Source: a virus. From it: a stretch of DNA of 64,000 nucleotides. The stretch spans positions 1-64,000 of the IMG/VR virus record IMGVR_UViG_3300030102_005172. The stretch is one strand, 5' to 3'. The translations under genes were made by a program, and so were the position numbers. This document shows positions 1-64,000 of this stretch, in pieces; the stretch's first letter is position 1; the number at the start of each line of letters is the position of its first letter. Under the pieces are notes generated by a model. The model was not told the DNA's origin, searched no databases, and saw only the letters and a list, made by a program, of their open reading frames with translations.

Positions 1-42
1 CTCATCGATGAGGTTTTGATATTGACTATCTAATCTATTCAT
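1..42 (-). CDS. 5' end of a gene running off the window; possibly thymidylate synthase (MNRLDSQYQNLIDE...)
   Basis: ATG at 42 just downstream of a promoter at 60-91; only 14 codons visible, resembling the ThyA N-terminal QY..L...I helix. Confidence 0.3.
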   Translation of the reverse strand, partial: MNRLDSQYQNLIDE

Positions 43-59
43 AACTTATATTACTGTAT

Positions 60-91
60 GTAATATACAAAATTTATCTGACAATTCCAAA
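60..91 (-). promoter_or_regulatory. Bacteroidetes-type housekeeping-sigma promoter
   Basis: minus strand TTTG-N20-TATATTAC; same spacing in about 14 intergenic sites. Confidence 0.7.
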
Positions 92-93
92 TA

Positions 94-327
94 TTATTTC
101 TGGTTTTTTGATTTGAATCTTGTTGCTTCGGATGTCTTACTATGTTTAGTCTTTCTACCCTTAACTCTTTTACGCCACCTTTCAAATGAACTTCTCTTCA
201 GATTCTCTCTCATAATCTTACGAACATCATTCTCTTTGATTCCGAACTGATGTTCAATAGCTTCAAAGGGAGTTCTATCTTCCCATGCCATTTCTATGAT
301 TCTATCTATATCTAATGTGTAACTCAT
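94..327 (-). CDS. TIGR03643/DUF2805 family protein
   Basis: IDRIIEMAWEDRTPFEAI..QFG...SSF..WRKRV.GRKTKH signature; start moved to ATG at 327. Confidence 0.8.
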   Translation of the reverse strand: MSYTLDIDRIIEMAWEDRTPFEAIEHQFGIKENDVRKIMRENLKRSSFERWRKRVKGRKTKHSKTSEATRFKSKNQK

Positions 328-361
328 AACCGATGATAGTCCCGAATAGGAACAATGAAAC

Positions 362-544
362 TTAGACCCCATATTTCTTTTTGTATTTTTCCAAGAATGA
401 TTTACCAACTCCAATCTGAAGTATGTTACTTCCTTGTGGAATCCTTTGACTTCTTGGTGCGATTAATTTATCTACATGAAGGTCAAACGCCTCCACTCTA
501 ACCTTCCTACCTCGTGGTGGAATATACGCTACTATCGTTTGCAT
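362..544 (-). CDS. hypothetical protein
   Basis: ORF track; packed between neighbours. Confidence 0.6.
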   Translation of the reverse strand: MQTIVAYIPPRGRKVRVEAFDLHVDKLIAPRSQRIPQGSNILQIGVGKSFLEKYKKKYGV

Positions 545-798
545 ACTTTTGTTAACCCTTTATTGGTTTGATATTTCTTTGAACTTGGCACTTGTCGTGT
601 TTCAAGAGTTTCGTTAACATATTCTTTAAAATATTCAGCACCTTTAAATCCTTTTGATGGTGGATATAAATTATCTTCATTTTCCATAAAGAATATACAC
701 ATCTTTGAAACATCTTCAAATGATACTGCTCTTCCATGATATTTAAGTATCCTATCTTGAGGACCTTTTCTTCCTTTTATTATTTCCCATTTTTTCAT
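532..798 (-). CDS. hypothetical protein
   Basis: ORF track; ATG at 798 coupled to the upstream stop. Confidence 0.65.
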   Translation of the reverse strand: MKKWEIIKGRKGPQDRILKYHGRAVSFEDVSKMCIFFMENEDNLYPPSKGFKGAEYFKEYVNETLETRQVPSSKKYQTNKGLTKVCKR

Positions 799-929
799 AA
801 ACAATTGTTTTTGTACATAAAGATATCATCTACTATGTAATTAATATTTAGCTTAGCTTGTTTGATGTTGTTCTCATCAATCAATTCTTTAATCTTTTTT
901 AGTCTTTGTATTATTTCGTCACCACTCAT
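795..929 (-). CDS. small hypothetical protein (44 aa, MSGDEIIQRLKKIKELID...)
   Basis: translated by hand; fills the gap with ATGA overlaps at both ends. Confidence 0.6.
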   Translation of the reverse strand: MSGDEIIQRLKKIKELIDENNIKQAKLNINYIVDDIFMYKNNCL

Positions 930-1198
930 AAATGTCTGTTGTCTAAATGAATTATTTTACCTAAGTGAAGTTCCCACTTGTCTGTAAGTTTCTTGTCGAT
1001 ACATTCAACTACCATGTGTGTAGGGTTCTTGTGATACGCATACTGAAAGTATATGTATTTGATATCTTTGTCTTTCAATCGTTTGGTCCAATAGGGTGTA
1101 TTGTCTCTATACTCTATTGGTTTAGTCCCATTCATGATTCTTTCAAATGGGTCTCTCATCAGAACTAAATGTAAAACTTCTTTATCTTTCCAAATCAT
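926..1198 (-). CDS. ASCH/PUA-like domain protein
   Basis: LHL.L....F..I..GTK..EYR...YW..RL ASCH motif. Confidence 0.75.
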   Translation of the reverse strand: MIWKDKEVLHLVLMRDPFERIMNGTKPIEYRDNTPYWTKRLKDKDIKYIYFQYAYHKNPTHMVVECIDKKLTDKWELHLGKIIHLDNRHL

Positions 1199-1374
1199 TT
1201 CCAAGGTAGCATTGTCATGCCGATTTTATTTAATAAGGTTTCTACTATACAGAAGAATAACATCCCTACTCCTACTTGCCACATCCACCATTTCCATCCT
1301 GTTAGTCCTAATGACCATTTACGGATTGGTGACTTCATTGCGTATCCGTATAGTTTTTCTTTTAACTTTTTCAT
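1195..1374 (-). CDS. small Trp-rich membrane protein (59 aa)
   Basis: hand translation MKKLKEKLYGYAMKSPIRKWSLGLTGWKWWMWQVGVGMLFFCIVE...; ATGA overlaps. Confidence 0.6.
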   Translation of the reverse strand: MKKLKEKLYGYAMKSPIRKWSLGLTGWKWWMWQVGVGMLFFCIVETLLNKIGMTMLPWK

Positions 1375-1496
1375 TTCTTTTTCTTTTTTTTCTTAGGTAT
1401 AATATTACCCTTCTCATCTACTTCAGGCGCTATGTGCATTTCATACACAATCCACAACCATATTACTGCTAATGTTCCTATTACTACTTTTATCAT
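1371..1496 (-). CDS. small membrane protein with Lys-rich tail
   Basis: 3' part of ORF-track 1371..1553 starting at MIKVVIG; one TM segment. Confidence 0.5.
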   Translation of the reverse strand: MIKVVIGTLAVIWLWIVYEMHIAPEVDEKGNIIPKKKKKKK

Positions 1497-1624
1497 AATC
1501 CTAATTTTGAACCCAAGAAAAACAAACCTAATATTAGTATAGCGATAACACATGCGGCTGATATACTAATACCAATTGTTAATTGTATCATGTTGATTAT
1601 ATTTTGTCTTTCTTTCTTTTTCAT
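1493..1624 (-). CDS. small single-TM protein (43 aa)
   Basis: hand translation MKKKERQNIINMIQLTIGISISAACVIAILILGLFFLGSKLGL. Confidence 0.5.
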   Translation of the reverse strand: MKKKERQNIINMIQLTIGISISAACVIAILILGLFFLGSKLGL

Positions 1625-1627
1625 ACT

Positions 1628-2071
1628 CTACTCAATTGTGGGGTCACCATATGGTATATCATCATAGTCGTAACCACCTTTCCATTTATCTAATTTTCTG
1701 TATCTTAATTTCTTTGGTTGAAACAAAGGTATAGTTACAGACATTGTAATCCCACCCATCGTTGTGGCTAGGATATCTCGATGGTCTACATATCCACCTC
1801 GGATACCACCATCGTATAATTCTTTCATTACTCCTGCCGCAAACGCCGTACACAAGCCAGTTATCATGGCTCTCTTTTTATTTTGATGTTTGTTGTAGGA
1901 CCAAGTATAACCCAATGCTGATGTAATCATTCCAGCACCAAAGTGTAATTGTTTGTCAGGTTCTTGTAGGATGAATTGTTGACCATGATTCTCGGTGGTC
2001 ATTAAAAATATAATACCTAACATTAGTATTAATCTCACTATCCAATTCCTTATGTGTTTGAGAGTTACCAT
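1628..2071 (-). CDS. YfiM/DUF2279-like membrane protein
   Basis: DK.LHF.AG ... G..KELYD ... D.LAT..G motifs, hydrophobic helices. Confidence 0.65.
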   Translation of the reverse strand: MVTLKHIRNWIVRLILMLGIIFLMTTENHGQQFILQEPDKQLHFGAGMITSALGYTWSYNKHQNKKRAMITGLCTAFAAGVMKELYDGGIRGGYVDHRDILATTMGGITMSVTIPLFQPKKLRYRKLDKWKGGYDYDDIPYGDPTIE

Positions 2072-2080
2072 AACTTGTTA

Positions 2081-2578
2081 TTAATATATATCTTTTTTCC
2101 AGTTTTTAAATTCATCCTTTAACATAAGGTATCCACCATGTAGTCTTGCCTTGTCCCAATACCTTTTAAATATCTTTGCGGATAGTGCTTTCTCTGATGT
2201 ATCCCAATCTTCTTCTTGAGGTAACACTTTCCATTTACCCATAGACTTCTTCCACTTGACGCCAGACTTATGGTTTGCGTATCGTCTACTTCGTGTGAAA
2301 CCCATGTGTAAATACTTCTTCGCCATATCTGCTCCAACGAAGTCACCTTCCGAAAGATAACTAATAAACATCTTGTATATAGTCTCTGCAGATTTCTCTG
2401 CTACCTTTGGATTCTTAAATCGCCAATGTTTACCGATATCTGATTTATATGGTTCACATACAAGGACACCTTGTTGGCCTCTACCTATTTCGTATAGTTG
2501 AGGTTCTCTCTCGTAATCTACTTTGGATGACCACTTGTAAGTCTTGTGGTTGAATCCTACATAACTTGGTTGTTTCAT
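2081..2578 (-). CDS. DUF4385 family protein
   Basis: GRGQQGVL.CEPYKS...HWRFK ... DFVGADMAKKYL.MGFTRSRRYANH. Confidence 0.8.
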   Translation of the reverse strand: MKQPSYVGFNHKTYKWSSKVDYEREPQLYEIGRGQQGVLVCEPYKSDIGKHWRFKNPKVAEKSAETIYKMFISYLSEGDFVGADMAKKYLHMGFTRSRRYANHKSGVKWKKSMGKWKVLPQEEDWDTSEKALSAKIFKRYWDKARLHGGYLMLKDEFKNWKKDIY

Positions 2579-3042
2579 TTTATTTTTTCTGCATTTAATT
2601 CATTGATTAGTTTGTTTACATTAGTACCCCAATGACCATGAATCGATTTGTTGCCAGTTGATTTCTTTTTTAGATGAGGTATAATATCTTTAGTAGGGAC
2701 TCTATATATCTCTTTGATATCAACACCATCCCTAATACAAAAGTACATATCTTCAGTTTGACTATATTGGTTAATCTTGTTTTCTGATAACCAATGAAAC
2801 TGAAATGTTCCTTTACCTTTACTCCTTGTGTTTATAGCTTTGTACTCAACAGGTTTTTTCTTGTTAGAATCATAAGCGTCACCACCTTGTGTGTTGTTAC
2901 CATAGTCATGACCTAATTCATTAGCCATGAATAGTTCTACAAACCTTTCGTTGTAGAAGATATTCTCAAGACCTAATTCGTCTTGTGCGATGTCTTGTGC
3001 CTCTTTCAAGAGACTCTTAATTTTCGTTACTGCTTTATTCAT
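2575..3042 (-). CDS. PvuII-like PD-(D/E)XK endonuclease
   Basis: 155 aa; G.DA.D....EYKAIN, F.FH...KI..Y and I.EIYR segments are collinear with R.PvuII as recalled. Confidence 0.6.
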   Translation of the reverse strand: MNKAVTKIKSLLKEAQDIAQDELGLENIFYNERFVELFMANELGHDYGNNTQGGDAYDSNKKKPVEYKAINTRSKGKGTFQFHWLSENKINQYSQTEDMYFCIRDGVDIKEIYRVPTKDIIPHLKKKSTGNKSIHGHWGTNVNKLINELNAEKIK

Positions 3043-3057
3043 ATCGTATATCTGTTA

Positions 3058-3243
3058 TTAGTTAACCGAGTGTAATTTAAAACCAATAACAGGTTTGTAG
3101 CCAGTCAACTCGTCTTGTTTGTTTTGTATTGACAACTTTATGTTGACGAGGTTCTGAACATTCTTTTCGTTTTCTAACCATTCTGAAAACAAATGGTGTA
3201 GTACATAGTTTTTAATTTTCTTTATCATATTATTATTATTCAA
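3058..3243 (-). CDS. hypothetical protein
   Basis: ORF track. Confidence 0.55.
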   Translation of the reverse strand: MNNNNMIKKIKNYVLHHLFSEWLENEKNVQNLVNIKLSIQNKQDELTGYKPVIGFKLHSVN

Positions 3244-3445
3244 TTGTTATTATTTGGTAAGGGTCAATTATTGCGTTGTTCCATTCTTTACTAAATGGTA
3301 AGAAGGTCGGAGCACTTATACAGATACATCCATTCAAGTCAAGTTCAGGTACATCATCGTACTTATCGAGACTTGTTACTATTCCTGGTAGTAACCTACC
3401 ATACTTGTCTTTCCAAGTTATTTTGTCGTTTACTTTTACATTCAT
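3236..3445 (-). CDS. hypothetical protein (SH3/KOW-like start)
   Basis: ORF track; VKVNDKITW motif. Confidence 0.55.
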   Translation of the reverse strand: MNVKVNDKITWKDKYGRLLPGIVTSLDKYDDVPELDLNGCICISAPTFLPFSKEWNNAIIDPYQIITIE

Positions 3446-3456
3446 AATTTTTAATT

Positions 3457-3843
3457 TTAAATAAATAATTTGTAATCTTTTTCGAAACTAATCGCTTCTT
3501 TCTCGTATGGGTGAGATACATAATCATGACCCATGTTGTAATATCTTTTGAACCAAATCGGTGATTGTAAGTAGTGGATGTATTCGTGAATCAAAGTCTG
3601 AACAACCATCTTCTTACTTTTCATATTAGGATAGTAGATAGTAATCTCGTTCATGTCACTACAATACTCAGCGTGACATCCATCCTCATCACCACTAGCA
3701 CCTTCTTCGCCAGAATACTTTTCGTAAATGTTTCTGTGTAACTCAACATAAGGAGTACACTCTTGAAACTTTGAGAATCCGTAATGTTCTTCTATCTTCG
3801 GAAGAACCTCATCTACTATTTTTTGAACTTTTGATTTTATCAT
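3457..3843 (-). CDS. HExxH zincin-like metallopeptidase
   Basis: TLIHEYIHYLQ plus downstream PYEKEA. Confidence 0.7.
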   Translation of the reverse strand: MIKSKVQKIVDEVLPKIEEHYGFSKFQECTPYVELHRNIYEKYSGEEGASGDEDGCHAEYCSDMNEITIYYPNMKSKKMVVQTLIHEYIHYLQSPIWFKRYYNMGHDYVSHPYEKEAISFEKDYKLFI

Positions 3844-3862
3844 ATCTCTTAATCTTACACTA

Positions 3863-3918
3863 CTAATGTACGCAAAATAAATGAAACGGCCAAACTTCTA
3901 ATGTTAAATTTATGTTAA
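3863..3918 (-). promoter_or_regulatory. promoter with upstream TTAACA-N5-TTAACA repeat
   Basis: TTTG(3891-3894)-N20-TACATTAG; plus-strand TGTTAA at 3902 and 3913. Confidence 0.7.
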
Positions 3919-4256
3919 ATTTTGCTTTTAAATAAAGTTGAGGTTCTAACTTCTTCCCATCCTTTATCTTTGTAGAATCCATATGTACTTGGAAAACAAT
4001 AGGTAACTACATTCCACCCTTTAAGGTTTTCTTTACAGAACTCCATTCTAGCGTTCCATAGTTTTGTGTAAATACCTTTACCTCTGTATTCTTCTTTTAC
4101 ATATGCGTTAGCGAACTTGATTGTATCGTGTGATTCAAATACGAGAGAGTTCCACCCTATTGCCTCACCTTCGTAGATGGCAATCCACCCACATTCCGAT
4201 TTGGGAGTCGGTACAGAGTCGGGCAGCTTGTAGGGTACTATCGTTACATTCATCAA
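3915..4256 (-). CDS. GNAT acetyltransferase
   Basis: YVKEEYRGKGIYTKL acetyl-CoA motif A; FYKDKGW. Confidence 0.8.
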   Translation of the reverse strand: MMNVTIVPYKLPDSVPTPKSECGWIAIYEGEAIGWNSLVFESHDTIKFANAYVKEEYRGKGIYTKLWNARMEFCKENLKGWNVVTYCFPSTYGFYKDKGWEEVRTSTLFKSKI

Positions 4257-4305
4257 ATGAGCTCATATATAATCTCGTTAGTTCAAAAAAATAAATATGT
4301 AGATT

Positions 4306-5193
4306 TTAGTTATTACCTCTACTACCTCTTGAAGAGCCACCTGATGAAGAACCACCGCTACTTCTAATCACACCACTACCTCTATTAAATGTTGGTGGTG
4401 GACTTGAGTTGATATTGTTGTTAACAGGAACAGAAGGTCTACCATATGATGGTCGTGTGTTAGTATCAATTATTATGTTGTTATTATTATTGATAGGTTT
4501 AACAACTCGTGTACCATCGTTAGGGTTTGAGTTGACATTAACACGAATGTTATTGTTTCTACTCCAATTGATAACATCGTTAATAACTCTGTTAGGTTTG
4601 TTAGGATATACTCTGTTGTTTCTTCTTCTATTAGTATCTTGTTCTATATTAGAGTTACCAACAAAGTTTCTACTTCCTCGTCTACCAACTACAAAAGAGT
4701 AATTATTACTTGCTATCAGAGGTTCATTGTACCAACTGTATTGATAGTGATTCCAACCATACCAACCTTGTGGATGTGGATAATACCAATTATAGTATCT
4801 ATGATGTCTCACCCACCATGGATGGTCATATCCAAACCAAGGATAGTTCCATGCCCAATTAGTCCAGAACTGATGACTATGAAAGTAAACATCAAATCTA
4901 TTGTAAGGTCGCCAGATACCATCGAGTCTTGGATTGTTGTAATACCAAGATAGTGGTTGGTTCATCGCATATTGTGCAAAGTCCCATCTGAAGTTAAAGT
5001 CGGTTCTTAGTTTTCTCTTGAGTTGAAATAAATTGTTAATAGTATCTATCTTAGTATCTTGAGGTACTTCCAAATAAATTGGATACATATCGTCAGACTC
5101 GTAAATACCATCTGAACCTAAAGTACTAATCTGATACTGAACACCACAACTCAAGAATAGTAAAGTGAATAGTATAGTTAATAGTTGTCTCAT
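4306..5193 (-). CDS. lipoprotein with aromatic-rich core and Asn/Ser/Gly/Arg low-complexity tail
   Basis: signal peptide with LFLSC lipobox; W/Y/H-rich middle; disordered C-terminus. Confidence 0.65.
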   Translation of the reverse strand: MRQLLTILFTLLFLSCGVQYQISTLGSDGIYESDDMYPIYLEVPQDTKIDTINNLFQLKRKLRTDFNFRWDFAQYAMNQPLSWYYNNPRLDGIWRPYNRFDVYFHSHQFWTNWAWNYPWFGYDHPWWVRHHRYYNWYYPHPQGWYGWNHYQYSWYNEPLIASNNYSFVVGRRGSRNFVGNSNIEQDTNRRRNNRVYPNKPNRVINDVINWSRNNNIRVNVNSNPNDGTRVVKPINNNNNIIIDTNTRPSYGRPSVPVNNNINSSPPPTFNRGSGVIRSSGGSSSGGSSRGSRGNN

Positions 5194-5218
5194 ATACATA
5201 AATATGAGAATAAAATAA

Positions 5219-5362
5219 TTACATCTTAAATGTAAGTATATTACTCTTTAAAGAATAAGACTTCGCAGGTACACCGAATCGCCAGTAACAGTACTTTGTA
5301 CCTTCGTCAATTTCTGACTTTGTGATATTACCTACCTTCTTTAACATTATTACTTTTTTCAT
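5219..5362 (-). CDS. small hypothetical protein (47 aa, MKKVIMLKKVGNITKSEIDEGTKYCYWRFG...)
   Basis: hand translation; below ORF-track cutoff. Confidence 0.45.
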   Translation of the reverse strand: MKKVIMLKKVGNITKSEIDEGTKYCYWRFGVPAKSYSLKSNILTFKM

Positions 5363-5522
5363 CTTGGGTTTCCAAGTGACATTGATTCCTTTTAACATAT
5401 ATTTGGGGTTTTAAATTAAACAAAAATTTCGTGGACATCAAAGATACTAATACTACATATACTACTACATAGGTATAGACTAATAATAATCCAGCTAATA
5501 ATAATATAGATAAACTATATAG

Positions 5523-5596
5523 TGACCGAGGAAGGACTCGAACCTTCAACCGATAGCTTAGAAGGCTATTGCTCTATCCAATTGAGCTACTCGGCC
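5523..5596 (-). tRNA. tRNA-Arg (anticodon UCU), CCA not encoded
   Basis: GGCCGAG/CTCGGTC acceptor, GCTC/GAGC D arm, ATAGC-CTTCTAA-GCTAT anticodon arm, GAAGG-TTCGAGT-CCTTC T arm. Confidence 0.95.
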
Positions 5597-5620
5597 ATAA
5601 CCTTAAATAACTTTACATAG

Positions 5621-5676
5621 TAAAGATAAGTAAAATAATCCACATATCCAAACTTTTAATGTTAACAAATTGTAAA
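5621..5676 (-). promoter_or_regulatory. promoter for the tRNA, with upstream direct repeat
   Basis: TTTG(5649-5652)-N20-TATCTTTA; TGTTAA/TGTAAA at 5660 and 5671. Confidence 0.7.
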
Positions 5677-6264
5677 CTTTTCAACAAAGTTATTAACAAT
5701 CCCACTAAATGAGCTAAATAAAAAGGGGCTAATTCAGTAGAATACTGGCTCAGAGGGGACTTTTCCGTAGAGTAAAAAACCGACCCCGGTATATAAACGA
5801 CTCACAGGCGGTTGTAACTTGCTGATTACCAGAGGATTACGGCAAAATAACCCCCCGCGGCTACCTTGCCACCTCGCCGGCTGGCGCCGGCTCGCCTACT
5901 CCGTAGGGGTGGAGTAAGTGGTGGATGGTTATTCTTACCCCTCTCTCAGGGCCAGCGGGGCCAGACCTGTCAGCCCTGGGCAATCTGGGCCAGCCCTGCC
6001 AGACCAGGGTGGACTGGGCTGTGACTGTAGGACTGTTTAGCTGATTTAATTTTAGCTTATTTAAACGCCTATATACCTATGTCTCTCTGTATACCTATGT
6101 ATTCTTATACTATATATGGGCGTTATTTAGCTATTTTTATTTTATTTCACCGCAAGGTTCTCTAGTGTGTTTTATGTCCATGCGGGATTTTTTAGGACGG
6201 CATGTACTCTGGCAATATAAATATACTAAATTTAATACACTCTGGCAAGGAAAATCGGCAAAAG

Positions 6265-6424
6265 TTTTCAACAAGTTATTAACAATTGTGGATAACTAAC
6301 TGATTGCCAGGCCTTTAGATACCTCAACCTCAACCAATACTTTAACTTTTTTACGGTTAAAGTGATACTTTAAGCCCTTTTCGCTAGAAAAAAGTTATCA
6401 ACAACCGCAAAAAAGTTATCAACA
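6265..6424. repeat. cluster of DnaA-box-like 9-mers
   Basis: TTTTCAACA 6265, TTATTAACA 6276, TGTGGATAA 6287 (perfect TTATCCACA on minus), TTATCAACA 6395 and 6416. Confidence 0.6.
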
Positions 6425-6427
6425 TAT

Positions 6428-6469
6428 GTGTTACAAATGGGTGTTACAAAGGCAAAAATGTGTTACAAA
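6428..6469 (+). repeat. three copies of GTGTTACAAA
   Basis: exact 10-mers at 6428, 6441, 6460. Confidence 0.85.
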
Positions 6470-6694
6470 TGCGATTCCCTCAGGAAAAAATCGTCTTGCG
6501 CGAGAAAAACGGCTTGTGCCAGTCTTAATTTCTGTATAATTCGTATATGTGGGGTAAATTAGGTCTGAGTTTATGAAATATGTGGTAAAATCTTATTAGC
6601 GTGGTCTCCCGCTAGGATATCTCGGTCTAGCCCCGTTGTTCTAATTTTAGAAAATACGCATAGATTAAGGAATTATTTGGTGAGAGTTTACCAT

Positions 6695-6733
6695 AAAGTG
6701 GTAAAAAGTGGGATAAAAGGGGAGTTTTTGTGG
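6695..6733 (+). repeat. AAAGTGG phased repeats (MraZ-box-like)
   Basis: AAAGTGGTAA-AAAGTGGGAT-AAAAGGGGAG...GTGGG; GTGG/GGGG at 6698, 6708, 6719, 6730. Confidence 0.5.
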
Positions 6734-6905
6734 GTTATTTATCAAGGTAGTGGAAGATTCGATTCATAATGAACCAAAAAAGGCCAAATAAGAAAATTAC
6801 TTTTAAGATTAACATATCTGAAGATAAGTATCGTCTGAGAACTTGTTTCGATGACTTATATAAGAGGATTTAAGGCCTGTTAAATTTCGTGGGTAATTAA
6901 GGACT

Positions 6906-7121
6906 CTACCCTACGATTATGGTCTTACCTTGATTCCAGCTCGTCATATGGTATCTAAAGTCGTGTAGGTCTAAGAACTCGTGAACTATTCTCCTCATCT
7001 CAGTCGAATTACCATGTATGATTTGTGTGTCAAGATAAGGTTTGTCGTACCCTAAAAGGTTTTGCTCTAAAATAATTTCAGCGTCCTTATGTCTTACTCC
7101 ATGTAGGTCAATTATCTTCAT
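6906..7121 (-). CDS. stand-alone Smr-domain protein
   Basis: IDLHG....DA and IIHGNS, NQG motifs. Confidence 0.75.
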   Translation of the reverse strand: MKIIDLHGVRHKDAEIILEQNLLGYDKPYLDTQIIHGNSTEMRRIVHEFLDLHDFRYHMTSWNQGKTIIVG

Positions 7122-7332
7122 GATAGTACTTTCGTCTTTTCTTAGACATATTACTTAGGTGAAGTAGTGTACCTTGGAGTGTGTCTATATGTGTAAGATA
7201 GTAATGGTCTTTAATTGTATACACCTCACCAAAATTATCTTGAATCTCTATAAAGTCTTCACCAAAGTAAACGGATTTGATTTCTTGCTGTTTCTGGATG
7301 CTCCTGGATGCTAATTCGTTTGTATCTTCCAT
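7108..7332 (-). CDS. hypothetical protein
   Basis: ORF track. Confidence 0.55.
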   Translation of the reverse strand: MEDTNELASRSIQKQQEIKSVYFGEDFIEIQDNFGEVYTIKDHYYLTHIDTLQGTLLHLSNMSKKRRKYYHEDN

Positions 7333-7371
7333 AACCCTATCTATTGCCTTTTATATCGTTTTGAGAGTCAC

Positions 7372-7475
7372 CCCAACCTTTCAACGCCCTCATTCGGCGC
7401 TTGTAGAAAACATTTTGGATTTACTCCGAAATTTTTCTTCGAACACACGACATCGTCCCATCTCACAAGGTCGAG
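7372..7475 (-). ncRNA. candidate structured intergenic RNA
   Basis: closing 9-bp stem CTCGACCTT/AAGGTTGGG plus internal hairpins TTCGAAG/TTTCGGA and AGCGCC/GGCGTT. Confidence 0.3.
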
Positions 7476-7664
7476 TTAGTTGTCGTTTCTTGATTGTAAC
7501 TCATCTATTATTTCTTCTTCTTTTATATCGAAGTCCATGATGAATGGTTTTTCACAAAGGTCAATCATTCTCCATCTTAACTCCTCACGAGAGTCTACGA
7601 TTGACTGCGATGTTTTACGAACTCTATTTCCTACTGATTTTAATACTTCTTTTACTGTTTTCAC
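7476..7664 (-). CDS. hypothetical protein
   Basis: ORF track; GTGA overlap with upstream gene. Confidence 0.55.
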   Translation of the reverse strand: MKTVKEVLKSVGNRVRKTSQSIVDSREELRWRMIDLCEKPFIMDFDIKEEEIIDELQSRNDN

Positions 7665-8068
7665 TCTTTTCCTTTAATAAATAATTGATAACTTCCTTTT
7701 ATTATATATAGTACTTTTTTACTTATAGAAGTAAGGTCGTAATCATTTATCTCATTAAAGGTAATCCATTTCACTTTCTGATGTACATTGAGCTTTGGTT
7801 TTCCACTCTCATATTTGATTATATATGGATGAACCATAATATTTTTTGTAACCCCAACCATTTCTCTTTCTGGTATTGAATAATAGGGAAATATCTCTAT
7901 ATCCAACTCTTCCTTCCATTCTCGTTTGATTGCGTCATATGGAGTTTCACCTTCCTCGATTTTTCCACCAGGAAGTTCCCATTGATTGGGACATATACTA
8001 TCCGATTGTAATCTCTGACCTATGAGGACTTTATCCTCGTCCAATAAAGCCCCACAAACTATTTTCAT
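7661..8068 (-). CDS. NUDIX hydrolase (MutT-like)
   Basis: WELPGGKIEEGETPYDAIKREWKEELDI Nudix box. Confidence 0.9.
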   Translation of the reverse strand: MKIVCGALLDEDKVLIGQRLQSDSICPNQWELPGGKIEEGETPYDAIKREWKEELDIEIFPYYSIPEREMVGVTKNIMVHPYIIKYESGKPKLNVHQKVKWITFNEINDYDLTSISKKVLYIIKGSYQLFIKGKE

Positions 8069-8228
8069 CTTGTTCTTTCACATCGTCTTGGATTATACCG
8101 AGGTCTTTATAGTTAAACGGAATGTCATATTTCTTGCACATAAGAATCATCACTTCCGTTGCTTTCATCATTTTCTCTGGATGTTTGTTCCAAAGAATAT
8201 ATTGCATTAAGTTTTCGTTAAAACTCAT
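8031..8228 (-). CDS. hypothetical protein
   Basis: ORF track. Confidence 0.5.
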   Translation of the reverse strand: MSFNENLMQYILWNKHPEKMMKATEVMILMCKKYDIPFNYKDLGIIQDDVKEQDENSLWGFIGRG

Positions 8229-8857
8229 TGTATATTAGGTATCTGAAAATCAGACCAATCCCTACCTTTTAAATTTACATTATCAAAGTAAAATGTCCAC
8301 TCGTGTTGACCTGCCCATATTTGTTTTGTGAATCCACTTGGTATAAGTGCTCCACCTTCTACATATTCGGGTTCATTATCAAAATGTACTATCACATTTA
8401 CTTTCACCTCTTCAAATACCTTGGATAAGTCTCGTTCAAATCTTTCGAGTTCTTTCCATGGTCCTCTATTTAGTGATTCGTGTTGAAGTGCACAATTTAG
8501 ATAATTAAATGTTTCTCTGAGTGTTTCTTTATCAAAACAATTAAATGCTGCTGCGGGTGCCATATGACCTTTGTCATATACATTTGCTTTGTAGTCATCA
8601 TTGTCTGAAGTCTTATATCCCTTTGGTTTCCAAAAGTCCATTCCACTTCTACTGATTTCACCTGTTGGACACATTATCTTATATGTCACTTGAAGTGGTT
8701 GTTCATATTCTTCACTATAAACAACATCATATAGGTCACCATCGTAATTTACAACTTGTGCAAATGTACTCATTGTACCTACTAACATAAAGAAGATTAT
8801 GGCGAATACCATAAAGTAATCTATTAAATCGAATTTATTTTTCATTTTTATATGCAT
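8225..8857 (-). CDS. exported DNA/RNA non-specific endonuclease (NucA/EndoG family)
   Basis: signal peptide; YDKGHMAPAA, ETF...N...Q...LNRG.W..LE. Confidence 0.9.
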   Translation of the reverse strand: MHIKMKNKFDLIDYFMVFAIIFFMLVGTMSTFAQVVNYDGDLYDVVYSEEYEQPLQVTYKIMCPTGEISRSGMDFWKPKGYKTSDNDDYKANVYDKGHMAPAAAFNCFDKETLRETFNYLNCALQHESLNRGPWKELERFERDLSKVFEEVKVNVIVHFDNEPEYVEGGALIPSGFTKQIWAGQHEWTFYFDNVNLKGRDWSDFQIPNIQ

Positions 8858-9017
8858 TGTGTCTTGCTAACACTTTATACTTAAGTGGTGGTCTGTTTCT
8901 CTGATATTGTTCCATGGTCCACCTAAGTCTGTCTGTTTTTACCACGAACACATTATCTTCCCCATCATCGGGATTAAGATACTTGATTTGTATCTTGTAG
9001 TTTTTAAATCTAGCCAT
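8835..9017 (-). CDS. hypothetical protein
   Basis: ORF track. Confidence 0.6.
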   Translation of the reverse strand: MARFKNYKIQIKYLNPDDGEDNVFVVKTDRLRWTMEQYQRNRPPLKYKVLARHNAYKNEK

Positions 9018-9486
9018 CTAATTCTAATTTTCGTTCAAAATATTGGGCAGTCTCCTGTATTTCAGGATTCTGTTTGATTGTTTGCATCGCAATCATATCT
9101 TTCATTTTGGTTGTTGACCATCCATGAGCTCTTGTAGTATATACAATTTTCGGTGGTAAGTCATCACCTGTAAAAGATTTTCCTATGTAGTCCTCACCTA
9201 AGATTCTTACATCTGGTTTGAAAAACTTAATTAATTCATAAAGTTCTTCTTCCGTTTGATATACATATACTTCATCGATATATTGTATTGCCATCAATGT
9301 TCTATATCTTTCGTATAGTGGTATAACTGGTTTGTATTTAGATTTCCTATGTAGACTTGGGTCTCTCTGAAGGAATACTATAAAATGGTCACAATGTCTC
9401 TTTGCCTCTTGGAATGTGTAAACATAACCAGGATGAATTAAATCAAAGTTACCTGCGGTACATCCTACTATTTTTTGTTTATCCAT
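9010..9486 (-). CDS. cytidylyltransferase (TagD/RfaE-like)
   Basis: G.FDLIHPGY (HxGH variant), ER...L, GEDY, R.HGWSTT. Confidence 0.8.
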   Translation of the reverse strand: MDKQKIVGCTAGNFDLIHPGYVYTFQEAKRHCDHFIVFLQRDPSLHRKSKYKPVIPLYERYRTLMAIQYIDEVYVYQTEEELYELIKFFKPDVRILGEDYIGKSFTGDDLPPKIVYTTRAHGWSTTKMKDMIAMQTIKQNPEIQETAQYFERKLELDG

Positions 9487-9820
9487 AAGTCTTTAATTGA
9501 ATATTAATTTTATCTACTAACTTTTGATGTTTATTCAATCCATCATCTGTTAGTGTAGTTTTTAATTCTTCTAACAACTCAACAATTCTTCGTTTACCTC
9601 TAACTTTGGCGAACCCTCTGTTTTCTCTTTCTACTTGATATAAAAGAAATGCGATTTCGTCAGTTTGTCTCAACTTAGTTTCATATTTACTGATTCTTGT
9701 ATCTACTATTCTATTATCCGTTGAAGTCCATTGTGGAACATATCCTTTGTACAACTCGTCTAATCTACCCTTGAGATACTGAATCTCCATCAGTTTGTTT
9801 AGTGTTTTTGTTTCCATCAC
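9479..9820 (-). CDS. hypothetical protein
   Basis: ORF track. Confidence 0.6.
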   Translation of the reverse strand: MMETKTLNKLMEIQYLKGRLDELYKGYVPQWTSTDNRIVDTRISKYETKLRQTDEIAFLLYQVERENRGFAKVRGKRRIVELLEELKTTLTDDGLNKHQKLVDKINIQLKTYG

Positions 9821-10456
9821 TTAATAGTTTTTTTTCTTTCTTTTGTAAATCCTTTGGTAAATCTTTATTAGATACTTTTAGATTTGTTTCTTCCTCAACT
9901 CGTTTGACACAAAACTTTCTTTGATTTATGTCACCCTTTCCCCATAACCAACCGATTGTTCCTTTTATTCTTTCGATTTCCTTTTCAAGTTCTACGAGAT
10001 TCTTTTTTAATATTATTTCATCTTTATCATCCAACTTATAGTTGATATCAAATTCTGCTGCGTAATCTAACATTTTTGATAAGTCTTGTCTCTCATATGC
10101 CTCTTTCACTTTCTGAAACTTATCGTGTTTACCACCTAATTTATCTGGATGGGTCTTAGCCGCGAGTCTCTTATATAAATTCTTGACTTTCCTCGGCGCA
10201 TCCCTAAGTAGTTCCCTCTGTTCATCGATTTTCCGTTGTTGTTCTTCTCGTTCTCGTTTTGCATTTTCAAAGTGAGTTGCTGGGTTTTCAAAAGCTTTCT
10301 GATTCTTTTTATTTTCTAACTTAGTTGCTTTCTTATAGTACTTGTCAAAATACTTGTCAAAATCTTTTGTGTACTTTTCAAAATCGTCCCTAACATCTTC
10401 TAGCTCTAATTTTAAGTAATCTGATTTTAACTTTAGTATTTTGAGTTTTCTGTTCA

Positions 10457-10457
<1 letters not shown>
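9765..10457 (-). CDS. coiled-coil protein with internal J-domain (DnaJ-like)
   Basis: LYKRLAAKTHPDKLGG...FQKVKEAYE; abuts groEL. Confidence 0.75.
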
Positions 10458-12058
<1,601 letters not shown>

Positions 12059-12667
12059 TTATTTACCTTTTTTTGATTTTTCTCTTGCTTGTTTTATTTG
12101 TTCTGCTCTCCATTGTGGTTGTTTACCCCTAAGATTACCTCTTAGATTGTGGAAACAATTGTAACACAAAAATCTGATATTATCTCTTTTATGATTTGTC
12201 CAATCATCGTCCATATGGTCAAGAATCAAAGGAATAGTTCCATCTGTAACTCTTTTTTCATTGTAACCACAATTGTGACATTCATGAGGAAATTCTAACT
12301 CAGGTTTATGTGAATTATTAATTAACCTTTTCTTTAATAAAAAAACAGGATATTTTGGGTGTTTACCATCTAATATATCATTCAATGCATATTTACCTTG
12401 AGTTACATTATATGGTTTCTTTACACCCTTACCTCTTTGATTCTTATGTAAGTCCCAAAGATTTTTACCTGTTTCCTCGTCTTTATATAATTTAGAATAT
12501 TTTTGATATGTAGTCAACGACACATTTAAGAATCTTGCTGCGCCTGAGTTTGACTTAGAGTTCTTCATCGCATACCGAATCTGAGACTCAGTTAGGTTCA
12601 AAGGAGTTCGTCCTTTTCCTAAAACATAACCATTCGGTAATTTAAAACCCTTTTTCATATCCTTCAT
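12059..12667 (-). CDS. HNH endonuclease with N-terminal HTH
   Basis: CHNC...LILDHMDDDWTNHKRDNIRFLCYNCF. Confidence 0.75.
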   Translation of the reverse strand: MKDMKKGFKLPNGYVLGKGRTPLNLTESQIRYAMKNSKSNSGAARFLNVSLTTYQKYSKLYKDEETGKNLWDLHKNQRGKGVKKPYNVTQGKYALNDILDGKHPKYPVFLLKKRLINNSHKPELEFPHECHNCGYNEKRVTDGTIPLILDHMDDDWTNHKRDNIRFLCYNCFHNLRGNLRGKQPQWRAEQIKQAREKSKKGK

Positions 12668-12684
12668 TTATATATAAATATGGA

Positions 12685-12912
12685 TTACCCATATTTTTCC
12701 ACTATACTCTCTAAAAATTGGAATTCTCTATGAGATAGTGTTATTCTTTTTTTCTGTATTTTTTGTTCTAAATCATACAATTTTTTCTTATCTTTATACG
12801 ACCAAATCCCTAATATATGTTTTGGGTTCGAATAAAGTATTTCTTTTGCACTCATCACAAAGTGAAAGTGTCTTCTTAGTTCTCGTTCTATCAGTTTTAT
12901 ACTCATTTCCAA
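12685..12912 (-). CDS. hypothetical protein
   Basis: ORF track. Confidence 0.5.
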   Translation of the reverse strand: MEMSIKLIERELRRHFHFVMSAKEILYSNPKHILGIWSYKDKKKLYDLEQKIQKKRITLSHREFQFLESIVEKYG

Positions 12913-13247
12913 AAGACCTGAACACCTAACAATAAAGTAGCCAATACTAAAGATACTGCTACTTTTGGTGTAATCCCTTCATTAAAGAACCTTGCAACCA
13001 TAATTGCGTATACGACCATACCAACTCCAAAACCTAAGAATCTTGCAGGCCATAGTAATCCATCAAAACCTTCTACTGAATATTTAGTTCCCCATATATA
13101 AAAATATGATATTGGTATACCAAATAATGCTAGTAAAAAAGTATTCTCTTTAAACCACTCCCATTTGAATTGTCCATTCAGTTGAAAGAACACTGCGATG
13201 TGTCCTATCAGAAACCAAAATAAACCCAACAACACATACCTGTTCAT
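12903..13247 (-). CDS. 4-TM small membrane protein (SMR/DMT-like topology)
   Basis: four hydrophobic helices; F.E...K motif before the last helix. Confidence 0.6.
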   Translation of the reverse strand: MNRYVLLGLFWFLIGHIAVFFQLNGQFKWEWFKENTFLLALFGIPISYFYIWGTKYSVEGFDGLLWPARFLGFGVGMVVYAIMVARFFNEGITPKVAVSLVLATLLLGVQVFWK

Positions 13248-13249
13248 TA

Positions 13250-13561
13250 TCAGTTGATTTTCATTAGTATTTCTTGTTCTCTAAATAGGTTTAGTTTTTC
13301 ACCATCTAACTTAAGTTGAATTCCTGTGTTTGGTACAATCACCATATCACCTACTTTTAGTTTCATAGGTATTTCTGTACCTGTTGTAGTGAATATACCA
13401 CTACCAACTGCGAGTACTTCACCCTTCATCTGTTCTTTATTAGATTCAGGTTTGTATAATCCACCTTTGGTCTTTTCTTCTTCTTTGATTACTTTGACTA
13501 AAACATAGTCATTTAGTGGTTGGTATGATTCATACCACTTCTTTTTTTCGGTTTTTGCCAT
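13250..13561 (-). CDS. groES: co-chaperonin GroES
   Basis: PLNDYVLVK...EEKTKGGL...GEVLAVGSG...LKVGD.V. Confidence 0.95.
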   Translation of the reverse strand: MAKTEKKKWYESYQPLNDYVLVKVIKEEEKTKGGLYKPESNKEQMKGEVLAVGSGIFTTTGTEIPMKLKVGDMVIVPNTGIQLKLDGEKLNLFREQEILMKIN

Positions 13562-13615
13562 AACTTCTTTCTAATTTGTTTACAATATACAACTTTTTTT
13601 TAACATATACAAGTG

Positions 13616-13894
13616 TTATTGTTGATTTCTTTTTAGAATATCAATCACTTGTCTTAAATCTTCTGAATCACGAAATACTATTGCATTATCCGTAATTGTT
13701 ACTTCTAACTCATCGTCCCATTCATCGGAAGTATTTGATTGGAATTCAATCTCATCGATTAATAATGAATAAAATGCTGGTGTTTCAAACTCTTCGAATA
13801 CACCATCCATGTTCACAGAACTATATTCATTATTAACTGATACCTCTTCTCTATCGAAACCTAATTCGATGAGGTCTTGTTCAGTTATCATCAT
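13616..13894 (-). CDS. acidic hypothetical protein
   Basis: ORF track; ITEQDLIELGF start. Confidence 0.6.
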   Translation of the reverse strand: MMITEQDLIELGFDREEVSVNNEYSSVNMDGVFEEFETPAFYSLLIDEIEFQSNTSDEWDDELEVTITDNAIVFRDSEDLRQVIDILKRNQQ

Positions 13895-14106
13895 TATATT
13901 TTCCCCGCGTCTAACTTATCAGTATTATTAATATCTTCAATTAAAGATTCAATTTTTTCTTTAGTTAAATCTGTAAAACCATCTTCTAACAAACCATATA
14001 CTTCCCAAAGATTATCTACAACTAATCTTTTTGAACATAAAGGATTTTTTGCTTTGATTTCTTTACCTTCTTTTAACCAATCTTTTACATCGTCTCTTAA
14101 ACTCAT
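13894..14106 (-). CDS. hypothetical protein
   Basis: ORF track. Confidence 0.55.
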   Translation of the reverse strand: MSLRDDVKDWLKEGKEIKAKNPLCSKRLVVDNLWEVYGLLEDGFTDLTKEKIESLIEDINNTDKLDAGKI

Positions 14107-14116
14107 GTTATCATAA

Positions 14117-14467
14117 TTATATCGTTACACTATCAAACCCACCATTCTTTTCAACAATAACTCCTTTTGCTCTAACTTGATTAGGGTGTTTGTCACTATT
14201 GTTGTTGATTAGGATTCTCTCAGCTCTACCAATTCCCATCACTAATTGATGGAATGGTATTCCTAAGATATCCATTTCTTGAATAGTATCATGTCTTAAA
14301 GACTCAGGTCTAGCAGTAGTTAATACAATATGGTGTCCACTTTTGAACCATGAAACCATTTTATCAACTACACCAGGCAATGCCTTAGACTTGAAAGGGT
14401 CAATACTTTCGAAAGGTACTTGGTGAACCAAAGTCCCATCGATATCACTAAAAATTGTTTTATTCAT
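14117..14467 (-). CDS. small HAD-superfamily phosphatase
   Basis: DIDGTL, TAR motif II; final motif degenerate (INNN). Confidence 0.75.
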   Translation of the reverse strand: MNKTIFSDIDGTLVHQVPFESIDPFKSKALPGVVDKMVSWFKSGHHIVLTTARPESLRHDTIQEMDILGIPFHQLVMGIGRAERILINNNSDKHPNQVRAKGVIVEKNGGFDSVTI

Positions 14468-14487
14468 ATTTACACATTTTTACAGTA

Positions 14488-14543
14488 CTAATATAACAAA
14501 TTATTTTTAATTAAACAAGCTTTTAATGTTAAATAATTGTTAA
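14488..14543 (-). promoter_or_regulatory. promoter with upstream TTAACA direct repeat
   Basis: CTTG-N20-TATATTAG; TGTTAA at 14527 and 14538. Confidence 0.65.
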
Positions 14544-14546
14544 TTT

Positions 14547-15188
14547 TTACCAATTTTCTCTTATTTTTTGTTCATCATCCCAAGTCCAACTGAATAGTCT
14601 TGTTTCTTCAGTATCGTGTAGGACAATTGTTTTTTCAGTTTCTTTATCATCATAGAAATACTCATATCCAAAACATGCGACATCGGAGTCCATTACTTTT
14701 ATGATTCTATCGGAAAATATCTTACAACCATTTGCCCAATTAATATCATCATAAGTATCTATTAAATTATTTATCATTCTTGAGTTAGGCGCTGAACCAT
14801 ATACTGCACAATCAAACAAAGTATTATTTTGTTGTGTTGGTTTCATACCTGTAAAGAATGTTATATTTTCATTTAGTTTATCCATTATCATGTCAAAACT
14901 TTGAATCGGTAGTGCGTCTGCGTCAACATAGATTCCACCAAATTCTTTTAGTAGTAAACATCTAACTCTATCACAAATAAACGCCCATCTATATAAATCA
15001 GGTTCTTTTAAGTAATTGGTTAGATATGGGTCATCTTTATATCTATCAAAAACCTCATTACCCCAAAGTTTACATTCATATCCTTGATTTATTTCAGGCA
15101 TTTTATCAGTAAACCCTTTGATTTGTTCGGGTATGGGTTTATCACCAACCCATAGTTGGTGTATTATTTTTGGTATTTTTGTTTTCAT
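14547..15188 (-). CDS. GT32/OCH1-like DXD glycosyltransferase
   Basis: IPKIIHQLW, DRVR..LL..FGGIYVDAD. Confidence 0.85.
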   Translation of the reverse strand: MKTKIPKIIHQLWVGDKPIPEQIKGFTDKMPEINQGYECKLWGNEVFDRYKDDPYLTNYLKEPDLYRWAFICDRVRCLLLKEFGGIYVDADALPIQSFDMIMDKLNENITFFTGMKPTQQNNTLFDCAVYGSAPNSRMINNLIDTYDDINWANGCKIFSDRIIKVMDSDVACFGYEYFYDDKETEKTIVLHDTEETRLFSWTWDDEQKIRENW

Positions 15189-15376
15189 ATACTTAAATGT
15201 CCTAACTTTTCATGTAACCTTTTCATATGTTTACAAGGTGAATAAGGTCTAAATTCTCTTGCTTTACATTCACAATCTGATATGTGGTAATCAATAACAG
15301 TAACATTGTAGTAAGACAACTTACCTGTCTTTTTGTTACGACTACCCATTTCTCTATACTTCCACTTGTTTAACAT
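15185..15376 (-). CDS. SWIM zinc-finger protein
   Basis: CEC.......PCKH. Confidence 0.7.
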   Translation of the reverse strand: MLNKWKYREMGSRNKKTGKLSYYNVTVIDYHISDCECKAREFRPYSPCKHMKRLHEKLGHLSI

Positions 15377-15510
15377 GGGCAAAATATCCATAGTGAAACA
15401 TATAATAATCCGAAAAGTCCACCTATAAACAAGGTAGAAACAATTGCCTCTACTGGGTTTTCAATTATACTTTTTACTGCGTCTCGGTTAAATTCGTACC
15501 ATTCTTTCAT
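15370..15510 (-). CDS. small single-TM protein (46 aa, ends WIFCPC)
   Basis: hand translation. Confidence 0.5.
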   Translation of the reverse strand: MKEWYEFNRDAVKSIIENPVEAIVSTLFIGGLFGLLYVSLWIFCPC

Positions 15511-15524
15511 AATATTCAATTTTT

Positions 15525-15590
15525 AAAAAAAAAGGTGGTTTGTTTCACAGGTTTTTGTCCCTTAAGTCTAACCACCTTAAGAAAAGACTT
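15525..15590 (-). terminator. intrinsic-terminator-like stem with alternative pairing
   Basis: AAGGTGGTT...AACCACC followed by a T9 run on the minus strand. Confidence 0.5.
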
Positions 15591-15598
15591 GCGTTTCT

Positions 15599-15826
15599 TT
15601 ATGCAAATGAGCCACTATTGATAAACTTACTAACAATTCCGTATTCTGAATGACTTAAAGCGTCATACCAATCTGATGCCACCTCATCTTCTACAAGAGA
15701 TATTGGACAATCAAAGTCTGGCTTGTTGTTAACAAATGATGGATAAACAATTCCTGAGTTGATATCAACCCAACTTCCTACTGATTTTAATTCTACTAAA
15801 TTCATATTTTTTACTTTATTACTCAT
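15599..15826 (-). CDS. hypothetical early protein
   Basis: ORF directly after a promoter. Confidence 0.6.
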   Translation of the reverse strand: MSNKVKNMNLVELKSVGSWVDINSGIVYPSFVNNKPDFDCPISLVEDEVASDWYDALSHSEYGIVSKFINSGSFA

Positions 15827-15836
15827 TATTACACTA

Positions 15837-15892
15837 CTAATATCGTTAATTTTTTTGACAATTCCAAATTTTTAATGTTAAATAATTGTTAA
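15837..15892 (-). promoter_or_regulatory. promoter with upstream TTAACA direct repeat
   Basis: TTTG(15865-15868)-N20-GATATTAG; TGTTAA at 15876 and 15887. Confidence 0.65.
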
Positions 15893-16471
15893 ATTTTGCT
15901 TAACATTTGCGAACTCTTTATCGGTCATATAAGTTTTATTACTACTTAGAAACTCTGAAACATCTTTATAGTTATCTTTCAATTCGTTCCACTCATTCAT
16001 CCAATACTCAACTGTACCCCATTTTGGTTTGTTGTTTACAAAGACATAAGAAGGGAAATACTTCATTGGAGTACCATTGTCAGTAGTTGGTGAATCCTCT
16101 CTGTATTCGTACATATCAATCATACCATTGAAATTACCACCTTGTAAAGTTTGTTTCCATTCAGATATTTTATCGAAGATTGAACTATCGACTTTTGAAC
16201 CATCTTGATTAGAAACATAGATATCACAAGAAGAACCACCACTATATACTGAAGAAGTAGCCCATACCTTTAAGGAAGGATAGTTTTTCTTAACATATTG
16301 TTTGATTATCGAAGAACAATACTTTGCTCTCATTTGGATGTAGGTTTCATCTTCCCATTGAGTTGAACCTTTTAGTACTAATGCTGATTTTGGTAATTCG
16401 TAGATATCACCATTAATTGTTAACTTGATTTTTTTACTCATATTTTTTGTTTTATATTTACTATTTCTCAT
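15878..16471 (-). CDS. protein with large-polyvalent-protein domain 29 (LPD29)-like region
   Basis: IKQYVKKNYP...YSGGSS.DI ... FNGMIDMYEY. Confidence 0.55.
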   Translation of the reverse strand: MRNSKYKTKNMSKKIKLTINGDIYELPKSALVLKGSTQWEDETYIQMRAKYCSSIIKQYVKKNYPSLKVWATSSVYSGGSSCDIYVSNQDGSKVDSSIFDKISEWKQTLQGGNFNGMIDMYEYREDSPTTDNGTPMKYFPSYVFVNNKPKWGTVEYWMNEWNELKDNYKDVSEFLSSNKTYMTDKEFANVKQNLTII

Positions 16472-16481
16472 TATTACATAG

Positions 16482-16559
16482 TAAAGATAGTGAAAAAATG
16501 TGGTTCTGGCAAACTTTTAATGTTAAATAATTGTTAAATTTATTAACAAGTTATTAACA
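16482..16559 (-). promoter_or_regulatory. promoter with upstream TTAACA repeat, flanked by two TTATTAACA boxes
   Basis: TTTG(16510-16513)-N20-TATCTTTA; TGTTAA 16521 and 16532; TTATTAACA 16540 and 16551. Confidence 0.7.
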
Positions 16560-17189
16560 ATTTTGCCTAAATTTGAATTTTTTTAGTGGTCTTTCCCACA
16601 TTTCATACACTTCATCCTTTTCATATCCAAATTTTATGTAATCATTGTAAAATCTATCGTAACATATTTGTCTAAGGTGTTCCTCGTTAAAATTAACTTT
16701 TGGAAAGTCTGTTTTACCTATGAATGGAATCTCAAAATCATCTGGCATAAACCACAACTCTTTTAGGTCTTCCTTGATATTTTCTGCTCTAATAAGTAAA
16801 TCTATCGTTTTTGATGTATTTCTGATTAAATCCCATTGATTCCAACCATTTATCCAATCTTGTGACATAGTTTGTAGAGATTCTATTGGTCCATCATTGG
16901 GGTCAACCATTTCGTGTAGTTCACCATGGTATCCATACTTCCAATAACTTAACCATCTATAATATGGATGTCTAATACTTGCAATATGAATATAATCGTC
17001 ACCTGCCTCTTCAGGCCAATTATTTACATGAGTAAAATTAGATGGGTGTTCATCAGACGGCCAGTCAGGATTCAAATCACAATGTTCTATAAAAATATCT
17101 CTTACAGACCTTGATGCGACTTTTGCAGGTGCAGTCCAAACAAACTTGTATTTGTGACTTATATTTGCACCTCTTTTTACAAAATCCAT
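16554..17189 (-). CDS. sulfotransferase family 2-like protein
   Basis: K.KFVW...AKVASRS (5'-PSB), IRHPY.R.LS.W (3'-PB), terminal Y..D...FGY. Confidence 0.7.
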   Translation of the reverse strand: MDFVKRGANISHKYKFVWTAPAKVASRSVRDIFIEHCDLNPDWPSDEHPSNFTHVNNWPEEAGDDYIHIASIRHPYYRWLSYWKYGYHGELHEMVDPNDGPIESLQTMSQDWINGWNQWDLIRNTSKTIDLLIRAENIKEDLKELWFMPDDFEIPFIGKTDFPKVNFNEEHLRQICYDRFYNDYIKFGYEKDEVYEMWERPLKKFKFRQNC

Positions 17190-17771
17190 TTATTCTGCCG
17201 TATTAAAGAAGAATGTTTGAAATAATCTACCATCATATTTGTCTGTACCGAAGTAGTCTAATGATTGGTGAAAGAAATCACCTCTGTAAATTACTAATCT
17301 GTTGTAGACATTTGCTAATCTTTCAGTCATTTCCCATTTTGTCATATCTTGGGAATCTTTGTAAATCTCATCCATTAGTTCTTTATCGTAAGAACCATCT
17401 TCTTTTAATGGATGACTGACTAAACCAGTTGCTTTGTGTTTAAATAAACCTGTTCCTGCGCTCAATGGGGCGTTTGGTGTTAAGTAACAAACTCCTGCCC
17501 ATCTTGTTGTATTATCACAATGAATCCAACTTCTCTCTCTTGAAGTTGTATATTGATATGCTCCTGTATATTCATCACCCCAATCAATGATTTTACCCCA
17601 TTGAGGTTCTAATATACTTTCAATAGTACCCATTACTGATTCATTTAAAAATGGTGTGGTTCTTTGTCCTGGATAATTACCTCTGACACCAAAGTCTTGT
17701 TGTAGTGCGAATTCTCTTACATCGTCAACATTGGAGTAAAAGTTATCCACAATGTATGCGTTTACTTCCAT
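17190..17771 (-). CDS. 2OG-Fe(II) oxygenase-like (DUF6445-type)
   Basis: IVDNFY...NYPG.RT, WIHCD, YNRLVIY....FH, GRL.Q.FF. Confidence 0.75.
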   Translation of the reverse strand: MEVNAYIVDNFYSNVDDVREFALQQDFGVRGNYPGQRTTPFLNESVMGTIESILEPQWGKIIDWGDEYTGAYQYTTSRERSWIHCDNTTRWAGVCYLTPNAPLSAGTGLFKHKATGLVSHPLKEDGSYDKELMDEIYKDSQDMTKWEMTERLANVYNRLVIYRGDFFHQSLDYFGTDKYDGRLFQTFFFNTAE

Positions 17772-17785
17772 AACTTTTTTTAATA

Positions 17786-17929
17786 TTAAATTGTTCTAAA
17801 TCTTCTCGATGAATTCCAATATATTCTTGGAGTTGCTCCTAAGAACTTTTTTTTATGAACTCTTTCATTGAAATCGTTACGGGTCTGATTTAGTTGTGTA
17901 TTTCCGTTTTGTTGTTCTTGATTTATCAT
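17786..17929 (-). CDS. small hypothetical protein (47 aa)
   Basis: hand translation MINQEQQNGNTQLNQTRNDFNERVHKKKFLG... Confidence 0.5.
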   Translation of the reverse strand: MINQEQQNGNTQLNQTRNDFNERVHKKKFLGATPRIYWNSSRRFRTI

Positions 17930-17934
17930 TTACT

Positions 17935-18843
17935 TTATTTCATATATTTTGTTATACTCTCAGGTGCGTTATCTTTCACCCACATGAATAGTTTCATTTT
18001 CCAAGTCATCTCAGGTAGAATTCCTTTACCTTCTTTTTTGACTGGTAAAGATAAGAATCCTTTTGCTATTCCTTCTACATTGTTTCCTTCTGCGTCTTTA
18101 TAGAATACTGTATGTTTTGGATTATTAAGAATCACATCAACCCTACCATTTAATCCTCTTGGCATTGCCTTTGTTATGAGACCCCAAACAGTATTTGCTG
18201 CACCTTCATGAGTTTTCAATAGAATATCTTCAGGCACCATTCTTTCTCTGTTTCTGTTGTTTTCCATTGCGGTTACATAATTAGTAAGAATCCATGTTAG
18301 ATGGACATTTTTAGATTGATATCCTGCTTTTTTTAACATAGGAATTATATTTGTAATATCTGTAACATCTTTTGCGGTAATGTCAAACATTATATTTGGA
18401 AGGGTTTCAGGGTTTTCTTTTCCTACTAATAATTTTTCTAATGAACTATCTTTGATACCCGTTGCTTTTACTAACTGATGTAGTGCTCTAACATGGTCAG
18501 GTTTTTTTAGTTGTAAGTTTCTTAACTGAAATCCTTGTGATTGTAAACTTCTGATGTTTTCTATTTCTTTCGCTGGAATGTTTCTACCATATTTCTTTAA
18601 GATTCCATCTATGTCTATTTTACCCATTCTATTTAGAATCTGTAATTGTTGTTTCATTTTATCGACATCACGAACTTTAAATGCGGTATTATCTATAAAA
18701 TGTGAACTTGAGAAACCTTTACCACTACCTGCACCACCTGCCAAGAAGACAACTTGACCATATGGTTTTCTTTGATTATATACAATTAACTTTTCGTCTA
18801 ATTGTTCTTCTGTGATTACTTCGTATATTAAATCTTTAATCAT
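17935..18843 (-). CDS. P-loop kinase (zeta-toxin/AAA_33-like)
   Basis: FLAGGAGSGKG Walker A, IMFD.T, A...N..RER. Confidence 0.75.
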   Translation of the reverse strand: MIKDLIYEVITEEQLDEKLIVYNQRKPYGQVVFLAGGAGSGKGFSSSHFIDNTAFKVRDVDKMKQQLQILNRMGKIDIDGILKKYGRNIPAKEIENIRSLQSQGFQLRNLQLKKPDHVRALHQLVKATGIKDSSLEKLLVGKENPETLPNIMFDITAKDVTDITNIIPMLKKAGYQSKNVHLTWILTNYVTAMENNRNRERMVPEDILLKTHEGAANTVWGLITKAMPRGLNGRVDVILNNPKHTVFYKDAEGNNVEGIAKGFLSLPVKKEGKGILPEMTWKMKLFMWVKDNAPESITKYMK

Positions 18844-19106
18844 GTTCTTTTCCTAAACTTAGATTGAAGTCTTTCTCTTTTAACTTTTCGTTCTTCACTC
18901 TCGATAACTGTTACTCCATCACCAACTTTATTTCCTCTTACAGAGTATGGAAACATTTTGTTCAACTTGTCTTGGCGTTTGTCACATCCGCAATCGTCTG
19001 CTCCTGCAACTTCAGCAATCTTTTCAGCCAGTTTATCTAACTTTGTTGCTGATGTGATTTTTTTAATTGTATCACCTAATCCTTTTGATTCTTCACTCCA
19101 TTTCAT
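18840..19106 (-). CDS. conserved phage hypothetical protein
   Basis: SKGLGDTIKKIT..T...DCGC..RQ.KLN..FP. Confidence 0.65.
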   Translation of the reverse strand: MKWSEESKGLGDTIKKITSATKLDKLAEKIAEVAGADDCGCDKRQDKLNKMFPYSVRGNKVGDGVTVIESEERKVKRERLQSKFRKRT

Positions 19107-19329
19107 AAGTTTCATCTATTTCTACATTAAATCCTTCACTACGAAGTAGTTCGTAAAGAAGTTTAATATGTTCTATGTCCCCTGTATAAATATCACATTT
19201 TCCAGTATTATGTACAATGTGCGCTATTGATTGTCCTTGTGTTATCGGAAACGAGAAATATTTTCTCAAAACTGCGACAACATCTTCAAAAGTATGATGG
19301 TTATCGTCCAACAAATACAATCTAGCCAT
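19093..19329 (-). CDS. clpS: ClpS-like adaptor
   Basis: L.LLDDNHHTFEDVV..L ... AHIVHNTGKCDI..G. Confidence 0.8.
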   Translation of the reverse strand: MARLYLLDDNHHTFEDVVAVLRKYFSFPITQGQSIAHIVHNTGKCDIYTGDIEHIKLLYELLRSEGFNVEIDETYEME

Positions 19330-19331
19330 TG

Positions 19332-19511
19332 TTAAAGTTCATAGTTAATAACTTGTTTAATATCATATTTATTTTTATATTTTTCTATATAAATTGGTAC
19401 TTCAATACTTGCACCTATAACTGCTTCAACATTTACATCATCGTCTGTTTTTACATAAACTATACACTCTTCACTAAATTGAGGGTCGAGTTTTTTTATT
19501 ACTATTTTCAT
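19332..19511 (-). CDS. small hypothetical protein (59 aa, MKIVIKKLDPQFSEECIVYV...)
   Basis: hand translation; fills the gap between clpS and the next gene. Confidence 0.55.
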   Translation of the reverse strand: MKIVIKKLDPQFSEECIVYVKTDDDVNVEAVIGASIEVPIYIEKYKNKYDIKQVINYEL

Positions 19512-19707
19512 TGGGTCTCTCCAACATATCTATAAGTTCTTTGATGTGTTGACATTTTGTATAATCTTCTATATCAATATAGAATGTTAACATCTTGTCT
19601 AACAATCTTTTTTTAGTAGAATTGTCAATGAAACTTGGGTTGTACAACAATATGTCGTAAACCTCGTCCATCGCCTTTTCTAACATCTCTTCAGCCATAA
19701 ATATCAT
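19474..19707 (-). CDS. small protein with UVR (UvrB/C)-like helix pair
   Basis: ML.FY...EDY.KC..IK.LI. Confidence 0.5.
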   Translation of the reverse strand: MIFMAEEMLEKAMDEVYDILLYNPSFIDNSTKKRLLDKMLTFYIDIEDYTKCQHIKELIDMLERPNENSNKKTRPSI

Positions 19708-19724
19708 TTGGAAAGTTAATAAAA

Positions 19725-20108
19725 CTACATTTTAGCTATTGCTTCAGAAAAAATCCATCCTAAGACACCAATTAAACCACTAAATAGTACCCAAAGTGCT
19801 TTTACTACACCAGATTTCCAATCTTGAAGTTTTTCTAATTCATTTTTTAAATCTAAAATATCCTCAGGTAATTCACCTGCGTCTTTTCTAAATTCTGTAT
19901 TTTTGTTTACTCTGACAATTACACCATTTTCAGGATTAAGTAGGGTGTATTTGATATCTGAAAAATCCTCTTTTAAATCTTGTTGAAACTCATGAAGAGC
20001 ATTAATGGTTTGTTCCATTCTTTTAAGTTCACCATTCGGTAACTTAGTCTTCATTTTACCTATCTCTACGAGAATTTCATTAAGTATGTCTTTTTGTGTA
20101 GCTGCCAT
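19725..20108 (-). CDS. coiled-coil protein with C-terminal TM anchor
   Basis: LPNGE..., NPENG..VRVNKN, hydrophobic C-terminus. Confidence 0.65.
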   Translation of the reverse strand: MAATQKDILNEILVEIGKMKTKLPNGELKRMEQTINALHEFQQDLKEDFSDIKYTLLNPENGVIVRVNKNTEFRKDAGELPEDILDLKNELEKLQDWKSGVVKALWVLFSGLIGVLGWIFSEAIAKM

Positions 20109-20137
20109 TCTATATCCCTATTTCTCTATAAATATGT

Positions 20138-20854
20138 TTACTTATACCAAATCGCAGATTTACTATCAGATTTTTCGTGTTCTGGTCTATCTTTTGTAAA
20201 ATAGTATAATGCAAAGGAATATCTTGATATGTCTTCGGGACATACCAATGGAGTTGGATGACCATGAATCGAGTCGTCAGTTGTGTTAAAAATCACTGCT
20301 CTATTGAATGTTGGTAGTATAGATTTGACCTTAACTAATGGGTCTTTTTCATATAAGTCTAAGTGACCATTGTAATTCCAATTAGGTGTTAGATACAACA
20401 ATAGATTTATTCTTCGCCAAATATCTTTGTTTGGATGTTTGTTATAGTCTGAGTGTAATGCAAGTCTTCCACCATTTTTTATTTTATGAATACCACCACC
20501 TTCATAATCTACATCTGCTATTAGGTCTTTTATACCTGTAAGATTTTCTAAAAACAACAAAAATTGTCTTGAGTTAAAATATTGTAAACACTTCCATACT
20601 GCGGGCATATCTGATTCTAATCTATTCTTAGAATCTGTATCGAATGGAGTCCACCATTTATTTACTTGTGAATCTCTTTCATCCTCAGGATAACCTTCCA
20701 TAGTATCAAACATCCACTCTTGGTGTTGAGACATTTGGTTGTAACATTGTAACGCTAAATCTTTTGGTATAAAGTCATCAATGACAATATGTGGAAACGG
20801 ATTTGCTAATGCGTAGTTTGACCTACAACTATTAGCCAATGATTTGTTTATCAT
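20138..20854 (-). CDS. 2OG-Fe(II) oxygenase (prolyl-hydroxylase-like)
   Basis: PFPHIVIDDF, GGG.H...LHSD, PTFNR.VIF...S.HG, R.S.ALYY. Confidence 0.85.
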   Translation of the reverse strand: MINKSLANSCRSNYALANPFPHIVIDDFIPKDLALQCYNQMSQHQEWMFDTMEGYPEDERDSQVNKWWTPFDTDSKNRLESDMPAVWKCLQYFNSRQFLLFLENLTGIKDLIADVDYEGGGIHKIKNGGRLALHSDYNKHPNKDIWRRINLLLYLTPNWNYNGHLDLYEKDPLVKVKSILPTFNRAVIFNTTDDSIHGHPTPLVCPEDISRYSFALYYFTKDRPEHEKSDSKSAIWYK

Positions 20855-21420
20855 AACTTATTTGTATATAATTCTTGTATATAATTCTCTAATATTTTTT
20901 TTCTCTGACTTGGTTTAAGATGTTCTACTGCAAGTACAGATTTGATTCTTACATTAGGATATTTTCTTTGTAATTTTTGTACTGCTCTTACATTCTTGAT
21001 TGAGTCATCCATGAATGCGATATCAGTATATCCTTTTTCAATGTGTTTCTCAATCCAATCTGCTTTATCTTTAGGATTATTACTTGCCAATGTGACAGGA
21101 TAAACATCCATACCATAAGTATCTTTGAAAAACTTTCTGATTGGAAATCCTAATGCTCTTGCAGTTAGTATTGTTACCTTTTTTTCTGGATTAGATAACA
21201 TTTTCTGTAATAGTTTGAAGTTCTTTTTGATTACTTTAGGATTATTCAACATACTATTGAAATCTCTAAAATCAAACTCATCACCCCTTTGTGGTTTATA
21301 TTTTGCGTATTGTCCAGGGTCTAATGTAGTTTCTGTACCATCTTTATGTTTAACATAGATATATGCGGTACTCTTTGCGAGTGTATCATCAAAATCAAAA
21401 ACTCTTAATACTCTACCCAT
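20851..21420 (-). CDS. HAD-superfamily hydrolase
   Basis: FDFDDTL, ILTAR, K, FMDDS. Confidence 0.8.
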   Translation of the reverse strand: MGRVLRVFDFDDTLAKSTAYIYVKHKDGTETTLDPGQYAKYKPQRGDEFDFRDFNSMLNNPKVIKKNFKLLQKMLSNPEKKVTILTARALGFPIRKFFKDTYGMDVYPVTLASNNPKDKADWIEKHIEKGYTDIAFMDDSIKNVRAVQKLQRKYPNVRIKSVLAVEHLKPSQRKKILENYIQELYTNKL

Positions 21421-21475
21421 AATTTACCTTTTATATAAATATACAAAAAATTTAGTAATTTTCCAAATTATGTAG

Positions 21476-21901
21476 TTACAATTTATTAATGATGTCTTTT
21501 GATACTTTTATCTTCTTTTTACCAATCTCTCGTTTATCATCAGGTAGGTCTTCAGCAAGTACGACATCACCTGACATTTCCCAAGGTCCATAGTGACCTT
21601 TTTTCAACATAAACTTTGCCGCTTCCATGTATGTATAGTACTTACATTCTTTAGGATTAACTTTTCCTAATGCGTAATATGCTTTTTTGTTTATAGAAAG
21701 TTTTTTACCATTTGCGTAATCTAAACATTTATTACCAACCTCAACCCATGCGTGACCAAATCTGATACCATCTAATTTACCTTGACCATTTACCATACCA
21801 TGAACAAGTTTTCCTTTATCACGATACTCAATAATAAGGTTTCCTGCTGCTTGATAACAATCACCAGTTCCTTCTAATAGTATTTGTTTTAAACTTATCA
21901 C
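21476..21901 (-). CDS. transglutaminase/papain-like protein with MISLKQILLE leader
   Basis: GDC, HAWVE, LD putative Cys-His-Asp triad. Confidence 0.6.
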   Translation of the reverse strand: MISLKQILLEGTGDCYQAAGNLIIEYRDKGKLVHGMVNGQGKLDGIRFGHAWVEVGNKCLDYANGKKLSINKKAYYALGKVNPKECKYYTYMEAAKFMLKKGHYGPWEMSGDVVLAEDLPDDKREIGKKKIKVSKDIINKL

Positions 21902-22278
21902 TTGATTTTCTTTAGGATAGGTTCGATGTCTAATGCTATTGCATATTGGTCAAGATGTCTGTATTCAATAGGAACAAATCTTTGTTTTGTTTTCTTCGAT
22001 GCGAACTCTGCTAATTGTTTACAAATATCATCTTTTGATATACTACCTAAAGTATCAATCTTATCTAAATCTTTTGAACTTGCAGGAATACAGGTTAAAG
22101 TTGGACCTTTACCTAAGAAATCAGGTTTTGAATAATTAAATCTAAACTCAACATATTGAGATGGCATTTGTGCGTCTTTTGCATTTGATTGAAGTACAAC
22201 TTTTGCTTTTCCATAAAAGTGTACCATCTCATTTAGTGATTTTTTTCCTTCGTTCAATATGTCTTTTAATTTTATCAT
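21898..22278 (-). CDS. hypothetical protein with MIKLKDILNE leader
   Basis: ORF track. Confidence 0.65.
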   Translation of the reverse strand: MIKLKDILNEGKKSLNEMVHFYGKAKVVLQSNAKDAQMPSQYVEFRFNYSKPDFLGKGPTLTCIPASSKDLDKIDTLGSISKDDICKQLAEFASKKTKQRFVPIEYRHLDQYAIALDIEPILKKIK

Positions 22279-22284
22279 AATTTC

Positions 22285-22821
22285 CTAATCTAATAAATAT
22301 CCGTAAGGTGTTGCCTCTATATCCAATCCTATTGGATAGTTTTCTAATCTTAAATCAACACTCATATTTCTTTGAATGTATGGATTGTAAAACTCACCTA
22401 CGGCAGTTAAACAAATTAATCCATCATGTACATCCATTACTTGAACATCATTCCAAATAATATATTCTTGGTCACCTGGTATTTCAACACCTGCGTATTT
22501 GTTATCAGGATTTTCCCAAGTATATTGTCCGATATCTAATAACGCTCCATTGTCATCGGCGTCTGAATCTAAACAATACAATGCGAAATGTTGTCTATCT
22601 AATCTTGGTTCACCATCATCTACTTGTAAATATAGAATAAATATTTTCTTGATAGTATCACCATATCTTACACCACCAAATGTTTTGATTTGTGCATATC
22701 TTTCATTTGGGTCAAAAGATTCACCATCGAGTGAAATCTCTAATACAGGTTCTAAAACCTCTTCTTTAGTACATCCTAATGTGATTAGGAATATACTCAT
22801 TAATAATAATAATTTTTTCAT
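22285..22821 (-). CDS. lipoprotein
   Basis: MKKLLLLMSIFLITLGC-TKEE lipobox followed by an acidic segment. Confidence 0.7.
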   Translation of the reverse strand: MKKLLLLMSIFLITLGCTKEEVLEPVLEISLDGESFDPNERYAQIKTFGGVRYGDTIKKIFILYLQVDDGEPRLDRQHFALYCLDSDADDNGALLDIGQYTWENPDNKYAGVEIPGDQEYIIWNDVQVMDVHDGLICLTAVGEFYNPYIQRNMSVDLRLENYPIGLDIEATPYGYLLD

Positions 22822-22825
22822 TTTT

Positions 22826-24097
22826 TTATCTCAACCTTGCTCTAAATGGTATGTCATTTTCTCTCCAGAAAGCGTTCAACATACTATGAAAGTTTTTAAT
22901 AAGTTTTATCGCTTCCTTCTTTTTTTCAGGTGTATGAGTATCTAATCTTCCTTGTGGAATAATTCCTTTTGTAAATTGACTAATTTTAAATATACCAACT
23001 TCATTTAGTTCGTCATCATGTGGACCAACATCTTTATGAAGTGTTCTATTCATACCAACACCTTCTTTCTGATAAGTGTTCCTACCACCTAAACACCTAC
23101 CATCTAATGTAACCGGCCCTGGACATTTATTTCCAAGGTTATCATAATAAATCTCTTTTATATACTTATCTTTCACCAACATTTGATGTAACTCTTTACC
23201 TTTTCCTTTGATATCTTTTTCTGCCATTCTATATGTAGGTCCTTTGAATAGTCTTACATATAGTTTTTCTAAGAAATCATATTTTTTATTATCAGGTAAA
23301 GATTTCATCACTTTATTTATCTTTGCTCTATTTTTATAGATATACTTTTTCATATCATCATAGAAGAATGTATTTACATTTTCTTTTACTGATTCTTTGA
23401 GTTTTAATTTTAAAGTTTTACCAATCTTTTGTAATTCTTCATCACTATCATAGAATACTTTAACAAATTCAGGAGATTGACTTTGAGGAACAGACTTTGG
23501 TATGTAATTAATCTGAACATATTTGTCACCTCTTCTTGTTTGACCATATTCAACGCCTAAATGTTTGTAAACTTTTTTAAGTCTGGATTGAGCGTTTTTT
23601 AAATAAGAGTTTTCATCCATCGGCATATCTTTTGGAAACTCTACCTCAACACCTTCTTTAACTAATCTGAATTTAAGAAGAGGTCTTCCGTTGATTGTAA
23701 TATCACCCTTATCGTTCTTACCGATTGATTTAACAACGATTCTTTTGTTTTTGAACTTACCACCTAATACAGTATCACCTACCTTAATAGGGATAGTTAT
23801 GTTTTCGTTCTTTGCTTTAGTCTTCTTTTTCATCATATTAATGAATTTTCTATATTCACCTGCGGCTGACACTTTACCAGCTGCTTTCGCTCTTTGTTCC
23901 ATTGCGATAGCAGCTTGTATTTTATGTGCGTGACTTTTACCACTTGATTTTATTTTATTTACAGATGCCTTGGCGTCTTTTTGAGTAGCAAACTTTAGTC
24001 CATGAATTGTACCTTTTGGATTTTCATCCGTATACAAATCTGAATGAGAGGATGACCCTCTATGTTGTCCCTTTTTTCTTGCTACTCTGTTACTCAT
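22826..24097 (-). CDS. basic multi-module protein, putative internal head (poly)protein
   Basis: HSDLYTDENPKGTIHGLKF module, IKVGD..LGGKFKNK module, modules joined at (L/V/I)xE. Confidence 0.65.
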   Translation of the reverse strand: MSNRVARKKGQHRGSSSHSDLYTDENPKGTIHGLKFATQKDAKASVNKIKSSGKSHAHKIQAAIAMEQRAKAAGKVSAAGEYRKFINMMKKKTKAKNENITIPIKVGDTVLGGKFKNKRIVVKSIGKNDKGDITINGRPLLKFRLVKEGVEVEFPKDMPMDENSYLKNAQSRLKKVYKHLGVEYGQTRRGDKYVQINYIPKSVPQSQSPEFVKVFYDSDEELQKIGKTLKLKLKESVKENVNTFFYDDMKKYIYKNRAKINKVMKSLPDNKKYDFLEKLYVRLFKGPTYRMAEKDIKGKGKELHQMLVKDKYIKEIYYDNLGNKCPGPVTLDGRCLGGRNTYQKEGVGMNRTLHKDVGPHDDELNEVGIFKISQFTKGIIPQGRLDTHTPEKKKEAIKLIKNFHSMLNAFWRENDIPFRARLR

Positions 24098-24100
24098 TTT

Positions 24101-24463
24101 TTATTTTTTAGTTGTGTTTTGAAACTTAAACTTCTCACCTGTAATAGATAACTTCTCTATAACTTCAGATTGAATGTCTCTTAATAATTTCTCTAACTTA
24201 TCTTTTTCGACAACCATACCCGACACTTTGTCTTCTAATGCTTCATTCTTCGCTTTTAACGCTTCTACTTCTTCAGGATTCTTTCCTATAAAAGTATAGA
24301 TAACAACGGACAATGAACCTACTAACATACCGACAATTACTTTGAATATATCGTTATTAGTTTCTGGTATCTCAAAAAATGCTAAAAATAATAGAAGTCC
24401 CATAACAAGTAAAAATACTGTTGCTGCTCCTATATACCCTCTTAGTTCTTTATCTTTAAACAT
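24101..24463 (-). CDS. 2-TM membrane protein with coiled-coil tail (holin-like)
   Basis: two TM helices around IP..N.DI. Confidence 0.55.
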   Translation of the reverse strand: MFKDKELRGYIGAATVFLLVMGLLLFLAFFEIPETNNDIFKVIVGMLVGSLSVVIYTFIGKNPEEVEALKAKNEALEDKVSGMVVEKDKLEKLLRDIQSEVIEKLSITGEKFKFQNTTKK

Positions 24464-24475
24464 ATCTCCTCTTTC

Positions 24476-25123
24476 TTAAACTCTATTTGTTTTTTTTAAA
24501 TAATTAAACATCTCATGACCCAACTTGATTCCAAATCTTGAATCACTTGCGTAATGAGCTCTTCCTATATTTCTACTTTTTGATATATCTAATCCTATAT
24601 TCATCAAATTAAATTTGTGTTTAGGAAACATATCAGATAATACTCTACCTATAAGTATCCCTTGAGTCGAGTGACCGCTTGGATACGATGGAGTATTCAT
24701 TGATTCCATCTTTGCCTCTTCACCTATCTTGATATTTACCAACGGATGGTCGGCTACTTGATATGGTCTTGGTCTATTATAGTGTAGTTTTAATGTTCTT
24801 GTAAATATACTTGCGTCATCTATCAATTGGTTTACCAACGCTTCAGGAAATTCTACTCCAACTGTATCAAAGTACTCTTTGAATACTTTATCTATCCTAT
24901 CCATTTTATGTACAAAATCCACATCATGTGGAAGTTTAGATAATTGTTCTAATTCTATACGGGTTTTTGAGGACGCATTACCTGGTGGTGGGTTTCCCAT
25001 GAAGTTTTTTATCGGAAAGTCTTTAAGAAGGTTAGGAACTGTATTAATCTTTTTTATATCCTTCTCTCTTGGTTTATCCATAAATTTCATGGATTTCAAA
25101 CTGAGTATATCTGTTAATTTCAT
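24476..25123 (-). CDS. PAP2-superfamily acid phosphatase
   Basis: K..YNRPRP, PSYPSGH, SR...AHY.SD. Confidence 0.85.
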   Translation of the reverse strand: MKLTDILSLKSMKFMDKPREKDIKKINTVPNLLKDFPIKNFMGNPPPGNASSKTRIELEQLSKLPHDVDFVHKMDRIDKVFKEYFDTVGVEFPEALVNQLIDDASIFTRTLKLHYNRPRPYQVADHPLVNIKIGEEAKMESMNTPSYPSGHSTQGILIGRVLSDMFPKHKFNLMNIGLDISKSRNIGRAHYASDSRFGIKLGHEMFNYLKKTNRV

Positions 25124-25257
25124 CTTCCTTGTCCGCGATATTTCTTCTTATAGTGTTTACTTCCTTTACTTCTTGAGGTTTTTGTTTTGGCGTGCACCCC
25201 TGGTCTTTTCTTTGGGGGTGAACTATGATAGGTACTAACTACCGCTTTTCGTGCCAT
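25120..25257 (-). CDS. 45-aa very basic protein ending KKYRGQGR
   Basis: hand translation MARKAVVSTYHSSPPKKRPGVHAKTKTSRSKGSKHYKKKYRGQGR; ATGA overlap. Confidence 0.7.
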   Translation of the reverse strand: MARKAVVSTYHSSPPKKRPGVHAKTKTSRSKGSKHYKKKYRGQGR

Positions 25258-25272
25258 TACTATATAACCTTT

Positions 25273-25680
25273 CTAAAACTGCGATGCCGATTTAATCTCA
25301 TCGATATGTTCTTGTAACTCTTCTAAATCAACAGGACATTCTAAATCTAATCCTGCTTTATACATTTCTTCTTTTATACCATCTTTGAATACTATAATGG
25401 TCGGCGCCATTCTTATTCTGTATTCTTTCTTAGCGTTTGGTGCTTTTGCTATATCAATTCTGTAATAGTGAGTTATTCCTTTAACTTTGTTCCAATCTTG
25501 GAATGCGTTCTGTTCATTAAACTTTGCCCAAAACTCAACTATAACGATTGACATTTCATCGTCACCAAATGCGGACTTTTCATGAATTTTATCTTCAAAG
25601 TTACTATCTGTAATCCAATCTTGTCCAAATGCGTTACCAAAACCAATGAATAACGACATTAAAAAAACTATTTTTTTCAT
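25273..25680 (-). CDS. exported thioredoxin-fold protein without CxxC
   Basis: signal peptide; IVEFWAKFN, Y.I...PTII.FKDG. Confidence 0.7.
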   Translation of the reverse strand: MKKIVFLMSLFIGFGNAFGQDWITDSNFEDKIHEKSAFGDDEMSIVIVEFWAKFNEQNAFQDWNKVKGITHYYRIDIAKAPNAKKEYRIRMAPTIIVFKDGIKEEMYKAGLDLECPVDLEELQEHIDEIKSASQF

Positions 25681-25695
25681 ACTAACCTATTTTAG

Positions 25696-25980
25696 TTATC
25701 TATTTTTCTGTATTTCATAGAGGCGTTCATCAATCTTATCCAACTGCTCTTTCATTTCCTCTACATCGTCTTGAGTATCTAAAATTGTCTGGCGAATTAA
25801 TTCGTCCTTCAGGTCATACTCAGTTCTATCAATAACGGGTTCAGGTAAATTCTTTGCCTCTTCAATGTCAGATTGTAATGTAAACCACATTCCGATTACT
25901 GTTGCTACAAAAAATAGAATTACCCCGATTGTTTTTAAATCAAGGGTAATTTTAGTTTCTTCTGATACTTGCTTTGCCAT
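25696..25980 (-). CDS. single-TM coiled-coil protein
   Basis: N-terminal TM, acidic coiled coil. Confidence 0.7.
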   Translation of the reverse strand: MAKQVSEETKITLDLKTIGVILFFVATVIGMWFTLQSDIEEAKNLPEPVIDRTEYDLKDELIRQTILDTQDDVEEMKEQLDKIDERLYEIQKNR

Positions 25981-25998
25981 AACAAACTCTTCCTACTA

Positions 25999-27252
25999 TT
26001 ATCTAAATGTATAATTTATACCAAATGTTGTGATGAAAAACTTAGAATCCCACATTTGAGTATATTCACCTTCTGCGAATAACCCGATTGATTTTCCGAT
26101 TTTCCATCCAAAGTTTGCACCTGCTTGGTAATCCCACCATTGTTCACCTTTTGCTGCGTCTGCTAATCCATACTGGTCCCAATCATTTCTGTATAGGTAA
26201 GATAGAGGAACTCTTCCTTGTTCATCTGTATCACCCATTACATACTCGTGATATGGTAAAAATGCCGACCCATATAAGTGTAGCCAAAAGTTTGACTTGT
26301 AGTGATAGAAATCGAACCCGACTACTGGTGAAATTAATCCAAATTCTGCGGTGTTACCCAATACTTCTTGATTATATCTTGAAATCAGTCTTTTGTAAGG
26401 ACCATCCCTAAATTCTAAATCCGAAGAAGCGATTCTTCTTCCTTCAGGGTCCCACCAAAAGTAACCACCTATGTTTTGTGATTGACCTGTTACAGGATTA
26501 TCAATAGTTGTAGTATAATATGCGTCTTGATATCCATACTCATATGCTAATTCATACCAGTAGTTTTCTTGGTTTCCGTCTGCGTCTAATGCACTTACCC
26601 AAATTTCGTATGGATTAACACCATAAACTCTTTCGTGAGTTCTAAACGCGGCTCCTGCTGATATAGAAAACTTTTTACCGATTGGTAATCTTCCTCTTAC
26701 TTCTGCTGCGCTATAGTTAAAGTCAAATGCACCTTGATATCTTTGTTCAACTTTTACAATGTGGTATTTACCTGTATGTCTAAGGAAATATCTTAGGTTT
26801 TCCCACTCTTCACCTCTTCTTCGTTCTTTCTCAAAGTGAAATAAGTATTCCCAACCTGTTACTGCTGAAGTTGGTGCGATTAGTGCGTTTTGTCTTTCTA
26901 AGTTTTGGTCACCTGTCCAAAAGTTACCTGGTTTTCTTTCGTATCCAAAACGACCCAATTTACGAATACCAAACCCGATTCTGTAATCCGATGGGAAGTA
27001 TTCAGTAACATCTACTACTTCAGGCACATCATAAATACCTTGTCCATCAGGAGTTCTGATTAAGTATTTTTTGTCTGAACTTTCGTAAGGTGCTCTATAA
27101 TCACCTGCTCCATATACTGTTGCGTATTTGAAGAAGTTATCATAGAATTGTTTAAATACTGGTTTTTTGTCTTTTTTCTTCTCATCTTGTGCATTTACAC
27201 CCATTGGTATAATCATCAAGATAATCATCAAAATTGATAATAAATTTCTCAT
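25999..27252 (-). CDS. putative outer-membrane beta-barrel protein
   Basis: Sec signal peptide, amphipathic aromatic strands, C-terminal FGINYTF(R). Confidence 0.65.
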   Translation of the reverse strand: MRNLLSILMIILMIIPMGVNAQDEKKKDKKPVFKQFYDNFFKYATVYGAGDYRAPYESSDKKYLIRTPDGQGIYDVPEVVDVTEYFPSDYRIGFGIRKLGRFGYERKPGNFWTGDQNLERQNALIAPTSAVTGWEYLFHFEKERRRGEEWENLRYFLRHTGKYHIVKVEQRYQGAFDFNYSAAEVRGRLPIGKKFSISAGAAFRTHERVYGVNPYEIWVSALDADGNQENYWYELAYEYGYQDAYYTTTIDNPVTGQSQNIGGYFWWDPEGRRIASSDLEFRDGPYKRLISRYNQEVLGNTAEFGLISPVVGFDFYHYKSNFWLHLYGSAFLPYHEYVMGDTDEQGRVPLSYLYRNDWDQYGLADAAKGEQWWDYQAGANFGWKIGKSIGLFAEGEYTQMWDSKFFITTFGINYTFR

Positions 27253-27269
27253 TTGGTCTTAATCCTTCT

Positions 27270-27518
27270 CTACTTTTTTGCAAATTTTTCTAACCCTGCG
27301 ATTCCGAAACAACCAAGTGTTACAAATACGAATGAATTGTAAATAAACTCGTTGATTACTAAATCTTTTCCAAAGTATCCAGTTGCAAGGTCAAAAAATG
27401 CGAATAAAGTCATGACTGCAAAAGACATGAATCCTATCACATTTTTTTCGTTAATGTCGTTGTCGTCTTTAAAGATATCTTTAAATGCCATCCATTTTCT
27501 CCTGATATAATTAAACAT
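27270..27518 (-). CDS. 2-TM holin-like protein
   Basis: two TMs, basic C-terminus, next to putative endolysin. Confidence 0.55.
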   Translation of the reverse strand: MFNYIRRKWMAFKDIFKDDNDINEKNVIGFMSFAVMTLFAFFDLATGYFGKDLVINEFIYNSFVFVTLGCFGIAGLEKFAKK

Positions 27519-27567
27519 AATATAACCTTTTAAAACTGATTACTAATATAAATAGTCTATTTTACTA

Positions 27568-28182
27568 TTAACCATCTATATCATTTGAATTAATTAAAGT
27601 GTATGTAAATGAGTTGCCCCAAACATCTCTTGCTTTTCTACAAATTTCCATAAATAACTTAAAATCTGCGTTTGCTGCAATCACTTGACACCCAGCTGAC
27701 CACTTGTCAACTTGTACTGATTTACCACCTTCTCTTGCGGTTGCTCTGTGGATATTAATCCCATAAATACCTTCATGTACATTCTCTTCAATTAAGTCGT
27801 ATGTATCATCTCTATCACCATCTCTATATACTTTTAATGGTTTCTTTTGTCCTAACGCCTCGTACTTACCTTGGTGAAGTCTAATTTTATGTGAACCTCT
27901 GTATTGACCCTCTTTTAGAATTGCAACTCCATTTTTATTTAGAAGTTGTTTTTCAGTCCAATGTGAACCTGGGTCGGTAGTTGCGTCAAAACAATGAAAG
28001 TTCCATTTACCATTCTCATCTTTGTATGAGATAGTAAGATGGTCATCGAATCTATTCGTTACTTCATTATTAGTATCTGCGTTTCTTACACCTACGATAT
28101 TTACATCATAATTGTCCGATGTAAACCATTTATATCCTTTTGCTTTTACTGCGTCTCGTATTTGTTCTCTTGTATAAGACAT
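27568..28182 (-). CDS. putative endolysin with L,D-transpeptidase-like (HxxxSxGC) catalytic motif
   Basis: NIVGVR, TTDPG, GINIHRA...WSAGCQV. Confidence 0.65.
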   Translation of the reverse strand: MSYTREQIRDAVKAKGYKWFTSDNYDVNIVGVRNADTNNEVTNRFDDHLTISYKDENGKWNFHCFDATTDPGSHWTEKQLLNKNGVAILKEGQYRGSHKIRLHQGKYEALGQKKPLKVYRDGDRDDTYDLIEENVHEGIYGINIHRATAREGGKSVQVDKWSAGCQVIAANADFKLFMEICRKARDVWGNSFTYTLINSNDIDG

Positions 28183-28184
28183 GA

Positions 28185-28505
28185 TTATTTCCTTTTTTTT
28201 CGACCTGCACAATGAGCTTTTTGTGAGAAACCCTTTGGATTACTGCAGTCGATTGATTTTTTATATTTATCTGACCATTTCTCATCAATCTTTTTGATAA
28301 GTTCCTCTAACCTTTTTTCCAAGGTTTCTTTTTTAGATGGGAGTCCTTTATGTTTAGTTGCCGCATATTTTCTAACATCAGATGGTTTCATATTCTTGGC
28401 AACCTTTTGCGCATCCTTCGAAAAGTCTGAAGCTTTTGCGTCACCTTTTTGTATCGCTCTAACGATACCCATGAATTTTTGTTGTTGTTTACTTAATGCG
28501 GGCAT
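28185..28505 (-). CDS. small basic two-module protein (DUF3008-like + KWS..YK.SIDC.NPKGFSQKAHC module)
   Basis: MPA.SKQQQKFMG...TKHKGLP; modules separated by KKE/IDE. Confidence 0.65.
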   Translation of the reverse strand: MPALSKQQQKFMGIVRAIQKGDAKASDFSKDAQKVAKNMKPSDVRKYAATKHKGLPSKKETLEKRLEELIKKIDEKWSDKYKKSIDCSNPKGFSQKAHCAGRKKRK

Positions 28506-28517
28506 AAACTCTCCTTA

Positions 28518-28673
28518 CTAATAAGTATCTAATAAAAATTTTATAGGAATTTTCCACTCGATATCAAAAGGGTCACTAACTACGACTTCTTCCTTTTGTT
28601 CGTTGAGTGATATAAGAGTCACCTTTTCGCCCTCTACCAGACTTCCCCTGTGATTGCTGAAGGTCTCCTTCAT
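28518..28673 (-). CDS. small SH3-like hypothetical protein
   Basis: MKETFSNHRGSLVEGEKVTLI...DPFDIEWKIP. Confidence 0.45.
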   Translation of the reverse strand: MKETFSNHRGSLVEGEKVTLISLNEQKEEVVVSDPFDIEWKIPIKFLLDTY

Positions 28674-28767
28674 CAATATTTTGTTTCCTATTTCTTTTTG
28701 TAAATTTTTCATAAGTTTCATAGTATTCATCTTCGAAGTCTATACTTCGTACATCAATTTTTCCCAT
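28576..28767 (-). CDS. small hypothetical protein
   Basis: ORF track; overlaps the downstream ORF in another frame. Confidence 0.45.
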   Translation of the reverse strand: MGKIDVRSIDFEDEYYETYEKFTKRNRKQNIDEGDLQQSQGKSGRGRKGDSYITQRTKGRSRS

Positions 28768-29005
28768 TCTTAATAATCCTTAAATCTTTTATCTTCTCTA
28801 AAAATTGTTCAACTGTATAATTTTTATTTTTTTCGTCTTTGATTTTGACCTCTGTAAGTGTATCTGGATATTTTTCTACCAATCTTTCAAGGATAGCGAA
28901 TCCTTCTTCAGTCCAAAAGTTTTTGAATGAAACTTCACCTAAGATGTTTGTTGAATAGTCAACATCTTCTTCTGAATCGTCTGGTAGTAATATAAAGTAT
29001 CTCAT
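28754..29005 (-). CDS. hypothetical protein
   Basis: ORF track; ATGA overlap. Confidence 0.65.
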   Translation of the reverse strand: MRYFILLPDDSEEDVDYSTNILGEVSFKNFWTEEGFAILERLVEKYPDTLTEVKIKDEKNKNYTVEQFLEKIKDLRIIKNGKN

Positions 29006-30180
29006 AGATTTATTAGTTCTTTTTCGTAATATTTTATTCTATTAACCTTTATATTAAATATGTCCAATTCGAACTCCCCGACCTCTAAATCGTTTCCATC
29101 GAAGATTTCTGACCACTTTTGTATGTAAGAATATGAGTTATTTGATAGTCTATTTGCGTCAAAACTTATCTCAATATCAGAATCCTCATGTACATTTATT
29201 TTTTCTCTTAAATCAAAATTAGTATTTGGTTGTTCCAATTTTATGTAACTATCAATAATATCTTGTGGTATATCAATAGTGATTCTATCACACCAAGGTT
29301 CTAAAATGTTTAATAATTGACTATTACCATTTACAACATTGAACTCAATATCATATTTATGTGGAACTTCAGGCAACATAAATTCGTCATGTTTTACAAA
29401 ATGACCCCATTTTCTGATAAAATTACGAGTTGACCTCATGTTTTGTTTCAACCATTCATCTGATTCTTTACCCACTTCAGTTAGTGTTGGATTGAATCTC
29501 GAACCTCTACAAGTCATATGATATACAAATCCGTCCCAGGTCTGAATCAGGTCGTACCCGTTTAGTAAGAATCTATTAAATATATCTGAATCCTCTTTTG
29601 ATTGTGGTGCATACAGAGGGTCATGTCCACCGATTGATGTAAAGTCTTCTTTGTATAAAAACCAAGGTGCAAATATACCTTTTGTGATTTTATCTTTGTT
29701 TGTAAACTTAGGAATCTCTACAAGAAGTTCTTCTTCCAAGAAATCTTCTGGCTCAGTTTTACCATCCCAAAGAATCTTTTCAGGCCCATCGGGGTGTAGT
29801 GGTGGTTCAATACGAGTCCAAGATACTACTGTTTTTGGTTTTAGATTCCTTATTAATGATTCTAATGCGCCTGGACAAAGATACATATCTGCGTGATATA
29901 TTCCAACAACTTTTGTAGTTGCTACTTCATTAATCAATCTATCATATAAGATTGTATGTCCTAATCTTGTTGGTCCTTCATTTCTAATCGCTTTGAAGTT
30001 TGGGTCTTTTTTCATTATCTCTTGACACCATTCCCAAGTTCCATCAGAACTGAAATCGTCTGCTACACAAATATGTGGTTCAGGACCACCATTTTTTCTA
30101 ATTGATTCATATGACCACTTAAGATACTTTAAATTATCTCTTGATGGTTGAATAAAACTAATATCACTTTTAGTTAACAT
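29002..30180 (-). CDS. GT2 glycosyltransferase
   Basis: ADDFSSDGT, HADM, GGHDPLY...EDSD. Confidence 0.85.
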   Translation of the reverse strand: MLTKSDISFIQPSRDNLKYLKWSYESIRKNGGPEPHICVADDFSSDGTWEWCQEIMKKDPNFKAIRNEGPTRLGHTILYDRLINEVATTKVVGIYHADMYLCPGALESLIRNLKPKTVVSWTRIEPPLHPDGPEKILWDGKTEPEDFLEEELLVEIPKFTNKDKITKGIFAPWFLYKEDFTSIGGHDPLYAPQSKEDSDIFNRFLLNGYDLIQTWDGFVYHMTCRGSRFNPTLTEVGKESDEWLKQNMRSTRNFIRKWGHFVKHDEFMLPEVPHKYDIEFNVVNGNSQLLNILEPWCDRITIDIPQDIIDSYIKLEQPNTNFDLREKINVHEDSDIEISFDANRLSNNSYSYIQKWSEIFDGNDLEVGEFELDIFNIKVNRIKYYEKELINL

Positions 30181-31003
30181 AATTTTTTACCTTTTTAATT
30201 AAATCATCATATGTTTCCACATGATATATTTTTTGACCTGAGAGTTTTGGGAAGAATGTTTCGTATGCTTTATGTTTTACTTCATATCCCTTTACTCCGT
30301 ATATAATATTTTCACCACCAAAGTATGCAGTCAATGCTGAGTTTCCACCTTGTGTTGATATGTGATGGTCACAATGACTTAGTAATGCTACTTGTGTTGT
30401 ATTGTAATCCATTCCATATTCTTTTTGTAATGATTGCATAAGTGTTATTCCCATTGTTTCTGCCAAATTCCAATCACCCCAAACTTTTTGAGGAGTTCCA
30501 TCATTTGTAATGTTTTCACTACTTGGTCTATTATATATGATATGAAATTTATCTCTACATAACTCAAATATTATTTTTAATGAGTCTAAATTAATATAAT
30601 TTACAGGGTCACCTTTCCACTCTTCTTGATATTTGTTTGAGATTATTAATAGTGGTTTATCGAAGTTTAAACTTACCCAATTAAATTTTGTTTTGTAATG
30701 TGATTTTAAATCAGGTGGTGACCATTTGTCTTCCCACATTAGTTTATCACCAACAACAGGTTTTGAAAAGACACCTGCGACATGGTCGAATTGTTTGTAG
30801 TAAAGTTCGTTATCAATCTCTAAATGTAAAAACTGAACTCTTTGATTGTAGACCTCATTTACTTTTATATTTGGATAAAGTAAACCTGCACCTACTGAAG
30901 TATACACCTCAACATTATTCCCTTGTTCCTTATACCAATTTACTAAAGGAACTGCTGCAAACAACTCATAACCATATTCACCATTTATTCTAAATACCAT
31001 CAA
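30170..31003 (-). CDS. putative glycosyltransferase (GT-B-like)
   Basis: GEYGYE, K...EW, HISTQGGNS; context within glycosylation island. Confidence 0.5.
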   Translation of the reverse strand: MMVFRINGEYGYELFAAVPLVNWYKEQGNNVEVYTSVGAGLLYPNIKVNEVYNQRVQFLHLEIDNELYYKQFDHVAGVFSKPVVGDKLMWEDKWSPPDLKSHYKTKFNWVSLNFDKPLLIISNKYQEEWKGDPVNYINLDSLKIIFELCRDKFHIIYNRPSSENITNDGTPQKVWGDWNLAETMGITLMQSLQKEYGMDYNTTQVALLSHCDHHISTQGGNSALTAYFGGENIIYGVKGYEVKHKAYETFFPKLSGQKIYHVETYDDLIKKVKNYVN

Positions 31004-31889
31004 ATTCTAATTTCAATTGTTTACCTTTGTAAAGAGATTTTATATATTCTTCTAATCTATCTTTAGGTTTCCAATCAAGTAATTCAAGTGCCTCATCTGA
31101 TTCTCTAAGTGTTTCTCTGTAATTACCAAATTGGTCGTCTATATGTGTTTTAGTTGCCCCACCATACTTCGCAAACATATCTGCTACTTCATTTATGGAG
31201 TAATTTATACCTGTACCCAACTCCCATGCGTCTACAATCGATAGAGATGAGTTTACACTTTGTAATTCTAATAATGCGTCAACAACATCATAAACATGAG
31301 TAAAGTCTCTTTTTTGTTCACCATCACCTACGATAGTAATTGGTTCACCATTTTGAATTTGTCTTCTCCAGATACCGATAACTGCTGCCCAATCACCATC
31401 AATAACTTCATGTGGTCCATATACATTATAGAACCTACAAATCTCTATACTCATTCCGTAAGTCTTTTTGTATAACTTACATAACTCCTCACCAAGATAT
31501 TTACAAGCTGCATATGGTGATTGATATGGGTCGTGATGTTTAGATGATGAACCTGCGTAAATTACTTTTAAATCATGTATTCTTGCAAACTCTAAAACTC
31601 GTTGAGTGCCCATTGTATTTACATTGAAAGTTTCTGATGGATTTTCAAACGATGGTTGTATTCTTGATAATCCAGCCAAATGATAAACCAAATCAAAACT
31701 TGGATTCATTCCAAAATAAAAATTTATATGTTCGATTTTACCTTCAACATAGTGACATCCACTTACATGATTATTTTCTGTACCTGTTGAGTAATCATCG
31801 AGTGATACTACTTCATGTCCGTTTGTAACTAATCTTTTAATTAAATTTGTACCGACAAATCCGGCACCACCTGTAACTAATATTTTCAT
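30990..31889 (-). CDS. NAD-dependent nucleotide-sugar epimerase/dehydratase
   Basis: TGGAGFVG, YAACK, RFYNVYGP, GDGEQKRDFTHV. Confidence 0.92.
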   Translation of the reverse strand: MKILVTGGAGFVGTNLIKRLVTNGHEVVSLDDYSTGTENNHVSGCHYVEGKIEHINFYFGMNPSFDLVYHLAGLSRIQPSFENPSETFNVNTMGTQRVLEFARIHDLKVIYAGSSSKHHDPYQSPYAACKYLGEELCKLYKKTYGMSIEICRFYNVYGPHEVIDGDWAAVIGIWRRQIQNGEPITIVGDGEQKRDFTHVYDVVDALLELQSVNSSLSIVDAWELGTGINYSINEVADMFAKYGGATKTHIDDQFGNYRETLRESDEALELLDWKPKDRLEEYIKSLYKGKQLKLEFDGI

Positions 31890-32782
31890 AATAATGGTAT
31901 TCTATTTGGGTTATCTGTTCCTTCTATTGGCATTACAAAAGTTTGGTCATCACTCTGAGGTAATCTACCCCACTTCTTAATAAACTTTTGTGCATTGTTT
32001 GATTCTGATTCTTGTTGTCTTTTTGATTTAGAGTTCAGTTTATCTTTTGCTTCATCTCTAAAATGAGAACCTCTTGCTGAAAAATGATATACAACCGACT
32101 TAGAAGACATAACAAATTTATATCCTTCTAATTGCATTCTAATAAATAAATCCATGTCATCGTATGACGCAGGTGCGAATAATGGGTCGTTACCACCAAT
32201 CCAAACATAGTCTTCTTTTTTACAAAAGAATCCTGCACCACCACCTTTTCTTACACGAGTCTCTGGCATATCTGATAGTTTCTGAGACCAATCATCAAAC
32301 CACTCTTTATCAAAGTTATGATGAAACTCACCAAACTCATCAGTTGTAACAAATACTGTTCCTGGTCTGTAATCAGGGTCATTTGGAAATATCTTAGGTT
32401 GTATTCTAAATGACGATGCGATTATTCTATCAATCCCATCACCTTCTTCTACAATCTTTTGTAACTCTATATCTTGATTTGGTGCAATCCACATATCAGA
32501 GTGGATTATATTTACATATTCTGTTTCTGATTTGTCAACACAAAAGTCCATACCACCACCAATTCCCCTTGGTACATCATTGTGTTCTACAAACCCCTTT
32601 AGATTTTTATCTTCTTGCATTAGATTAAGTAACCACTCATCTGTACCATCAGTACAATTCTCTGCGTGAATCACAATCGGCTGGTCTTTGTAGTATGCAT
32701 TCTTTCTTACAGATTCGTAAGCAAGTTTTACATAATCAAGATTATTGTTTGTTGATATACAAGTTGTTATTGGACTTTCCAT
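31886..32782 (-). CDS. GT2 glycosyltransferase
   Basis: NCTDGT, HSDM, GG.DPLF....DD.D; paralog of 29002..30180. Confidence 0.85.
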   Translation of the reverse strand: MESPITTCISTNNNLDYVKLAYESVRKNAYYKDQPIVIHAENCTDGTDEWLLNLMQEDKNLKGFVEHNDVPRGIGGGMDFCVDKSETEYVNIIHSDMWIAPNQDIELQKIVEEGDGIDRIIASSFRIQPKIFPNDPDYRPGTVFVTTDEFGEFHHNFDKEWFDDWSQKLSDMPETRVRKGGGAGFFCKKEDYVWIGGNDPLFAPASYDDMDLFIRMQLEGYKFVMSSKSVVYHFSARGSHFRDEAKDKLNSKSKRQQESESNNAQKFIKKWGRLPQSDDQTFVMPIEGTDNPNRIPLL

Positions 32783-33717
32783 ACATCTTCCCATTTATAT
32801 GTTTTCGTTTGTTTCATAAAGTTGTAAGCGTTATATTTAGAATACTCACTTGCTTTAGGATACCAATCGGTTGACTTTCTTTGTTCGTTTATATCTTTCC
32901 CAACTTCATCCATTACATATTTTCTTTTTCTTGGATGTTCTCTGTTGTGAACTAATAAAATATTCTTTACAATATACAAAGGAATTTGGTTATTTCCAAA
33001 TATTGTTAACATTTTATTCATAAAAGCAGTATCTTCGTGGGTAAAGAATACCGATTTAGGTATGTTTACACCACTTCTAATTATTTCAGATGAGATTACT
33101 AAACCACATCCATTAAATTTATAGTTGTATGTTGACTCTATATGTGGTGATTCAACATCTGAGTTTATCTCTTCCATTTTATCATAATCCATATAACATC
33201 TTGTTCCATACCATGCGTGTGGGTCTCTTGGTAAATCAGTTAGTTTTGGATGTTCTAATGGTTTCCACGAATCGTCCCACATTTTACAAGTTGAAAAGAA
33301 TCCAACCCATTTTGGTGTTTGGTCTTTGACTGCCTCATGTAATGATATTATTGATTCCATCGCTTGTGATGGAACTAACATATCAGACTCACCCCAAAAT
33401 AATACATCTACTATTTCACAATATTTTTCATTGAAGTCTCTTCTGTAATCTGCGATAGTATATAACTCATCTTTTGTTGCGTATGTAATATCGTAACCTT
33501 TAAGTTTATATTGATTACAAACTCTGACATACTTTTCCATAATATATGTCAACATATCAACTTCATCAGAAACTTTTTCTAAGTCTTGATTTGTGACTAA
33601 ACACATATCAATCTTAACCTTGTCTTTTTGTTCACCAATTGATTTGATTAAAGAATCTAAATATTCCTCAAACATATCAATCTCATACCATTGTACTAAA
33701 CAACCTGCTGCTATCAT
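32767..33717 (-). CDS. putative GT-A glycosyltransferase
   Basis: WGESDML (DxD-like), HEDTAF; island context. Confidence 0.55.
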   Translation of the reverse strand: MIAAGCLVQWYEIDMFEEYLDSLIKSIGEQKDKVKIDMCLVTNQDLEKVSDEVDMLTYIMEKYVRVCNQYKLKGYDITYATKDELYTIADYRRDFNEKYCEIVDVLFWGESDMLVPSQAMESIISLHEAVKDQTPKWVGFFSTCKMWDDSWKPLEHPKLTDLPRDPHAWYGTRCYMDYDKMEEINSDVESPHIESTYNYKFNGCGLVISSEIIRSGVNIPKSVFFTHEDTAFMNKMLTIFGNNQIPLYIVKNILLVHNREHPRKRKYVMDEVGKDINEQRKSTDWYPKASEYSKYNAYNFMKQTKTYKWEDVWKVQ

Positions 33718-34535
33718 AGTTCTATTCTTGGAATACCTTCATAACCAGGATTGGTATCTGAAACCATTTCCCACTCTACACCTTGTTCTTTTAACCAATA
33801 GTAAATACCTTTAGTTGCCTTTGCTACTGATTTTATTTCTCTTGGCCCCATAGATGTTTTTGCATATACAATCTTTTCATGTTCGTCACCATAAAAGTGT
33901 TCTTGGAAAACTCTTTGTGTATCATCTTCAGTTCCATTTTCAAATGATGATAAGTCACCAATGTCCCAACCAATCGTGACAATCTTTTTACACCCTAAGT
34001 AAAGTGCTAATGGTAATGCCATTTCGTACATGATACCAGGCCCCCAAGGTTGTTGAAATCCTATTTCGGGGTGGTCTAACCTCATAGTATCCCAATCTTC
34101 TTTTTCTGATAATGAATAAATCATTTTGTTAGGACCAACTCCACCACCTGTATTTGGATTGTTTCTAAATATAGGAATGAATAAGTCTGATTCTAAATTA
34201 TTATCAAAAATCATTTGAGGATGAAATTGTTCAAAGATTGCCCATGTTATGATTGATTTATTATCTGACCAATCATATGGTGCGAAGTTACAAAAGTTTA
34301 GTAAATGAAAGTCAGTAACATCTTTTACTAAATTGTATGATTGTTTGATTGGCATACATAATTTATCTGCCATAAACTCATTAAGGAATTCTTTATCATA
34401 CTTTTTGAGTGAAGGACCACCTGCGATTATATATGCAGTATCATCTTTGTACTGATTTTTTAATACTTTTAATCTATCTTCAGACTCTTCTAATTGTAGA
34501 AGTTCTTGTCGTAACTTACTTGTTTGTGATTTCAT
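33714..34535 (-). CDS. DUF115/Maf-like (MptE-like) protein, putative CMP-ulosonate transferase
   Basis: LKNQYK...AYIIAGGPSL and ALYLGCKKI..IGWD motifs. Confidence 0.7.
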   Translation of the reverse strand: MKSQTSKLRQELLQLEESEDRLKVLKNQYKDDTAYIIAGGPSLKKYDKEFLNEFMADKLCMPIKQSYNLVKDVTDFHLLNFCNFAPYDWSDNKSIITWAIFEQFHPQMIFDNNLESDLFIPIFRNNPNTGGGVGPNKMIYSLSEKEDWDTMRLDHPEIGFQQPWGPGIMYEMALPLALYLGCKKIVTIGWDIGDLSSFENGTEDDTQRVFQEHFYGDEHEKIVYAKTSMGPREIKSVAKATKGIYYWLKEQGVEWEMVSDTNPGYEGIPRIEL

Positions 34536-34917
34536 TAAATTGTTTCAAAGTTTGTTCCCATGATTCAAACCTAATTCCTCTGTCATCTATGTAACAGATT
34601 GCTCTTGGTTTTTCACAAGTTATTTCTTTTATATAATTATCAATCTCATATTTAGTTAACCACTCCCAAATCAACTCTTCACCTGTTTTACCATTTACAA
34701 GTGGTCTATCTGGTTTTACTTTTGCGGTAAACAAAACTATATCGTATCCTTGAGACTTAAACCACTTGATTGCGTCTAATGAACCCTCAATAGGTGGGTC
34801 GTATACAGTTCCATCATGGAATCCTTTTGAATTACCATGGACAACACCATCAAAGTCTATTGCAACTTGAAAGTTGTTTTCGTGGTGTTGCATTTTATCA
34901 TATTCATTTATATTCAT
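34516..34917 (-). CDS. small HAD phosphatase
   Basis: IDFDGV, FTAK, KP...YIDDR. Confidence 0.8.
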   Translation of the reverse strand: MNINEYDKMQHHENNFQVAIDFDGVVHGNSKGFHDGTVYDPPIEGSLDAIKWFKSQGYDIVLFTAKVKPDRPLVNGKTGEELIWEWLTKYEIDNYIKEITCEKPRAICYIDDRGIRFESWEQTLKQFNEITNK

Positions 34918-35744
34918 GTTATTGCTCTACCTTTCATACTTTCCCAATCTCTATCGTTCCTAACATCATCATTCTTAGAATCTACTGCATTTAATATTTT
35001 TGGGTCTAAAGAATATTTGTTTGCTAAAGATATTAATGCTTTTACATCTTTTGGAAAACAATGACCACCATAACCAAAGTCACCATCTGGTCCTGGCACT
35101 GCCCAATGTGATTTACCTAATCTATCATCGTGTTGTGCATATTCAATTACTTTATCATAATCTATATCCAACGCCTGACATATTTGATACATTTCATTTG
35201 CAAATGATACTTTAGTCGCTAAAAAGGCGTTTGTTACATACTTAACCATCTCAGCATGACGGGATCCTGTTTTTATGATATGTGCTTTTGGAAATACTTT
35301 TGTGAATATTCTTTTTAGTCTTGTTGTTGCAGGTCTCGGTCCACCTAATATTATTCTACTTTGGTTTTCATAATCTGATACTGCGTTTGCTTCAGTTAGG
35401 AATTCAGGATTAAAAACAATGTTTAGTTTTTTAAATCTTTCATTCCACTCCTCTGTTGTGCCTGGTGGTACTGTTGATTTGATAACTATATCATAAGATT
35501 TATTAGGACCATAACCATTTATCTGTGACAACATGATTTCAACTATTGATGTATTACAAGTACCATCTTCATACATCGGTGTTGGTAAACACAAAAATAT
35601 AGTGTCACATCCTTTTTTTATATAATGAAAGTCACTATTACATTTTGTTTCATCAATGTCATATGTCAATATATCAAAATAGTTTTTAAACTTCTGATAT
35701 ACGGCGTTACCTACAAATCCTTGACCTATAATCCCTATCTTCAT
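34914..35744 (-). CDS. UDP-glucose/GDP-mannose dehydrogenase family (short, no C-terminal domain)
   Basis: GQGFVG, KSTVPPGTT, FNPEFL, GYGGHCFPKD. Confidence 0.9.
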   Translation of the reverse strand: MKIGIIGQGFVGNAVYQKFKNYFDILTYDIDETKCNSDFHYIKKGCDTIFLCLPTPMYEDGTCNTSIVEIMLSQINGYGPNKSYDIVIKSTVPPGTTEEWNERFKKLNIVFNPEFLTEANAVSDYENQSRIILGGPRPATTRLKRIFTKVFPKAHIIKTGSRHAEMVKYVTNAFLATKVSFANEMYQICQALDIDYDKVIEYAQHDDRLGKSHWAVPGPDGDFGYGGHCFPKDVKALISLANKYSLDPKILNAVDSKNDDVRNDRDWESMKGRAIT

Positions 35745-37465
35745 TAACTTAACATTTTTTCAACGATTTCTATATCTTCAGGGTAGTCAACTGCGTGTGA
35801 TACATTATCTACCATAACCATTTTGACTTTGTATCCCATCTCTATAAATCTATCAATCTCGATATCTTCTTGTGATTCAAGTGGTGTCTTTTTACCATAT
35901 TCCCAAAATGACTTAAGATGTTCTCTATTGAATCCGTAGATACAAACTTGTTTTAGTGGATTACTGGTCGAACCCTGTTTTGTCCCTGGGAGTGGACTTC
36001 TTGAACACCAAATCAATTCATCATTTAGATTTGTGATTATTTTTGGTATCTTTGGGTCTTCTACTCTTTCGTGGGGATTGAGTTTTGCCATACAATTCAC
36101 GATGTGGTCAGGATTATTTATCTTTGCTTCAATGACCTTTGTTATATCTTCTGGCGATAACATTGGTTCATCACCTTGTACATTGATAATAAAATCTGCG
36201 TCAATCTCTAATGCCGCCTCTGCGACTCTATCTGTACCCGTTGGACAATCATCTGAAGTTAGTATTACTTTCCATCCATGTTTTTTTACAACATCAACTA
36301 TTTCTTGATTCTCAGTTGCGATGTAAACATTCTCTTGTCCTACTGCCCACTTCGCAGTTTCAGCTACCCAAAGAATCATTTCTTTTCCATGAATCTTGGC
36401 AAGAGGTTTTCCAGGGAATCTTGATGATTTGTATCTTGCGGGGATAACTACTGCCACTTTAGGTTCTAACACTCCATCAAGTTTATTTTCGTCAAAACTT
36501 ACTGATTCAGGAATGTCAAGTAATACATCTTCTATTCTATTAGGATGTAAAAAAGATTGTTGTAAGTTCTGAGGATACAATGGATGGATATGTTTTAACC
36601 CACTAACCATATAGTTGTGTGTAAAACCCCATTTGTGTTCTTTCATCAAAGGAATCATCCAATCAGAAATAACTTTTTGTAAAGGTTTACAATTATATTC
36701 AGTCTTATCATGTGAAAGAAATTTCATTTTGTCTTTCGCATATTGATGATAAGTCACAAGTTGTTCTGTTTTTACATTACCAACTCCTCTACCCATTCCA
36801 AGTAAAGTACCATCTAACCAAAGTGCCCCTTCGGATTCTGCGGCAATACAATTAGCGAATGCAAGACCAAGATTGTCGTGTGTATGAACCCCAATCTTTG
36901 AATCACCTTCAAATAGTTCAACAACTTCTTTTGTTCTATCAGGTGTCAATGCTCCATAAGAATCAGCAAAATATAATACGAGTGGGTCTAATCCACTCAT
37001 CACATTTACGAAGTCATATATTTGAGTATCAGTTAGTAAAGTTATACCCATCAGATTTACTATCAAATCATATCCTTTTGTTTTGACATAATCACCAATC
37101 TTGACAGAATGGTCTAACTCCGAATACTTTATTGCCAGACGACAGATGTCAAATGGTGAATCTTCACTATCATGTATAACATCGTCAATCAATGCATAAT
37201 CTACCTCATCATCTTTGATAAAGTCTTTTGCGTCAATCATAAACGCAAGTTTTAAGTTTACTGGTTTTCTATAATCTAATACATCCCAAATGAACCTATC
37301 GTTACACTTACGATACTTACCACCCTTAACAGGTGACTTGTATCCCATCTCCATTACTCCAACTCCTGAAAGGTCAAGTGCCTGTACTAAGTCTTTGACC
37401 ATCTGAGTGTCAAAGTTCCAATTGGTGTAGTAACCACCATCTCTTAATGTACAATCTAATATCAT
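35744..37465 (-). CDS. fusion: HMGL-like (DRE-TIM) aldolase + KdsB-type CMP-ulosonate synthetase
   Basis: N-half LDCTLRDGGY, HTHDNLG, GMGRG.GN; C-half IPARYKSSRFPGKPL, TGTDRV, NVQGDEP. Confidence 0.88.
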   Translation of the reverse strand: MILDCTLRDGGYYTNWNFDTQMVKDLVQALDLSGVGVMEMGYKSPVKGGKYRKCNDRFIWDVLDYRKPVNLKLAFMIDAKDFIKDDEVDYALIDDVIHDSEDSPFDICRLAIKYSELDHSVKIGDYVKTKGYDLIVNLMGITLLTDTQIYDFVNVMSGLDPLVLYFADSYGALTPDRTKEVVELFEGDSKIGVHTHDNLGLAFANCIAAESEGALWLDGTLLGMGRGVGNVKTEQLVTYHQYAKDKMKFLSHDKTEYNCKPLQKVISDWMIPLMKEHKWGFTHNYMVSGLKHIHPLYPQNLQQSFLHPNRIEDVLLDIPESVSFDENKLDGVLEPKVAVVIPARYKSSRFPGKPLAKIHGKEMILWVAETAKWAVGQENVYIATENQEIVDVVKKHGWKVILTSDDCPTGTDRVAEAALEIDADFIINVQGDEPMLSPEDITKVIEAKINNPDHIVNCMAKLNPHERVEDPKIPKIITNLNDELIWCSRSPLPGTKQGSTSNPLKQVCIYGFNREHLKSFWEYGKKTPLESQEDIEIDRFIEMGYKVKMVMVDNVSHAVDYPEDIEIVEKMLS

Positions 37466-37517
37466 AGGAAATTGTTAAATTTTCTTTTTGACACACGAAT
37501 CGTTCCCAAAATGTAGG

Positions 37518-38141
37518 TTACACAAGGGTGTCATAATAATCGTTTTGTTTTATTTGTTTATCTATATCTTTATGGTGGAACAATGATAGTTCCTCAACCC
37601 AAGGTAGATTTGAAATTGTATCATAACCATCGAGTTTCTCGTGTACCTTATTTATCCAACGAATGGATTCGGATTTCTTATATACTCTCCATTGAGGGTC
37701 TGGCCAATTTACTCTACCTTTATCGTCAACATTCCAATTCCATTTTTTAATGTACTCATCTGTTAATCCATCTACCAAATTTACTCGTGGTACGAGGATT
37801 ACATCTACTGAATTCATTTCAAGGATTTGTGGAAGGTTTTCAATTAATTCCTTATTTGGAATCTCATCTGCGTCAATCTGAAAAATGTAATCACCATTAC
37901 ACAAATCAGTCAACTTGTTTTTCCAATCAGCGAAGTGTCCATCAAACTCCCCACTATGCCAAGAGTAGGTTGGATTTACTGATTTAGCTCTTAAATATTC
38001 TTCTACCTTTTCATCACCATTCTTAGAATCATAAAGTATTACGATTTCATCTTCTGGTCTAATATTATCTAAAAGGTATGGGATTAGTTTTTGAATTTCT
38101 GTGAATTCATTACAAACTGTAACTGCGTAACTTATTTTCAT
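37518..38141 (-). CDS. GT2 glycosyltransferase
   Basis: IFQIDADE, WPD.Q.R, W..KVHE. Confidence 0.85.
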   Translation of the reverse strand: MKISYAVTVCNEFTEIQKLIPYLLDNIRPEDEIVILYDSKNGDEKVEEYLRAKSVNPTYSWHSGEFDGHFADWKNKLTDLCNGDYIFQIDADEIPNKELIENLPQILEMNSVDVILVPRVNLVDGLTDEYIKKWNWNVDDKGRVNWPDPQWRVYKKSESIRWINKVHEKLDGYDTISNLPWVEELSLFHHKDIDKQIKQNDYYDTLV

Positions 38142-38150
38142 AATTTAATT

Positions 38151-38666
38151 TTATAGTCCTACGGGTGGAGTATCTTGTGGTGTTTCCAAATCCGTATCGT
38201 CCTTTCGAACTTGTTCTTGTTGTCTTCTTGTTGACCTCGGTGGTATCATATCATAAACACCAAAATCATAATTATATACTGTTACTTGACCTACATTTTT
38301 TTCAATCAGAGTTCTGTATCCGTTTTGTAAGTCTTTGTTTTTTAACTTTGATGTATAAAATTGTTTAGAGTTAACTTCTACTCTTAATTTACTTAAATCT
38401 AATTTTCTAATCTTAGGAGTATTACTTGTTACCTCACTCAAATCTTCTGCAAGTTTAATAAACTTATCTGGTGCACAATCTTTCAAATCTAAACAATGGA
38501 AATAAAGTTTAAAATTAGGTTGTAGAATAAAAACAAACATATCTCTCTGAGTATTGTCTCTTTTCTTGTATCTAATCTTAGCAACCATACCTCTCTCTAA
38601 TTTAGATTTAGAGAGTCTTGTAGGGTCGGTCATATTACTTCTATGTCTACTTGTATAGTCTGGCAT
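38151..38666 (-). CDS. hypothetical protein
   Basis: ORF track. Confidence 0.65.
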   Translation of the reverse strand: MPDYTSRHRSNMTDPTRLSKSKLERGMVAKIRYKKRDNTQRDMFVFILQPNFKLYFHCLDLKDCAPDKFIKLAEDLSEVTSNTPKIRKLDLSKLRVEVNSKQFYTSKLKNKDLQNGYRTLIEKNVGQVTVYNYDFGVYDMIPPRSTRRQQEQVRKDDTDLETPQDTPPVGL

Positions 38667-39946
38667 TATTTCTTCTTAAGTTTAGGTAATTTTAATCCTA
38701 CTTGTTTTGGTCCTTCACCAACTTTATATTGTGTTATTAATTCACCTAATTTTTCTGTCATTTTTTCTTGGGTAAAATTAGTCTTCACAAAATGTCTGTT
38801 TTTTCTTGACAATCCAAGTGCCTTTTTGTAACTATTATATACAGATTTCATAACACTCGAAGCTTGATTGTGGTCAATCTTAAACCACCTTGAACCTTGG
38901 ATAATCCACTTGTTTGTACTTGACGGGTGAACTTCTTCTAAGTTACCACCTACTAAGAAGTTGTATTCTTTATGTAGGAAGTCCATATGACCACTCCATG
39001 CTGATGCGATGATTGGTTTACCACTAACACATGCTTCAAGTAATGGTCTACCAAACCCTTCACCATGGGTAAATGAAACATGGGCTTTAACTTGTGGATG
39101 GTTGTATATAGAATTCATTTCTTCATTTGTAAAATCACCATCTAATATATAAATATTAGGGAAGTTACTACCACCAAGTCTTCTTTTACATCTTTCAATT
39201 ACTTTTTTAATTCTATGAACACTTGAAATTGAAGGTTGTCCATTATTACATTTCAAAATCAATGCAGGTTTAGCTTTACCTCTAAATGATACACCTTTCC
39301 ATGTTTTTAAGAATACTTTTACTAAAGAGTATATATTTTTTCTATCTTGTCCATCTGCACCATGTAACCAATGACCAACAAACAGAAAACAAAATTGTTC
39401 AGGTATTTTTTGAAATACTTTTTTTACATTATCATCAATAGGTTTTTTATGGTCATATACTTTGGAATCATATCCTTCAAACAAAACCTCAACAGGTTTT
39501 TCTATTTTTAGTTCACCTATTTTTTCTTTGGTCTGGTCATTTAATTTATCATAGACTGCACTTAATGTTGCAGCTGAGTGTTTTGATGAAACTAAGTTTA
39601 AGTCCATTCTATTACACCCTTCAATAAAATCTGCAGATGCGTCTGATGTTTCGATAACTGCGGATACACCTATATTAAAATGTCCGACAGGTTGGAACTC
39701 ACTTGGAATGGTTACCATAATCCAAATATCAGGTTTTGTTTCTAATTTAGGGATAAGTCTACTAATCAAGTCTTTATCATCAGGTGTCAATGCATTCATG
39801 GGAGTTGTACCCCATCTTTGACCTAAGAGTTTAATATCCCACTCATCACCTTTTAAATCAATTAAAGACCTTACGAAATCCCTTGCTCTTGCTCCGTAAC
39901 CACTTCTTGTAGCTATCGGACAACTAATTACACATAATTTTTTCAT
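38666..39946 (-). CDS. GT4 glycosyltransferase
   Basis: TRSGYG, DRKN, EGFGRPLLEA..SGKPII. Confidence 0.88.
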   Translation of the reverse strand: MKKLCVISCPIATRSGYGARARDFVRSLIDLKGDEWDIKLLGQRWGTTPMNALTPDDKDLISRLIPKLETKPDIWIMVTIPSEFQPVGHFNIGVSAVIETSDASADFIEGCNRMDLNLVSSKHSAATLSAVYDKLNDQTKEKIGELKIEKPVEVLFEGYDSKVYDHKKPIDDNVKKVFQKIPEQFCFLFVGHWLHGADGQDRKNIYSLVKVFLKTWKGVSFRGKAKPALILKCNNGQPSISSVHRIKKVIERCKRRLGGSNFPNIYILDGDFTNEEMNSIYNHPQVKAHVSFTHGEGFGRPLLEACVSGKPIIASAWSGHMDFLHKEYNFLVGGNLEEVHPSSTNKWIIQGSRWFKIDHNQASSVMKSVYNSYKKALGLSRKNRHFVKTNFTQEKMTEKLGELITQYKVGEGPKQVGLKLPKLKKK

Positions 39947-41346
39947 ACTTTGTAAATATCAAATCTTTGTCTTGGTTTCCAATTTTCAAAACAACCATCG
40001 ATTGCTTCAATAAACTTTTCACCCATTGTTTCTGACGCCATATCACCGGCACCTATAATAAATTCATGTCCTTTCAAACCTGCGGATTCACATCCATCTC
40101 TTCCCTTTTCATACCAAGTACCAATAGCGTTACCAATATCTTTGTATGAACATCTATCATCAAAAATATAAGGAGTTACTGGTGACCCTTGTAGTGAACG
40201 ATTTGATGGCCATATTGGTTCAACCCACTCACCCCAAGTTAAGTCTTTTATCATTGGATTATCTTTGTCATGTAGTGACCCAATATCAATGTAATCATCT
40301 GCATTTAAAAATTTACCATTTCTTTTAAATCCACATTGGTCTTGTAGTCCACCTGTAACATTTATTACGACAGGAGTTCCTGCTCTTAGTGCTTCACAAG
40401 AACCTAATCCAAACCCTTCATTAGATGCGACATTTAAAACTACATCACAAGAGTTATAGAATAAATTTAATCCTTCGGTACTTAACTTATCTTCACTAAA
40501 CTTAACATGACCATGTTTTACATTCATTCTAACGACTTCTGGAATATCTGTACCATTTTCGTCAATAGGATTTGTGTGCATGAATAAACACATTTTTTTA
40601 TCAGGATATTTTTCTGCAAACTTTTCAAATCCAAGAACAACATCACCTGGTACTTTTCTACGAATGTTTCTATTACACCAACCTACTACAAAGTCATAAT
40701 CATTTAATCCTTTTTCTCCTTTGTACTTAATCAATGCACTATCTGTAAGTTCTAATGGTTTGAATAAGTTAGTTACCCCATGTGGAATATACTTGAAAGA
40801 CCAATCTTCTCTGTCTTCACCATACCAATCCATTACTCTTTTATTGATACCATAAGTTTGTTTGGATATACCTAATAGTAAATCACAACTTGCGTAAAAT
40901 GGTGCATTCCAATGAGGGTCAGGTAATGAGTCCCAAATATTGTAATACATTATAGGACATATTTGTCTAACTTCATTTTCCATATCATACAACCATCCCC
41001 AAAATCTTGGGTCTGTAAAGTGTAAGATTGCGTCTGGCTTTTCTACATTAAGTAGTTCTCTTAAGACTTCAGGATTACCATAACTTGTATGACAATATAT
41101 TTTTACAGATGCGTCTTCTACGCCTGTTAACTTTCTTACATCATCATCTAATATAAATTGTTTACCATGTTCAGGGTGTTTTAGTGCTGCACCTAACTGA
41201 ACCCAATCGTATTTATGAACAGTAGACAATACAATCTCTTTTGATTGTGTTGCAATTCCACTATGTAATCTTAAGTCGTCTGAAAGTAAAAGTATCTTGG
41301 GTTTTTTTGTCCCAGCCTTTTTTAATTTTGGTAGTTCTATACTCAT
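39943..41346 (-). CDS. GT4 glycosyltransferase
   Basis: IPHG, NRNIRRK, NEGFGL...EA..AGTP. Confidence 0.88.
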   Translation of the reverse strand: MSIELPKLKKAGTKKPKILLLSDDLRLHSGIATQSKEIVLSTVHKYDWVQLGAALKHPEHGKQFILDDDVRKLTGVEDASVKIYCHTSYGNPEVLRELLNVEKPDAILHFTDPRFWGWLYDMENEVRQICPIMYYNIWDSLPDPHWNAPFYASCDLLLGISKQTYGINKRVMDWYGEDREDWSFKYIPHGVTNLFKPLELTDSALIKYKGEKGLNDYDFVVGWCNRNIRRKVPGDVVLGFEKFAEKYPDKKMCLFMHTNPIDENGTDIPEVVRMNVKHGHVKFSEDKLSTEGLNLFYNSCDVVLNVASNEGFGLGSCEALRAGTPVVINVTGGLQDQCGFKRNGKFLNADDYIDIGSLHDKDNPMIKDLTWGEWVEPIWPSNRSLQGSPVTPYIFDDRCSYKDIGNAIGTWYEKGRDGCESAGLKGHEFIIGAGDMASETMGEKFIEAIDGCFENWKPRQRFDIYKV

Positions 41347-41395
41347 TCTATAACTTCTTCTTTTTATTTAACTATAAATATACAAAAAATATTTA

Positions 41396-41740
41396 TTAAA
41401 TCCTATTATATTCATCAGAAATTCTAACAATATCATCTTCACCGAAATATGTGCCAGTTTGAACTTCTATGAACTCAACAACCTCATCAGTTTCGTTCCA
41501 TGCTCTATGCTTTGCACCTTTGGGTATTCTGATGGATTCACCATATTCTCTAAATACTTTTTCATCATCTAAAACTATTGTTAGATTTCCTTTCGTAACA
41601 ATCCAACATTCTTGTCTTAGAAGATGATATTGATACGATAATTTTTGTCCTGGATTTACTGTAATCCTTTTTACTTTTGTTGTTGGGTCATCTAATAGTA
41701 CCTCGTACTTTCCCCATGGTCTTTCATCTATTTCATTCAT
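41396..41740 (-). CDS. cupin, mannose-6-phosphate isomerase type II C-terminal-like
   Basis: RPWG.Y, LSYQYH..R.E.W, HR..N, IEVQTG.YFGEDDIVR. Confidence 0.9.
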   Translation of the reverse strand: MNEIDERPWGKYEVLLDDPTTKVKRITVNPGQKLSYQYHLLRQECWIVTKGNLTIVLDDEKVFREYGESIRIPKGAKHRAWNETDEVVEFIEVQTGTYFGEDDIVRISDEYNRI

Positions 41741-42132
41741 TGTACAAAACTTGCCTTCTTTTTCCATCTATTTAACAATCTGTTAAAGTGGTTAAATTCT
41801 TTTCTTGTTATTTCACCGAAGTAAACTATCTTGTCTGAATTATGTACAATACAATCATATTGATGAAGTGGTTGTGTTGGATGATATGGTTTGTCATAAT
41901 ACTCATCTTCCATTCCACTATATAATGTTCTTGATGTATGTGCAGGATTAAACTCAATATACTTTAGATTCATTTCTAATGCATATTTACGAACCCATTT
42001 TTCTACACCATTCTTTTTTCCTCTTGTGATAATTGTTAAATCCTCACCAAACTTTTCTTTTAATTTAAAAATGGTCTCTTTTAATTCACCTCTATTTTCG
42101 TATTTTTCATCCCCTATCAGAGCTATCTTCAT
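41737..42132 (-). CDS. SLOG/YspA-like protein
   Basis: MKIALIG...Y.N, IITRG..NGVE. Confidence 0.5.
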   Translation of the reverse strand: MKIALIGDEKYENRGELKETIFKLKEKFGEDLTIITRGKKNGVEKWVRKYALEMNLKYIEFNPAHTSRTLYSGMEDEYYDKPYHPTQPLHQYDCIVHNSDKIVYFGEITRKEFNHFNRLLNRWKKKASFVQ

Positions 42133-42616
42133 TTTTATTAAGTGTGTTTTGTACCTTTTTCCAATACCTTTTAGTTTGTTTTTTCTGTAATCCCTTCGGA
42201 CCACCATTCCAACACCTTGCGATTTCTTCATATGAACTATCTTTGTGATAATAATCTACAAAAACATAAAACATCTCAATAGACTTTTTTTCATTCCATC
42301 TGTCGTCAAGTGTATAAAATCTATCGTCTTTTTTTATGTTTAGTATTCTGTTTACTTCGTTTACCATAATGGGTCTAATCTGTAAAACTCCTGCTGCGTC
42401 TTCTCTTTTTGCAAACGCTTTTGGGTTTCCTTTTGATTCTACCCACACCATCGCCTCTATCAAATCTTCTAAATCTCTGACAATGGGTTTTATTTCATTT
42501 TTGTGTTCAATTTTTATTTGTTCAATTGGTAATCTTTCTATTTCATATAACTTTTGTTCGGGTGAGTTTACCGAAGTACACAACAACCCTATCAGCATTA
42601 TTGAAAAATTTCTCAT
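42107..42616 (-). CDS. lysozyme-like transglycosylase
   Basis: A...VES.GN..A, G.LQI, ARCWNGGP.G. Confidence 0.8.
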   Translation of the reverse strand: MRNFSIMLIGLLCTSVNSPEQKLYEIERLPIEQIKIEHKNEIKPIVRDLEDLIEAMVWVESKGNPKAFAKREDAAGVLQIRPIMVNEVNRILNIKKDDRFYTLDDRWNEKKSIEMFYVFVDYYHKDSSYEEIARCWNGGPKGLQKKQTKRYWKKVQNTLNKNEDSSDRG

Positions 42617-43563
42617 ATATTCCTTATTCGTTCAACTTTGGGACACAACTCCGATGTCTTAAAAGGACACCACTTACAATTCTTATTATTTTTACCTGCC
42701 ATCGCAGGAAAGTCCCCTTCTGAATTGTAAGAACCATCATCATTGAAAGCCACATCAATAAATTCATCAAAACTTTTTACAATCTTATTTAATGTTGGTT
42801 TTCCATGTGCTGGTACAAATTCTTGTACTCTTTGTTGAGCAAACATGGCCTCTTCCCATAGTTTCCTCTTTACTATAAAGTATCTAACTTGTATCTTTTC
42901 TATCGGATATCCGTATTGTTCTGAGAAAAACTTTTTGTATAAAACCAACTGAGCCGTTTTAGTTTTATCAGCTTTCTGCCACTTGTTCCATCCTCTTGTG
43001 GATGTTTTGATATCCCAAATCTCTATTGTATTATCTGCCAGATTCTCAAATACTAAGTCTAAGAATCCTTTCATCATAATATTTTCGTTTGATTCTGACG
43101 CTGGATAGTATATTGGTAACTCAACACCAACTAATCTCATAGTCCTTGTTGAAAAATACTTTGCTCTATTCTTTCTTAAGAAGTCCAATATCTGAAGACC
43201 ATCATCGTAGAACTCATTCATTTCATCTTTGGTGGTAAACTTAACACCATAGATTGCCATCATCTTTTTGTACTCTTTAGCCATTTCTTCTAAGAGTAAC
43301 TTTTCCAAGTCCATGTCATTTGCTTTTACTGCAGAATCATTATACATGACTTGTAACCATGCTTGAATAGTCTCGTGCATAGCAGTACCAAATACAAGAT
43401 GTATAGATGGGTCAAAGTCTTTGTGACCATCCATATATGTAAGTTTCCATTGTTTAGGACAATTTGCCCACATTGTATATTGTGAGTAAGAAACCTTTAC
43501 ATCATCTTTTCCCTCTTTATGTACGGGAAAATTAAATATATTGGATACCATTGATTTTTTCAT
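42613..43563 (-). CDS. PD-(D/E)XK (RecB/Cas4-like) exonuclease
   Basis: SYS...CP, FGTAMH, GFLDL, DIKT, QL.LY, CKWCPF...C. Confidence 0.85.
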   Translation of the reverse strand: MKKSMVSNIFNFPVHKEGKDDVKVSYSQYTMWANCPKQWKLTYMDGHKDFDPSIHLVFGTAMHETIQAWLQVMYNDSAVKANDMDLEKLLLEEMAKEYKKMMAIYGVKFTTKDEMNEFYDDGLQILDFLRKNRAKYFSTRTMRLVGVELPIYYPASESNENIMMKGFLDLVFENLADNTIEIWDIKTSTRGWNKWQKADKTKTAQLVLYKKFFSEQYGYPIEKIQVRYFIVKRKLWEEAMFAQQRVQEFVPAHGKPTLNKIVKSFDEFIDVAFNDDGSYNSEGDFPAMAGKNNKNCKWCPFKTSELCPKVERIRNI

Positions 43564-43568
43564 CTATA

Positions 43569-43624
43569 TAAAGATAAGAAAAAGATTCGGAACTGCCAAA
43601 TCTTTTATGTTAAATAATTGTTAA
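43569..43624 (-). promoter_or_regulatory. promoter with upstream TTAACA repeat
   Basis: TTTG(43597-43600)-N20-TATCTTTA; TGTTAA at 43608 and 43619. Confidence 0.7.
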
Positions 43625-43628
43625 GTTT

Positions 43629-44039
43629 TTACTTAGCCCACTTCTTTCTTTGGACTATTTGTGCTATGATTCCGTAAACACTCATATCTTCATAGGTATC
43701 TTGAATATTTTCACCAACCTCATCTGGCTGACCTAAAACTACTAATTGTTTTAGTCTTTGGATTTTGTCATTCAGTCTAAACCATAAACCTGTTAGTGAT
43801 ATCTTTATTTCATCATCGGTTTCTAAATTAGTTCCAACTGAAATATTATCAGGTCCATAATTTCTTTGTTTTTTACAGAATGTTTCATACATTTCTTCTT
43901 GAATCTTTTTAAATTCATTTGTAGTATTTGGATACATTCTTTCACAATACTCTATTGCGGTCTCATCTACATTTCTATTCTCTACTCTCTCACCTTGCCA
44001 CTCTACTTTATTTTTTCTATCTTTAATTACTTGAGCCAT
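43629..44039 (-). CDS. DUF1599 / nucleotide-modification-associated domain 1 protein
   Basis: F.KK..NYG..NI, R.NDKI.RL, E...DT..D...YGI. Confidence 0.75.
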   Translation of the reverse strand: MAQVIKDRKNKVEWQGERVENRNVDETAIEYCERMYPNTTNEFKKIQEEMYETFCKKQRNYGPDNISVGTNLETDDEIKISLTGLWFRLNDKIQRLKQLVVLGQPDEVGENIQDTYEDMSVYGIIAQIVQRKKWAK

Positions 44040-44470
44040 TTTTTTACTTCTTTTTTATCTAAACCATATTTTAACAATATTTCTGTAATATCGTCTTTAC
44101 TTAGTATCTCAAGATAATCTCTAACTTCTCTTTGAGATACTTTGTAGTATTTTGCAAGATATTCTAATACATTAGAATTATACTTGTCATCCTTTTTACC
44201 TTTTATATACTTGTCCCAAGTTTTCTTTTTAGGTAAAAAATCAAAGTACATTTTGTAAACATCTCTTGGACTGAGTTGGCCAATAGTAAACTTTTGCAGC
44301 TCGTTTACCAACTCCAATAGTCCCATATTCATTGACAAGAATCTATTTACCATAAATGGTTCAAATGTTTTCTTATCCATAACTGAAAGACTATCCCAAG
44401 AAGTTTTATACTCCTTAAGTCCAGATAGATGTTGAAATAATGTCTTAGCCTTCTTCGTTGATGCCATCAA
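44027..44470 (-). CDS. clamp loader small subunit (gp62-like)
   Basis: PFMVNRFLS..., ..Y..LPKKK...KYIK, LAKYY.VS.RE...YL. Confidence 0.75.
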   Translation of the reverse strand: MMASTKKAKTLFQHLSGLKEYKTSWDSLSVMDKKTFEPFMVNRFLSMNMGLLELVNELQKFTIGQLSPRDVYKMYFDFLPKKKTWDKYIKGKKDDKYNSNVLEYLAKYYKVSQREVRDYLEILSKDDITEILLKYGLDKKEVKKWLK

Positions 44471-44732
44471 TCAATTCTTTTGGTGTAAATTTAGGATGAA
44501 TAGTCCCACAATTGTTACACAATACAACGGGTATAGGTAACATTGAAGCTTGACCTGTTGGTGATTGAACCGCTGGTACTTCTTTATACATTGTTGTTTG
44601 GTCAAAGAATATACCACTACATTTAGGACACTTTACAGTTTCCAATTTTGTAGGGTCAAGTTTTAGTTGAGGTTGTTGTTGTGCTTTTGGTTTACCAAAA
44701 TCAATAACTTTTCCTTTTCCTTTTTTTGCCAT
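44445..44732 (-). CDS. zinc-ribbon protein
   Basis: CPKC...CNNCG. Confidence 0.7.
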   Translation of the reverse strand: MAKKGKGKVIDFGKPKAQQQPQLKLDPTKLETVKCPKCSGIFFDQTTMYKEVPAVQSPTGQASMLPIPVVLCNNCGTIHPKFTPKELIDGINEEG

Positions 44733-44735
44733 AAT

Positions 44736-45656
44736 TTATTTCCCTAATGTCATTAAAATATTTAATATCATAGCCATCACATTGATTTCCTTGTCAACGA
44801 CCATAGAGTCTTTATATTGACCCTCGGCTATATTCAAAATTGTGTGTCCAACTTTACCACTTGCATATGAGTCTACTTCATCATAAAGTGCTCTATACAA
44901 TGGTGTAAAGTCTTTCACTTTAGAGTCTGCAATAATCTGTCTTATTGTGTTGAACTTTGATTTCATTTCACCACTATCTTGTAAAACTTTTATTACATCC
45001 TCTGTATAGTTTGCCTGAATTGTAGATGTAGTATCTATTTTCAACTCACCTTTGACAACTTGTCTTTGTGCTGAGTTCAATACTCTACGAATGTCAGGAT
45101 AACCACTATTGACCAATATTGCCAAGTCTTCCTTTTCAAACTTAACTGATTCCTCGTTTAATATATCAAACAATCTTTTTGCCACTTCTTTTTTAGAAGG
45201 TGGTGTTATTGCGAATGTTTGACAACGAGATTGAATCGGGTCAATAATTTTTTCTACATAGTTACAAGTTAAAATGAACCTTGTAGATTTACTGAAAGTT
45301 TCCATTAGATTACGAAGTGCTGCTTGAGCATTCGGTGTCAAATAGTCTGCTTCATCTAATATAATTACTTTCCACTTTCTGAATCCCATTGATGATGCGA
45401 ATCCACGAATCTTGTCACGAACTGCGTCAACAGAGTTTTCATCAGAAGCGTTGATATACATCAAATCACAATCAATCTGATTAGTGATTATTTTTGCGAG
45501 GGTAGTCTTACCTGTACCTGCGACTCCATAGAGTAACAAGTGTGGTACATCCTCATTCTCAATGTATATCTTTACTTTGTCTAAGATATGTTGATTACCA
45601 ACATACCCATCTAATGTATCGGGTCTATATTTTTCGACCCATAGTGAATTACTCAT
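44736..45656 (-). CDS. clamp loader AAA+ subunit (RFC/gp44-like)
   Basis: WVEKYRP, G.AGTGKT, NASD, LDEAD, SRC. Confidence 0.95.
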   Translation of the reverse strand: MSNSLWVEKYRPDTLDGYVGNQHILDKVKIYIENEDVPHLLLYGVAGTGKTTLAKIITNQIDCDLMYINASDENSVDAVRDKIRGFASSMGFRKWKVIILDEADYLTPNAQAALRNLMETFSKSTRFILTCNYVEKIIDPIQSRCQTFAITPPSKKEVAKRLFDILNEESVKFEKEDLAILVNSGYPDIRRVLNSAQRQVVKGELKIDTTSTIQANYTEDVIKVLQDSGEMKSKFNTIRQIIADSKVKDFTPLYRALYDEVDSYASGKVGHTILNIAEGQYKDSMVVDKEINVMAMILNILMTLGK

Positions 45657-46843
45657 CGACCTACTTCTTTTAAATATGTTTCTTTTGCTTTGTCCCAACT
45701 CATTCCAATAATATCCATGTAATACAATGTATCTGGTTTCAATCTGTTTTCATCATGTAACTTAGTGTATCTTCTTATTGCTTTCTTCTTCCACCATCTG
45801 ATTGTATAATCATCACCTTCTTCAAACTTCTTCTTCATTTTAAGTTGACTTTCATCAATCTCATTTCTAAGAAACTCATTTCCGTTGTCATACATCATTG
45901 CGAAGTAAACACCTCTTTTGAATCCATGTTGATATTGTGTACTTTTGATTCCCAACTCTTTGAAAATCATAGACAATATTCTTTGTTTGATACCAGATAC
46001 AGGTCCTTGGATACCTTCTTTTTGAGTTGTAACTCTTTTATATTCTTCGGATTTATTTTCTTTAATCCATTGGTGCCAGATATCGTAAAATTCATTATCA
46101 GGTTTAGTAGAAACTTTACCTGTTGATTCACCTAATGTTTTGAAGTGTGGGATTCCATTATATTGAGAATGGATTCCATAAAGAGAAGTTGTTCCAACTG
46201 CGATTAGAGTTTGTCCATACTTTTCTTTCCACAAGTCTCTGAATGTCGGTGAGGTTGTTAGTGCTGATACAAGTTTACCACCTAAGAAATTATATCCTAA
46301 TGGTTGTGTTGCGATGATAGATGTTCCAATCGTAGTATGATTTAACTTACCATCTTTAAACTTGTTTTCTTTTTGCCAACCTATGTACTTATCACGAACA
46401 CCTAAAGATGTTACATCAGAACCAAGAGATATTACACCAAGAACTTTACCACTCTTTCGGTCTTTAGCAAATGCTTTTATATTACGACCAGGATTAGCAG
46501 TAAACTCCATTGATGAAATACACTTACGAATATCAGTCCACTTCGCAGTGCCTGATGAATCTGTAATTAACTCTACATAAGGTTCTAACTCTTCAATCTC
46601 TTTGATTGTTAGTTCCTTATTGTAAATGTCAGTAGGAGTCCAAATCATATCAAAAGACTTTGCAAGACTTGGTTTTCTTGCCATAGACTTTGGTAAATCT
46701 GAATTCCATTCTTGCCATTTTTTGTAAAGAGTTTGTTCCTCAACAGGCATGGTAGATAAATACTCCATGTTGTCAATGAATCGTTTTCTCTCTACATCGT
46801 AGTCAAAAACAGGTTTCGCTGGTTCTGTATCCCAAAATTGCAT
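45653..46843 (-). CDS. DUF4338 (Druantia DruA-like) protein
   Basis: PGRN, RDKYIGW, QPLGYNFLGGKL, TTSLYG..SQYN, LGES.G. Confidence 0.75.
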   Translation of the reverse strand: MQFWDTEPAKPVFDYDVERKRFIDNMEYLSTMPVEEQTLYKKWQEWNSDLPKSMARKPSLAKSFDMIWTPTDIYNKELTIKEIEELEPYVELITDSSGTAKWTDIRKCISSMEFTANPGRNIKAFAKDRKSGKVLGVISLGSDVTSLGVRDKYIGWQKENKFKDGKLNHTTIGTSIIATQPLGYNFLGGKLVSALTTSPTFRDLWKEKYGQTLIAVGTTSLYGIHSQYNGIPHFKTLGESTGKVSTKPDNEFYDIWHQWIKENKSEEYKRVTTQKEGIQGPVSGIKQRILSMIFKELGIKSTQYQHGFKRGVYFAMMYDNGNEFLRNEIDESQLKMKKKFEEGDDYTIRWWKKKAIRRYTKLHDENRLKPDTLYYMDIIGMSWDKAKETYLKEVGR

Positions 46844-47538
46844 TACTTAATCTCTACTAAATAATAGTTAGACTTAAATCCATCATTCTCAAATGAGACA
46901 TGAGCTAATCCATTTGGTGAAATCTTCAATGAAGATGATTTTGCACCTTTGTTAGCATTAAGGATTTCTTTTAAGTATTTTGCTGAGAATGAGATTGGTT
47001 CTACATCACCATCACATTCACACTCTACATTAATAGAAATTCTGTTAGAGTTAATCTTTGAGTAACCTAAGATTACTTCACCTTTGTTACTTTTACAACT
47101 AAATGTAAATGTATCTGAATCAGATAATGCACCCTTTGATTTTACAAACTTGTTTACAAAATCATTGTCCATCTTGATTGTAGATGTAAATTCAGGTAAT
47201 TGTTTTAAATCTGGCACAACAGGTATAACAGATAAATCAGCCAACATATAGTTTACTGAAGTTCCCTTATCTGAAAATACAAGTGATGCGTCACCTTCTT
47301 TTACATTGATATCAGAATCTAATACAGTTAGTAATCCTTTTAATTGAGAAGTAGTATAAACACCAAACTCACCACTTGGGAAGTCTTTGTTATCACTACT
47401 TACATTTCCTAATAGGGTCTTATCGTCAGAGATAAATTTGACAGATAACCCTTCTTCTGTTGAATCAATTTTAACTGATTCGACCTCACCACCTAAGTTA
47501 TATCTAGTGATGAAACCTTCAAACGAGCTTTTTTTCAT
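46843..47538 (-). CDS. sliding clamp (gp45/PCNA-like)
   Basis: 231 aa, FG.Y....L, F...YLKEIL..N; lies between PolB and clamp loader. Confidence 0.8.
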   Translation of the reverse strand: MKKSSFEGFITRYNLGGEVESVKIDSTEEGLSVKFISDDKTLLGNVSSDNKDFPSGEFGVYTTSQLKGLLTVLDSDINVKEGDASLVFSDKGTSVNYMLADLSVIPVVPDLKQLPEFTSTIKMDNDFVNKFVKSKGALSDSDTFTFSCKSNKGEVILGYSKINSNRISINVECECDGDVEPISFSAKYLKEILNANKGAKSSSLKISPNGLAHVSFENDGFKSNYYLVEIK

Positions 47539-47580
47539 AATTTACTATTGTTTATTTTAATTAATATACGAAATTTATTT

Positions 47581-50097
47581 TTAAAATCCAAAAAATTCTG
47601 AAGCTTTATTTAGATTTGGGTTTGGTTTCTCCCAATCCATAGCTTTATAGAAGTCATCAAGTTTATTTTCTAACTCCTTTTCCCAAATTTTATCGTAGTC
47701 AATATATTGTTCTACGAGTTTTAAAATCTGAGGTGGGTCATTGTGTCCTTTTAGACCTGTTGCGTCTAATCCAAGAGGATTCTTTTTCAAATATACCCAC
47801 TTAATCTTATCACCATCTTTCATAGGTTCGTACTTATATGGTACTTTATAGAAAGCAAGTAATTGATTATATGTTATTGCCGCCTTGACATGAGCAGGTG
47901 ACCCCTTTTGGAATTCACCCAATACTTGAGTCTTTGTTGTATACTTACTCATACCTTTGACCGCTGAGTTCTTTGCGATGTCAATGAATGGTCTATCTTC
48001 CATACCTTTTTTGTAATCAAGAATCTTAGTATCAATTTCTTTTTTATCAACTGACCTTAGAATATCTAACAAAACAGTTTTCATAACTTCTTTGAAGTAA
48101 GTTGGGAATGAACTTCTTTTAACATCCAATCCTTTTACATCTAACTTGTCACAATCAACTTCGTTATCATTGATAATCCATTGTGCATATCTTTTCTTTG
48201 AAACCCAAAATCCACCTTTTGCAATTGTTTCTTGTTTAATATCAAATTTATGTGTATCGATGTTAAATAACTTTTTTGCCATCGTATCGTAAACCTTGTT
48301 GATATGAGTTTCTACTTCTTTTGCTGCGGATAGAATCGCAGGAATCATTTCTTCATCCGAATCCTCATTGAGTTCAGGATTACGAGATTTTACTAACGGA
48401 GCGGCCTGATAAAAAACAGAATCAGTATCGGTATAAACATTGTAGTCATCTTCTTTTCCTATTACTTTTGAATAATATTGATTTGCAATCAACTCTGTTG
48501 TTTTAATTACAGTTTGACCTGTAATCGTAGTTGCTTCAGCATTATCAACATCATAAAATCTGAATGATGGTAATCCTAAAACTCCGTATAACGAGTTTAA
48601 CATAATCTTTTGTACCAATTGTCTTTTACCATAAAACTTGTATTGTTCATCATTACCTTCTTTACCATACTTTTTCATCAAGTTTTTGTATTCAACTCTT
48701 TTGTCGAACCAAACACTTAATATTTCAGGTATAACTCCAACTTTATCAGTTCTATATAAAACACCATTTGCGGCAACAGAGTATTTGTTTTTTTCAATAA
48801 ACTTTAGAAACTTTTCTTTAGGTAAAGGTGGAAATTCATTACCATCATCATCTATAATTGAATAAGTTTCAAGGTTACCTTTCATATGTTGTTCTGCAGA
48901 GTAACCTTTTAGTTTACCAATCTTAGTCTCAGGTGATATATTGATACTCATAATGATAGATGGATACAGAGAAGTCAAGTCCAAGTCATAAACCCATTTG
49001 TAAAGACCAGGTTTAGGTTCTTTTACATAAGCGCCTGTAAATTTACCTTCACCATCAGAACCATCTTCATTTCTTGGTTTTCTTCTTGGTTTGTTGGGTG
49101 CTACCCTACCACTTCTTCTAAGGAATGTTAATATTGCGCCTTCTAACCATTTTGATGAGAACAAAAAGTCTTCATAGAATACATGACCTGTATGACATAT
49201 TGCCCTTGCCAAGTCAATAAACTGAAGTTTTTTATCCAAGTCCACAACTAATTCAACATCAACTAAGTTATACTCAATAAACTTCTCTATATCATCTCTA
49301 AATAATTGGTCCAAGTTACCTTCATATTCAATCTTACCCCTACCTAACTCAATACTTGCTACTGTATCTAATCGGTAATTAGGTAACTCTGTAAAGTTGT
49401 AACACTTGTAAAGTGCTAGGTAATCTAATGCCGATACTCCTGCAATAATATATCTGTTTCTGTATTTGTTATATGTTACTTTACCAATCGGTGATAATTG
49501 ATTTGCATATTGTTGACCAAATAATAGTTTATATCTATTGTAAAGATATGTAACATCAAAGAAATCAATATTCCAACCTGTTACAATAGTTGGATTTATT
49601 TCTCTCCATTTAGACATAAATGCTGATAGTAGACCTTCTTCAGTATCAAATGACTCTACTTTAGCTCCTTTGATTATCTTATCAATCTTTTCACCTTTGT
49701 TAACTACATAGACAAAATAGTCATTTGTAATTGAGTCGTGTGCTGCGATTGAAGTAATTGCGTTACTTGCAGTTTCAATATCAGGCAATCCACTATTCAT
49801 TTCAACCTCAATATCGAATGTTAGAATTGTATGTCCTGTTGATAGTTCATCCGAATCACCATACTCATCAATTAAGAAACGAGTCATTTCATTTACATCT
49901 GATTCATATAATTGTAAATCATCATCTGCTTTCCAAAAGTTTAGTTTCTTAAGTCTTTCACCATGAATGGATTGGTGTGCTCCGTTTCCATCTCTTACAT
50001 AAGCATATCTACGATACTTGGATGTAAAGTAACCTTTTTGGTCATCCCAACAATGGATGATAGACTTTTCTTTTTCGAAGAATACATTTTGATACAT
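47581..50097 (-). CDS. family B DNA polymerase
   Basis: FDIE, GWNIDFFD, YN..D, DLTSLYPS, K..LNSLYG, YTDTDS, KKRY. Confidence 0.97.
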   Translation of the reverse strand: MYQNVFFEKEKSIIHCWDDQKGYFTSKYRRYAYVRDGNGAHQSIHGERLKKLNFWKADDDLQLYESDVNEMTRFLIDEYGDSDELSTGHTILTFDIEVEMNSGLPDIETASNAITSIAAHDSITNDYFVYVVNKGEKIDKIIKGAKVESFDTEEGLLSAFMSKWREINPTIVTGWNIDFFDVTYLYNRYKLLFGQQYANQLSPIGKVTYNKYRNRYIIAGVSALDYLALYKCYNFTELPNYRLDTVASIELGRGKIEYEGNLDQLFRDDIEKFIEYNLVDVELVVDLDKKLQFIDLARAICHTGHVFYEDFLFSSKWLEGAILTFLRRSGRVAPNKPRRKPRNEDGSDGEGKFTGAYVKEPKPGLYKWVYDLDLTSLYPSIIMSINISPETKIGKLKGYSAEQHMKGNLETYSIIDDDGNEFPPLPKEKFLKFIEKNKYSVAANGVLYRTDKVGVIPEILSVWFDKRVEYKNLMKKYGKEGNDEQYKFYGKRQLVQKIMLNSLYGVLGLPSFRFYDVDNAEATTITGQTVIKTTELIANQYYSKVIGKEDDYNVYTDTDSVFYQAAPLVKSRNPELNEDSDEEMIPAILSAAKEVETHINKVYDTMAKKLFNIDTHKFDIKQETIAKGGFWVSKKRYAQWIINDNEVDCDKLDVKGLDVKRSSFPTYFKEVMKTVLLDILRSVDKKEIDTKILDYKKGMEDRPFIDIAKNSAVKGMSKYTTKTQVLGEFQKGSPAHVKAAITYNQLLAFYKVPYKYEPMKDGDKIKWVYLKKNPLGLDATGLKGHNDPPQILKLVEQYIDYDKIWEKELENKLDDFYKAMDWEKPNPNLNKASEFFGF

Positions 50098-50125
50098 AAG
50101 TTAAATATACAAAAATTTTATGACA

Positions 50126-50914
50126 TTACCAAAAACTAACTGCGTTTTCTGGTGAATATGTTTCATGTTTTTCAATAGGTGGTAAAAACTCCTCGGGGTC
50201 TTTTGGATACGGACTCGTTTTATGTTTTAACATCTTACTAAGTTTTCGTTTCTCAGATTTATTTTGACCTAAGATTTGAATGTACCTATGTTTAGGCGCC
50301 TCTTTCTTTCGCCAAAAACAAGATTTGTTTTGTTTACCTATTTCTTTTTTTAAGTGTTCTACATTATGTGAACCCCATTTAGAAAATACAGTCCTTGAAT
50401 GAATCCAATCATAAGGACTATCACTAAGTGATACTGAATAGTTTGGCATTAGTTGTATATCACGACAATCTTGATATAACCAATTAGTTGCTTGGTAAAT
50501 TCCACCGAGGTGTAATTGTTCAGGGTCTGCGTAACTCAACAACATCTTAATTTTTGGTGCATTATCTCTCATCCATTTAAAAGACTGACCCATTGCGTAT
50601 GATTCTATATTTGAACCATATCCATCATGGATAAACAATCTTGTCAACTCCAAACACTCGTCTTTATCTAAACCATCAATTACAGACTTAATCGCTGAAC
50701 GACCTACGGGATATCCGTATACCAAGCAACCAATTAGTTTTTCACTACCAAAGAATCCATCATCACCATTGTAATATACACCGAGTGCATATCTACACAT
50801 AGTCCACGCATGAGAGTAGTGATACTTTACAATCATTTGTTTAGCTACACTTTTATTGATTTCTCTAATAGAAACCTTTGATGTGTCTACATAATGTTTA
50901 TTAGGTTCTTTCAA
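50126..50914 (-). CDS. Mom-family (GNAT-fold) DNA-modification protein, paralog 1
   Basis: I.K.HYS, LIG...YG.P, ELTRL, N.ES, SYAD....H.G.IYQATNW.Y, PKHRY. Confidence 0.8.
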   Translation of the reverse strand: MKEPNKHYVDTSKVSIREINKSVAKQMIVKYHYSHAWTMCRYALGVYYNGDDGFFGSEKLIGCLVYGYPVGRSAIKSVIDGLDKDECLELTRLFIHDGYGSNIESYAMGQSFKWMRDNAPKIKMLLSYADPEQLHLGGIYQATNWLYQDCRDIQLMPNYSVSLSDSPYDWIHSRTVFSKWGSHNVEHLKKEIGKQNKSCFWRKKEAPKHRYIQILGQNKSEKRKLSKMLKHKTSPYPKDPEEFLPPIEKHETYSPENAVSFW

Positions 50915-51653
50915 TTGGTTCTAATTTTTTTATTTCTTCTTCAAATAACTCACCCTGTTTAGGATATGGTAGTGAAGGATATTTCAAACTCTTTAATATA
51001 CGACTTTTTTTTGACTTATCCAAAATATAAATGTATCTATGTTTTCTTGGTTCTTTTTTAATCCAAAAAGTTTTACCAATTACCTTTTGTATTTTCGTTG
51101 GGTTGTTAGTTCCATAATATGGAAATATTGTTCTACCATGTTGCCATTCACCATTTTCCTCAAACTTAAATAACCAACTATCGTTTGGTCTTATTCTGTT
51201 TCCTTGATATATCCAATTTGTAGATTGATAAACAGTTCCTAAGTGACCTGCTTTTGGGTCTGAGTATGATATCAGTCCTATAATGTGTCTTGCGTGTTTT
51301 CTTAACCACTTAAATGTTTGTCCTACAAACCAACTTTCAACATTACATCCATATCCATCAAATACAAATAATCTCGTTAGTTCTAATACTTGTTTTCTGT
51401 CTAATAACTCTGATATTGATTGACCAGAGTGTCTTCCGATTGGGTCACCATATGTTGCAACACCGATTAATTTATCTGTTGATGAAAAGAAAGAGTGTGA
51501 ATCATCCTCAACATACAATCCCAAACAGTAACTAACTTTAGTCCATATACCACTATAATGGTTCTTTATGATAATGTCTTTTGCTACTGATTTTGAGATA
51601 GGTCTTACGGATAACTTTGAAATATCTGTATACTCTTTCCCTTTAATTTTCAT
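50901..51653 (-). CDS. Mom-family (GNAT-fold) DNA-modification protein, paralog 2
   Basis: IKNHYS, ELTRL, NVES, SYSD..GH.GTVYQSTNWIY, RKHRY. Confidence 0.8.
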   Translation of the reverse strand: MKIKGKEYTDISKLSVRPISKSVAKDIIIKNHYSGIWTKVSYCLGLYVEDDSHSFFSSTDKLIGVATYGDPIGRHSGQSISELLDRKQVLELTRLFVFDGYGCNVESWFVGQTFKWLRKHARHIIGLISYSDPKAGHLGTVYQSTNWIYQGNRIRPNDSWLFKFEENGEWQHGRTIFPYYGTNNPTKIQKVIGKTFWIKKEPRKHRYIYILDKSKKSRILKSLKYPSLPYPKQGELFEEEIKKLEPIERT

Positions 51654-51853
51654 TGATAATCGTTAAATTCACCGAACAACAAATGTTTCCAAGTTTCACC
51701 TCTAACTATTTTTCTTATGTTAGCAGGTGATACTCCGTTGTTTCTTGCCAATACTCTAATGTTACGATGTCCAACAGACCACAACTTACGAATCGACCTT
51801 ACTTGTCTTTCTGTTAATTTATGTTGTGGATGTAATTCACCTCTTAATGCCAT
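51650..51853 (-). CDS. stand-alone HTH (HNH-associated C-terminal DNA-binding domain type)
   Basis: RGE.HP..KLTE.QV..IR ... LAR..GVS...I..I.RG.TWKH; promoter at 51868-51899. Confidence 0.7.
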   Translation of the reverse strand: MALRGELHPQHKLTERQVRSIRKLWSVGHRNIRVLARNNGVSPANIRKIVRGETWKHLLFGEFNDYQ

Positions 51854-51886
51854 TCTAAACCTTTTCACTAATATACGAAATTTTTA

Positions 51887-52444
51887 TTAATTTTCCAAAA
51901 ATAAATCACCAACTTCTAAACCAGATGGTACTTTATCCCATAAATTTATTGCGATTGCTCGTCTTGTTCCACGAGTAACCTTAGTAACTCTATGAGGATG
52001 GGCGCCTGCAGGAAATATAACCAACCTATTATACTTTGGTTCTAATCTTTCAGGTTCACCATCTTGTCCATGTGGATAGATTTCAAGGTAACCACCATCA
52101 ATATCATTTTCCCATGGATAAAAAACAGTACCTATTACAGGTGTAACTATTTCTTTTGTTTGATTATACCAATACTCATCTTTATCAAAGTGAAATGGTA
52201 GTTCATCTCTTTCCTCGGTTGATGAGTAAACACCTGTCCAATATTCAAACCCTGAAACACTTACAGATGGATATGGGCAGTTTTCACCCCAAATATATTG
52301 TATCAACCTTTTTTTAATTGTATTTGCAGGTGAGTTCCACCAACCATCCCACCACATATAACCTTTAGTATCAAAGAATGTCGTGTCATTCTTTAGGTCA
52401 TTTAATAGTTCTTGGTCTTTTATGAAATCATCTATTACAATCAT
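51887..52444 (-). CDS. 2OG-Fe(II) oxygenase (prolyl-4-hydroxylase-like)
   Basis: H.DKDE, GG.L, PKYNRLVIF...H.V, R.A.AIN.W. Confidence 0.85.
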   Translation of the reverse strand: MIVIDDFIKDQELLNDLKNDTTFFDTKGYMWWDGWWNSPANTIKKRLIQYIWGENCPYPSVSVSGFEYWTGVYSSTEERDELPFHFDKDEYWYNQTKEIVTPVIGTVFYPWENDIDGGYLEIYPHGQDGEPERLEPKYNRLVIFPAGAHPHRVTKVTRGTRRAIAINLWDKVPSGLEVGDLFLEN

Positions 52445-53532
52445 AATTCTTCTACTTTCTTAAGTGCCGATGCGATTACTTGGTGCATATCATAATATTT
52501 GTATTCTGCTAATCTACCACCAAATATGACTTTGTCTTGACTATCGGCTAATTTTTTATACTTTTTATATATCTCATTATTAGTTTTATCATTTACAGGA
52601 TAATATGGTTCTACTCCCCTTTCATAAGGTTGTGGGTATTCCCAACTAACATAAGTTCCTTGTTGATTTTGATTATCAAAATGTTTGTGCTCTATAACTC
52701 TTGTATATGGTGTTTCTGAGTCCGTATAGTTCATTAATGCACACCCTTGATAATTATCTTTTGATTTATACATCTTACTCATCCAATGTAAAGATTTGTA
52801 TTCCAAATCACCATACTTGTAGTCAAAATACAAATCAATCGGACCTGTATAAATTACTTTATCACCTAACCCATCCCAAAAGTCTTTTTTGTCAAAATAA
52901 TCTGTATTTGTAAATACTTCAATACCTTGTAACAATCTTTCAAATATCTGAGTGTATCCACCAATTGGTATTCCTTGATACTTGTCATTAAAATAGTTGT
53001 TATTGTAAGTAAATCTAACAGGCAATCTTTTGATAATTGACTTTGGTAACAACTTAGCTGGCTTCATCCATTGTTTTTGAGTATAACCTTTTATTAACTT
53101 TTCGTAAATGTCTTTACCGACAAGAGCTTGTGCTTGTTCTTCTAAGTTAGTAGGATTACCTTCAAACTTCTGTGATTCAATTCTTTCTTTTGCACCTTCG
53201 GGAGTTCTAACACCCCACATTTTATTAAATGTATACATATTGAAAGGTAATGGATATATCTCACCTTTATAGTTTGCAACTATATTAAGTTGAAACTGAT
53301 GAAAGTCTACAAACTGATTTATCCAATGCCAAATCTTTTCATTATTTGTATGAAATATGTGTGGTCCATATTTGTGTACATGAATACCTTCTATTTCTTC
53401 AGTATAACAATTACCACCAATGTGGTCTCGTTTTTCAATAACACAAACCTTTTTACCTTTTTCTTTGAGTTCGTATGCACATACTGCGCCAAAGAAACCT
53501 GAACCAACTATTACATAATCATACTTACTCAT
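52441..53532 (-). CDS. glf: UDP-galactopyranose mutase
   Basis: GSGFFG, HIGGNCY, HKYGPHIFHT, YFNDKYQGIP, GRLAEYKYYDMHQ. Confidence 0.95.
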   Translation of the reverse strand: MSKYDYVIVGSGFFGAVCAYELKEKGKKVCVIEKRDHIGGNCYTEEIEGIHVHKYGPHIFHTNNEKIWHWINQFVDFHQFQLNIVANYKGEIYPLPFNMYTFNKMWGVRTPEGAKERIESQKFEGNPTNLEEQAQALVGKDIYEKLIKGYTQKQWMKPAKLLPKSIIKRLPVRFTYNNNYFNDKYQGIPIGGYTQIFERLLQGIEVFTNTDYFDKKDFWDGLGDKVIYTGPIDLYFDYKYGDLEYKSLHWMSKMYKSKDNYQGCALMNYTDSETPYTRVIEHKHFDNQNQQGTYVSWEYPQPYERGVEPYYPVNDKTNNEIYKKYKKLADSQDKVIFGGRLAEYKYYDMHQVIASALKKVEEL

Positions 53533-54663
53533 TTATAGTCTATTATTATTTAGTGCCTCTGAATGTAATTCTTTTGGATAAGAACTTGTGTCGTAGTACG
53601 CATCATCTTCAATTAAAAACTGAAATCTTGGGAATGGGTTTTTTCTTTTTACATCTATTAACATTCGTGTACATTGTAACATTTTATGATAATGTTTTCT
53701 GTCTTTATGTATTTCTGCTAATCTAAGATAAGACTCATTTCTAGCTGAACAGAATTCTACACTTTTATAGTACCATTCTATTGCTTTATCTATTTCACCA
53801 ATTAGTTTATATGCTCCTGCGATTCCAAAACAACACCAATAACAAAACTCATCGTTTTTATTGTCAATATAACCTTGTGTTTTGTAAAAGGGATTTATTT
53901 GATAAATGTATTGTTTAAAGTAAAATATACATCTTCTAACATATTCCTTTCGGTGGTCTTCACCAAATGGAAACTCATCTCTAAGAGTATCATAGTAAGA
54001 CTTTGCTATGTAAAATAAATGGTATCTATCCTCTAATACTTTTTTATTAGGTATTGTATCGAGTTCTAAGTTTAGTGCGTCTTTTAAAAACTTCATAGGT
54101 GACATCCATGTTTGACCATCATTAGTTAAAATATGTCTGAACTTACTATCTAATGATTCTCTTTGAAATCCTTCACCAATATCATCTCTATCTAAATAGA
54201 TTGTTTCGTGTGCTTTTTCAGGATAAAATCTCCAAGGTTCTTTTGCGTTCCAAATCCAAGTTCTGAAATATTTTATACCAGGTCCTTGACATGGTACATT
54301 CCAACTTTGTACTGAGGTGTCATTAAATACTGACCAATCGAAGTCATCATCAACTTGTAATACTTCATCTGCGTCAACTCTTAGAATCCAATCACATCCA
54401 TGGTCTGCCTCTAACGCAGTTCTTACACAATGGTCTCGATTTATACCATGTCCCTTCCACCAATCTAATTGATATAAGAAACCAGGTATTCCCTTTTCGT
54501 TAAAAAAGTTTTTAATTATGTCTTGAGTTCCATCAGTTGAACCATTGTCTTGAATAACCCAATAATCAATGTATGGATATACACTTTCCAACATTCTCTC
54601 AATAACATGAGATTCATTATTAACCATTGTGTTAAAACAAAACTTTGCAGTTGTGTTTTTCAT
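53533..54663 (-). CDS. GT2 glycosyltransferase with TPR-like C-terminus
   Basis: V.NE...I.R, DNGSTDGT, VDADE, AHE; helical TPR-like tail. Confidence 0.85.
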   Translation of the reverse strand: MKNTTAKFCFNTMVNNESHVIERMLESVYPYIDYWVIQDNGSTDGTQDIIKNFFNEKGIPGFLYQLDWWKGHGINRDHCVRTALEADHGCDWILRVDADEVLQVDDDFDWSVFNDTSVQSWNVPCQGPGIKYFRTWIWNAKEPWRFYPEKAHETIYLDRDDIGEGFQRESLDSKFRHILTNDGQTWMSPMKFLKDALNLELDTIPNKKVLEDRYHLFYIAKSYYDTLRDEFPFGEDHRKEYVRRCIFYFKQYIYQINPFYKTQGYIDNKNDEFCYWCCFGIAGAYKLIGEIDKAIEWYYKSVEFCSARNESYLRLAEIHKDRKHYHKMLQCTRMLIDVKRKNPFPRFQFLIEDDAYYDTSSYPKELHSEALNNNRL

Positions 54664-54679
54664 AACTAATTTCTAATTT

Positions 54680-54916
54680 TTAAGCAGATAAATACTCATT
54701 AAGATTTTTAACACCAATGTGTCTTTTAACTTCTTGTCCACCTTCCAATAATACTACTGTTGGTACACTTCTGATTCCGTACTTCTGTGCGAAGTCTGGT
54801 TGTTCATCTACATTTATTTTATTTACAGGAATAGTGTTACTCACTTGTTCCATTACGGGACTCAACATCTTACATGGACTACACCATGGTGCTGAAAAAT
54901 ACAAATATTCTTTCAT
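54680..54916 (-). CDS. trxA: thioredoxin
   Basis: WCSPC, YGIRSVPT. Confidence 0.92.
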   Translation of the reverse strand: MKEYLYFSAPWCSPCKMLSPVMEQVSNTIPVNKINVDEQPDFAQKYGIRSVPTVVLLEGGQEVKRHIGVKNLNEYLSA

Positions 54917-54930
54917 TTTATTTACCTATC

Positions 54931-56715
54931 TTAACCATCGCAGGATACACAATCAGGGTCCAATGCTCGTGCTGCGATATCACCACGAAGGACGGACTCT
55001 GTTCTCATATAATATAAAGTTTTAATCCCTTGTTTCCATGATTCCATAGTGACTTGATTAATCCACTTTGGACTTGCTTCAGATGGAAACGCCAGATTCA
55101 ACGAAACTGATTGGTCAATATATTGTTGTCTAACGCCTGCTTGTCTAATTAATTCTAACTGATTAATTTCTTTGAAAGTCTTAAATACATCTTTGACCCA
55201 AAACACTTGGTCTTTATCAAATGCCTCTTGAGGAATGTCTTCTCTTTTTAAGAGTTTTCCATCTACATATCCCCAATCATCCAATTCTTTTATATCTTGA
55301 ACCGAACCACCATCTTCTAAAACTTTATCCCAAGTTGCCTTTTTATTTATACCCACTTTTCTAAATACCTTTTCTAACTCAAGGTTTTTACGGATGAATG
55401 TTCCCTTTGCCGTTTGTTCCGTAAATACATTGGAAGGCCAAGGTTCTATTCCTGCGGATACATTACCACTTAATTTAGAATTAGAAACAGTAGGAGCAAT
55501 TGCTCTTAAATGTGTGTTTCTAAATCCACTATCTTTACACCATAATGGTTCACCATACTCGGTAGCTAAATCTCTACTTGCTCTTTCTGATTCTATCTTT
55601 AGTTGGGAAAAAATCTTACGAGTTTCAAATTGAGCAGGTAATCCTTCAAATGAAATACCTTTTCTTTGTAAGTAAGTATGCCATCCAAGAACACCTAATC
55701 CTAATGCTCTACCTTTTTCTGCTGAACGAACTGCGTTTTCAAAACCTCTCATGTTTTTTGCTTTCTGTAAAAACTCTGAAAGGACACCATCTAAGAAATA
55801 GATTGATGTATAAATTAAATCTGTATCTTTCCACTCATCATACTTTGCTAAGTTGAGTGAGGATAAACAACAAACAAAACTATGTGACTCATCCGTATGT
55901 AGTACAATCTCAGAACAAATATTTGTCATAAAGACTTTTAGTCCGTTTGCTTTATACATTTCAGGATTTGCTTTGTTTACATTACCCTTAAACATTATAT
56001 AAGGTTCACCTGTAGCTTTTCTCTTTTGAAGTACTTTACCCCATCTTCTTCTTGCTTCAGGTACACCATCTTCTAATTTTCTCATGAACTTATCACCAAC
56101 AACAATACATTGATGTAGATTCATACATTGTCTGTTTACATCACCTTTAGGTTCTCTAATTTCAATCCACTCATCAAAATCTTCGTGTTCGATGTTTAGA
56201 TTTACAGATGCCGCACCTCTTCTGACTGCACCTTGATTTGTTGCAAGGATTGTAGAATCGTAAATCTTACAAAATGGTACAACACCATCTGATGTTCCGT
56301 TTTGTGTAATATTAGAACCTGCAGGTCTAATCTGATTTACACCGATACCAACACCACCACCATGTTTTGCAAGTAACATCATTTCTAAGTTTTTAGTACC
56401 AATTTCGTAGATACTATCACCTACATCAATACCAAAACAACTAATTGGTAATCCTCTATCGGTGCCAGTATTAGAAAGTACAGGAGAGGCTAGATTTAAC
56501 CAACCTTTCCAAATATAATCAAAAAACTTCGAAGCAAGTTGAGGTTTGTTTAGTCTTCTTGCGACTGCCGTTGATACTCTCCAATATGCGTCTTTGGGTT
56601 TTTCGCCAGGAAGTAAATAACCATTTGATATTGTTTTTACATAGATTTCGGTGTTTGCCCAAACGGGAAAATCCACACCAACTTCCCAACCTAAATTTTC
56701 TGCGTGATTTTTCAT
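54931..56715 (-). CDS. nrdA: class Ia ribonucleotide reductase alpha subunit
   Basis: PISC, GGGVG, TNICSEI, APT.S.S, DQS.S.N, KTLYY, C-terminal CVSC. Confidence 0.95.
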   Translation of the reverse strand: MKNHAENLGWEVGVDFPVWANTEIYVKTISNGYLLPGEKPKDAYWRVSTAVARRLNKPQLASKFFDYIWKGWLNLASPVLSNTGTDRGLPISCFGIDVGDSIYEIGTKNLEMMLLAKHGGGVGIGVNQIRPAGSNITQNGTSDGVVPFCKIYDSTILATNQGAVRRGAASVNLNIEHEDFDEWIEIREPKGDVNRQCMNLHQCIVVGDKFMRKLEDGVPEARRRWGKVLQKRKATGEPYIMFKGNVNKANPEMYKANGLKVFMTNICSEIVLHTDESHSFVCCLSSLNLAKYDEWKDTDLIYTSIYFLDGVLSEFLQKAKNMRGFENAVRSAEKGRALGLGVLGWHTYLQRKGISFEGLPAQFETRKIFSQLKIESERASRDLATEYGEPLWCKDSGFRNTHLRAIAPTVSNSKLSGNVSAGIEPWPSNVFTEQTAKGTFIRKNLELEKVFRKVGINKKATWDKVLEDGGSVQDIKELDDWGYVDGKLLKREDIPQEAFDKDQVFWVKDVFKTFKEINQLELIRQAGVRQQYIDQSVSLNLAFPSEASPKWINQVTMESWKQGIKTLYYMRTESVLRGDIAARALDPDCVSCDG

Positions 56716-56727
56716 AACTAATTTTTC

Positions 56728-57720
56728 TTAAAATATGTCGTCCCAATCTTCACCTTCATTTGCCTTACTATAATCAGTAGGTCTGATAGCGAAGAAGTCC
56801 GTATGTGTTTGTCCACCTGTTAAGTGGTAGAACCAATCTAAATTACCTGCTTTTTCATCATCAAAGTCAAAGATAGCATTATATCCTAACTCTTTTAATT
56901 TAGAATTTGTTCTTGATTTAATAAACTCTTTTAAATCATCTGCCTTTAAATTTTCTAAATCACCCATCTCAAACATCTTATCAATGTACTTCAACTCAAG
57001 TTCTACAATTAATTTTGCAGCCTCTTCGATTGAGTCTTTACATTGGTCTAATAATTCAGGGTATTCTTCACACATATGTCTAAATAATTGACAACCCATC
57101 TTAGAATGTAAAGATTCATCTCTTACACTCCATTTCATTTGCTGGCCAATACCTTTTAACTTATTTCTCATTTGAAATGAATAAAGTACTGCGAATGATG
57201 AATATAACGCCACACCTTCTGTAAATGCTGAGAATATAGCGAGTGATTTTCCTACTTCTTTTCTTGCGTCTGCATTATCTTTAAGGTCTTCCCAAGTGTA
57301 TCTATTTGTTATACTTGCAAGATTCTCAAATCTTTCTGCGGTTGCTGGTTCGTGTAGGAATGCTTCAAAGTCTTCTAATCCAAGAGACTCGTTTAAATAT
57401 GAATATGCGGTTGCGTGAATGGTTTCTTGTGAACCAAACATCATTGCCATTTGTTTTATTTCATGTTTTGGAAACCACTCTGTCACCCAACCTGTCCAAT
57501 AATCTGATACTGCACATTCGGTTTGTGCGAATCCAAGTAAGATATTACCGACTAAATTTTTTTCTTCTGGTGTAAGATGTTCGTTCCAATCTTTTATATC
57601 ACCTTGCATTGGTATTTCTGTATGTAACCAAAATGCTTGTGCTTGTTTTAACCAACCTTCTGTATAGTACTCAGGGTACTCAAAAGGTTTAAACGGAATA
57701 CGATTATCAAATAATCCCAT
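56728..57720 (-). CDS. nrdB: class Ia ribonucleotide reductase beta subunit
   Basis: FWLHTE, ETIHA..YS, EGV..YSSF, RDESLH, DFF....TDY. Confidence 0.95.
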   Translation of the reverse strand: MGLFDNRIPFKPFEYPEYYTEGWLKQAQAFWLHTEIPMQGDIKDWNEHLTPEEKNLVGNILLGFAQTECAVSDYWTGWVTEWFPKHEIKQMAMMFGSQETIHATAYSYLNESLGLEDFEAFLHEPATAERFENLASITNRYTWEDLKDNADARKEVGKSLAIFSAFTEGVALYSSFAVLYSFQMRNKLKGIGQQMKWSVRDESLHSKMGCQLFRHMCEEYPELLDQCKDSIEEAAKLIVELELKYIDKMFEMGDLENLKADDLKEFIKSRTNSKLKELGYNAIFDFDDEKAGNLDWFYHLTGGQTHTDFFAIRPTDYSKANEGEDWDDIF

Positions 57721-57780
57721 AGTAATTTTATAGATTTTAAATTAAACTTTTATGTTATAGTCGGTGATAATATATATGAT

Positions 57781-59139
57781 TTAAAAATCAATACCATCCG
57801 ACATTTCTTTATATTTTTGCGCTAATTCTTTTCTTACTAAACTCTCCCCTTGTTTCATCTGACTTGTAGTCTTTCTACCATCAATGGAATCGTCATTGTA
57901 AATATGAATTTGGCCTGTCGAGAAGTTTGCTTTAGATGGGAATGTCATTCCATCAGGTCCAAACCTATTTTTTATTACATGCCATCTACCTGTACCTGCG
58001 AGTTTATCTTCTATTTTTCGAGATAAAGATACCACAAAGTCTGCGGTCATCATTTTAGAAAATGAACCTGCTATTTTTGTACCTGTAATAATGTCATCTT
58101 CTGCTCCACTTCTATTAATTTGTGAGGCAGTGTAGACAGGCACCTCGTACTCACCTGCCATACCACGAAGGTCTTCTATAATCTCTTCCAACTCTTCGTG
58201 TCTTTTTTCTTTTGTAGGCCCTCTCAATAAGTCTGCATAATCTACAATGACTACATCAGGTTTTTTACCTTGTAAAATCATTTTGTCCATATGAGCCTTT
58301 AGTGAAGTTACACTAGCGGTTTTGGTAGGATAATGTTTTACAACTAAGTCACCACTAACAGAATTAACTGCTTTTGTAACATCTTCCATGTTGTATTTCA
58401 AATTACCAACGGCGACACCACTTAATACGGCGTCATATCGTTGACCCACATAACCTTCATTTAATTCAAGAGTGTAGTGTGCAACTATCTTTCCTTTCTT
58501 CATTGCGTTGACTCCGATGTTAATCAGAGACCACGATTTACCAATGCCGGGAGGTGCTGCAAATAAAATTAATTCACCCTTACCAAAACCACCTTGTGTA
58601 ATTTCATCAATAACTTGCCAACCAGTAGTAACCACATTTCTTACTGTATCTTCATATCTTTCTACAATCATAGATTTGTATTCATGACCAATATCAGAAT
58701 CTTGACCTGCTTTCATTGCGGTATCAATATTCTTTTTGATTTGGTCATACTTACCATTTTCTAATAATGGTACTGAATCTAAGATTGCGTTTTTAATAGA
58801 TTGATTTTTACAGAAGTCAAGGATTTCTTCTTTAACAAAGTCCAAATCACCACTTTCTAAATGATTCCAAGCAAACTTCAATGTATCAATCACCGAGGTT
58901 TTTAATACATCTCTTTCTATTGGATTTATTTTAACTTTGAGAACATCTAAGGTTGGCATTTTCTCAAACTCGTTAAAATATTTTAGGATTGTTTTTACTA
59001 ACCACTCCGATGCCTCAGAATCAAAATATTCTGGTTTCATAATATCGTAAATCTGTCTTGTAAAAGACCTATCAGATAATATCGCAGATATTACTTTGTT
59101 CTGAAATGAGGTACTAAACTTACTTCCTAATTTTTCCAT
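57781..59139 (-). CDS. replicative DnaB/gp41-like helicase
   Basis: APPGIGKS, TLEL, VDYADL, TASQINR, KNRFG. Confidence 0.93.
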   Translation of the reverse strand: MEKLGSKFSTSFQNKVISAILSDRSFTRQIYDIMKPEYFDSEASEWLVKTILKYFNEFEKMPTLDVLKVKINPIERDVLKTSVIDTLKFAWNHLESGDLDFVKEEILDFCKNQSIKNAILDSVPLLENGKYDQIKKNIDTAMKAGQDSDIGHEYKSMIVERYEDTVRNVVTTGWQVIDEITQGGFGKGELILFAAPPGIGKSWSLINIGVNAMKKGKIVAHYTLELNEGYVGQRYDAVLSGVAVGNLKYNMEDVTKAVNSVSGDLVVKHYPTKTASVTSLKAHMDKMILQGKKPDVVIVDYADLLRGPTKEKRHEELEEIIEDLRGMAGEYEVPVYTASQINRSGAEDDIITGTKIAGSFSKMMTADFVVSLSRKIEDKLAGTGRWHVIKNRFGPDGMTFPSKANFSTGQIHIYNDDSIDGRKTTSQMKQGESLVRKELAQKYKEMSDGIDF

Positions 59140-59158
59140 AGTTTACTAATATACGAAA

Positions 59159-60214
59159 TTATTTTTTAATATCAAAGTGATTCTTAAGATAATTGTCTAA
59201 AGATGTAAATGAATTTCTTAACCAAGAATCTACATTTGCAAATGCAGTATATAGTTTATCATACATAAACATCTTTTTGAACTCAACAATGTTTAGTTGA
59301 GGTTGGTGTACATCCATCAACTCTCTAACATTAGATTTAATTGATGATGATATATCAGGGTCAGATAATTGCATAAGACCATAGTTCATATTGATAGTAT
59401 CTAAATTATCTTCAAGTTTTTTTGCCAACTTATCATCACACTCTGAAGAACATTTCTCAATGAATGTGTCTAAAGAAAGGTCATTTTCAGTTAAAAACTT
59501 CATTTTAGATTCAATTGTTTTGATACCAACACCATTTACACCTTTTATATTGTCTGATTTATCGCCCATAAGAACTCTGTAAAATATTAGATTTTGTGGA
59601 GTTACTCCATAATCTTCTACAACTTCTTTTTCGGTGTACATTTTCTTTTTTGTTGGTGTAAAAACCTTAATCCTTTGATTTACTAATTGTAAAAAGTCCT
59701 TGTCAGATGATAAAATCGTAACTTCTTTTTTAAAGTAGTGATTTGCCAAGTATGCAATTATATCATCTGCCTCTACATAATCTATATAAGTCATTGTGAT
59801 AGGTAGTATCTGTAAGTACTCAATGAGTCTCTTGAATTGATTTCTCATCGATACTTGTTGGTCTTCTAAGTCTTCATATCCTGCAAGTCTATTCAACTTA
59901 GTTAAACCTGTTCTACCTTCCTTATATCCCTTATATACGGACTTTCTTCTATTAGAACCACCCTTTCCATCAAAGACTATAACGACACGAGTTGGTTTTA
60001 ATCTTCTAATCGTTGCAGCGGTGGACAAGAGAAAACCTGTCACACCACCACAATGTTCACCATCATCATTCAAAGCAGGTACTGCTCCAAATACTCTAAT
60101 GAATTGATTAAGACCATCAATGATAAGAACTCTATCATTAAGGGATTCGTTTTTTACTTCGTTATGTTCTTTACTTACTTCTTTGAGTAGCTCTTTGTAT
60201 TTATTAATCATCAA
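59159..60214 (-). CDS. 5'-3' exonuclease / RNase H (FEN-like)
   Basis: IIDG.N, VFDG, YK..R, EADD, S.DKDF, GDKSDNI.G. Confidence 0.92.
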   Translation of the reverse strand: MMINKYKELLKEVSKEHNEVKNESLNDRVLIIDGLNQFIRVFGAVPALNDDGEHCGGVTGFLLSTAATIRRLKPTRVVIVFDGKGGSNRRKSVYKGYKEGRTGLTKLNRLAGYEDLEDQQVSMRNQFKRLIEYLQILPITMTYIDYVEADDIIAYLANHYFKKEVTILSSDKDFLQLVNQRIKVFTPTKKKMYTEKEVVEDYGVTPQNLIFYRVLMGDKSDNIKGVNGVGIKTIESKMKFLTENDLSLDTFIEKCSSECDDKLAKKLEDNLDTINMNYGLMQLSDPDISSSIKSNVRELMDVHQPQLNIVEFKKMFMYDKLYTAFANVDSWLRNSFTSLDNYLKNHFDIKK

Positions 60215-61337
60215 AATCTGTTACTTCAACATTATCAATATTTGCCTCTTCACTTGATTGTTTGTAAGCCATAATGTATGAATTACAAATCTCATTGTAA
60301 ATAGACTCTTTTAGTTCGGGTCTTTCTTCGAGTATGTCTTCCCAATTTTTAGCTTGGAATTTTATTTCCTCACCTGTTTCTTTGTCGACATAAGTGTACC
60401 ATGCACCACTTTGAGTTACCAACTTATATGTTTTCATCATTTGTAACCATGAACCATAATTGTCGATACCACTATCAAAGTAGATATCATAGTCAACTGA
60501 ACGAAGAGGTGGCCCCATTCTATTCTTGATAACTTGAGCACGAGTTTTGATACCAACTACTTGGTCTACTCCACCAATTTTAGATTTAAGTTGTCCCATT
60601 GATTTTAACCTAATTCTACAAGAAGAGTGGAATGCTATTGCTTTACCACCACTTGTAGTCCAAGGGTCACCAAAAGAAACACCTAATCTTGTTCTTAATT
60701 GATTTGTGAAAATTAAAGATATTCTTTCTCTACCTATAAGATTTGTAATCTTTCTCATAGCTTTAGAAATAATAATAGCTTTCTGAGTAGCATAACCTGC
60801 TTGGTCGTAATCTGCGGATATCTCTACCTTAGTTGAAGCACCTGCGACAGAATCCACTACAATAGTTACTAGCTTTTTCTTGTCTGATGACCTTACTGAC
60901 TCTATAATTGAATCAATACCTTCAAAGATATCTTCAACAGTTTCAAGAGGAACATACAACATTTTTTGAATGTCAACTCCAATCGCTTCTAAGAAATCAG
61001 TATTACAAGCATTCTCAGTATCTATATAAACACCAAGACCACCCTTTTTCTGAGTATCTGCGATTGCGTGAGCTGCCAATAGTGATTTACCACTTCCTTC
61101 TAAACCTGTAATCTCTGTTAGTCTACCAACTGGTAATCCACCATTTGGTCTATTTGATATCGCCAAATCTAACATCGGTGAACCTGTCGAAATCCAACCA
61201 TCAAGGTCGGTAGGAGTTTGTTCACCACCATCCAAGAAGTAAGCCACCTTGTGGGCGGACTTAAACTTCTTGTTGAGGTTATCAGCTAAGATTGAAGATA
61301 GTTCATCACGAACCGATTCTTTCTTCTTCTTTGCCAT
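60204..61337 (-). CDS. recA: RecA/UvsX recombinase
   Basis: STG...LD, GG.P.GR, G.EGSGKS, DSVA, NQLR, GG.A..F. Confidence 0.93.
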   Translation of the reverse strand: MAKKKKESVRDELSSILADNLNKKFKSAHKVAYFLDGGEQTPTDLDGWISTGSPMLDLAISNRPNGGLPVGRLTEITGLEGSGKSLLAAHAIADTQKKGGLGVYIDTENACNTDFLEAIGVDIQKMLYVPLETVEDIFEGIDSIIESVRSSDKKKLVTIVVDSVAGASTKVEISADYDQAGYATQKAIIISKAMRKITNLIGRERISLIFTNQLRTRLGVSFGDPWTTSGGKAIAFHSSCRIRLKSMGQLKSKIGGVDQVVGIKTRAQVIKNRMGPPLRSVDYDIYFDSGIDNYGSWLQMMKTYKLVTQSGAWYTYVDKETGEEIKFQAKNWEDILEERPELKESIYNEICNSYIMAYKQSSEEANIDNVEVTDFDD

Positions 61338-61340
61338 AGA

Positions 61341-62102
61341 TTATTCGTTAAATAAGTCGTCAAACGCTTCTTTTACATTAGTCGCTGGGGAAGTTGCAGT
61401 TGTAGTTTCTTTTACTTCAACTTTAGGTTCTTCTTTTTTATCAGAAACTTCACCTGTATCCAACCATTCTTTTAACATTCCTTCCATTTCTTCATAAGAA
61501 ACTTTTTTGAACATATCACCAAGAACGATTTGGTCTTTAGCGGTTTCTAATACATTCTTATCCTCTGAGATAGCTGATGTATTTGGTTTTACTCTGATGT
61601 AAGTTTCAGGATAAGTTTTACCTAACTCTGCAGCAGTTTTAAATTCTACTGTTACATCTCTACCATTTACGGGGTCAGTCAAATCACCATAATCAGGGTC
61701 AGCGAAGAATCCAAGAAGTTCTTGGTATACATTCTTACCGAATCCCCAAAACTTAACACCTTCAGACTCTTCACCTCTAACGAGGATAGGAACATAAGTT
61801 CTCATCTTTGGAGTTAACTTTCTTGAAAGTTGGTAATCATTCCTATCACCTGTTGCTTTCAACTTTTCTGCAAACTCTAAGATAGGGTCTGCTTCACCAA
61901 AAGAACTTGGGCTGATAATATTCTTACCACCAAATCCAAAATGGAAATAAAGTTCGATGAACGGGTTAGAGGGATTGTGAACATAAGGAAGAATCCTTAC
62001 TTGTTGTTTGCCGGGTTGTGGTTTCCACAAGTTGTCGGTCTTTGTTACTTTGGTCTGAAGAGAGTTCAGACGATTGCGGATTGCGTTTAAATCAATTGCC
62101 AT
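61341..62102 (-). CDS. single-stranded DNA-binding protein (gp32-like)
   Basis: WKP..G...VRILP, GVKFW.FG..VY, D.TDP..GRD, acidic FDDLF tail. Confidence 0.85.
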   Translation of the reverse strand: MAIDLNAIRNRLNSLQTKVTKTDNLWKPQPGKQQVRILPYVHNPSNPFIELYFHFGFGGKNIISPSSFGEADPILEFAEKLKATGDRNDYQLSRKLTPKMRTYVPILVRGEESEGVKFWGFGKNVYQELLGFFADPDYGDLTDPVNGRDVTVEFKTAAELGKTYPETYIRVKPNTSAISEDKNVLETAKDQIVLGDMFKKVSYEEMEGMLKEWLDTGEVSDKKEEPKVEVKETTTATSPATNVKEAFDDLFNE

Positions 62103-62141
62103 AATTTACCTTTTTTAATTATTATTTATTTAAGTTAGTCA

Positions 62142-62173
62142 CTAATATACAACATTTGGTTGACAAATCCAAA
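62142..62173 (-). promoter_or_regulatory. Bacteroidetes-type promoter of the replication operon
   Basis: TTTG-N20-TATATTAG. Confidence 0.7.
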
Positions 62174-62236
62174 TGTTTTTTCATTTTTTTTATTTTGCAG
62201 TTATCACTACTGATATAAATATGTAAAAATATTTAA

Positions 62237-63235
62237 TTAACTGCGTTCTGAGCGTTTTTCTAAGTCTAAATAAAATCTACTTGCCTCAGAGTCAATCCAT
62301 GACTTTTCACTCATTTCTTTGTTTATTTCTTTCTTATCACTCCACCATTGATTTTCTTTTTTAATGGTATTCCATTTGTTGTCAACCTCTAAGTCTCTAA
62401 CATCATCTTGGTGTAATACTTCACCAGTTTCACTACTAAATGGTGATGATGATTTTGGTGTTTGTGGTACAAGGTTCATAAAGTAATCTTCTAACATTTT
62501 AGATGGTCGCATTGGTAGTTTATCATATAAAGGCATTCCATCGTAATAATCTATAAATGGAGTATCACCATCCATATTCGTATGTATTCTTAAATCTTGA
62601 TGATACATTTTATACAACTTTCCTTTTTGTAGAGTTGCCGTTCCATTAAGTTGTTTGTTTTTAGGAATTGTTTTATCCCACTTGTTAGTATATGGCTTTC
62701 TTAAGTTACCTTGCCAATACCATGGCCATTGTTCACAAAAAAATGTCCAATGATTATCTTTAAATTTTAGTTTTAATGATTCTGAGTGTTTAAATATATT
62801 GTGATGAATTGTTTCATCAAAGTTAGAACCACCTATCCAAAATTTTGGATATGGATATATTTTTTGTATTTCGTCAAATTGTTTAATTGTAGGTTTATTG
62901 ATATAAACAAAGTCAAGGACTTCCCATGCTCTTCTGAAAACATCAATCAGTTCAGAGTGTGACAATAATCTTACTACATCTTGAAATGTAGATTTAAGTT
63001 GTAAAGCTTGCTCGTCTGTAAAGTCTTCTATAATGTATATATGGTCAAATTCATTTGAGTCTACAAAGGTTTGTACAACTCCAATATCATCGTATCCTAC
63101 GATAATCATCGCTTTAGGTACACAATATTTTTTAGGAATTTTTTTACCTGCACCTAATTTAAAAGTATCTTTGTGTCTGTGTTGTCTTCCGATATATGTT
63201 AACATATCTTTAAGACCTTCATAACTTTTTTGCAT
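62237..63235 (-). CDS. hypothetical protein
   Basis: 332-aa ORF; no motif recognised. Confidence 0.65.
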   Translation of the reverse strand: MQKSYEGLKDMLTYIGRQHRHKDTFKLGAGKKIPKKYCVPKAMIIVGYDDIGVVQTFVDSNEFDHIYIIEDFTDEQALQLKSTFQDVVRLLSHSELIDVFRRAWEVLDFVYINKPTIKQFDEIQKIYPYPKFWIGGSNFDETIHHNIFKHSESLKLKFKDNHWTFFCEQWPWYWQGNLRKPYTNKWDKTIPKNKQLNGTATLQKGKLYKMYHQDLRIHTNMDGDTPFIDYYDGMPLYDKLPMRPSKMLEDYFMNLVPQTPKSSSPFSSETGEVLHQDDVRDLEVDNKWNTIKKENQWWSDKKEINKEMSEKSWIDSEASRFYLDLEKRSERS

Positions 63236-63241
63236 ACTTAA

Positions 63242-63631
63242 TTAATTTACATCAACTATTCTGAATAAACTTGTCTTTAGTATTTTGTGTCCTTCACCAT
63301 CGGTTAGAATCATAGAGTTTCTATAATCTTCCCAATTAATTTTATATGTTTTGTCTGCAACACCACCATTTAAGTCAACAATCAATCTATTTAATGCGTT
63401 TATTGTGTAGATAGTGTTTGATTCCTTCTTACGATGTGCTAATATAGTACTTCCTAAGAATTTTCTTTCATTGTTCGGTATTATATTGTAACTAATCACT
63501 AACTCTTGTGATGGTTTTAATTTTAAAATAAATATTTTTCTACTATAAAGGATAAATGAGTTTTGAATGTTTTCTAAAACTGATTCAAATTCAGCCTCAT
63601 TAGTAAATGTACATAATAGTTGTGTTCTCAC
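63242..63631 (-). CDS. conserved phage hypothetical protein
   Basis: QLLCTF, TI..HRKKESNT.YTINALN. Confidence 0.75.
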   Translation of the reverse strand: MRTQLLCTFTNEAEFESVLENIQNSFILYSRKIFILKLKPSQELVISYNIIPNNERKFLGSTILAHRKKESNTIYTINALNRLIVDLNGGVADKTYKINWEDYRNSMILTDGEGHKILKTSLFRIVDVN

Positions 63632-63641
63632 TCATCTTCCC

Positions 63642-64000
63642 TTATTTTACATTCAAAGCTGACTTTACTTTTCCTAATGGAAGTTCTTGTGTGCCTTCAA
63701 AGTTGTAACTATATCTACCAGATGAATTTGTTCCCATTCTAAATTGTGAATACTTCATATCACCTGTTGTTTCATTTATACCTGTTAATCCATACCCCGT
63801 CATTGCGAAATACTTACCATCTTTTGCATTTGTTCTTAAAAAGAATACAATTGTGTCTGATAAGTCTTTTGATAGCTTATCTTCTACAAATTTTGATGAA
63901 CCAGGGAATTGTTTATATGTAGTTCCCTTTCCATCTTTATCTACACCAAAGACCTTATATAAAGGTAATGTTGTTTTACCATATATCATTTCTTTTTCTA
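63642..64000 (-). CDS. 3' end of a gene entering from beyond the window
   Basis: frame open to the window edge; GKT.LPL.KV.G. Confidence 0.6.
   Translation of the reverse strand, partial: EKEMIYGKTTLPLYKVFGVDKDGKGTTYKQFPGSSKFVEDKLSKDLSDTIVFFLRTNAKDGKYFAMTGYGLTGINETTGDMKYSQFRMGTNSSGRYSYNFEGTQELPLGKVKSALNVK

Follow-up and report, generated by a model that had tools for sequence, protein, structure and literature searches.

The window, i.e. the whole 64,000-nt stretch of viral DNA analysed here, contains a conserved block of replisome genes that appears to carry two insertions: a cassette of an HTH gene and two Mom-family genes (MomA and MomB) ahead of the gene for the family B DNA polymerase (PolB), and a gene for a DruA-family GNAT protein between those for the sliding clamp and the clamp loader. 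With slightly more than even confidence we lean towards a role of these insertions in self-protection of the phage DNA by base modification, in which MomA and MomB would form a heterodimer and the DruA-like protein would be a second acyltransferase. The genome that carries the locus is that of an uncultured marine T4-like phage from a large uncultured clade. The source record of the window comprises 118 kb and is 66% complete, and the near-complete relatives measure 168–178 kb (one 214 kb), so that the "jumbo phage" kinship assumed in the initial annotation of this DNA was not borne out. The ten ORFs of the locus are listed below in the order of transcription (positions in the window):

51650–51868, minus strand: HTH protein, 72 aa; phrog_517 "HTH DNA binding protein" (E 3.4e-5), Pfam HTH_28 at 15.8 bits, below the cut-off of 25
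50901–51653, minus strand: MomA, Mom-family GNAT, 250 aa; PF25680 (153.3 bits, E 8.9e-45), phrog_1384 (E 8.9e-53)
50126–50914, minus strand: MomB, Mom-family GNAT, 262 aa; PF25680 (162.6 bits, E 1.3e-47)
47581–50097, minus strand: PolB, family B DNA polymerase of the T4 gp43 type, 838 aa; phrog_262 (E 1e-191), PF00136 and PF03104
46843–47538, minus strand: sliding clamp, gp45-like, 231 aa; phrog_223 "DNA polymerase processivity factor" (E 3.3e-9), no Pfam family at or above cut-off in the profile search
45653–46843, minus strand: DruA-like (DUF4338) protein, 396 aa; PF14236 (66.3 bits against a cut-off of 27, E 3.3e-18), PADLOC DruA1 (E 7.1e-22)
44736–45698, minus strand: gp44-like AAA+ protein, clamp-loader large subunit; phrog_168 (E 6.7e-83), PF00004 and PF21328 (Gp44_lid)
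44445–44732, minus strand: Zn-ribbon protein, 95 aa; PF13453 at 19.8 bits, below cut-off
44027–44470, minus strand: gp62-like protein, clamp-loader small subunit; PF16790 (32.5 bits, E 1.4e-7), phrog_225 (E 3.3e-19)
43629–44039, minus strand: DUF1599-like helical protein, 136 aa; PF07659 at 24.1 bits against a cut-off of 25, phrog_1485 (E 5.6e-14)

The initial annotation had described this gene order, with mostly overlapping or abutting junctions, and both features hold: the genes overlap by 4 (HTH and the start of MomA), 14 (MomA and MomB), 1, 46, 26 or 13 nt, or are separated by gaps of 28, 42 or 3 nt. The genes it delimited are real, with the HTH gene lying just beyond the end of its interval at 51653. 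Metatranscriptome contigs from three studies cover portions of the HTH, MomA, MomB, PolB, clamp, DruA, gp44 and Zn-ribbon genes and span the HTH/MomA, MomA/MomB, clamp/DruA and gp44/Zn-ribbon junctions; since carry-over of DNA is possible, this presence in RNA libraries is weak evidence.

The backbone of the locus can be delineated by comparison with the Microcystis phage Mel-JY01 (PP395634), its nearest cultured relative, in which PolB, the clamp, gp44, a Zn-ribbon ORF, gp62 and a DUF1599-like ORF follow each other in the same order, and then comes a PD-(D/E)XK nuclease. The replisome block of the window is 30–54% identical to that of Mel-JY01 (PolB 48%; the clamp 37% to the ORF after PolB; the Zn-ribbon protein 36% to the ORF that likewise separates gp44 from gp62; the DUF1599-like protein 54% to the ORF after gp62). 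Unlike in the window, PolB of Mel-JY01 is not preceded by an HTH-Mom-Mom cassette and no gene separates the clamp from gp44, and the whole 190 kb of this phage yielded no match to PF25680 or PF14236. Thus, HTH-MomA-MomB and DruA are best regarded as insertions, whereas DUF1599, on the strength of this sequence comparison, is a backbone gene rather than a proven member of a modification module, as which it had been annotated initially; found at the same place in a phage that has neither Mom nor DruA, it gives that assignment no support. By the same comparison, the Zn-ribbon gene is classified with the replisome backbone and is not specific to the Mom and DruA insertions. The DUF1599-like protein matches PF07659 only at positions 18–59 of the 61 in the profile, just below the cut-off, and many of its close homologs carry a precomputed PF07659 label. 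Its model (pLDDT 79) is a helical bundle, for which the best chain is 2p06_B (Z 7.6, 87/88 residues), with the following rows reaching 7.2 and Z-scores below ~13 being common for helical models. We take 2p06 to be a member of the all-alpha NTP pyrophosphatase (MazG-like) superfamily.

Our profile searches identified both Mom-like proteins, as the initial annotation had proposed, as true members of the Mom family, far above the PF25680 cut-off of 27.1 bits; both were also recovered by the genome-level search, and both match the sequence of the Mu Mom structure (PDB 8bv8; E 8e-11 for MomA, 6e-10 for MomB). They are clear paralogs, 48% identical over 254 columns (E 2e-73), although the shared motif first given as "SY.D..H.G" was mis-spaced, with four residues rather than two between D and H. 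In a 15-row alignment of 14 phage sequences with Mu Mom, H58, Y59, R111, S124, D149 and Y159 (Mu numbering) are invariant; according to the available part of the Mu Mom study (PMC13219725), these residues are located in the active site or essential. The same part of that study reports undetectable activity of an R151 alanine mutant. At the position of R151, Lys is present in MomA (5/5 orthologs) and a non-basic residue (E, F or G) in MomB (6/6), so that R151 is probably kept, conservatively, only in MomA and lost in MomB; the loop in question aligns without gaps but is short, which makes the equivalence probable rather than certain. Mu Mom is described there as a tight dimer whose monomeric mutant is almost inactive (PMC13219725, available part). 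The dimer residue W48 is replaced by Ser in the alignments of both MomA and MomB, hence the Mu dimer interface is not simply transferable to this pair. Comparison with close relatives gave dN/dS values of 0.02–0.06 for MomA and 0.08–0.09 for MomB (0.03–0.04 for PolB), which classifies both as evolving under purifying selection. Together, the sequence data identify MomA and MomB as an anciently duplicated and maintained pair, with the six predicted catalytic residues intact.

The layout holds across the clade. The Mom pair is in tandem in 72 of the 73 loci with enough flank, and the HTH gene adjoins MomA in 70 of 78 with enough upstream flank and accompanies the pair in loci with rearrangements (L058, L130, L131, L134 and L138). 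In four of these (L130, L131, L134, L138) the trio is located ~6 kb from the clamp and DruA, and in G006 ~20 kb from DruA. The number of Mom genes varies: an extra, third copy is present between PolB and the clamp in L007, L012, L030, L032–L035 and L074, L048 has three Moms in tandem, and L075 has within its 19 kb a single Mom, of the MomB type, which indicates that an obligatory heterodimer is not universal. As for DruA, it directly follows MomB in L075, L144 and L148, and it was found in 29 of the 33 loci retrieved through Mom that have 6.5 kb on either side; both families (PF25680 and PF14236) occur in 7 of the 8 searched records estimated to be at least 87% complete. In the 92% complete relative G009 the Mom pair is present and DruA was not found. 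Viewed from the other insertion, DruA adjoins the clamp in 53/62 loci and gp44 in 59/71, has the Mom pair upstream in 25/30 and a Mom within ~9 kb in 21/24. The HTH-MomA-MomB trio and DruA therefore remain linked through rearrangements.

Whether DUF4338 adopts a Mom/GNAT fold had been raised by the initial annotation, and the structural comparison gives a positive answer. The AF2 model of the DruA-like protein (pLDDT 93.3) comprises a helical N-terminal part, a GNAT core (approximately residues 81–326) and C-terminal helices. Among 48,161 solved chains, its best match is Mu Mom (8bv8_B: Z 10.3, rmsd 3.5 Å, 164/202 residues aligned); each of the following 49 rows is an acyltransferase-type fold with Z of 8.8 or less (17 chains have Z of at least 8), which puts Mu Mom 1.5 units ahead of ordinary GNATs, and among the matches listed by Foldseek against the PDB there are acetyltransferases only. 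The model thus predicts a GNAT fold with Mom as the nearest solved structure, in agreement with a report, of which a part was available, where DUF4338 is termed a GNAT domain (PMC10853773). Comparison of the DruA and Mom profiles revealed no link at the level of sequence (hhalign probability 2.3%), hence the likeness to Mom is structural only. The PADLOC DruA1 match covers positions 109–371 of 407, and dN/dS against close relatives is 0.02–0.07. Some relatives of the DruA-like protein possess additional N-terminal domains, namely ParB_N (P0126, P0138), UDG (P0148) and DUF3102 (P0137), a composition that points to DNA as the predicted field of action. A glycine-rich segment conserved among DruA-like proteins (Q180, P181, G183, G188, G189, K190) follows core strand four and presumably resembles the CoA-binding motif of ordinary GNATs; in that case an acyl-CoA may serve as donor, and a target other than DNA is conceivable. 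The 118-kb, 66%-complete record yielded no match to the MZB domain (PF09369, formerly DUF1998), which we take to be the marker of the Druantia helicase DruE, and the initial reading of DUF4338 as a third modifier rather than a defence gene is therefore a reasonable one. A DruA-like gene is also present in a small terminase-adjacent setting in a different type of phage (L069), and Pelagibacter phages have DruA-like genes without any Mom (PF25680 was matched in 0 of 3 named records searched).

The C-termini of MomB and PolB are aromatic. MomB has a clade-specific tail of 23 residues ending with -FW, in which F261 and W262 are invariant in all 12 aligned orthologs and the preceding 20 residues are variable; no MomA ends this way. 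PolB terminates with a conserved ...ASEFFGF (19 of 20 distinct orthologs end with FFGF, FFSF or FFAF, and one with FFSFN), and the third Mom paralog of relatives with ...WFG(F), which resembles the end of PolB. Two F/W among the last three residues occur in only 3 of the 144 ORFs of the 118-kb record, i.e. PolB, MomB and one hydrophobic ORF. We regard the similarity between the ends of MomB and PolB as a lead, which makes the MomB tail a candidate clamp-binding element.

For the substrate, donor, subunit arrangement and timing we infer the following mechanism. MomA and MomB, like Mu Mom, would draw on a charged tRNA of the host for an aminoacyl group (glycine in Mu) and attach it to N6 of adenine in double-stranded DNA, which would yield N6-carbamoylmethyl-adenine or a similar adduct. 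tRNA-Arg is the sole tRNA of the 118-kb record, in which no tRNA-Gly or look-alike was found; none of 73 loci has a tRNA within 10 kb, and the closest complete relatives encode tRNAs for Arg, Met, Leu, Glu and Ala only. A heterodimer is favoured over two independent enzymes because Mu Mom is dimeric, the pair is kept together, and the asymmetry between its members (the R151 position, the -FW tail) is regular. The DruA-like protein, being Mom-shaped, would be a second acyltransferase that probably also acts on nucleic acid. From the location of the Mom and DruA genes among replication genes we propose that the enzymes are made while DNA is copied and not late as in Mu.

It is also conceivable, albeit in our opinion unlikely, that MomA and MomB are independent homodimeric enzymes, which differ in DNA context or in the amino acid of the tRNA and so widen the protection against restriction, with the DruA-like protein as a third independent modifier. 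The six Mu active-site residues and purifying selection in both paralogs agree with this, as do the third copies, which come and go as expected for a modular, additive repertoire, and the single Mom of L075; but the pair is nearly never split and its genes overlap, and the asymmetry of the R151 position and the C-terminus is more readily explained by a division of labour than by two equivalent enzymes. We are similarly doubtful that the DruA-like protein is an acyl-CoA-dependent acetyltransferase of a protein, a charged tRNA or a small molecule, which would serve host takeover, counter-defence or phage exclusion and owe its position to the accident of a permissive site. The missing profile-level link to Mom, the small lead in Z-score and the glycine-rich loop are in line with such an enzyme, and the family is found in defence islands as DruA (according to the names in Pfam and PADLOC), in phages without Mom and beside a terminase gene; moreover, other accessory genes occupy a similar gap in Pelagibacter phages, where 2OG oxygenases are found between clamp-loader genes. 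On the other hand, its nearest solved structure is Mom and not a protein acetyltransferase, its homologs are fused to the DNA-directed ParB_N and UDG domains, and the gene directly adjoins MomB in three rearranged relatives and shows strongly conserved synteny with DNA enzymes.

A different question is whether the enzymes have any physical link to the replisome. That they are real modifiers acting after replication exactly as in Mu, with the position in the operon setting only the time of expression, is a reading to which we give a little less than an even chance. Mu Mom modifies finished double-stranded DNA (available part of PMC13219725), and the loci in which the trio is ~6 kb away from the clamp and DruA, or ~20 kb away from DruA, indicate that adjacency to particular replisome genes is not required; the invariant -FW of MomB, the PolB-like end of the third paralog and the rarity of aromatic double endings in the record argue against it. 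These endings could be accommodated by a hypermodification machine tethered to the clamp at the fork, which we consider improbable: MomA would be catalytic, MomB would provide targeting via its -FW on the clamp, the third Mom paralog of close relatives would dock likewise by its polymerase-like ...WFGF tail, modification of adenines would take place on DNA just leaving the polymerase, and the DruA-family GNAT would add a second mark, chemically different from that of Mom. The replication coupling asserted initially had been deduced from gene position, a weak argument given that the replication clusters of marine T4-like phages also hold unrelated accessory genes; like the membership of DUF1599 it is not supported, in contrast to the gene order, the Mom paralogs and the GNAT fold of DUF4338.

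To our knowledge, Mom is the only known enzyme that modifies DNA with the use of a charged tRNA, with studies confined to one phage; the DruA family is known to us only from a defence system, whose first and unexplained gene it represents. An abundant marine clade now provides a natural experiment on a Mom that was duplicated, became specialised and was wired into replication genes, and the presence of a DruA-family protein beside true Moms provides a concrete and testable hypothesis for that family. The locus suggests a possible way of marking phage DNA chemically, perhaps, as we propose, during its copying. If the aromatic tails are clamp-binding motifs, they may represent a new class of clamp client, and if the clamp-tethered machine were real, it would be the first case of clamp-coupled base hypermodification and would provide the first function for the DruA family. 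Modifications of this kind can make DNA resistant to restriction enzymes and can bias the sequencing of environmental viral DNA.

Among known systems, the locus is closest in part to that of Mu, where Mom is reported (PMC13219725, available part) to be a Gly-tRNA(Gly)-dependent modifier of N6-adenine acting on double-stranded DNA after replication. MomA and MomB belong to the same family, keep the six residues and align in the region of the Mom-specific helical insertion, and a small upstream gene overlaps the start of Mom as com does in Mu. Unlike in Mu, there are two diverged tandem paralogs instead of one gene, R151 is replaced by K or a non-basic residue and W48 by Ser, the upstream gene encodes an HTH protein, and the genes are part of an early-type replication block and not of a late genome end. 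The 23-residue -FW tail of MomB is not matched by its closest cultured homolog, from the Polaribacter phage P12002L, in which residues 15–239 of the query are covered. The 396-aa DruA-like protein resembles DruA of type I Druantia in exceeding the thresholds for PF14236 and PADLOC DruA1, but its gene belongs to a phage and is flanked by those of the clamp and the clamp loader, and the 118 kb contain no MZB/DUF1998 match. DruA-like genes have been described in T4-like cyanophages (Phold preprint, 10.1101/2025.08.05.668817), and those of T4-like aquatic phages (cyanophages and the Pelagibacter phages Mosig and HTVC008M) represent the same family (26–32% identity) in the same general type of phage; in the window, such a gene occurs together with true Mom-family paralogs, which the Pelagibacter phages and Mel-JY01 lack (0/3). 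Finally, Mom-family GNATs of large phage genomes have been interpreted as self-protective DNA modification enzymes in jumbo phages, some of them fused to restriction-endonuclease domains (PMC7824862, available part), whereas the Mom genes of the window, free of any nuclease fusion, are standalone, duplicated and embedded among the genes of the replisome.

The virus record, taken from IMG/VR, spans 118 kb with an estimated completeness of 66%, and its first 64 kb make up the window, in which nearly all genes lie on the minus strand. The ten ORFs that the initial annotation had assigned to a replisome block are all present in the order claimed, and their junctions are overlaps of 1-46 nt or else gaps of 3-42 nt. 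In the order of transcription they are:

51650-51868, (-), HTH protein of 72 aa, weakly supported
50901-51653, (-), MomA, a strong match to the Mom family (PF25680, 153 bits)
50126-50914, (-), MomB, a strong match to the Mom family (PF25680, 163 bits)
47581-50097, (-), PolB, family B polymerase (Pfam/PHROG)
46843-47538, (-), clamp, matched by PHROG alone (E 3.3e-9)
45653-46843, (-), DruA-like (DUF4338) protein (PF14236, 66 bits)
44736-45698, (-), gp44-like large subunit of the clamp loader (Pfam/PHROG)
44445-44732, (-), weak match to a Zn-ribbon
44027-44470, (-), gp62-like small subunit of the clamp loader (Pfam/PHROG)
43629-44039, (-), DUF1599 protein (24.1 bits, slightly below the cut-off of 25)

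On the best-supported reading of this region, a marine T4-like lineage acquired a Mom cassette and a DruA-family GNAT as insertions in its replisome block, serving to modify the phage DNA. Megablast found no match to the 8.2 kb stretch among cultured phages, and NCBIfam returned none for the Mom, DruA-like, HTH, Zn-ribbon or DUF1599 proteins. The operon is not delimited by any of the promoter or terminator scans used: sigma-70-like sites (52 vs 47.6 expected), terminator-like sites (4 vs 3.0), a Bacteroidota-type promoter pattern (5 vs 3.8) and TATTTATA (10 vs 11.8, with none on the minus strand between 41380 and 62214) occurred at such numbers. Parts of most block genes are matched by metatranscriptome contigs, drawn from 3 studies, that also span four gene junctions; DNA carry-over is possible, this comparison had no silent stretch as a control, and we do not take the matches as proof of transcription. 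Cover is absent, e.g., from 43629-44178, most of 47754-48853 and 51054-51328, and with contigs such absence is uninformative.

The gene order was followed in 73 viral loci found with the DruA-like protein (56-100% identity) and in 80 found with the Mom alignment, each position being counted where the flanking sequence sufficed. Synteny in relatives, which the initial annotation had named as a check, proved extensive. The clamp gene lies immediately upstream of the DruA-like gene in 53/62 loci and gp44 immediately downstream in 59/71; a Mom pair is found upstream of the DruA-like gene in 25 of 30, and some Mom gene within ~9 kb in 21 of 24. Seen from the Mom side, the pair is in tandem in 72/73 loci, the HTH gene adjoins it in 70/78, and DruA was found in 29/33. 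The HTH-MomA-MomB trio relocates as a unit, for instance downstream of gp62 (loci L130, L131, L134 and L138). Other arrangements include HTH, MomB, DruA, PolB (L075) and MomB followed directly by DruA (L144, L148). The loci L062, L063 and L065-L070 carry the DruA-like gene without the replisome neighbours seen in the window; in L069, the one among them whose neighbours were scanned, it stands ~2 kb upstream of the terminase gene of a different phage type. Among the relatives' genome records, G009 (the record of L141, 92% complete) has the Mom pair and no DruA match, and in G006 (the record of L152, complete, 195 kb) DruA is ~20 kb away from the pair.

Which genes belong to the backbone and which to the insertion can be judged from the closest cultured phage by PolB, the Microcystis phage Mel-JY01 (48% identity). 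Its genes run PolB, clamp, gp44, small ORF, gp62, a DUF1599-like ORF 54% identical to that of the window, and a PD-(D/E)XK nuclease, and its 190 kb contain no Mom and no DruA match. Since Mel-JY01 has counterparts of both the Zn-ribbon and the DUF1599 genes without Mom or DruA, we assign these two genes to the replisome block, independent of Mom/DruA, and do not regard DUF1599 as an established member of the modification module. The model of the DUF1599 protein shows a bundle of helices, and its best structural match (2p06, Z 7.6) does not rise above the noise expected for helical proteins; Foldseek matched nothing at an E-value of 0.001 or below, comparison with a protein atlas turned up viral clusters without names, at chance level (<=0.83), and the profile found nothing meaningful among PDB sequences. 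After DUF1599 comes a Cas4/Exo5-like PD-(D/E)XK nuclease with a C-terminal Cys cluster (42613-43563), which is conserved in relatives (46% identity in Mel-JY01), with a longer and different C-terminus in one sub-clade. In Mel-JY01 (locus L092) an S-adenosylmethionine synthase gene (14590-15792) lies shortly behind the DUF1599-like gene, with no counterpart among the window genes scanned. Pelagibacter phages have a DruA-like gene, lack Mom, and have further accessory genes lodged within their clamp-loader cluster; gene position by itself is therefore weak evidence of the replication coupling that had been proposed.

Directly upstream of the HTH-Mom cassette (51887-54663) the window encodes a 2OG-Fe(II) oxygenase, a UDP-galactopyranose mutase (GLF) and a GT2 that may contain a TPR; relatives keep the 2OG gene in this place, and often GLF and GT2 too. 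On the other side, a sugar island of ~13 kb (29002-41767) comprises three GT2 and two GT4 genes (one of the latter matching the 'GT4-conflict' model), an HMGL-like aldolase fused to a cytidylyltransferase, a UDP-glucose dehydrogenase, an epimerase, a mannose-6-phosphate-isomerase-like cupin and an MptE-like protein. Between the nuclease and this island lie a SLOG/YAcAr-like protein (41737-42231) and an SLT-domain transglycosylase (42107-42616), both with Pfam matches near or below the cut-off. A route through pyrimidine hydroxymethylation was considered and rejected, as the record has neither a ThyA-type nor a ThyX-type gene.

The question whether DUF4338 has a Mom/GNAT fold was addressed with an AlphaFold2 model of the DruA-like protein (pLDDT 93.3; 51 diverse homologs as input). 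The predicted fold is that of a GNAT, and in an exhaustive structural comparison against 48,161 chains Mu Mom was the best match (Z 10.3, rmsd 3.5 A, 164/202 residues aligned), with ordinary GNATs at Z <=8.8. Foldseek against the PDB retrieved acetyltransferases exclusively, with weak E-values, and DUF4338 is termed a GNAT domain in PMC10853773. At the sequence level the DruA-like protein matched nothing in the PDB at E up to 1, and hhalign of the DruA-like and Mom-like alignments gave a probability of 2.3%, which, the alignments being narrow, is still compatible with distant homology. As the profiles did not match, we regard the DruA-Mom link as structural. Longer DruA-family homologs carry N-terminal ParB_N (P0126, P0138), uracil-DNA-glycosylase superfamily (P0148) or DUF3102 (P0137) domains, fusions which point to DNA; in several homologs of 550-740 aa the N-terminal parts have no Pfam match. 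The MZB domain, which we take to be the marker of DruE, has no match in the 118 kb record (66% complete), and for this reason we do not consider the DruA-like gene to be a Druantia system. The glycine-rich loop conserved in DruA-like proteins presumably resembles the GNAT CoA motif, and an acyl-CoA donor is thus possible; both target and donor of this protein we infer only. Besides phage fragments, the best BFVD matches of the model are from Faunusvirus (E 1.5e-18), Yasminevirus (E 3.2e-15) and Dasosvirus (E 9.4e-9), which extends the DruA family to viruses of eukaryotes. These matches are uncharacterised giant-virus proteins.

The claim that the two Mom-like genes are paralogs stands: besides their strong PF25680 matches, the proteins are 48% identical to each other, and solved Mu Mom (8bv8) is the sole real PDB sequence match of both. 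MomA and MomB are under purifying selection, with dN/dS of 0.02-0.09 against close relatives (PolB 0.03-0.04); close pairs alone were used, distant ones being saturated (dS >1.4 or not computable). In L007:8639-9253 and L012:8639-9253, as well as in L030, L032-L035 and L074, the space between PolB and clamp is occupied by a third Mom paralog of ~203 aa (PF25680 E 3e-34), which shares 27-32% identity with MomA; its carriers include phages 96% identical to the window, which at this site has a gap of 42 nt and nothing more. The third paralog ends in ...KWFGF or ...QWFG, resembling the PolB end ...FFGF. MomB ends in -FW, preceded by a variable stretch, in 12/12 sequences, and the MomA end differs; two F/W within the last three residues occur in 3 of the 144 ORFs of the record (PolB, MomB and a hydrophobic ORF). 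Tethering to the clamp through such aromatic tails is a new candidate idea drawn from these sequences. A complex prediction with three clamp copies and MomB residues 223-262 scored 0.05 (mark 0.32), the controls not having been folded, and weighs neither for nor against this idea.

Mom in large phages (PMC7824862) and DruA-like genes in cyanophages (10.1101/2025.08.05.668817) are already in print, and the supplements of PMC13219725 hold a network of >8000 Mom homologs which may already include these phage Moms. In the literature partially covered we found no description of tandem Mom paralogs, or of Mom with DruA, in a replisome operon; within that search the combination of a conserved differentiated pair, Mom-DruA pairing, embedding in the replisome and polymerase-like tails appears to be new.

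According to PMC13219725, Mu Mom is a tight dimer that moves glycine from Gly-tRNA(Gly) onto adenine N6 in dsDNA. The phage pair would most likely form a Mom-type adenine adduct, probably acting as a heterodimer. ARAGORN and Rfam detected no tRNA-Gly in the record (66% complete), where the sole tRNA they found, also within the window, is tRNA-Arg(TCT) (5522-5596); ARAGORN found zero tRNAs over 73 loci, and complete relatives have ordinary tRNA arrays, with tRNA-Gly(GCC) in just 2/5. The putative active site of Mu Mom comprises H58, Y59, R111, S124, D149, R151 and Y159; activity is abolished or nearly so in R111A, S124A and R151A, greatly reduced in D149A and drastically reduced in H58A, Y59A and Y159A (PMC13219725). 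An alignment of 14 phage sequences and the Mu Mom of NC_000929 shows H58, Y59, R111, S124, D149 and Y159 (Mu numbering) to be invariant. R151 is replaced by Lys in MomA orthologs, and MomB orthologs have E, F or G at this position; W48, a residue of the Mu dimer, is Ser in the aligned phage sequences.
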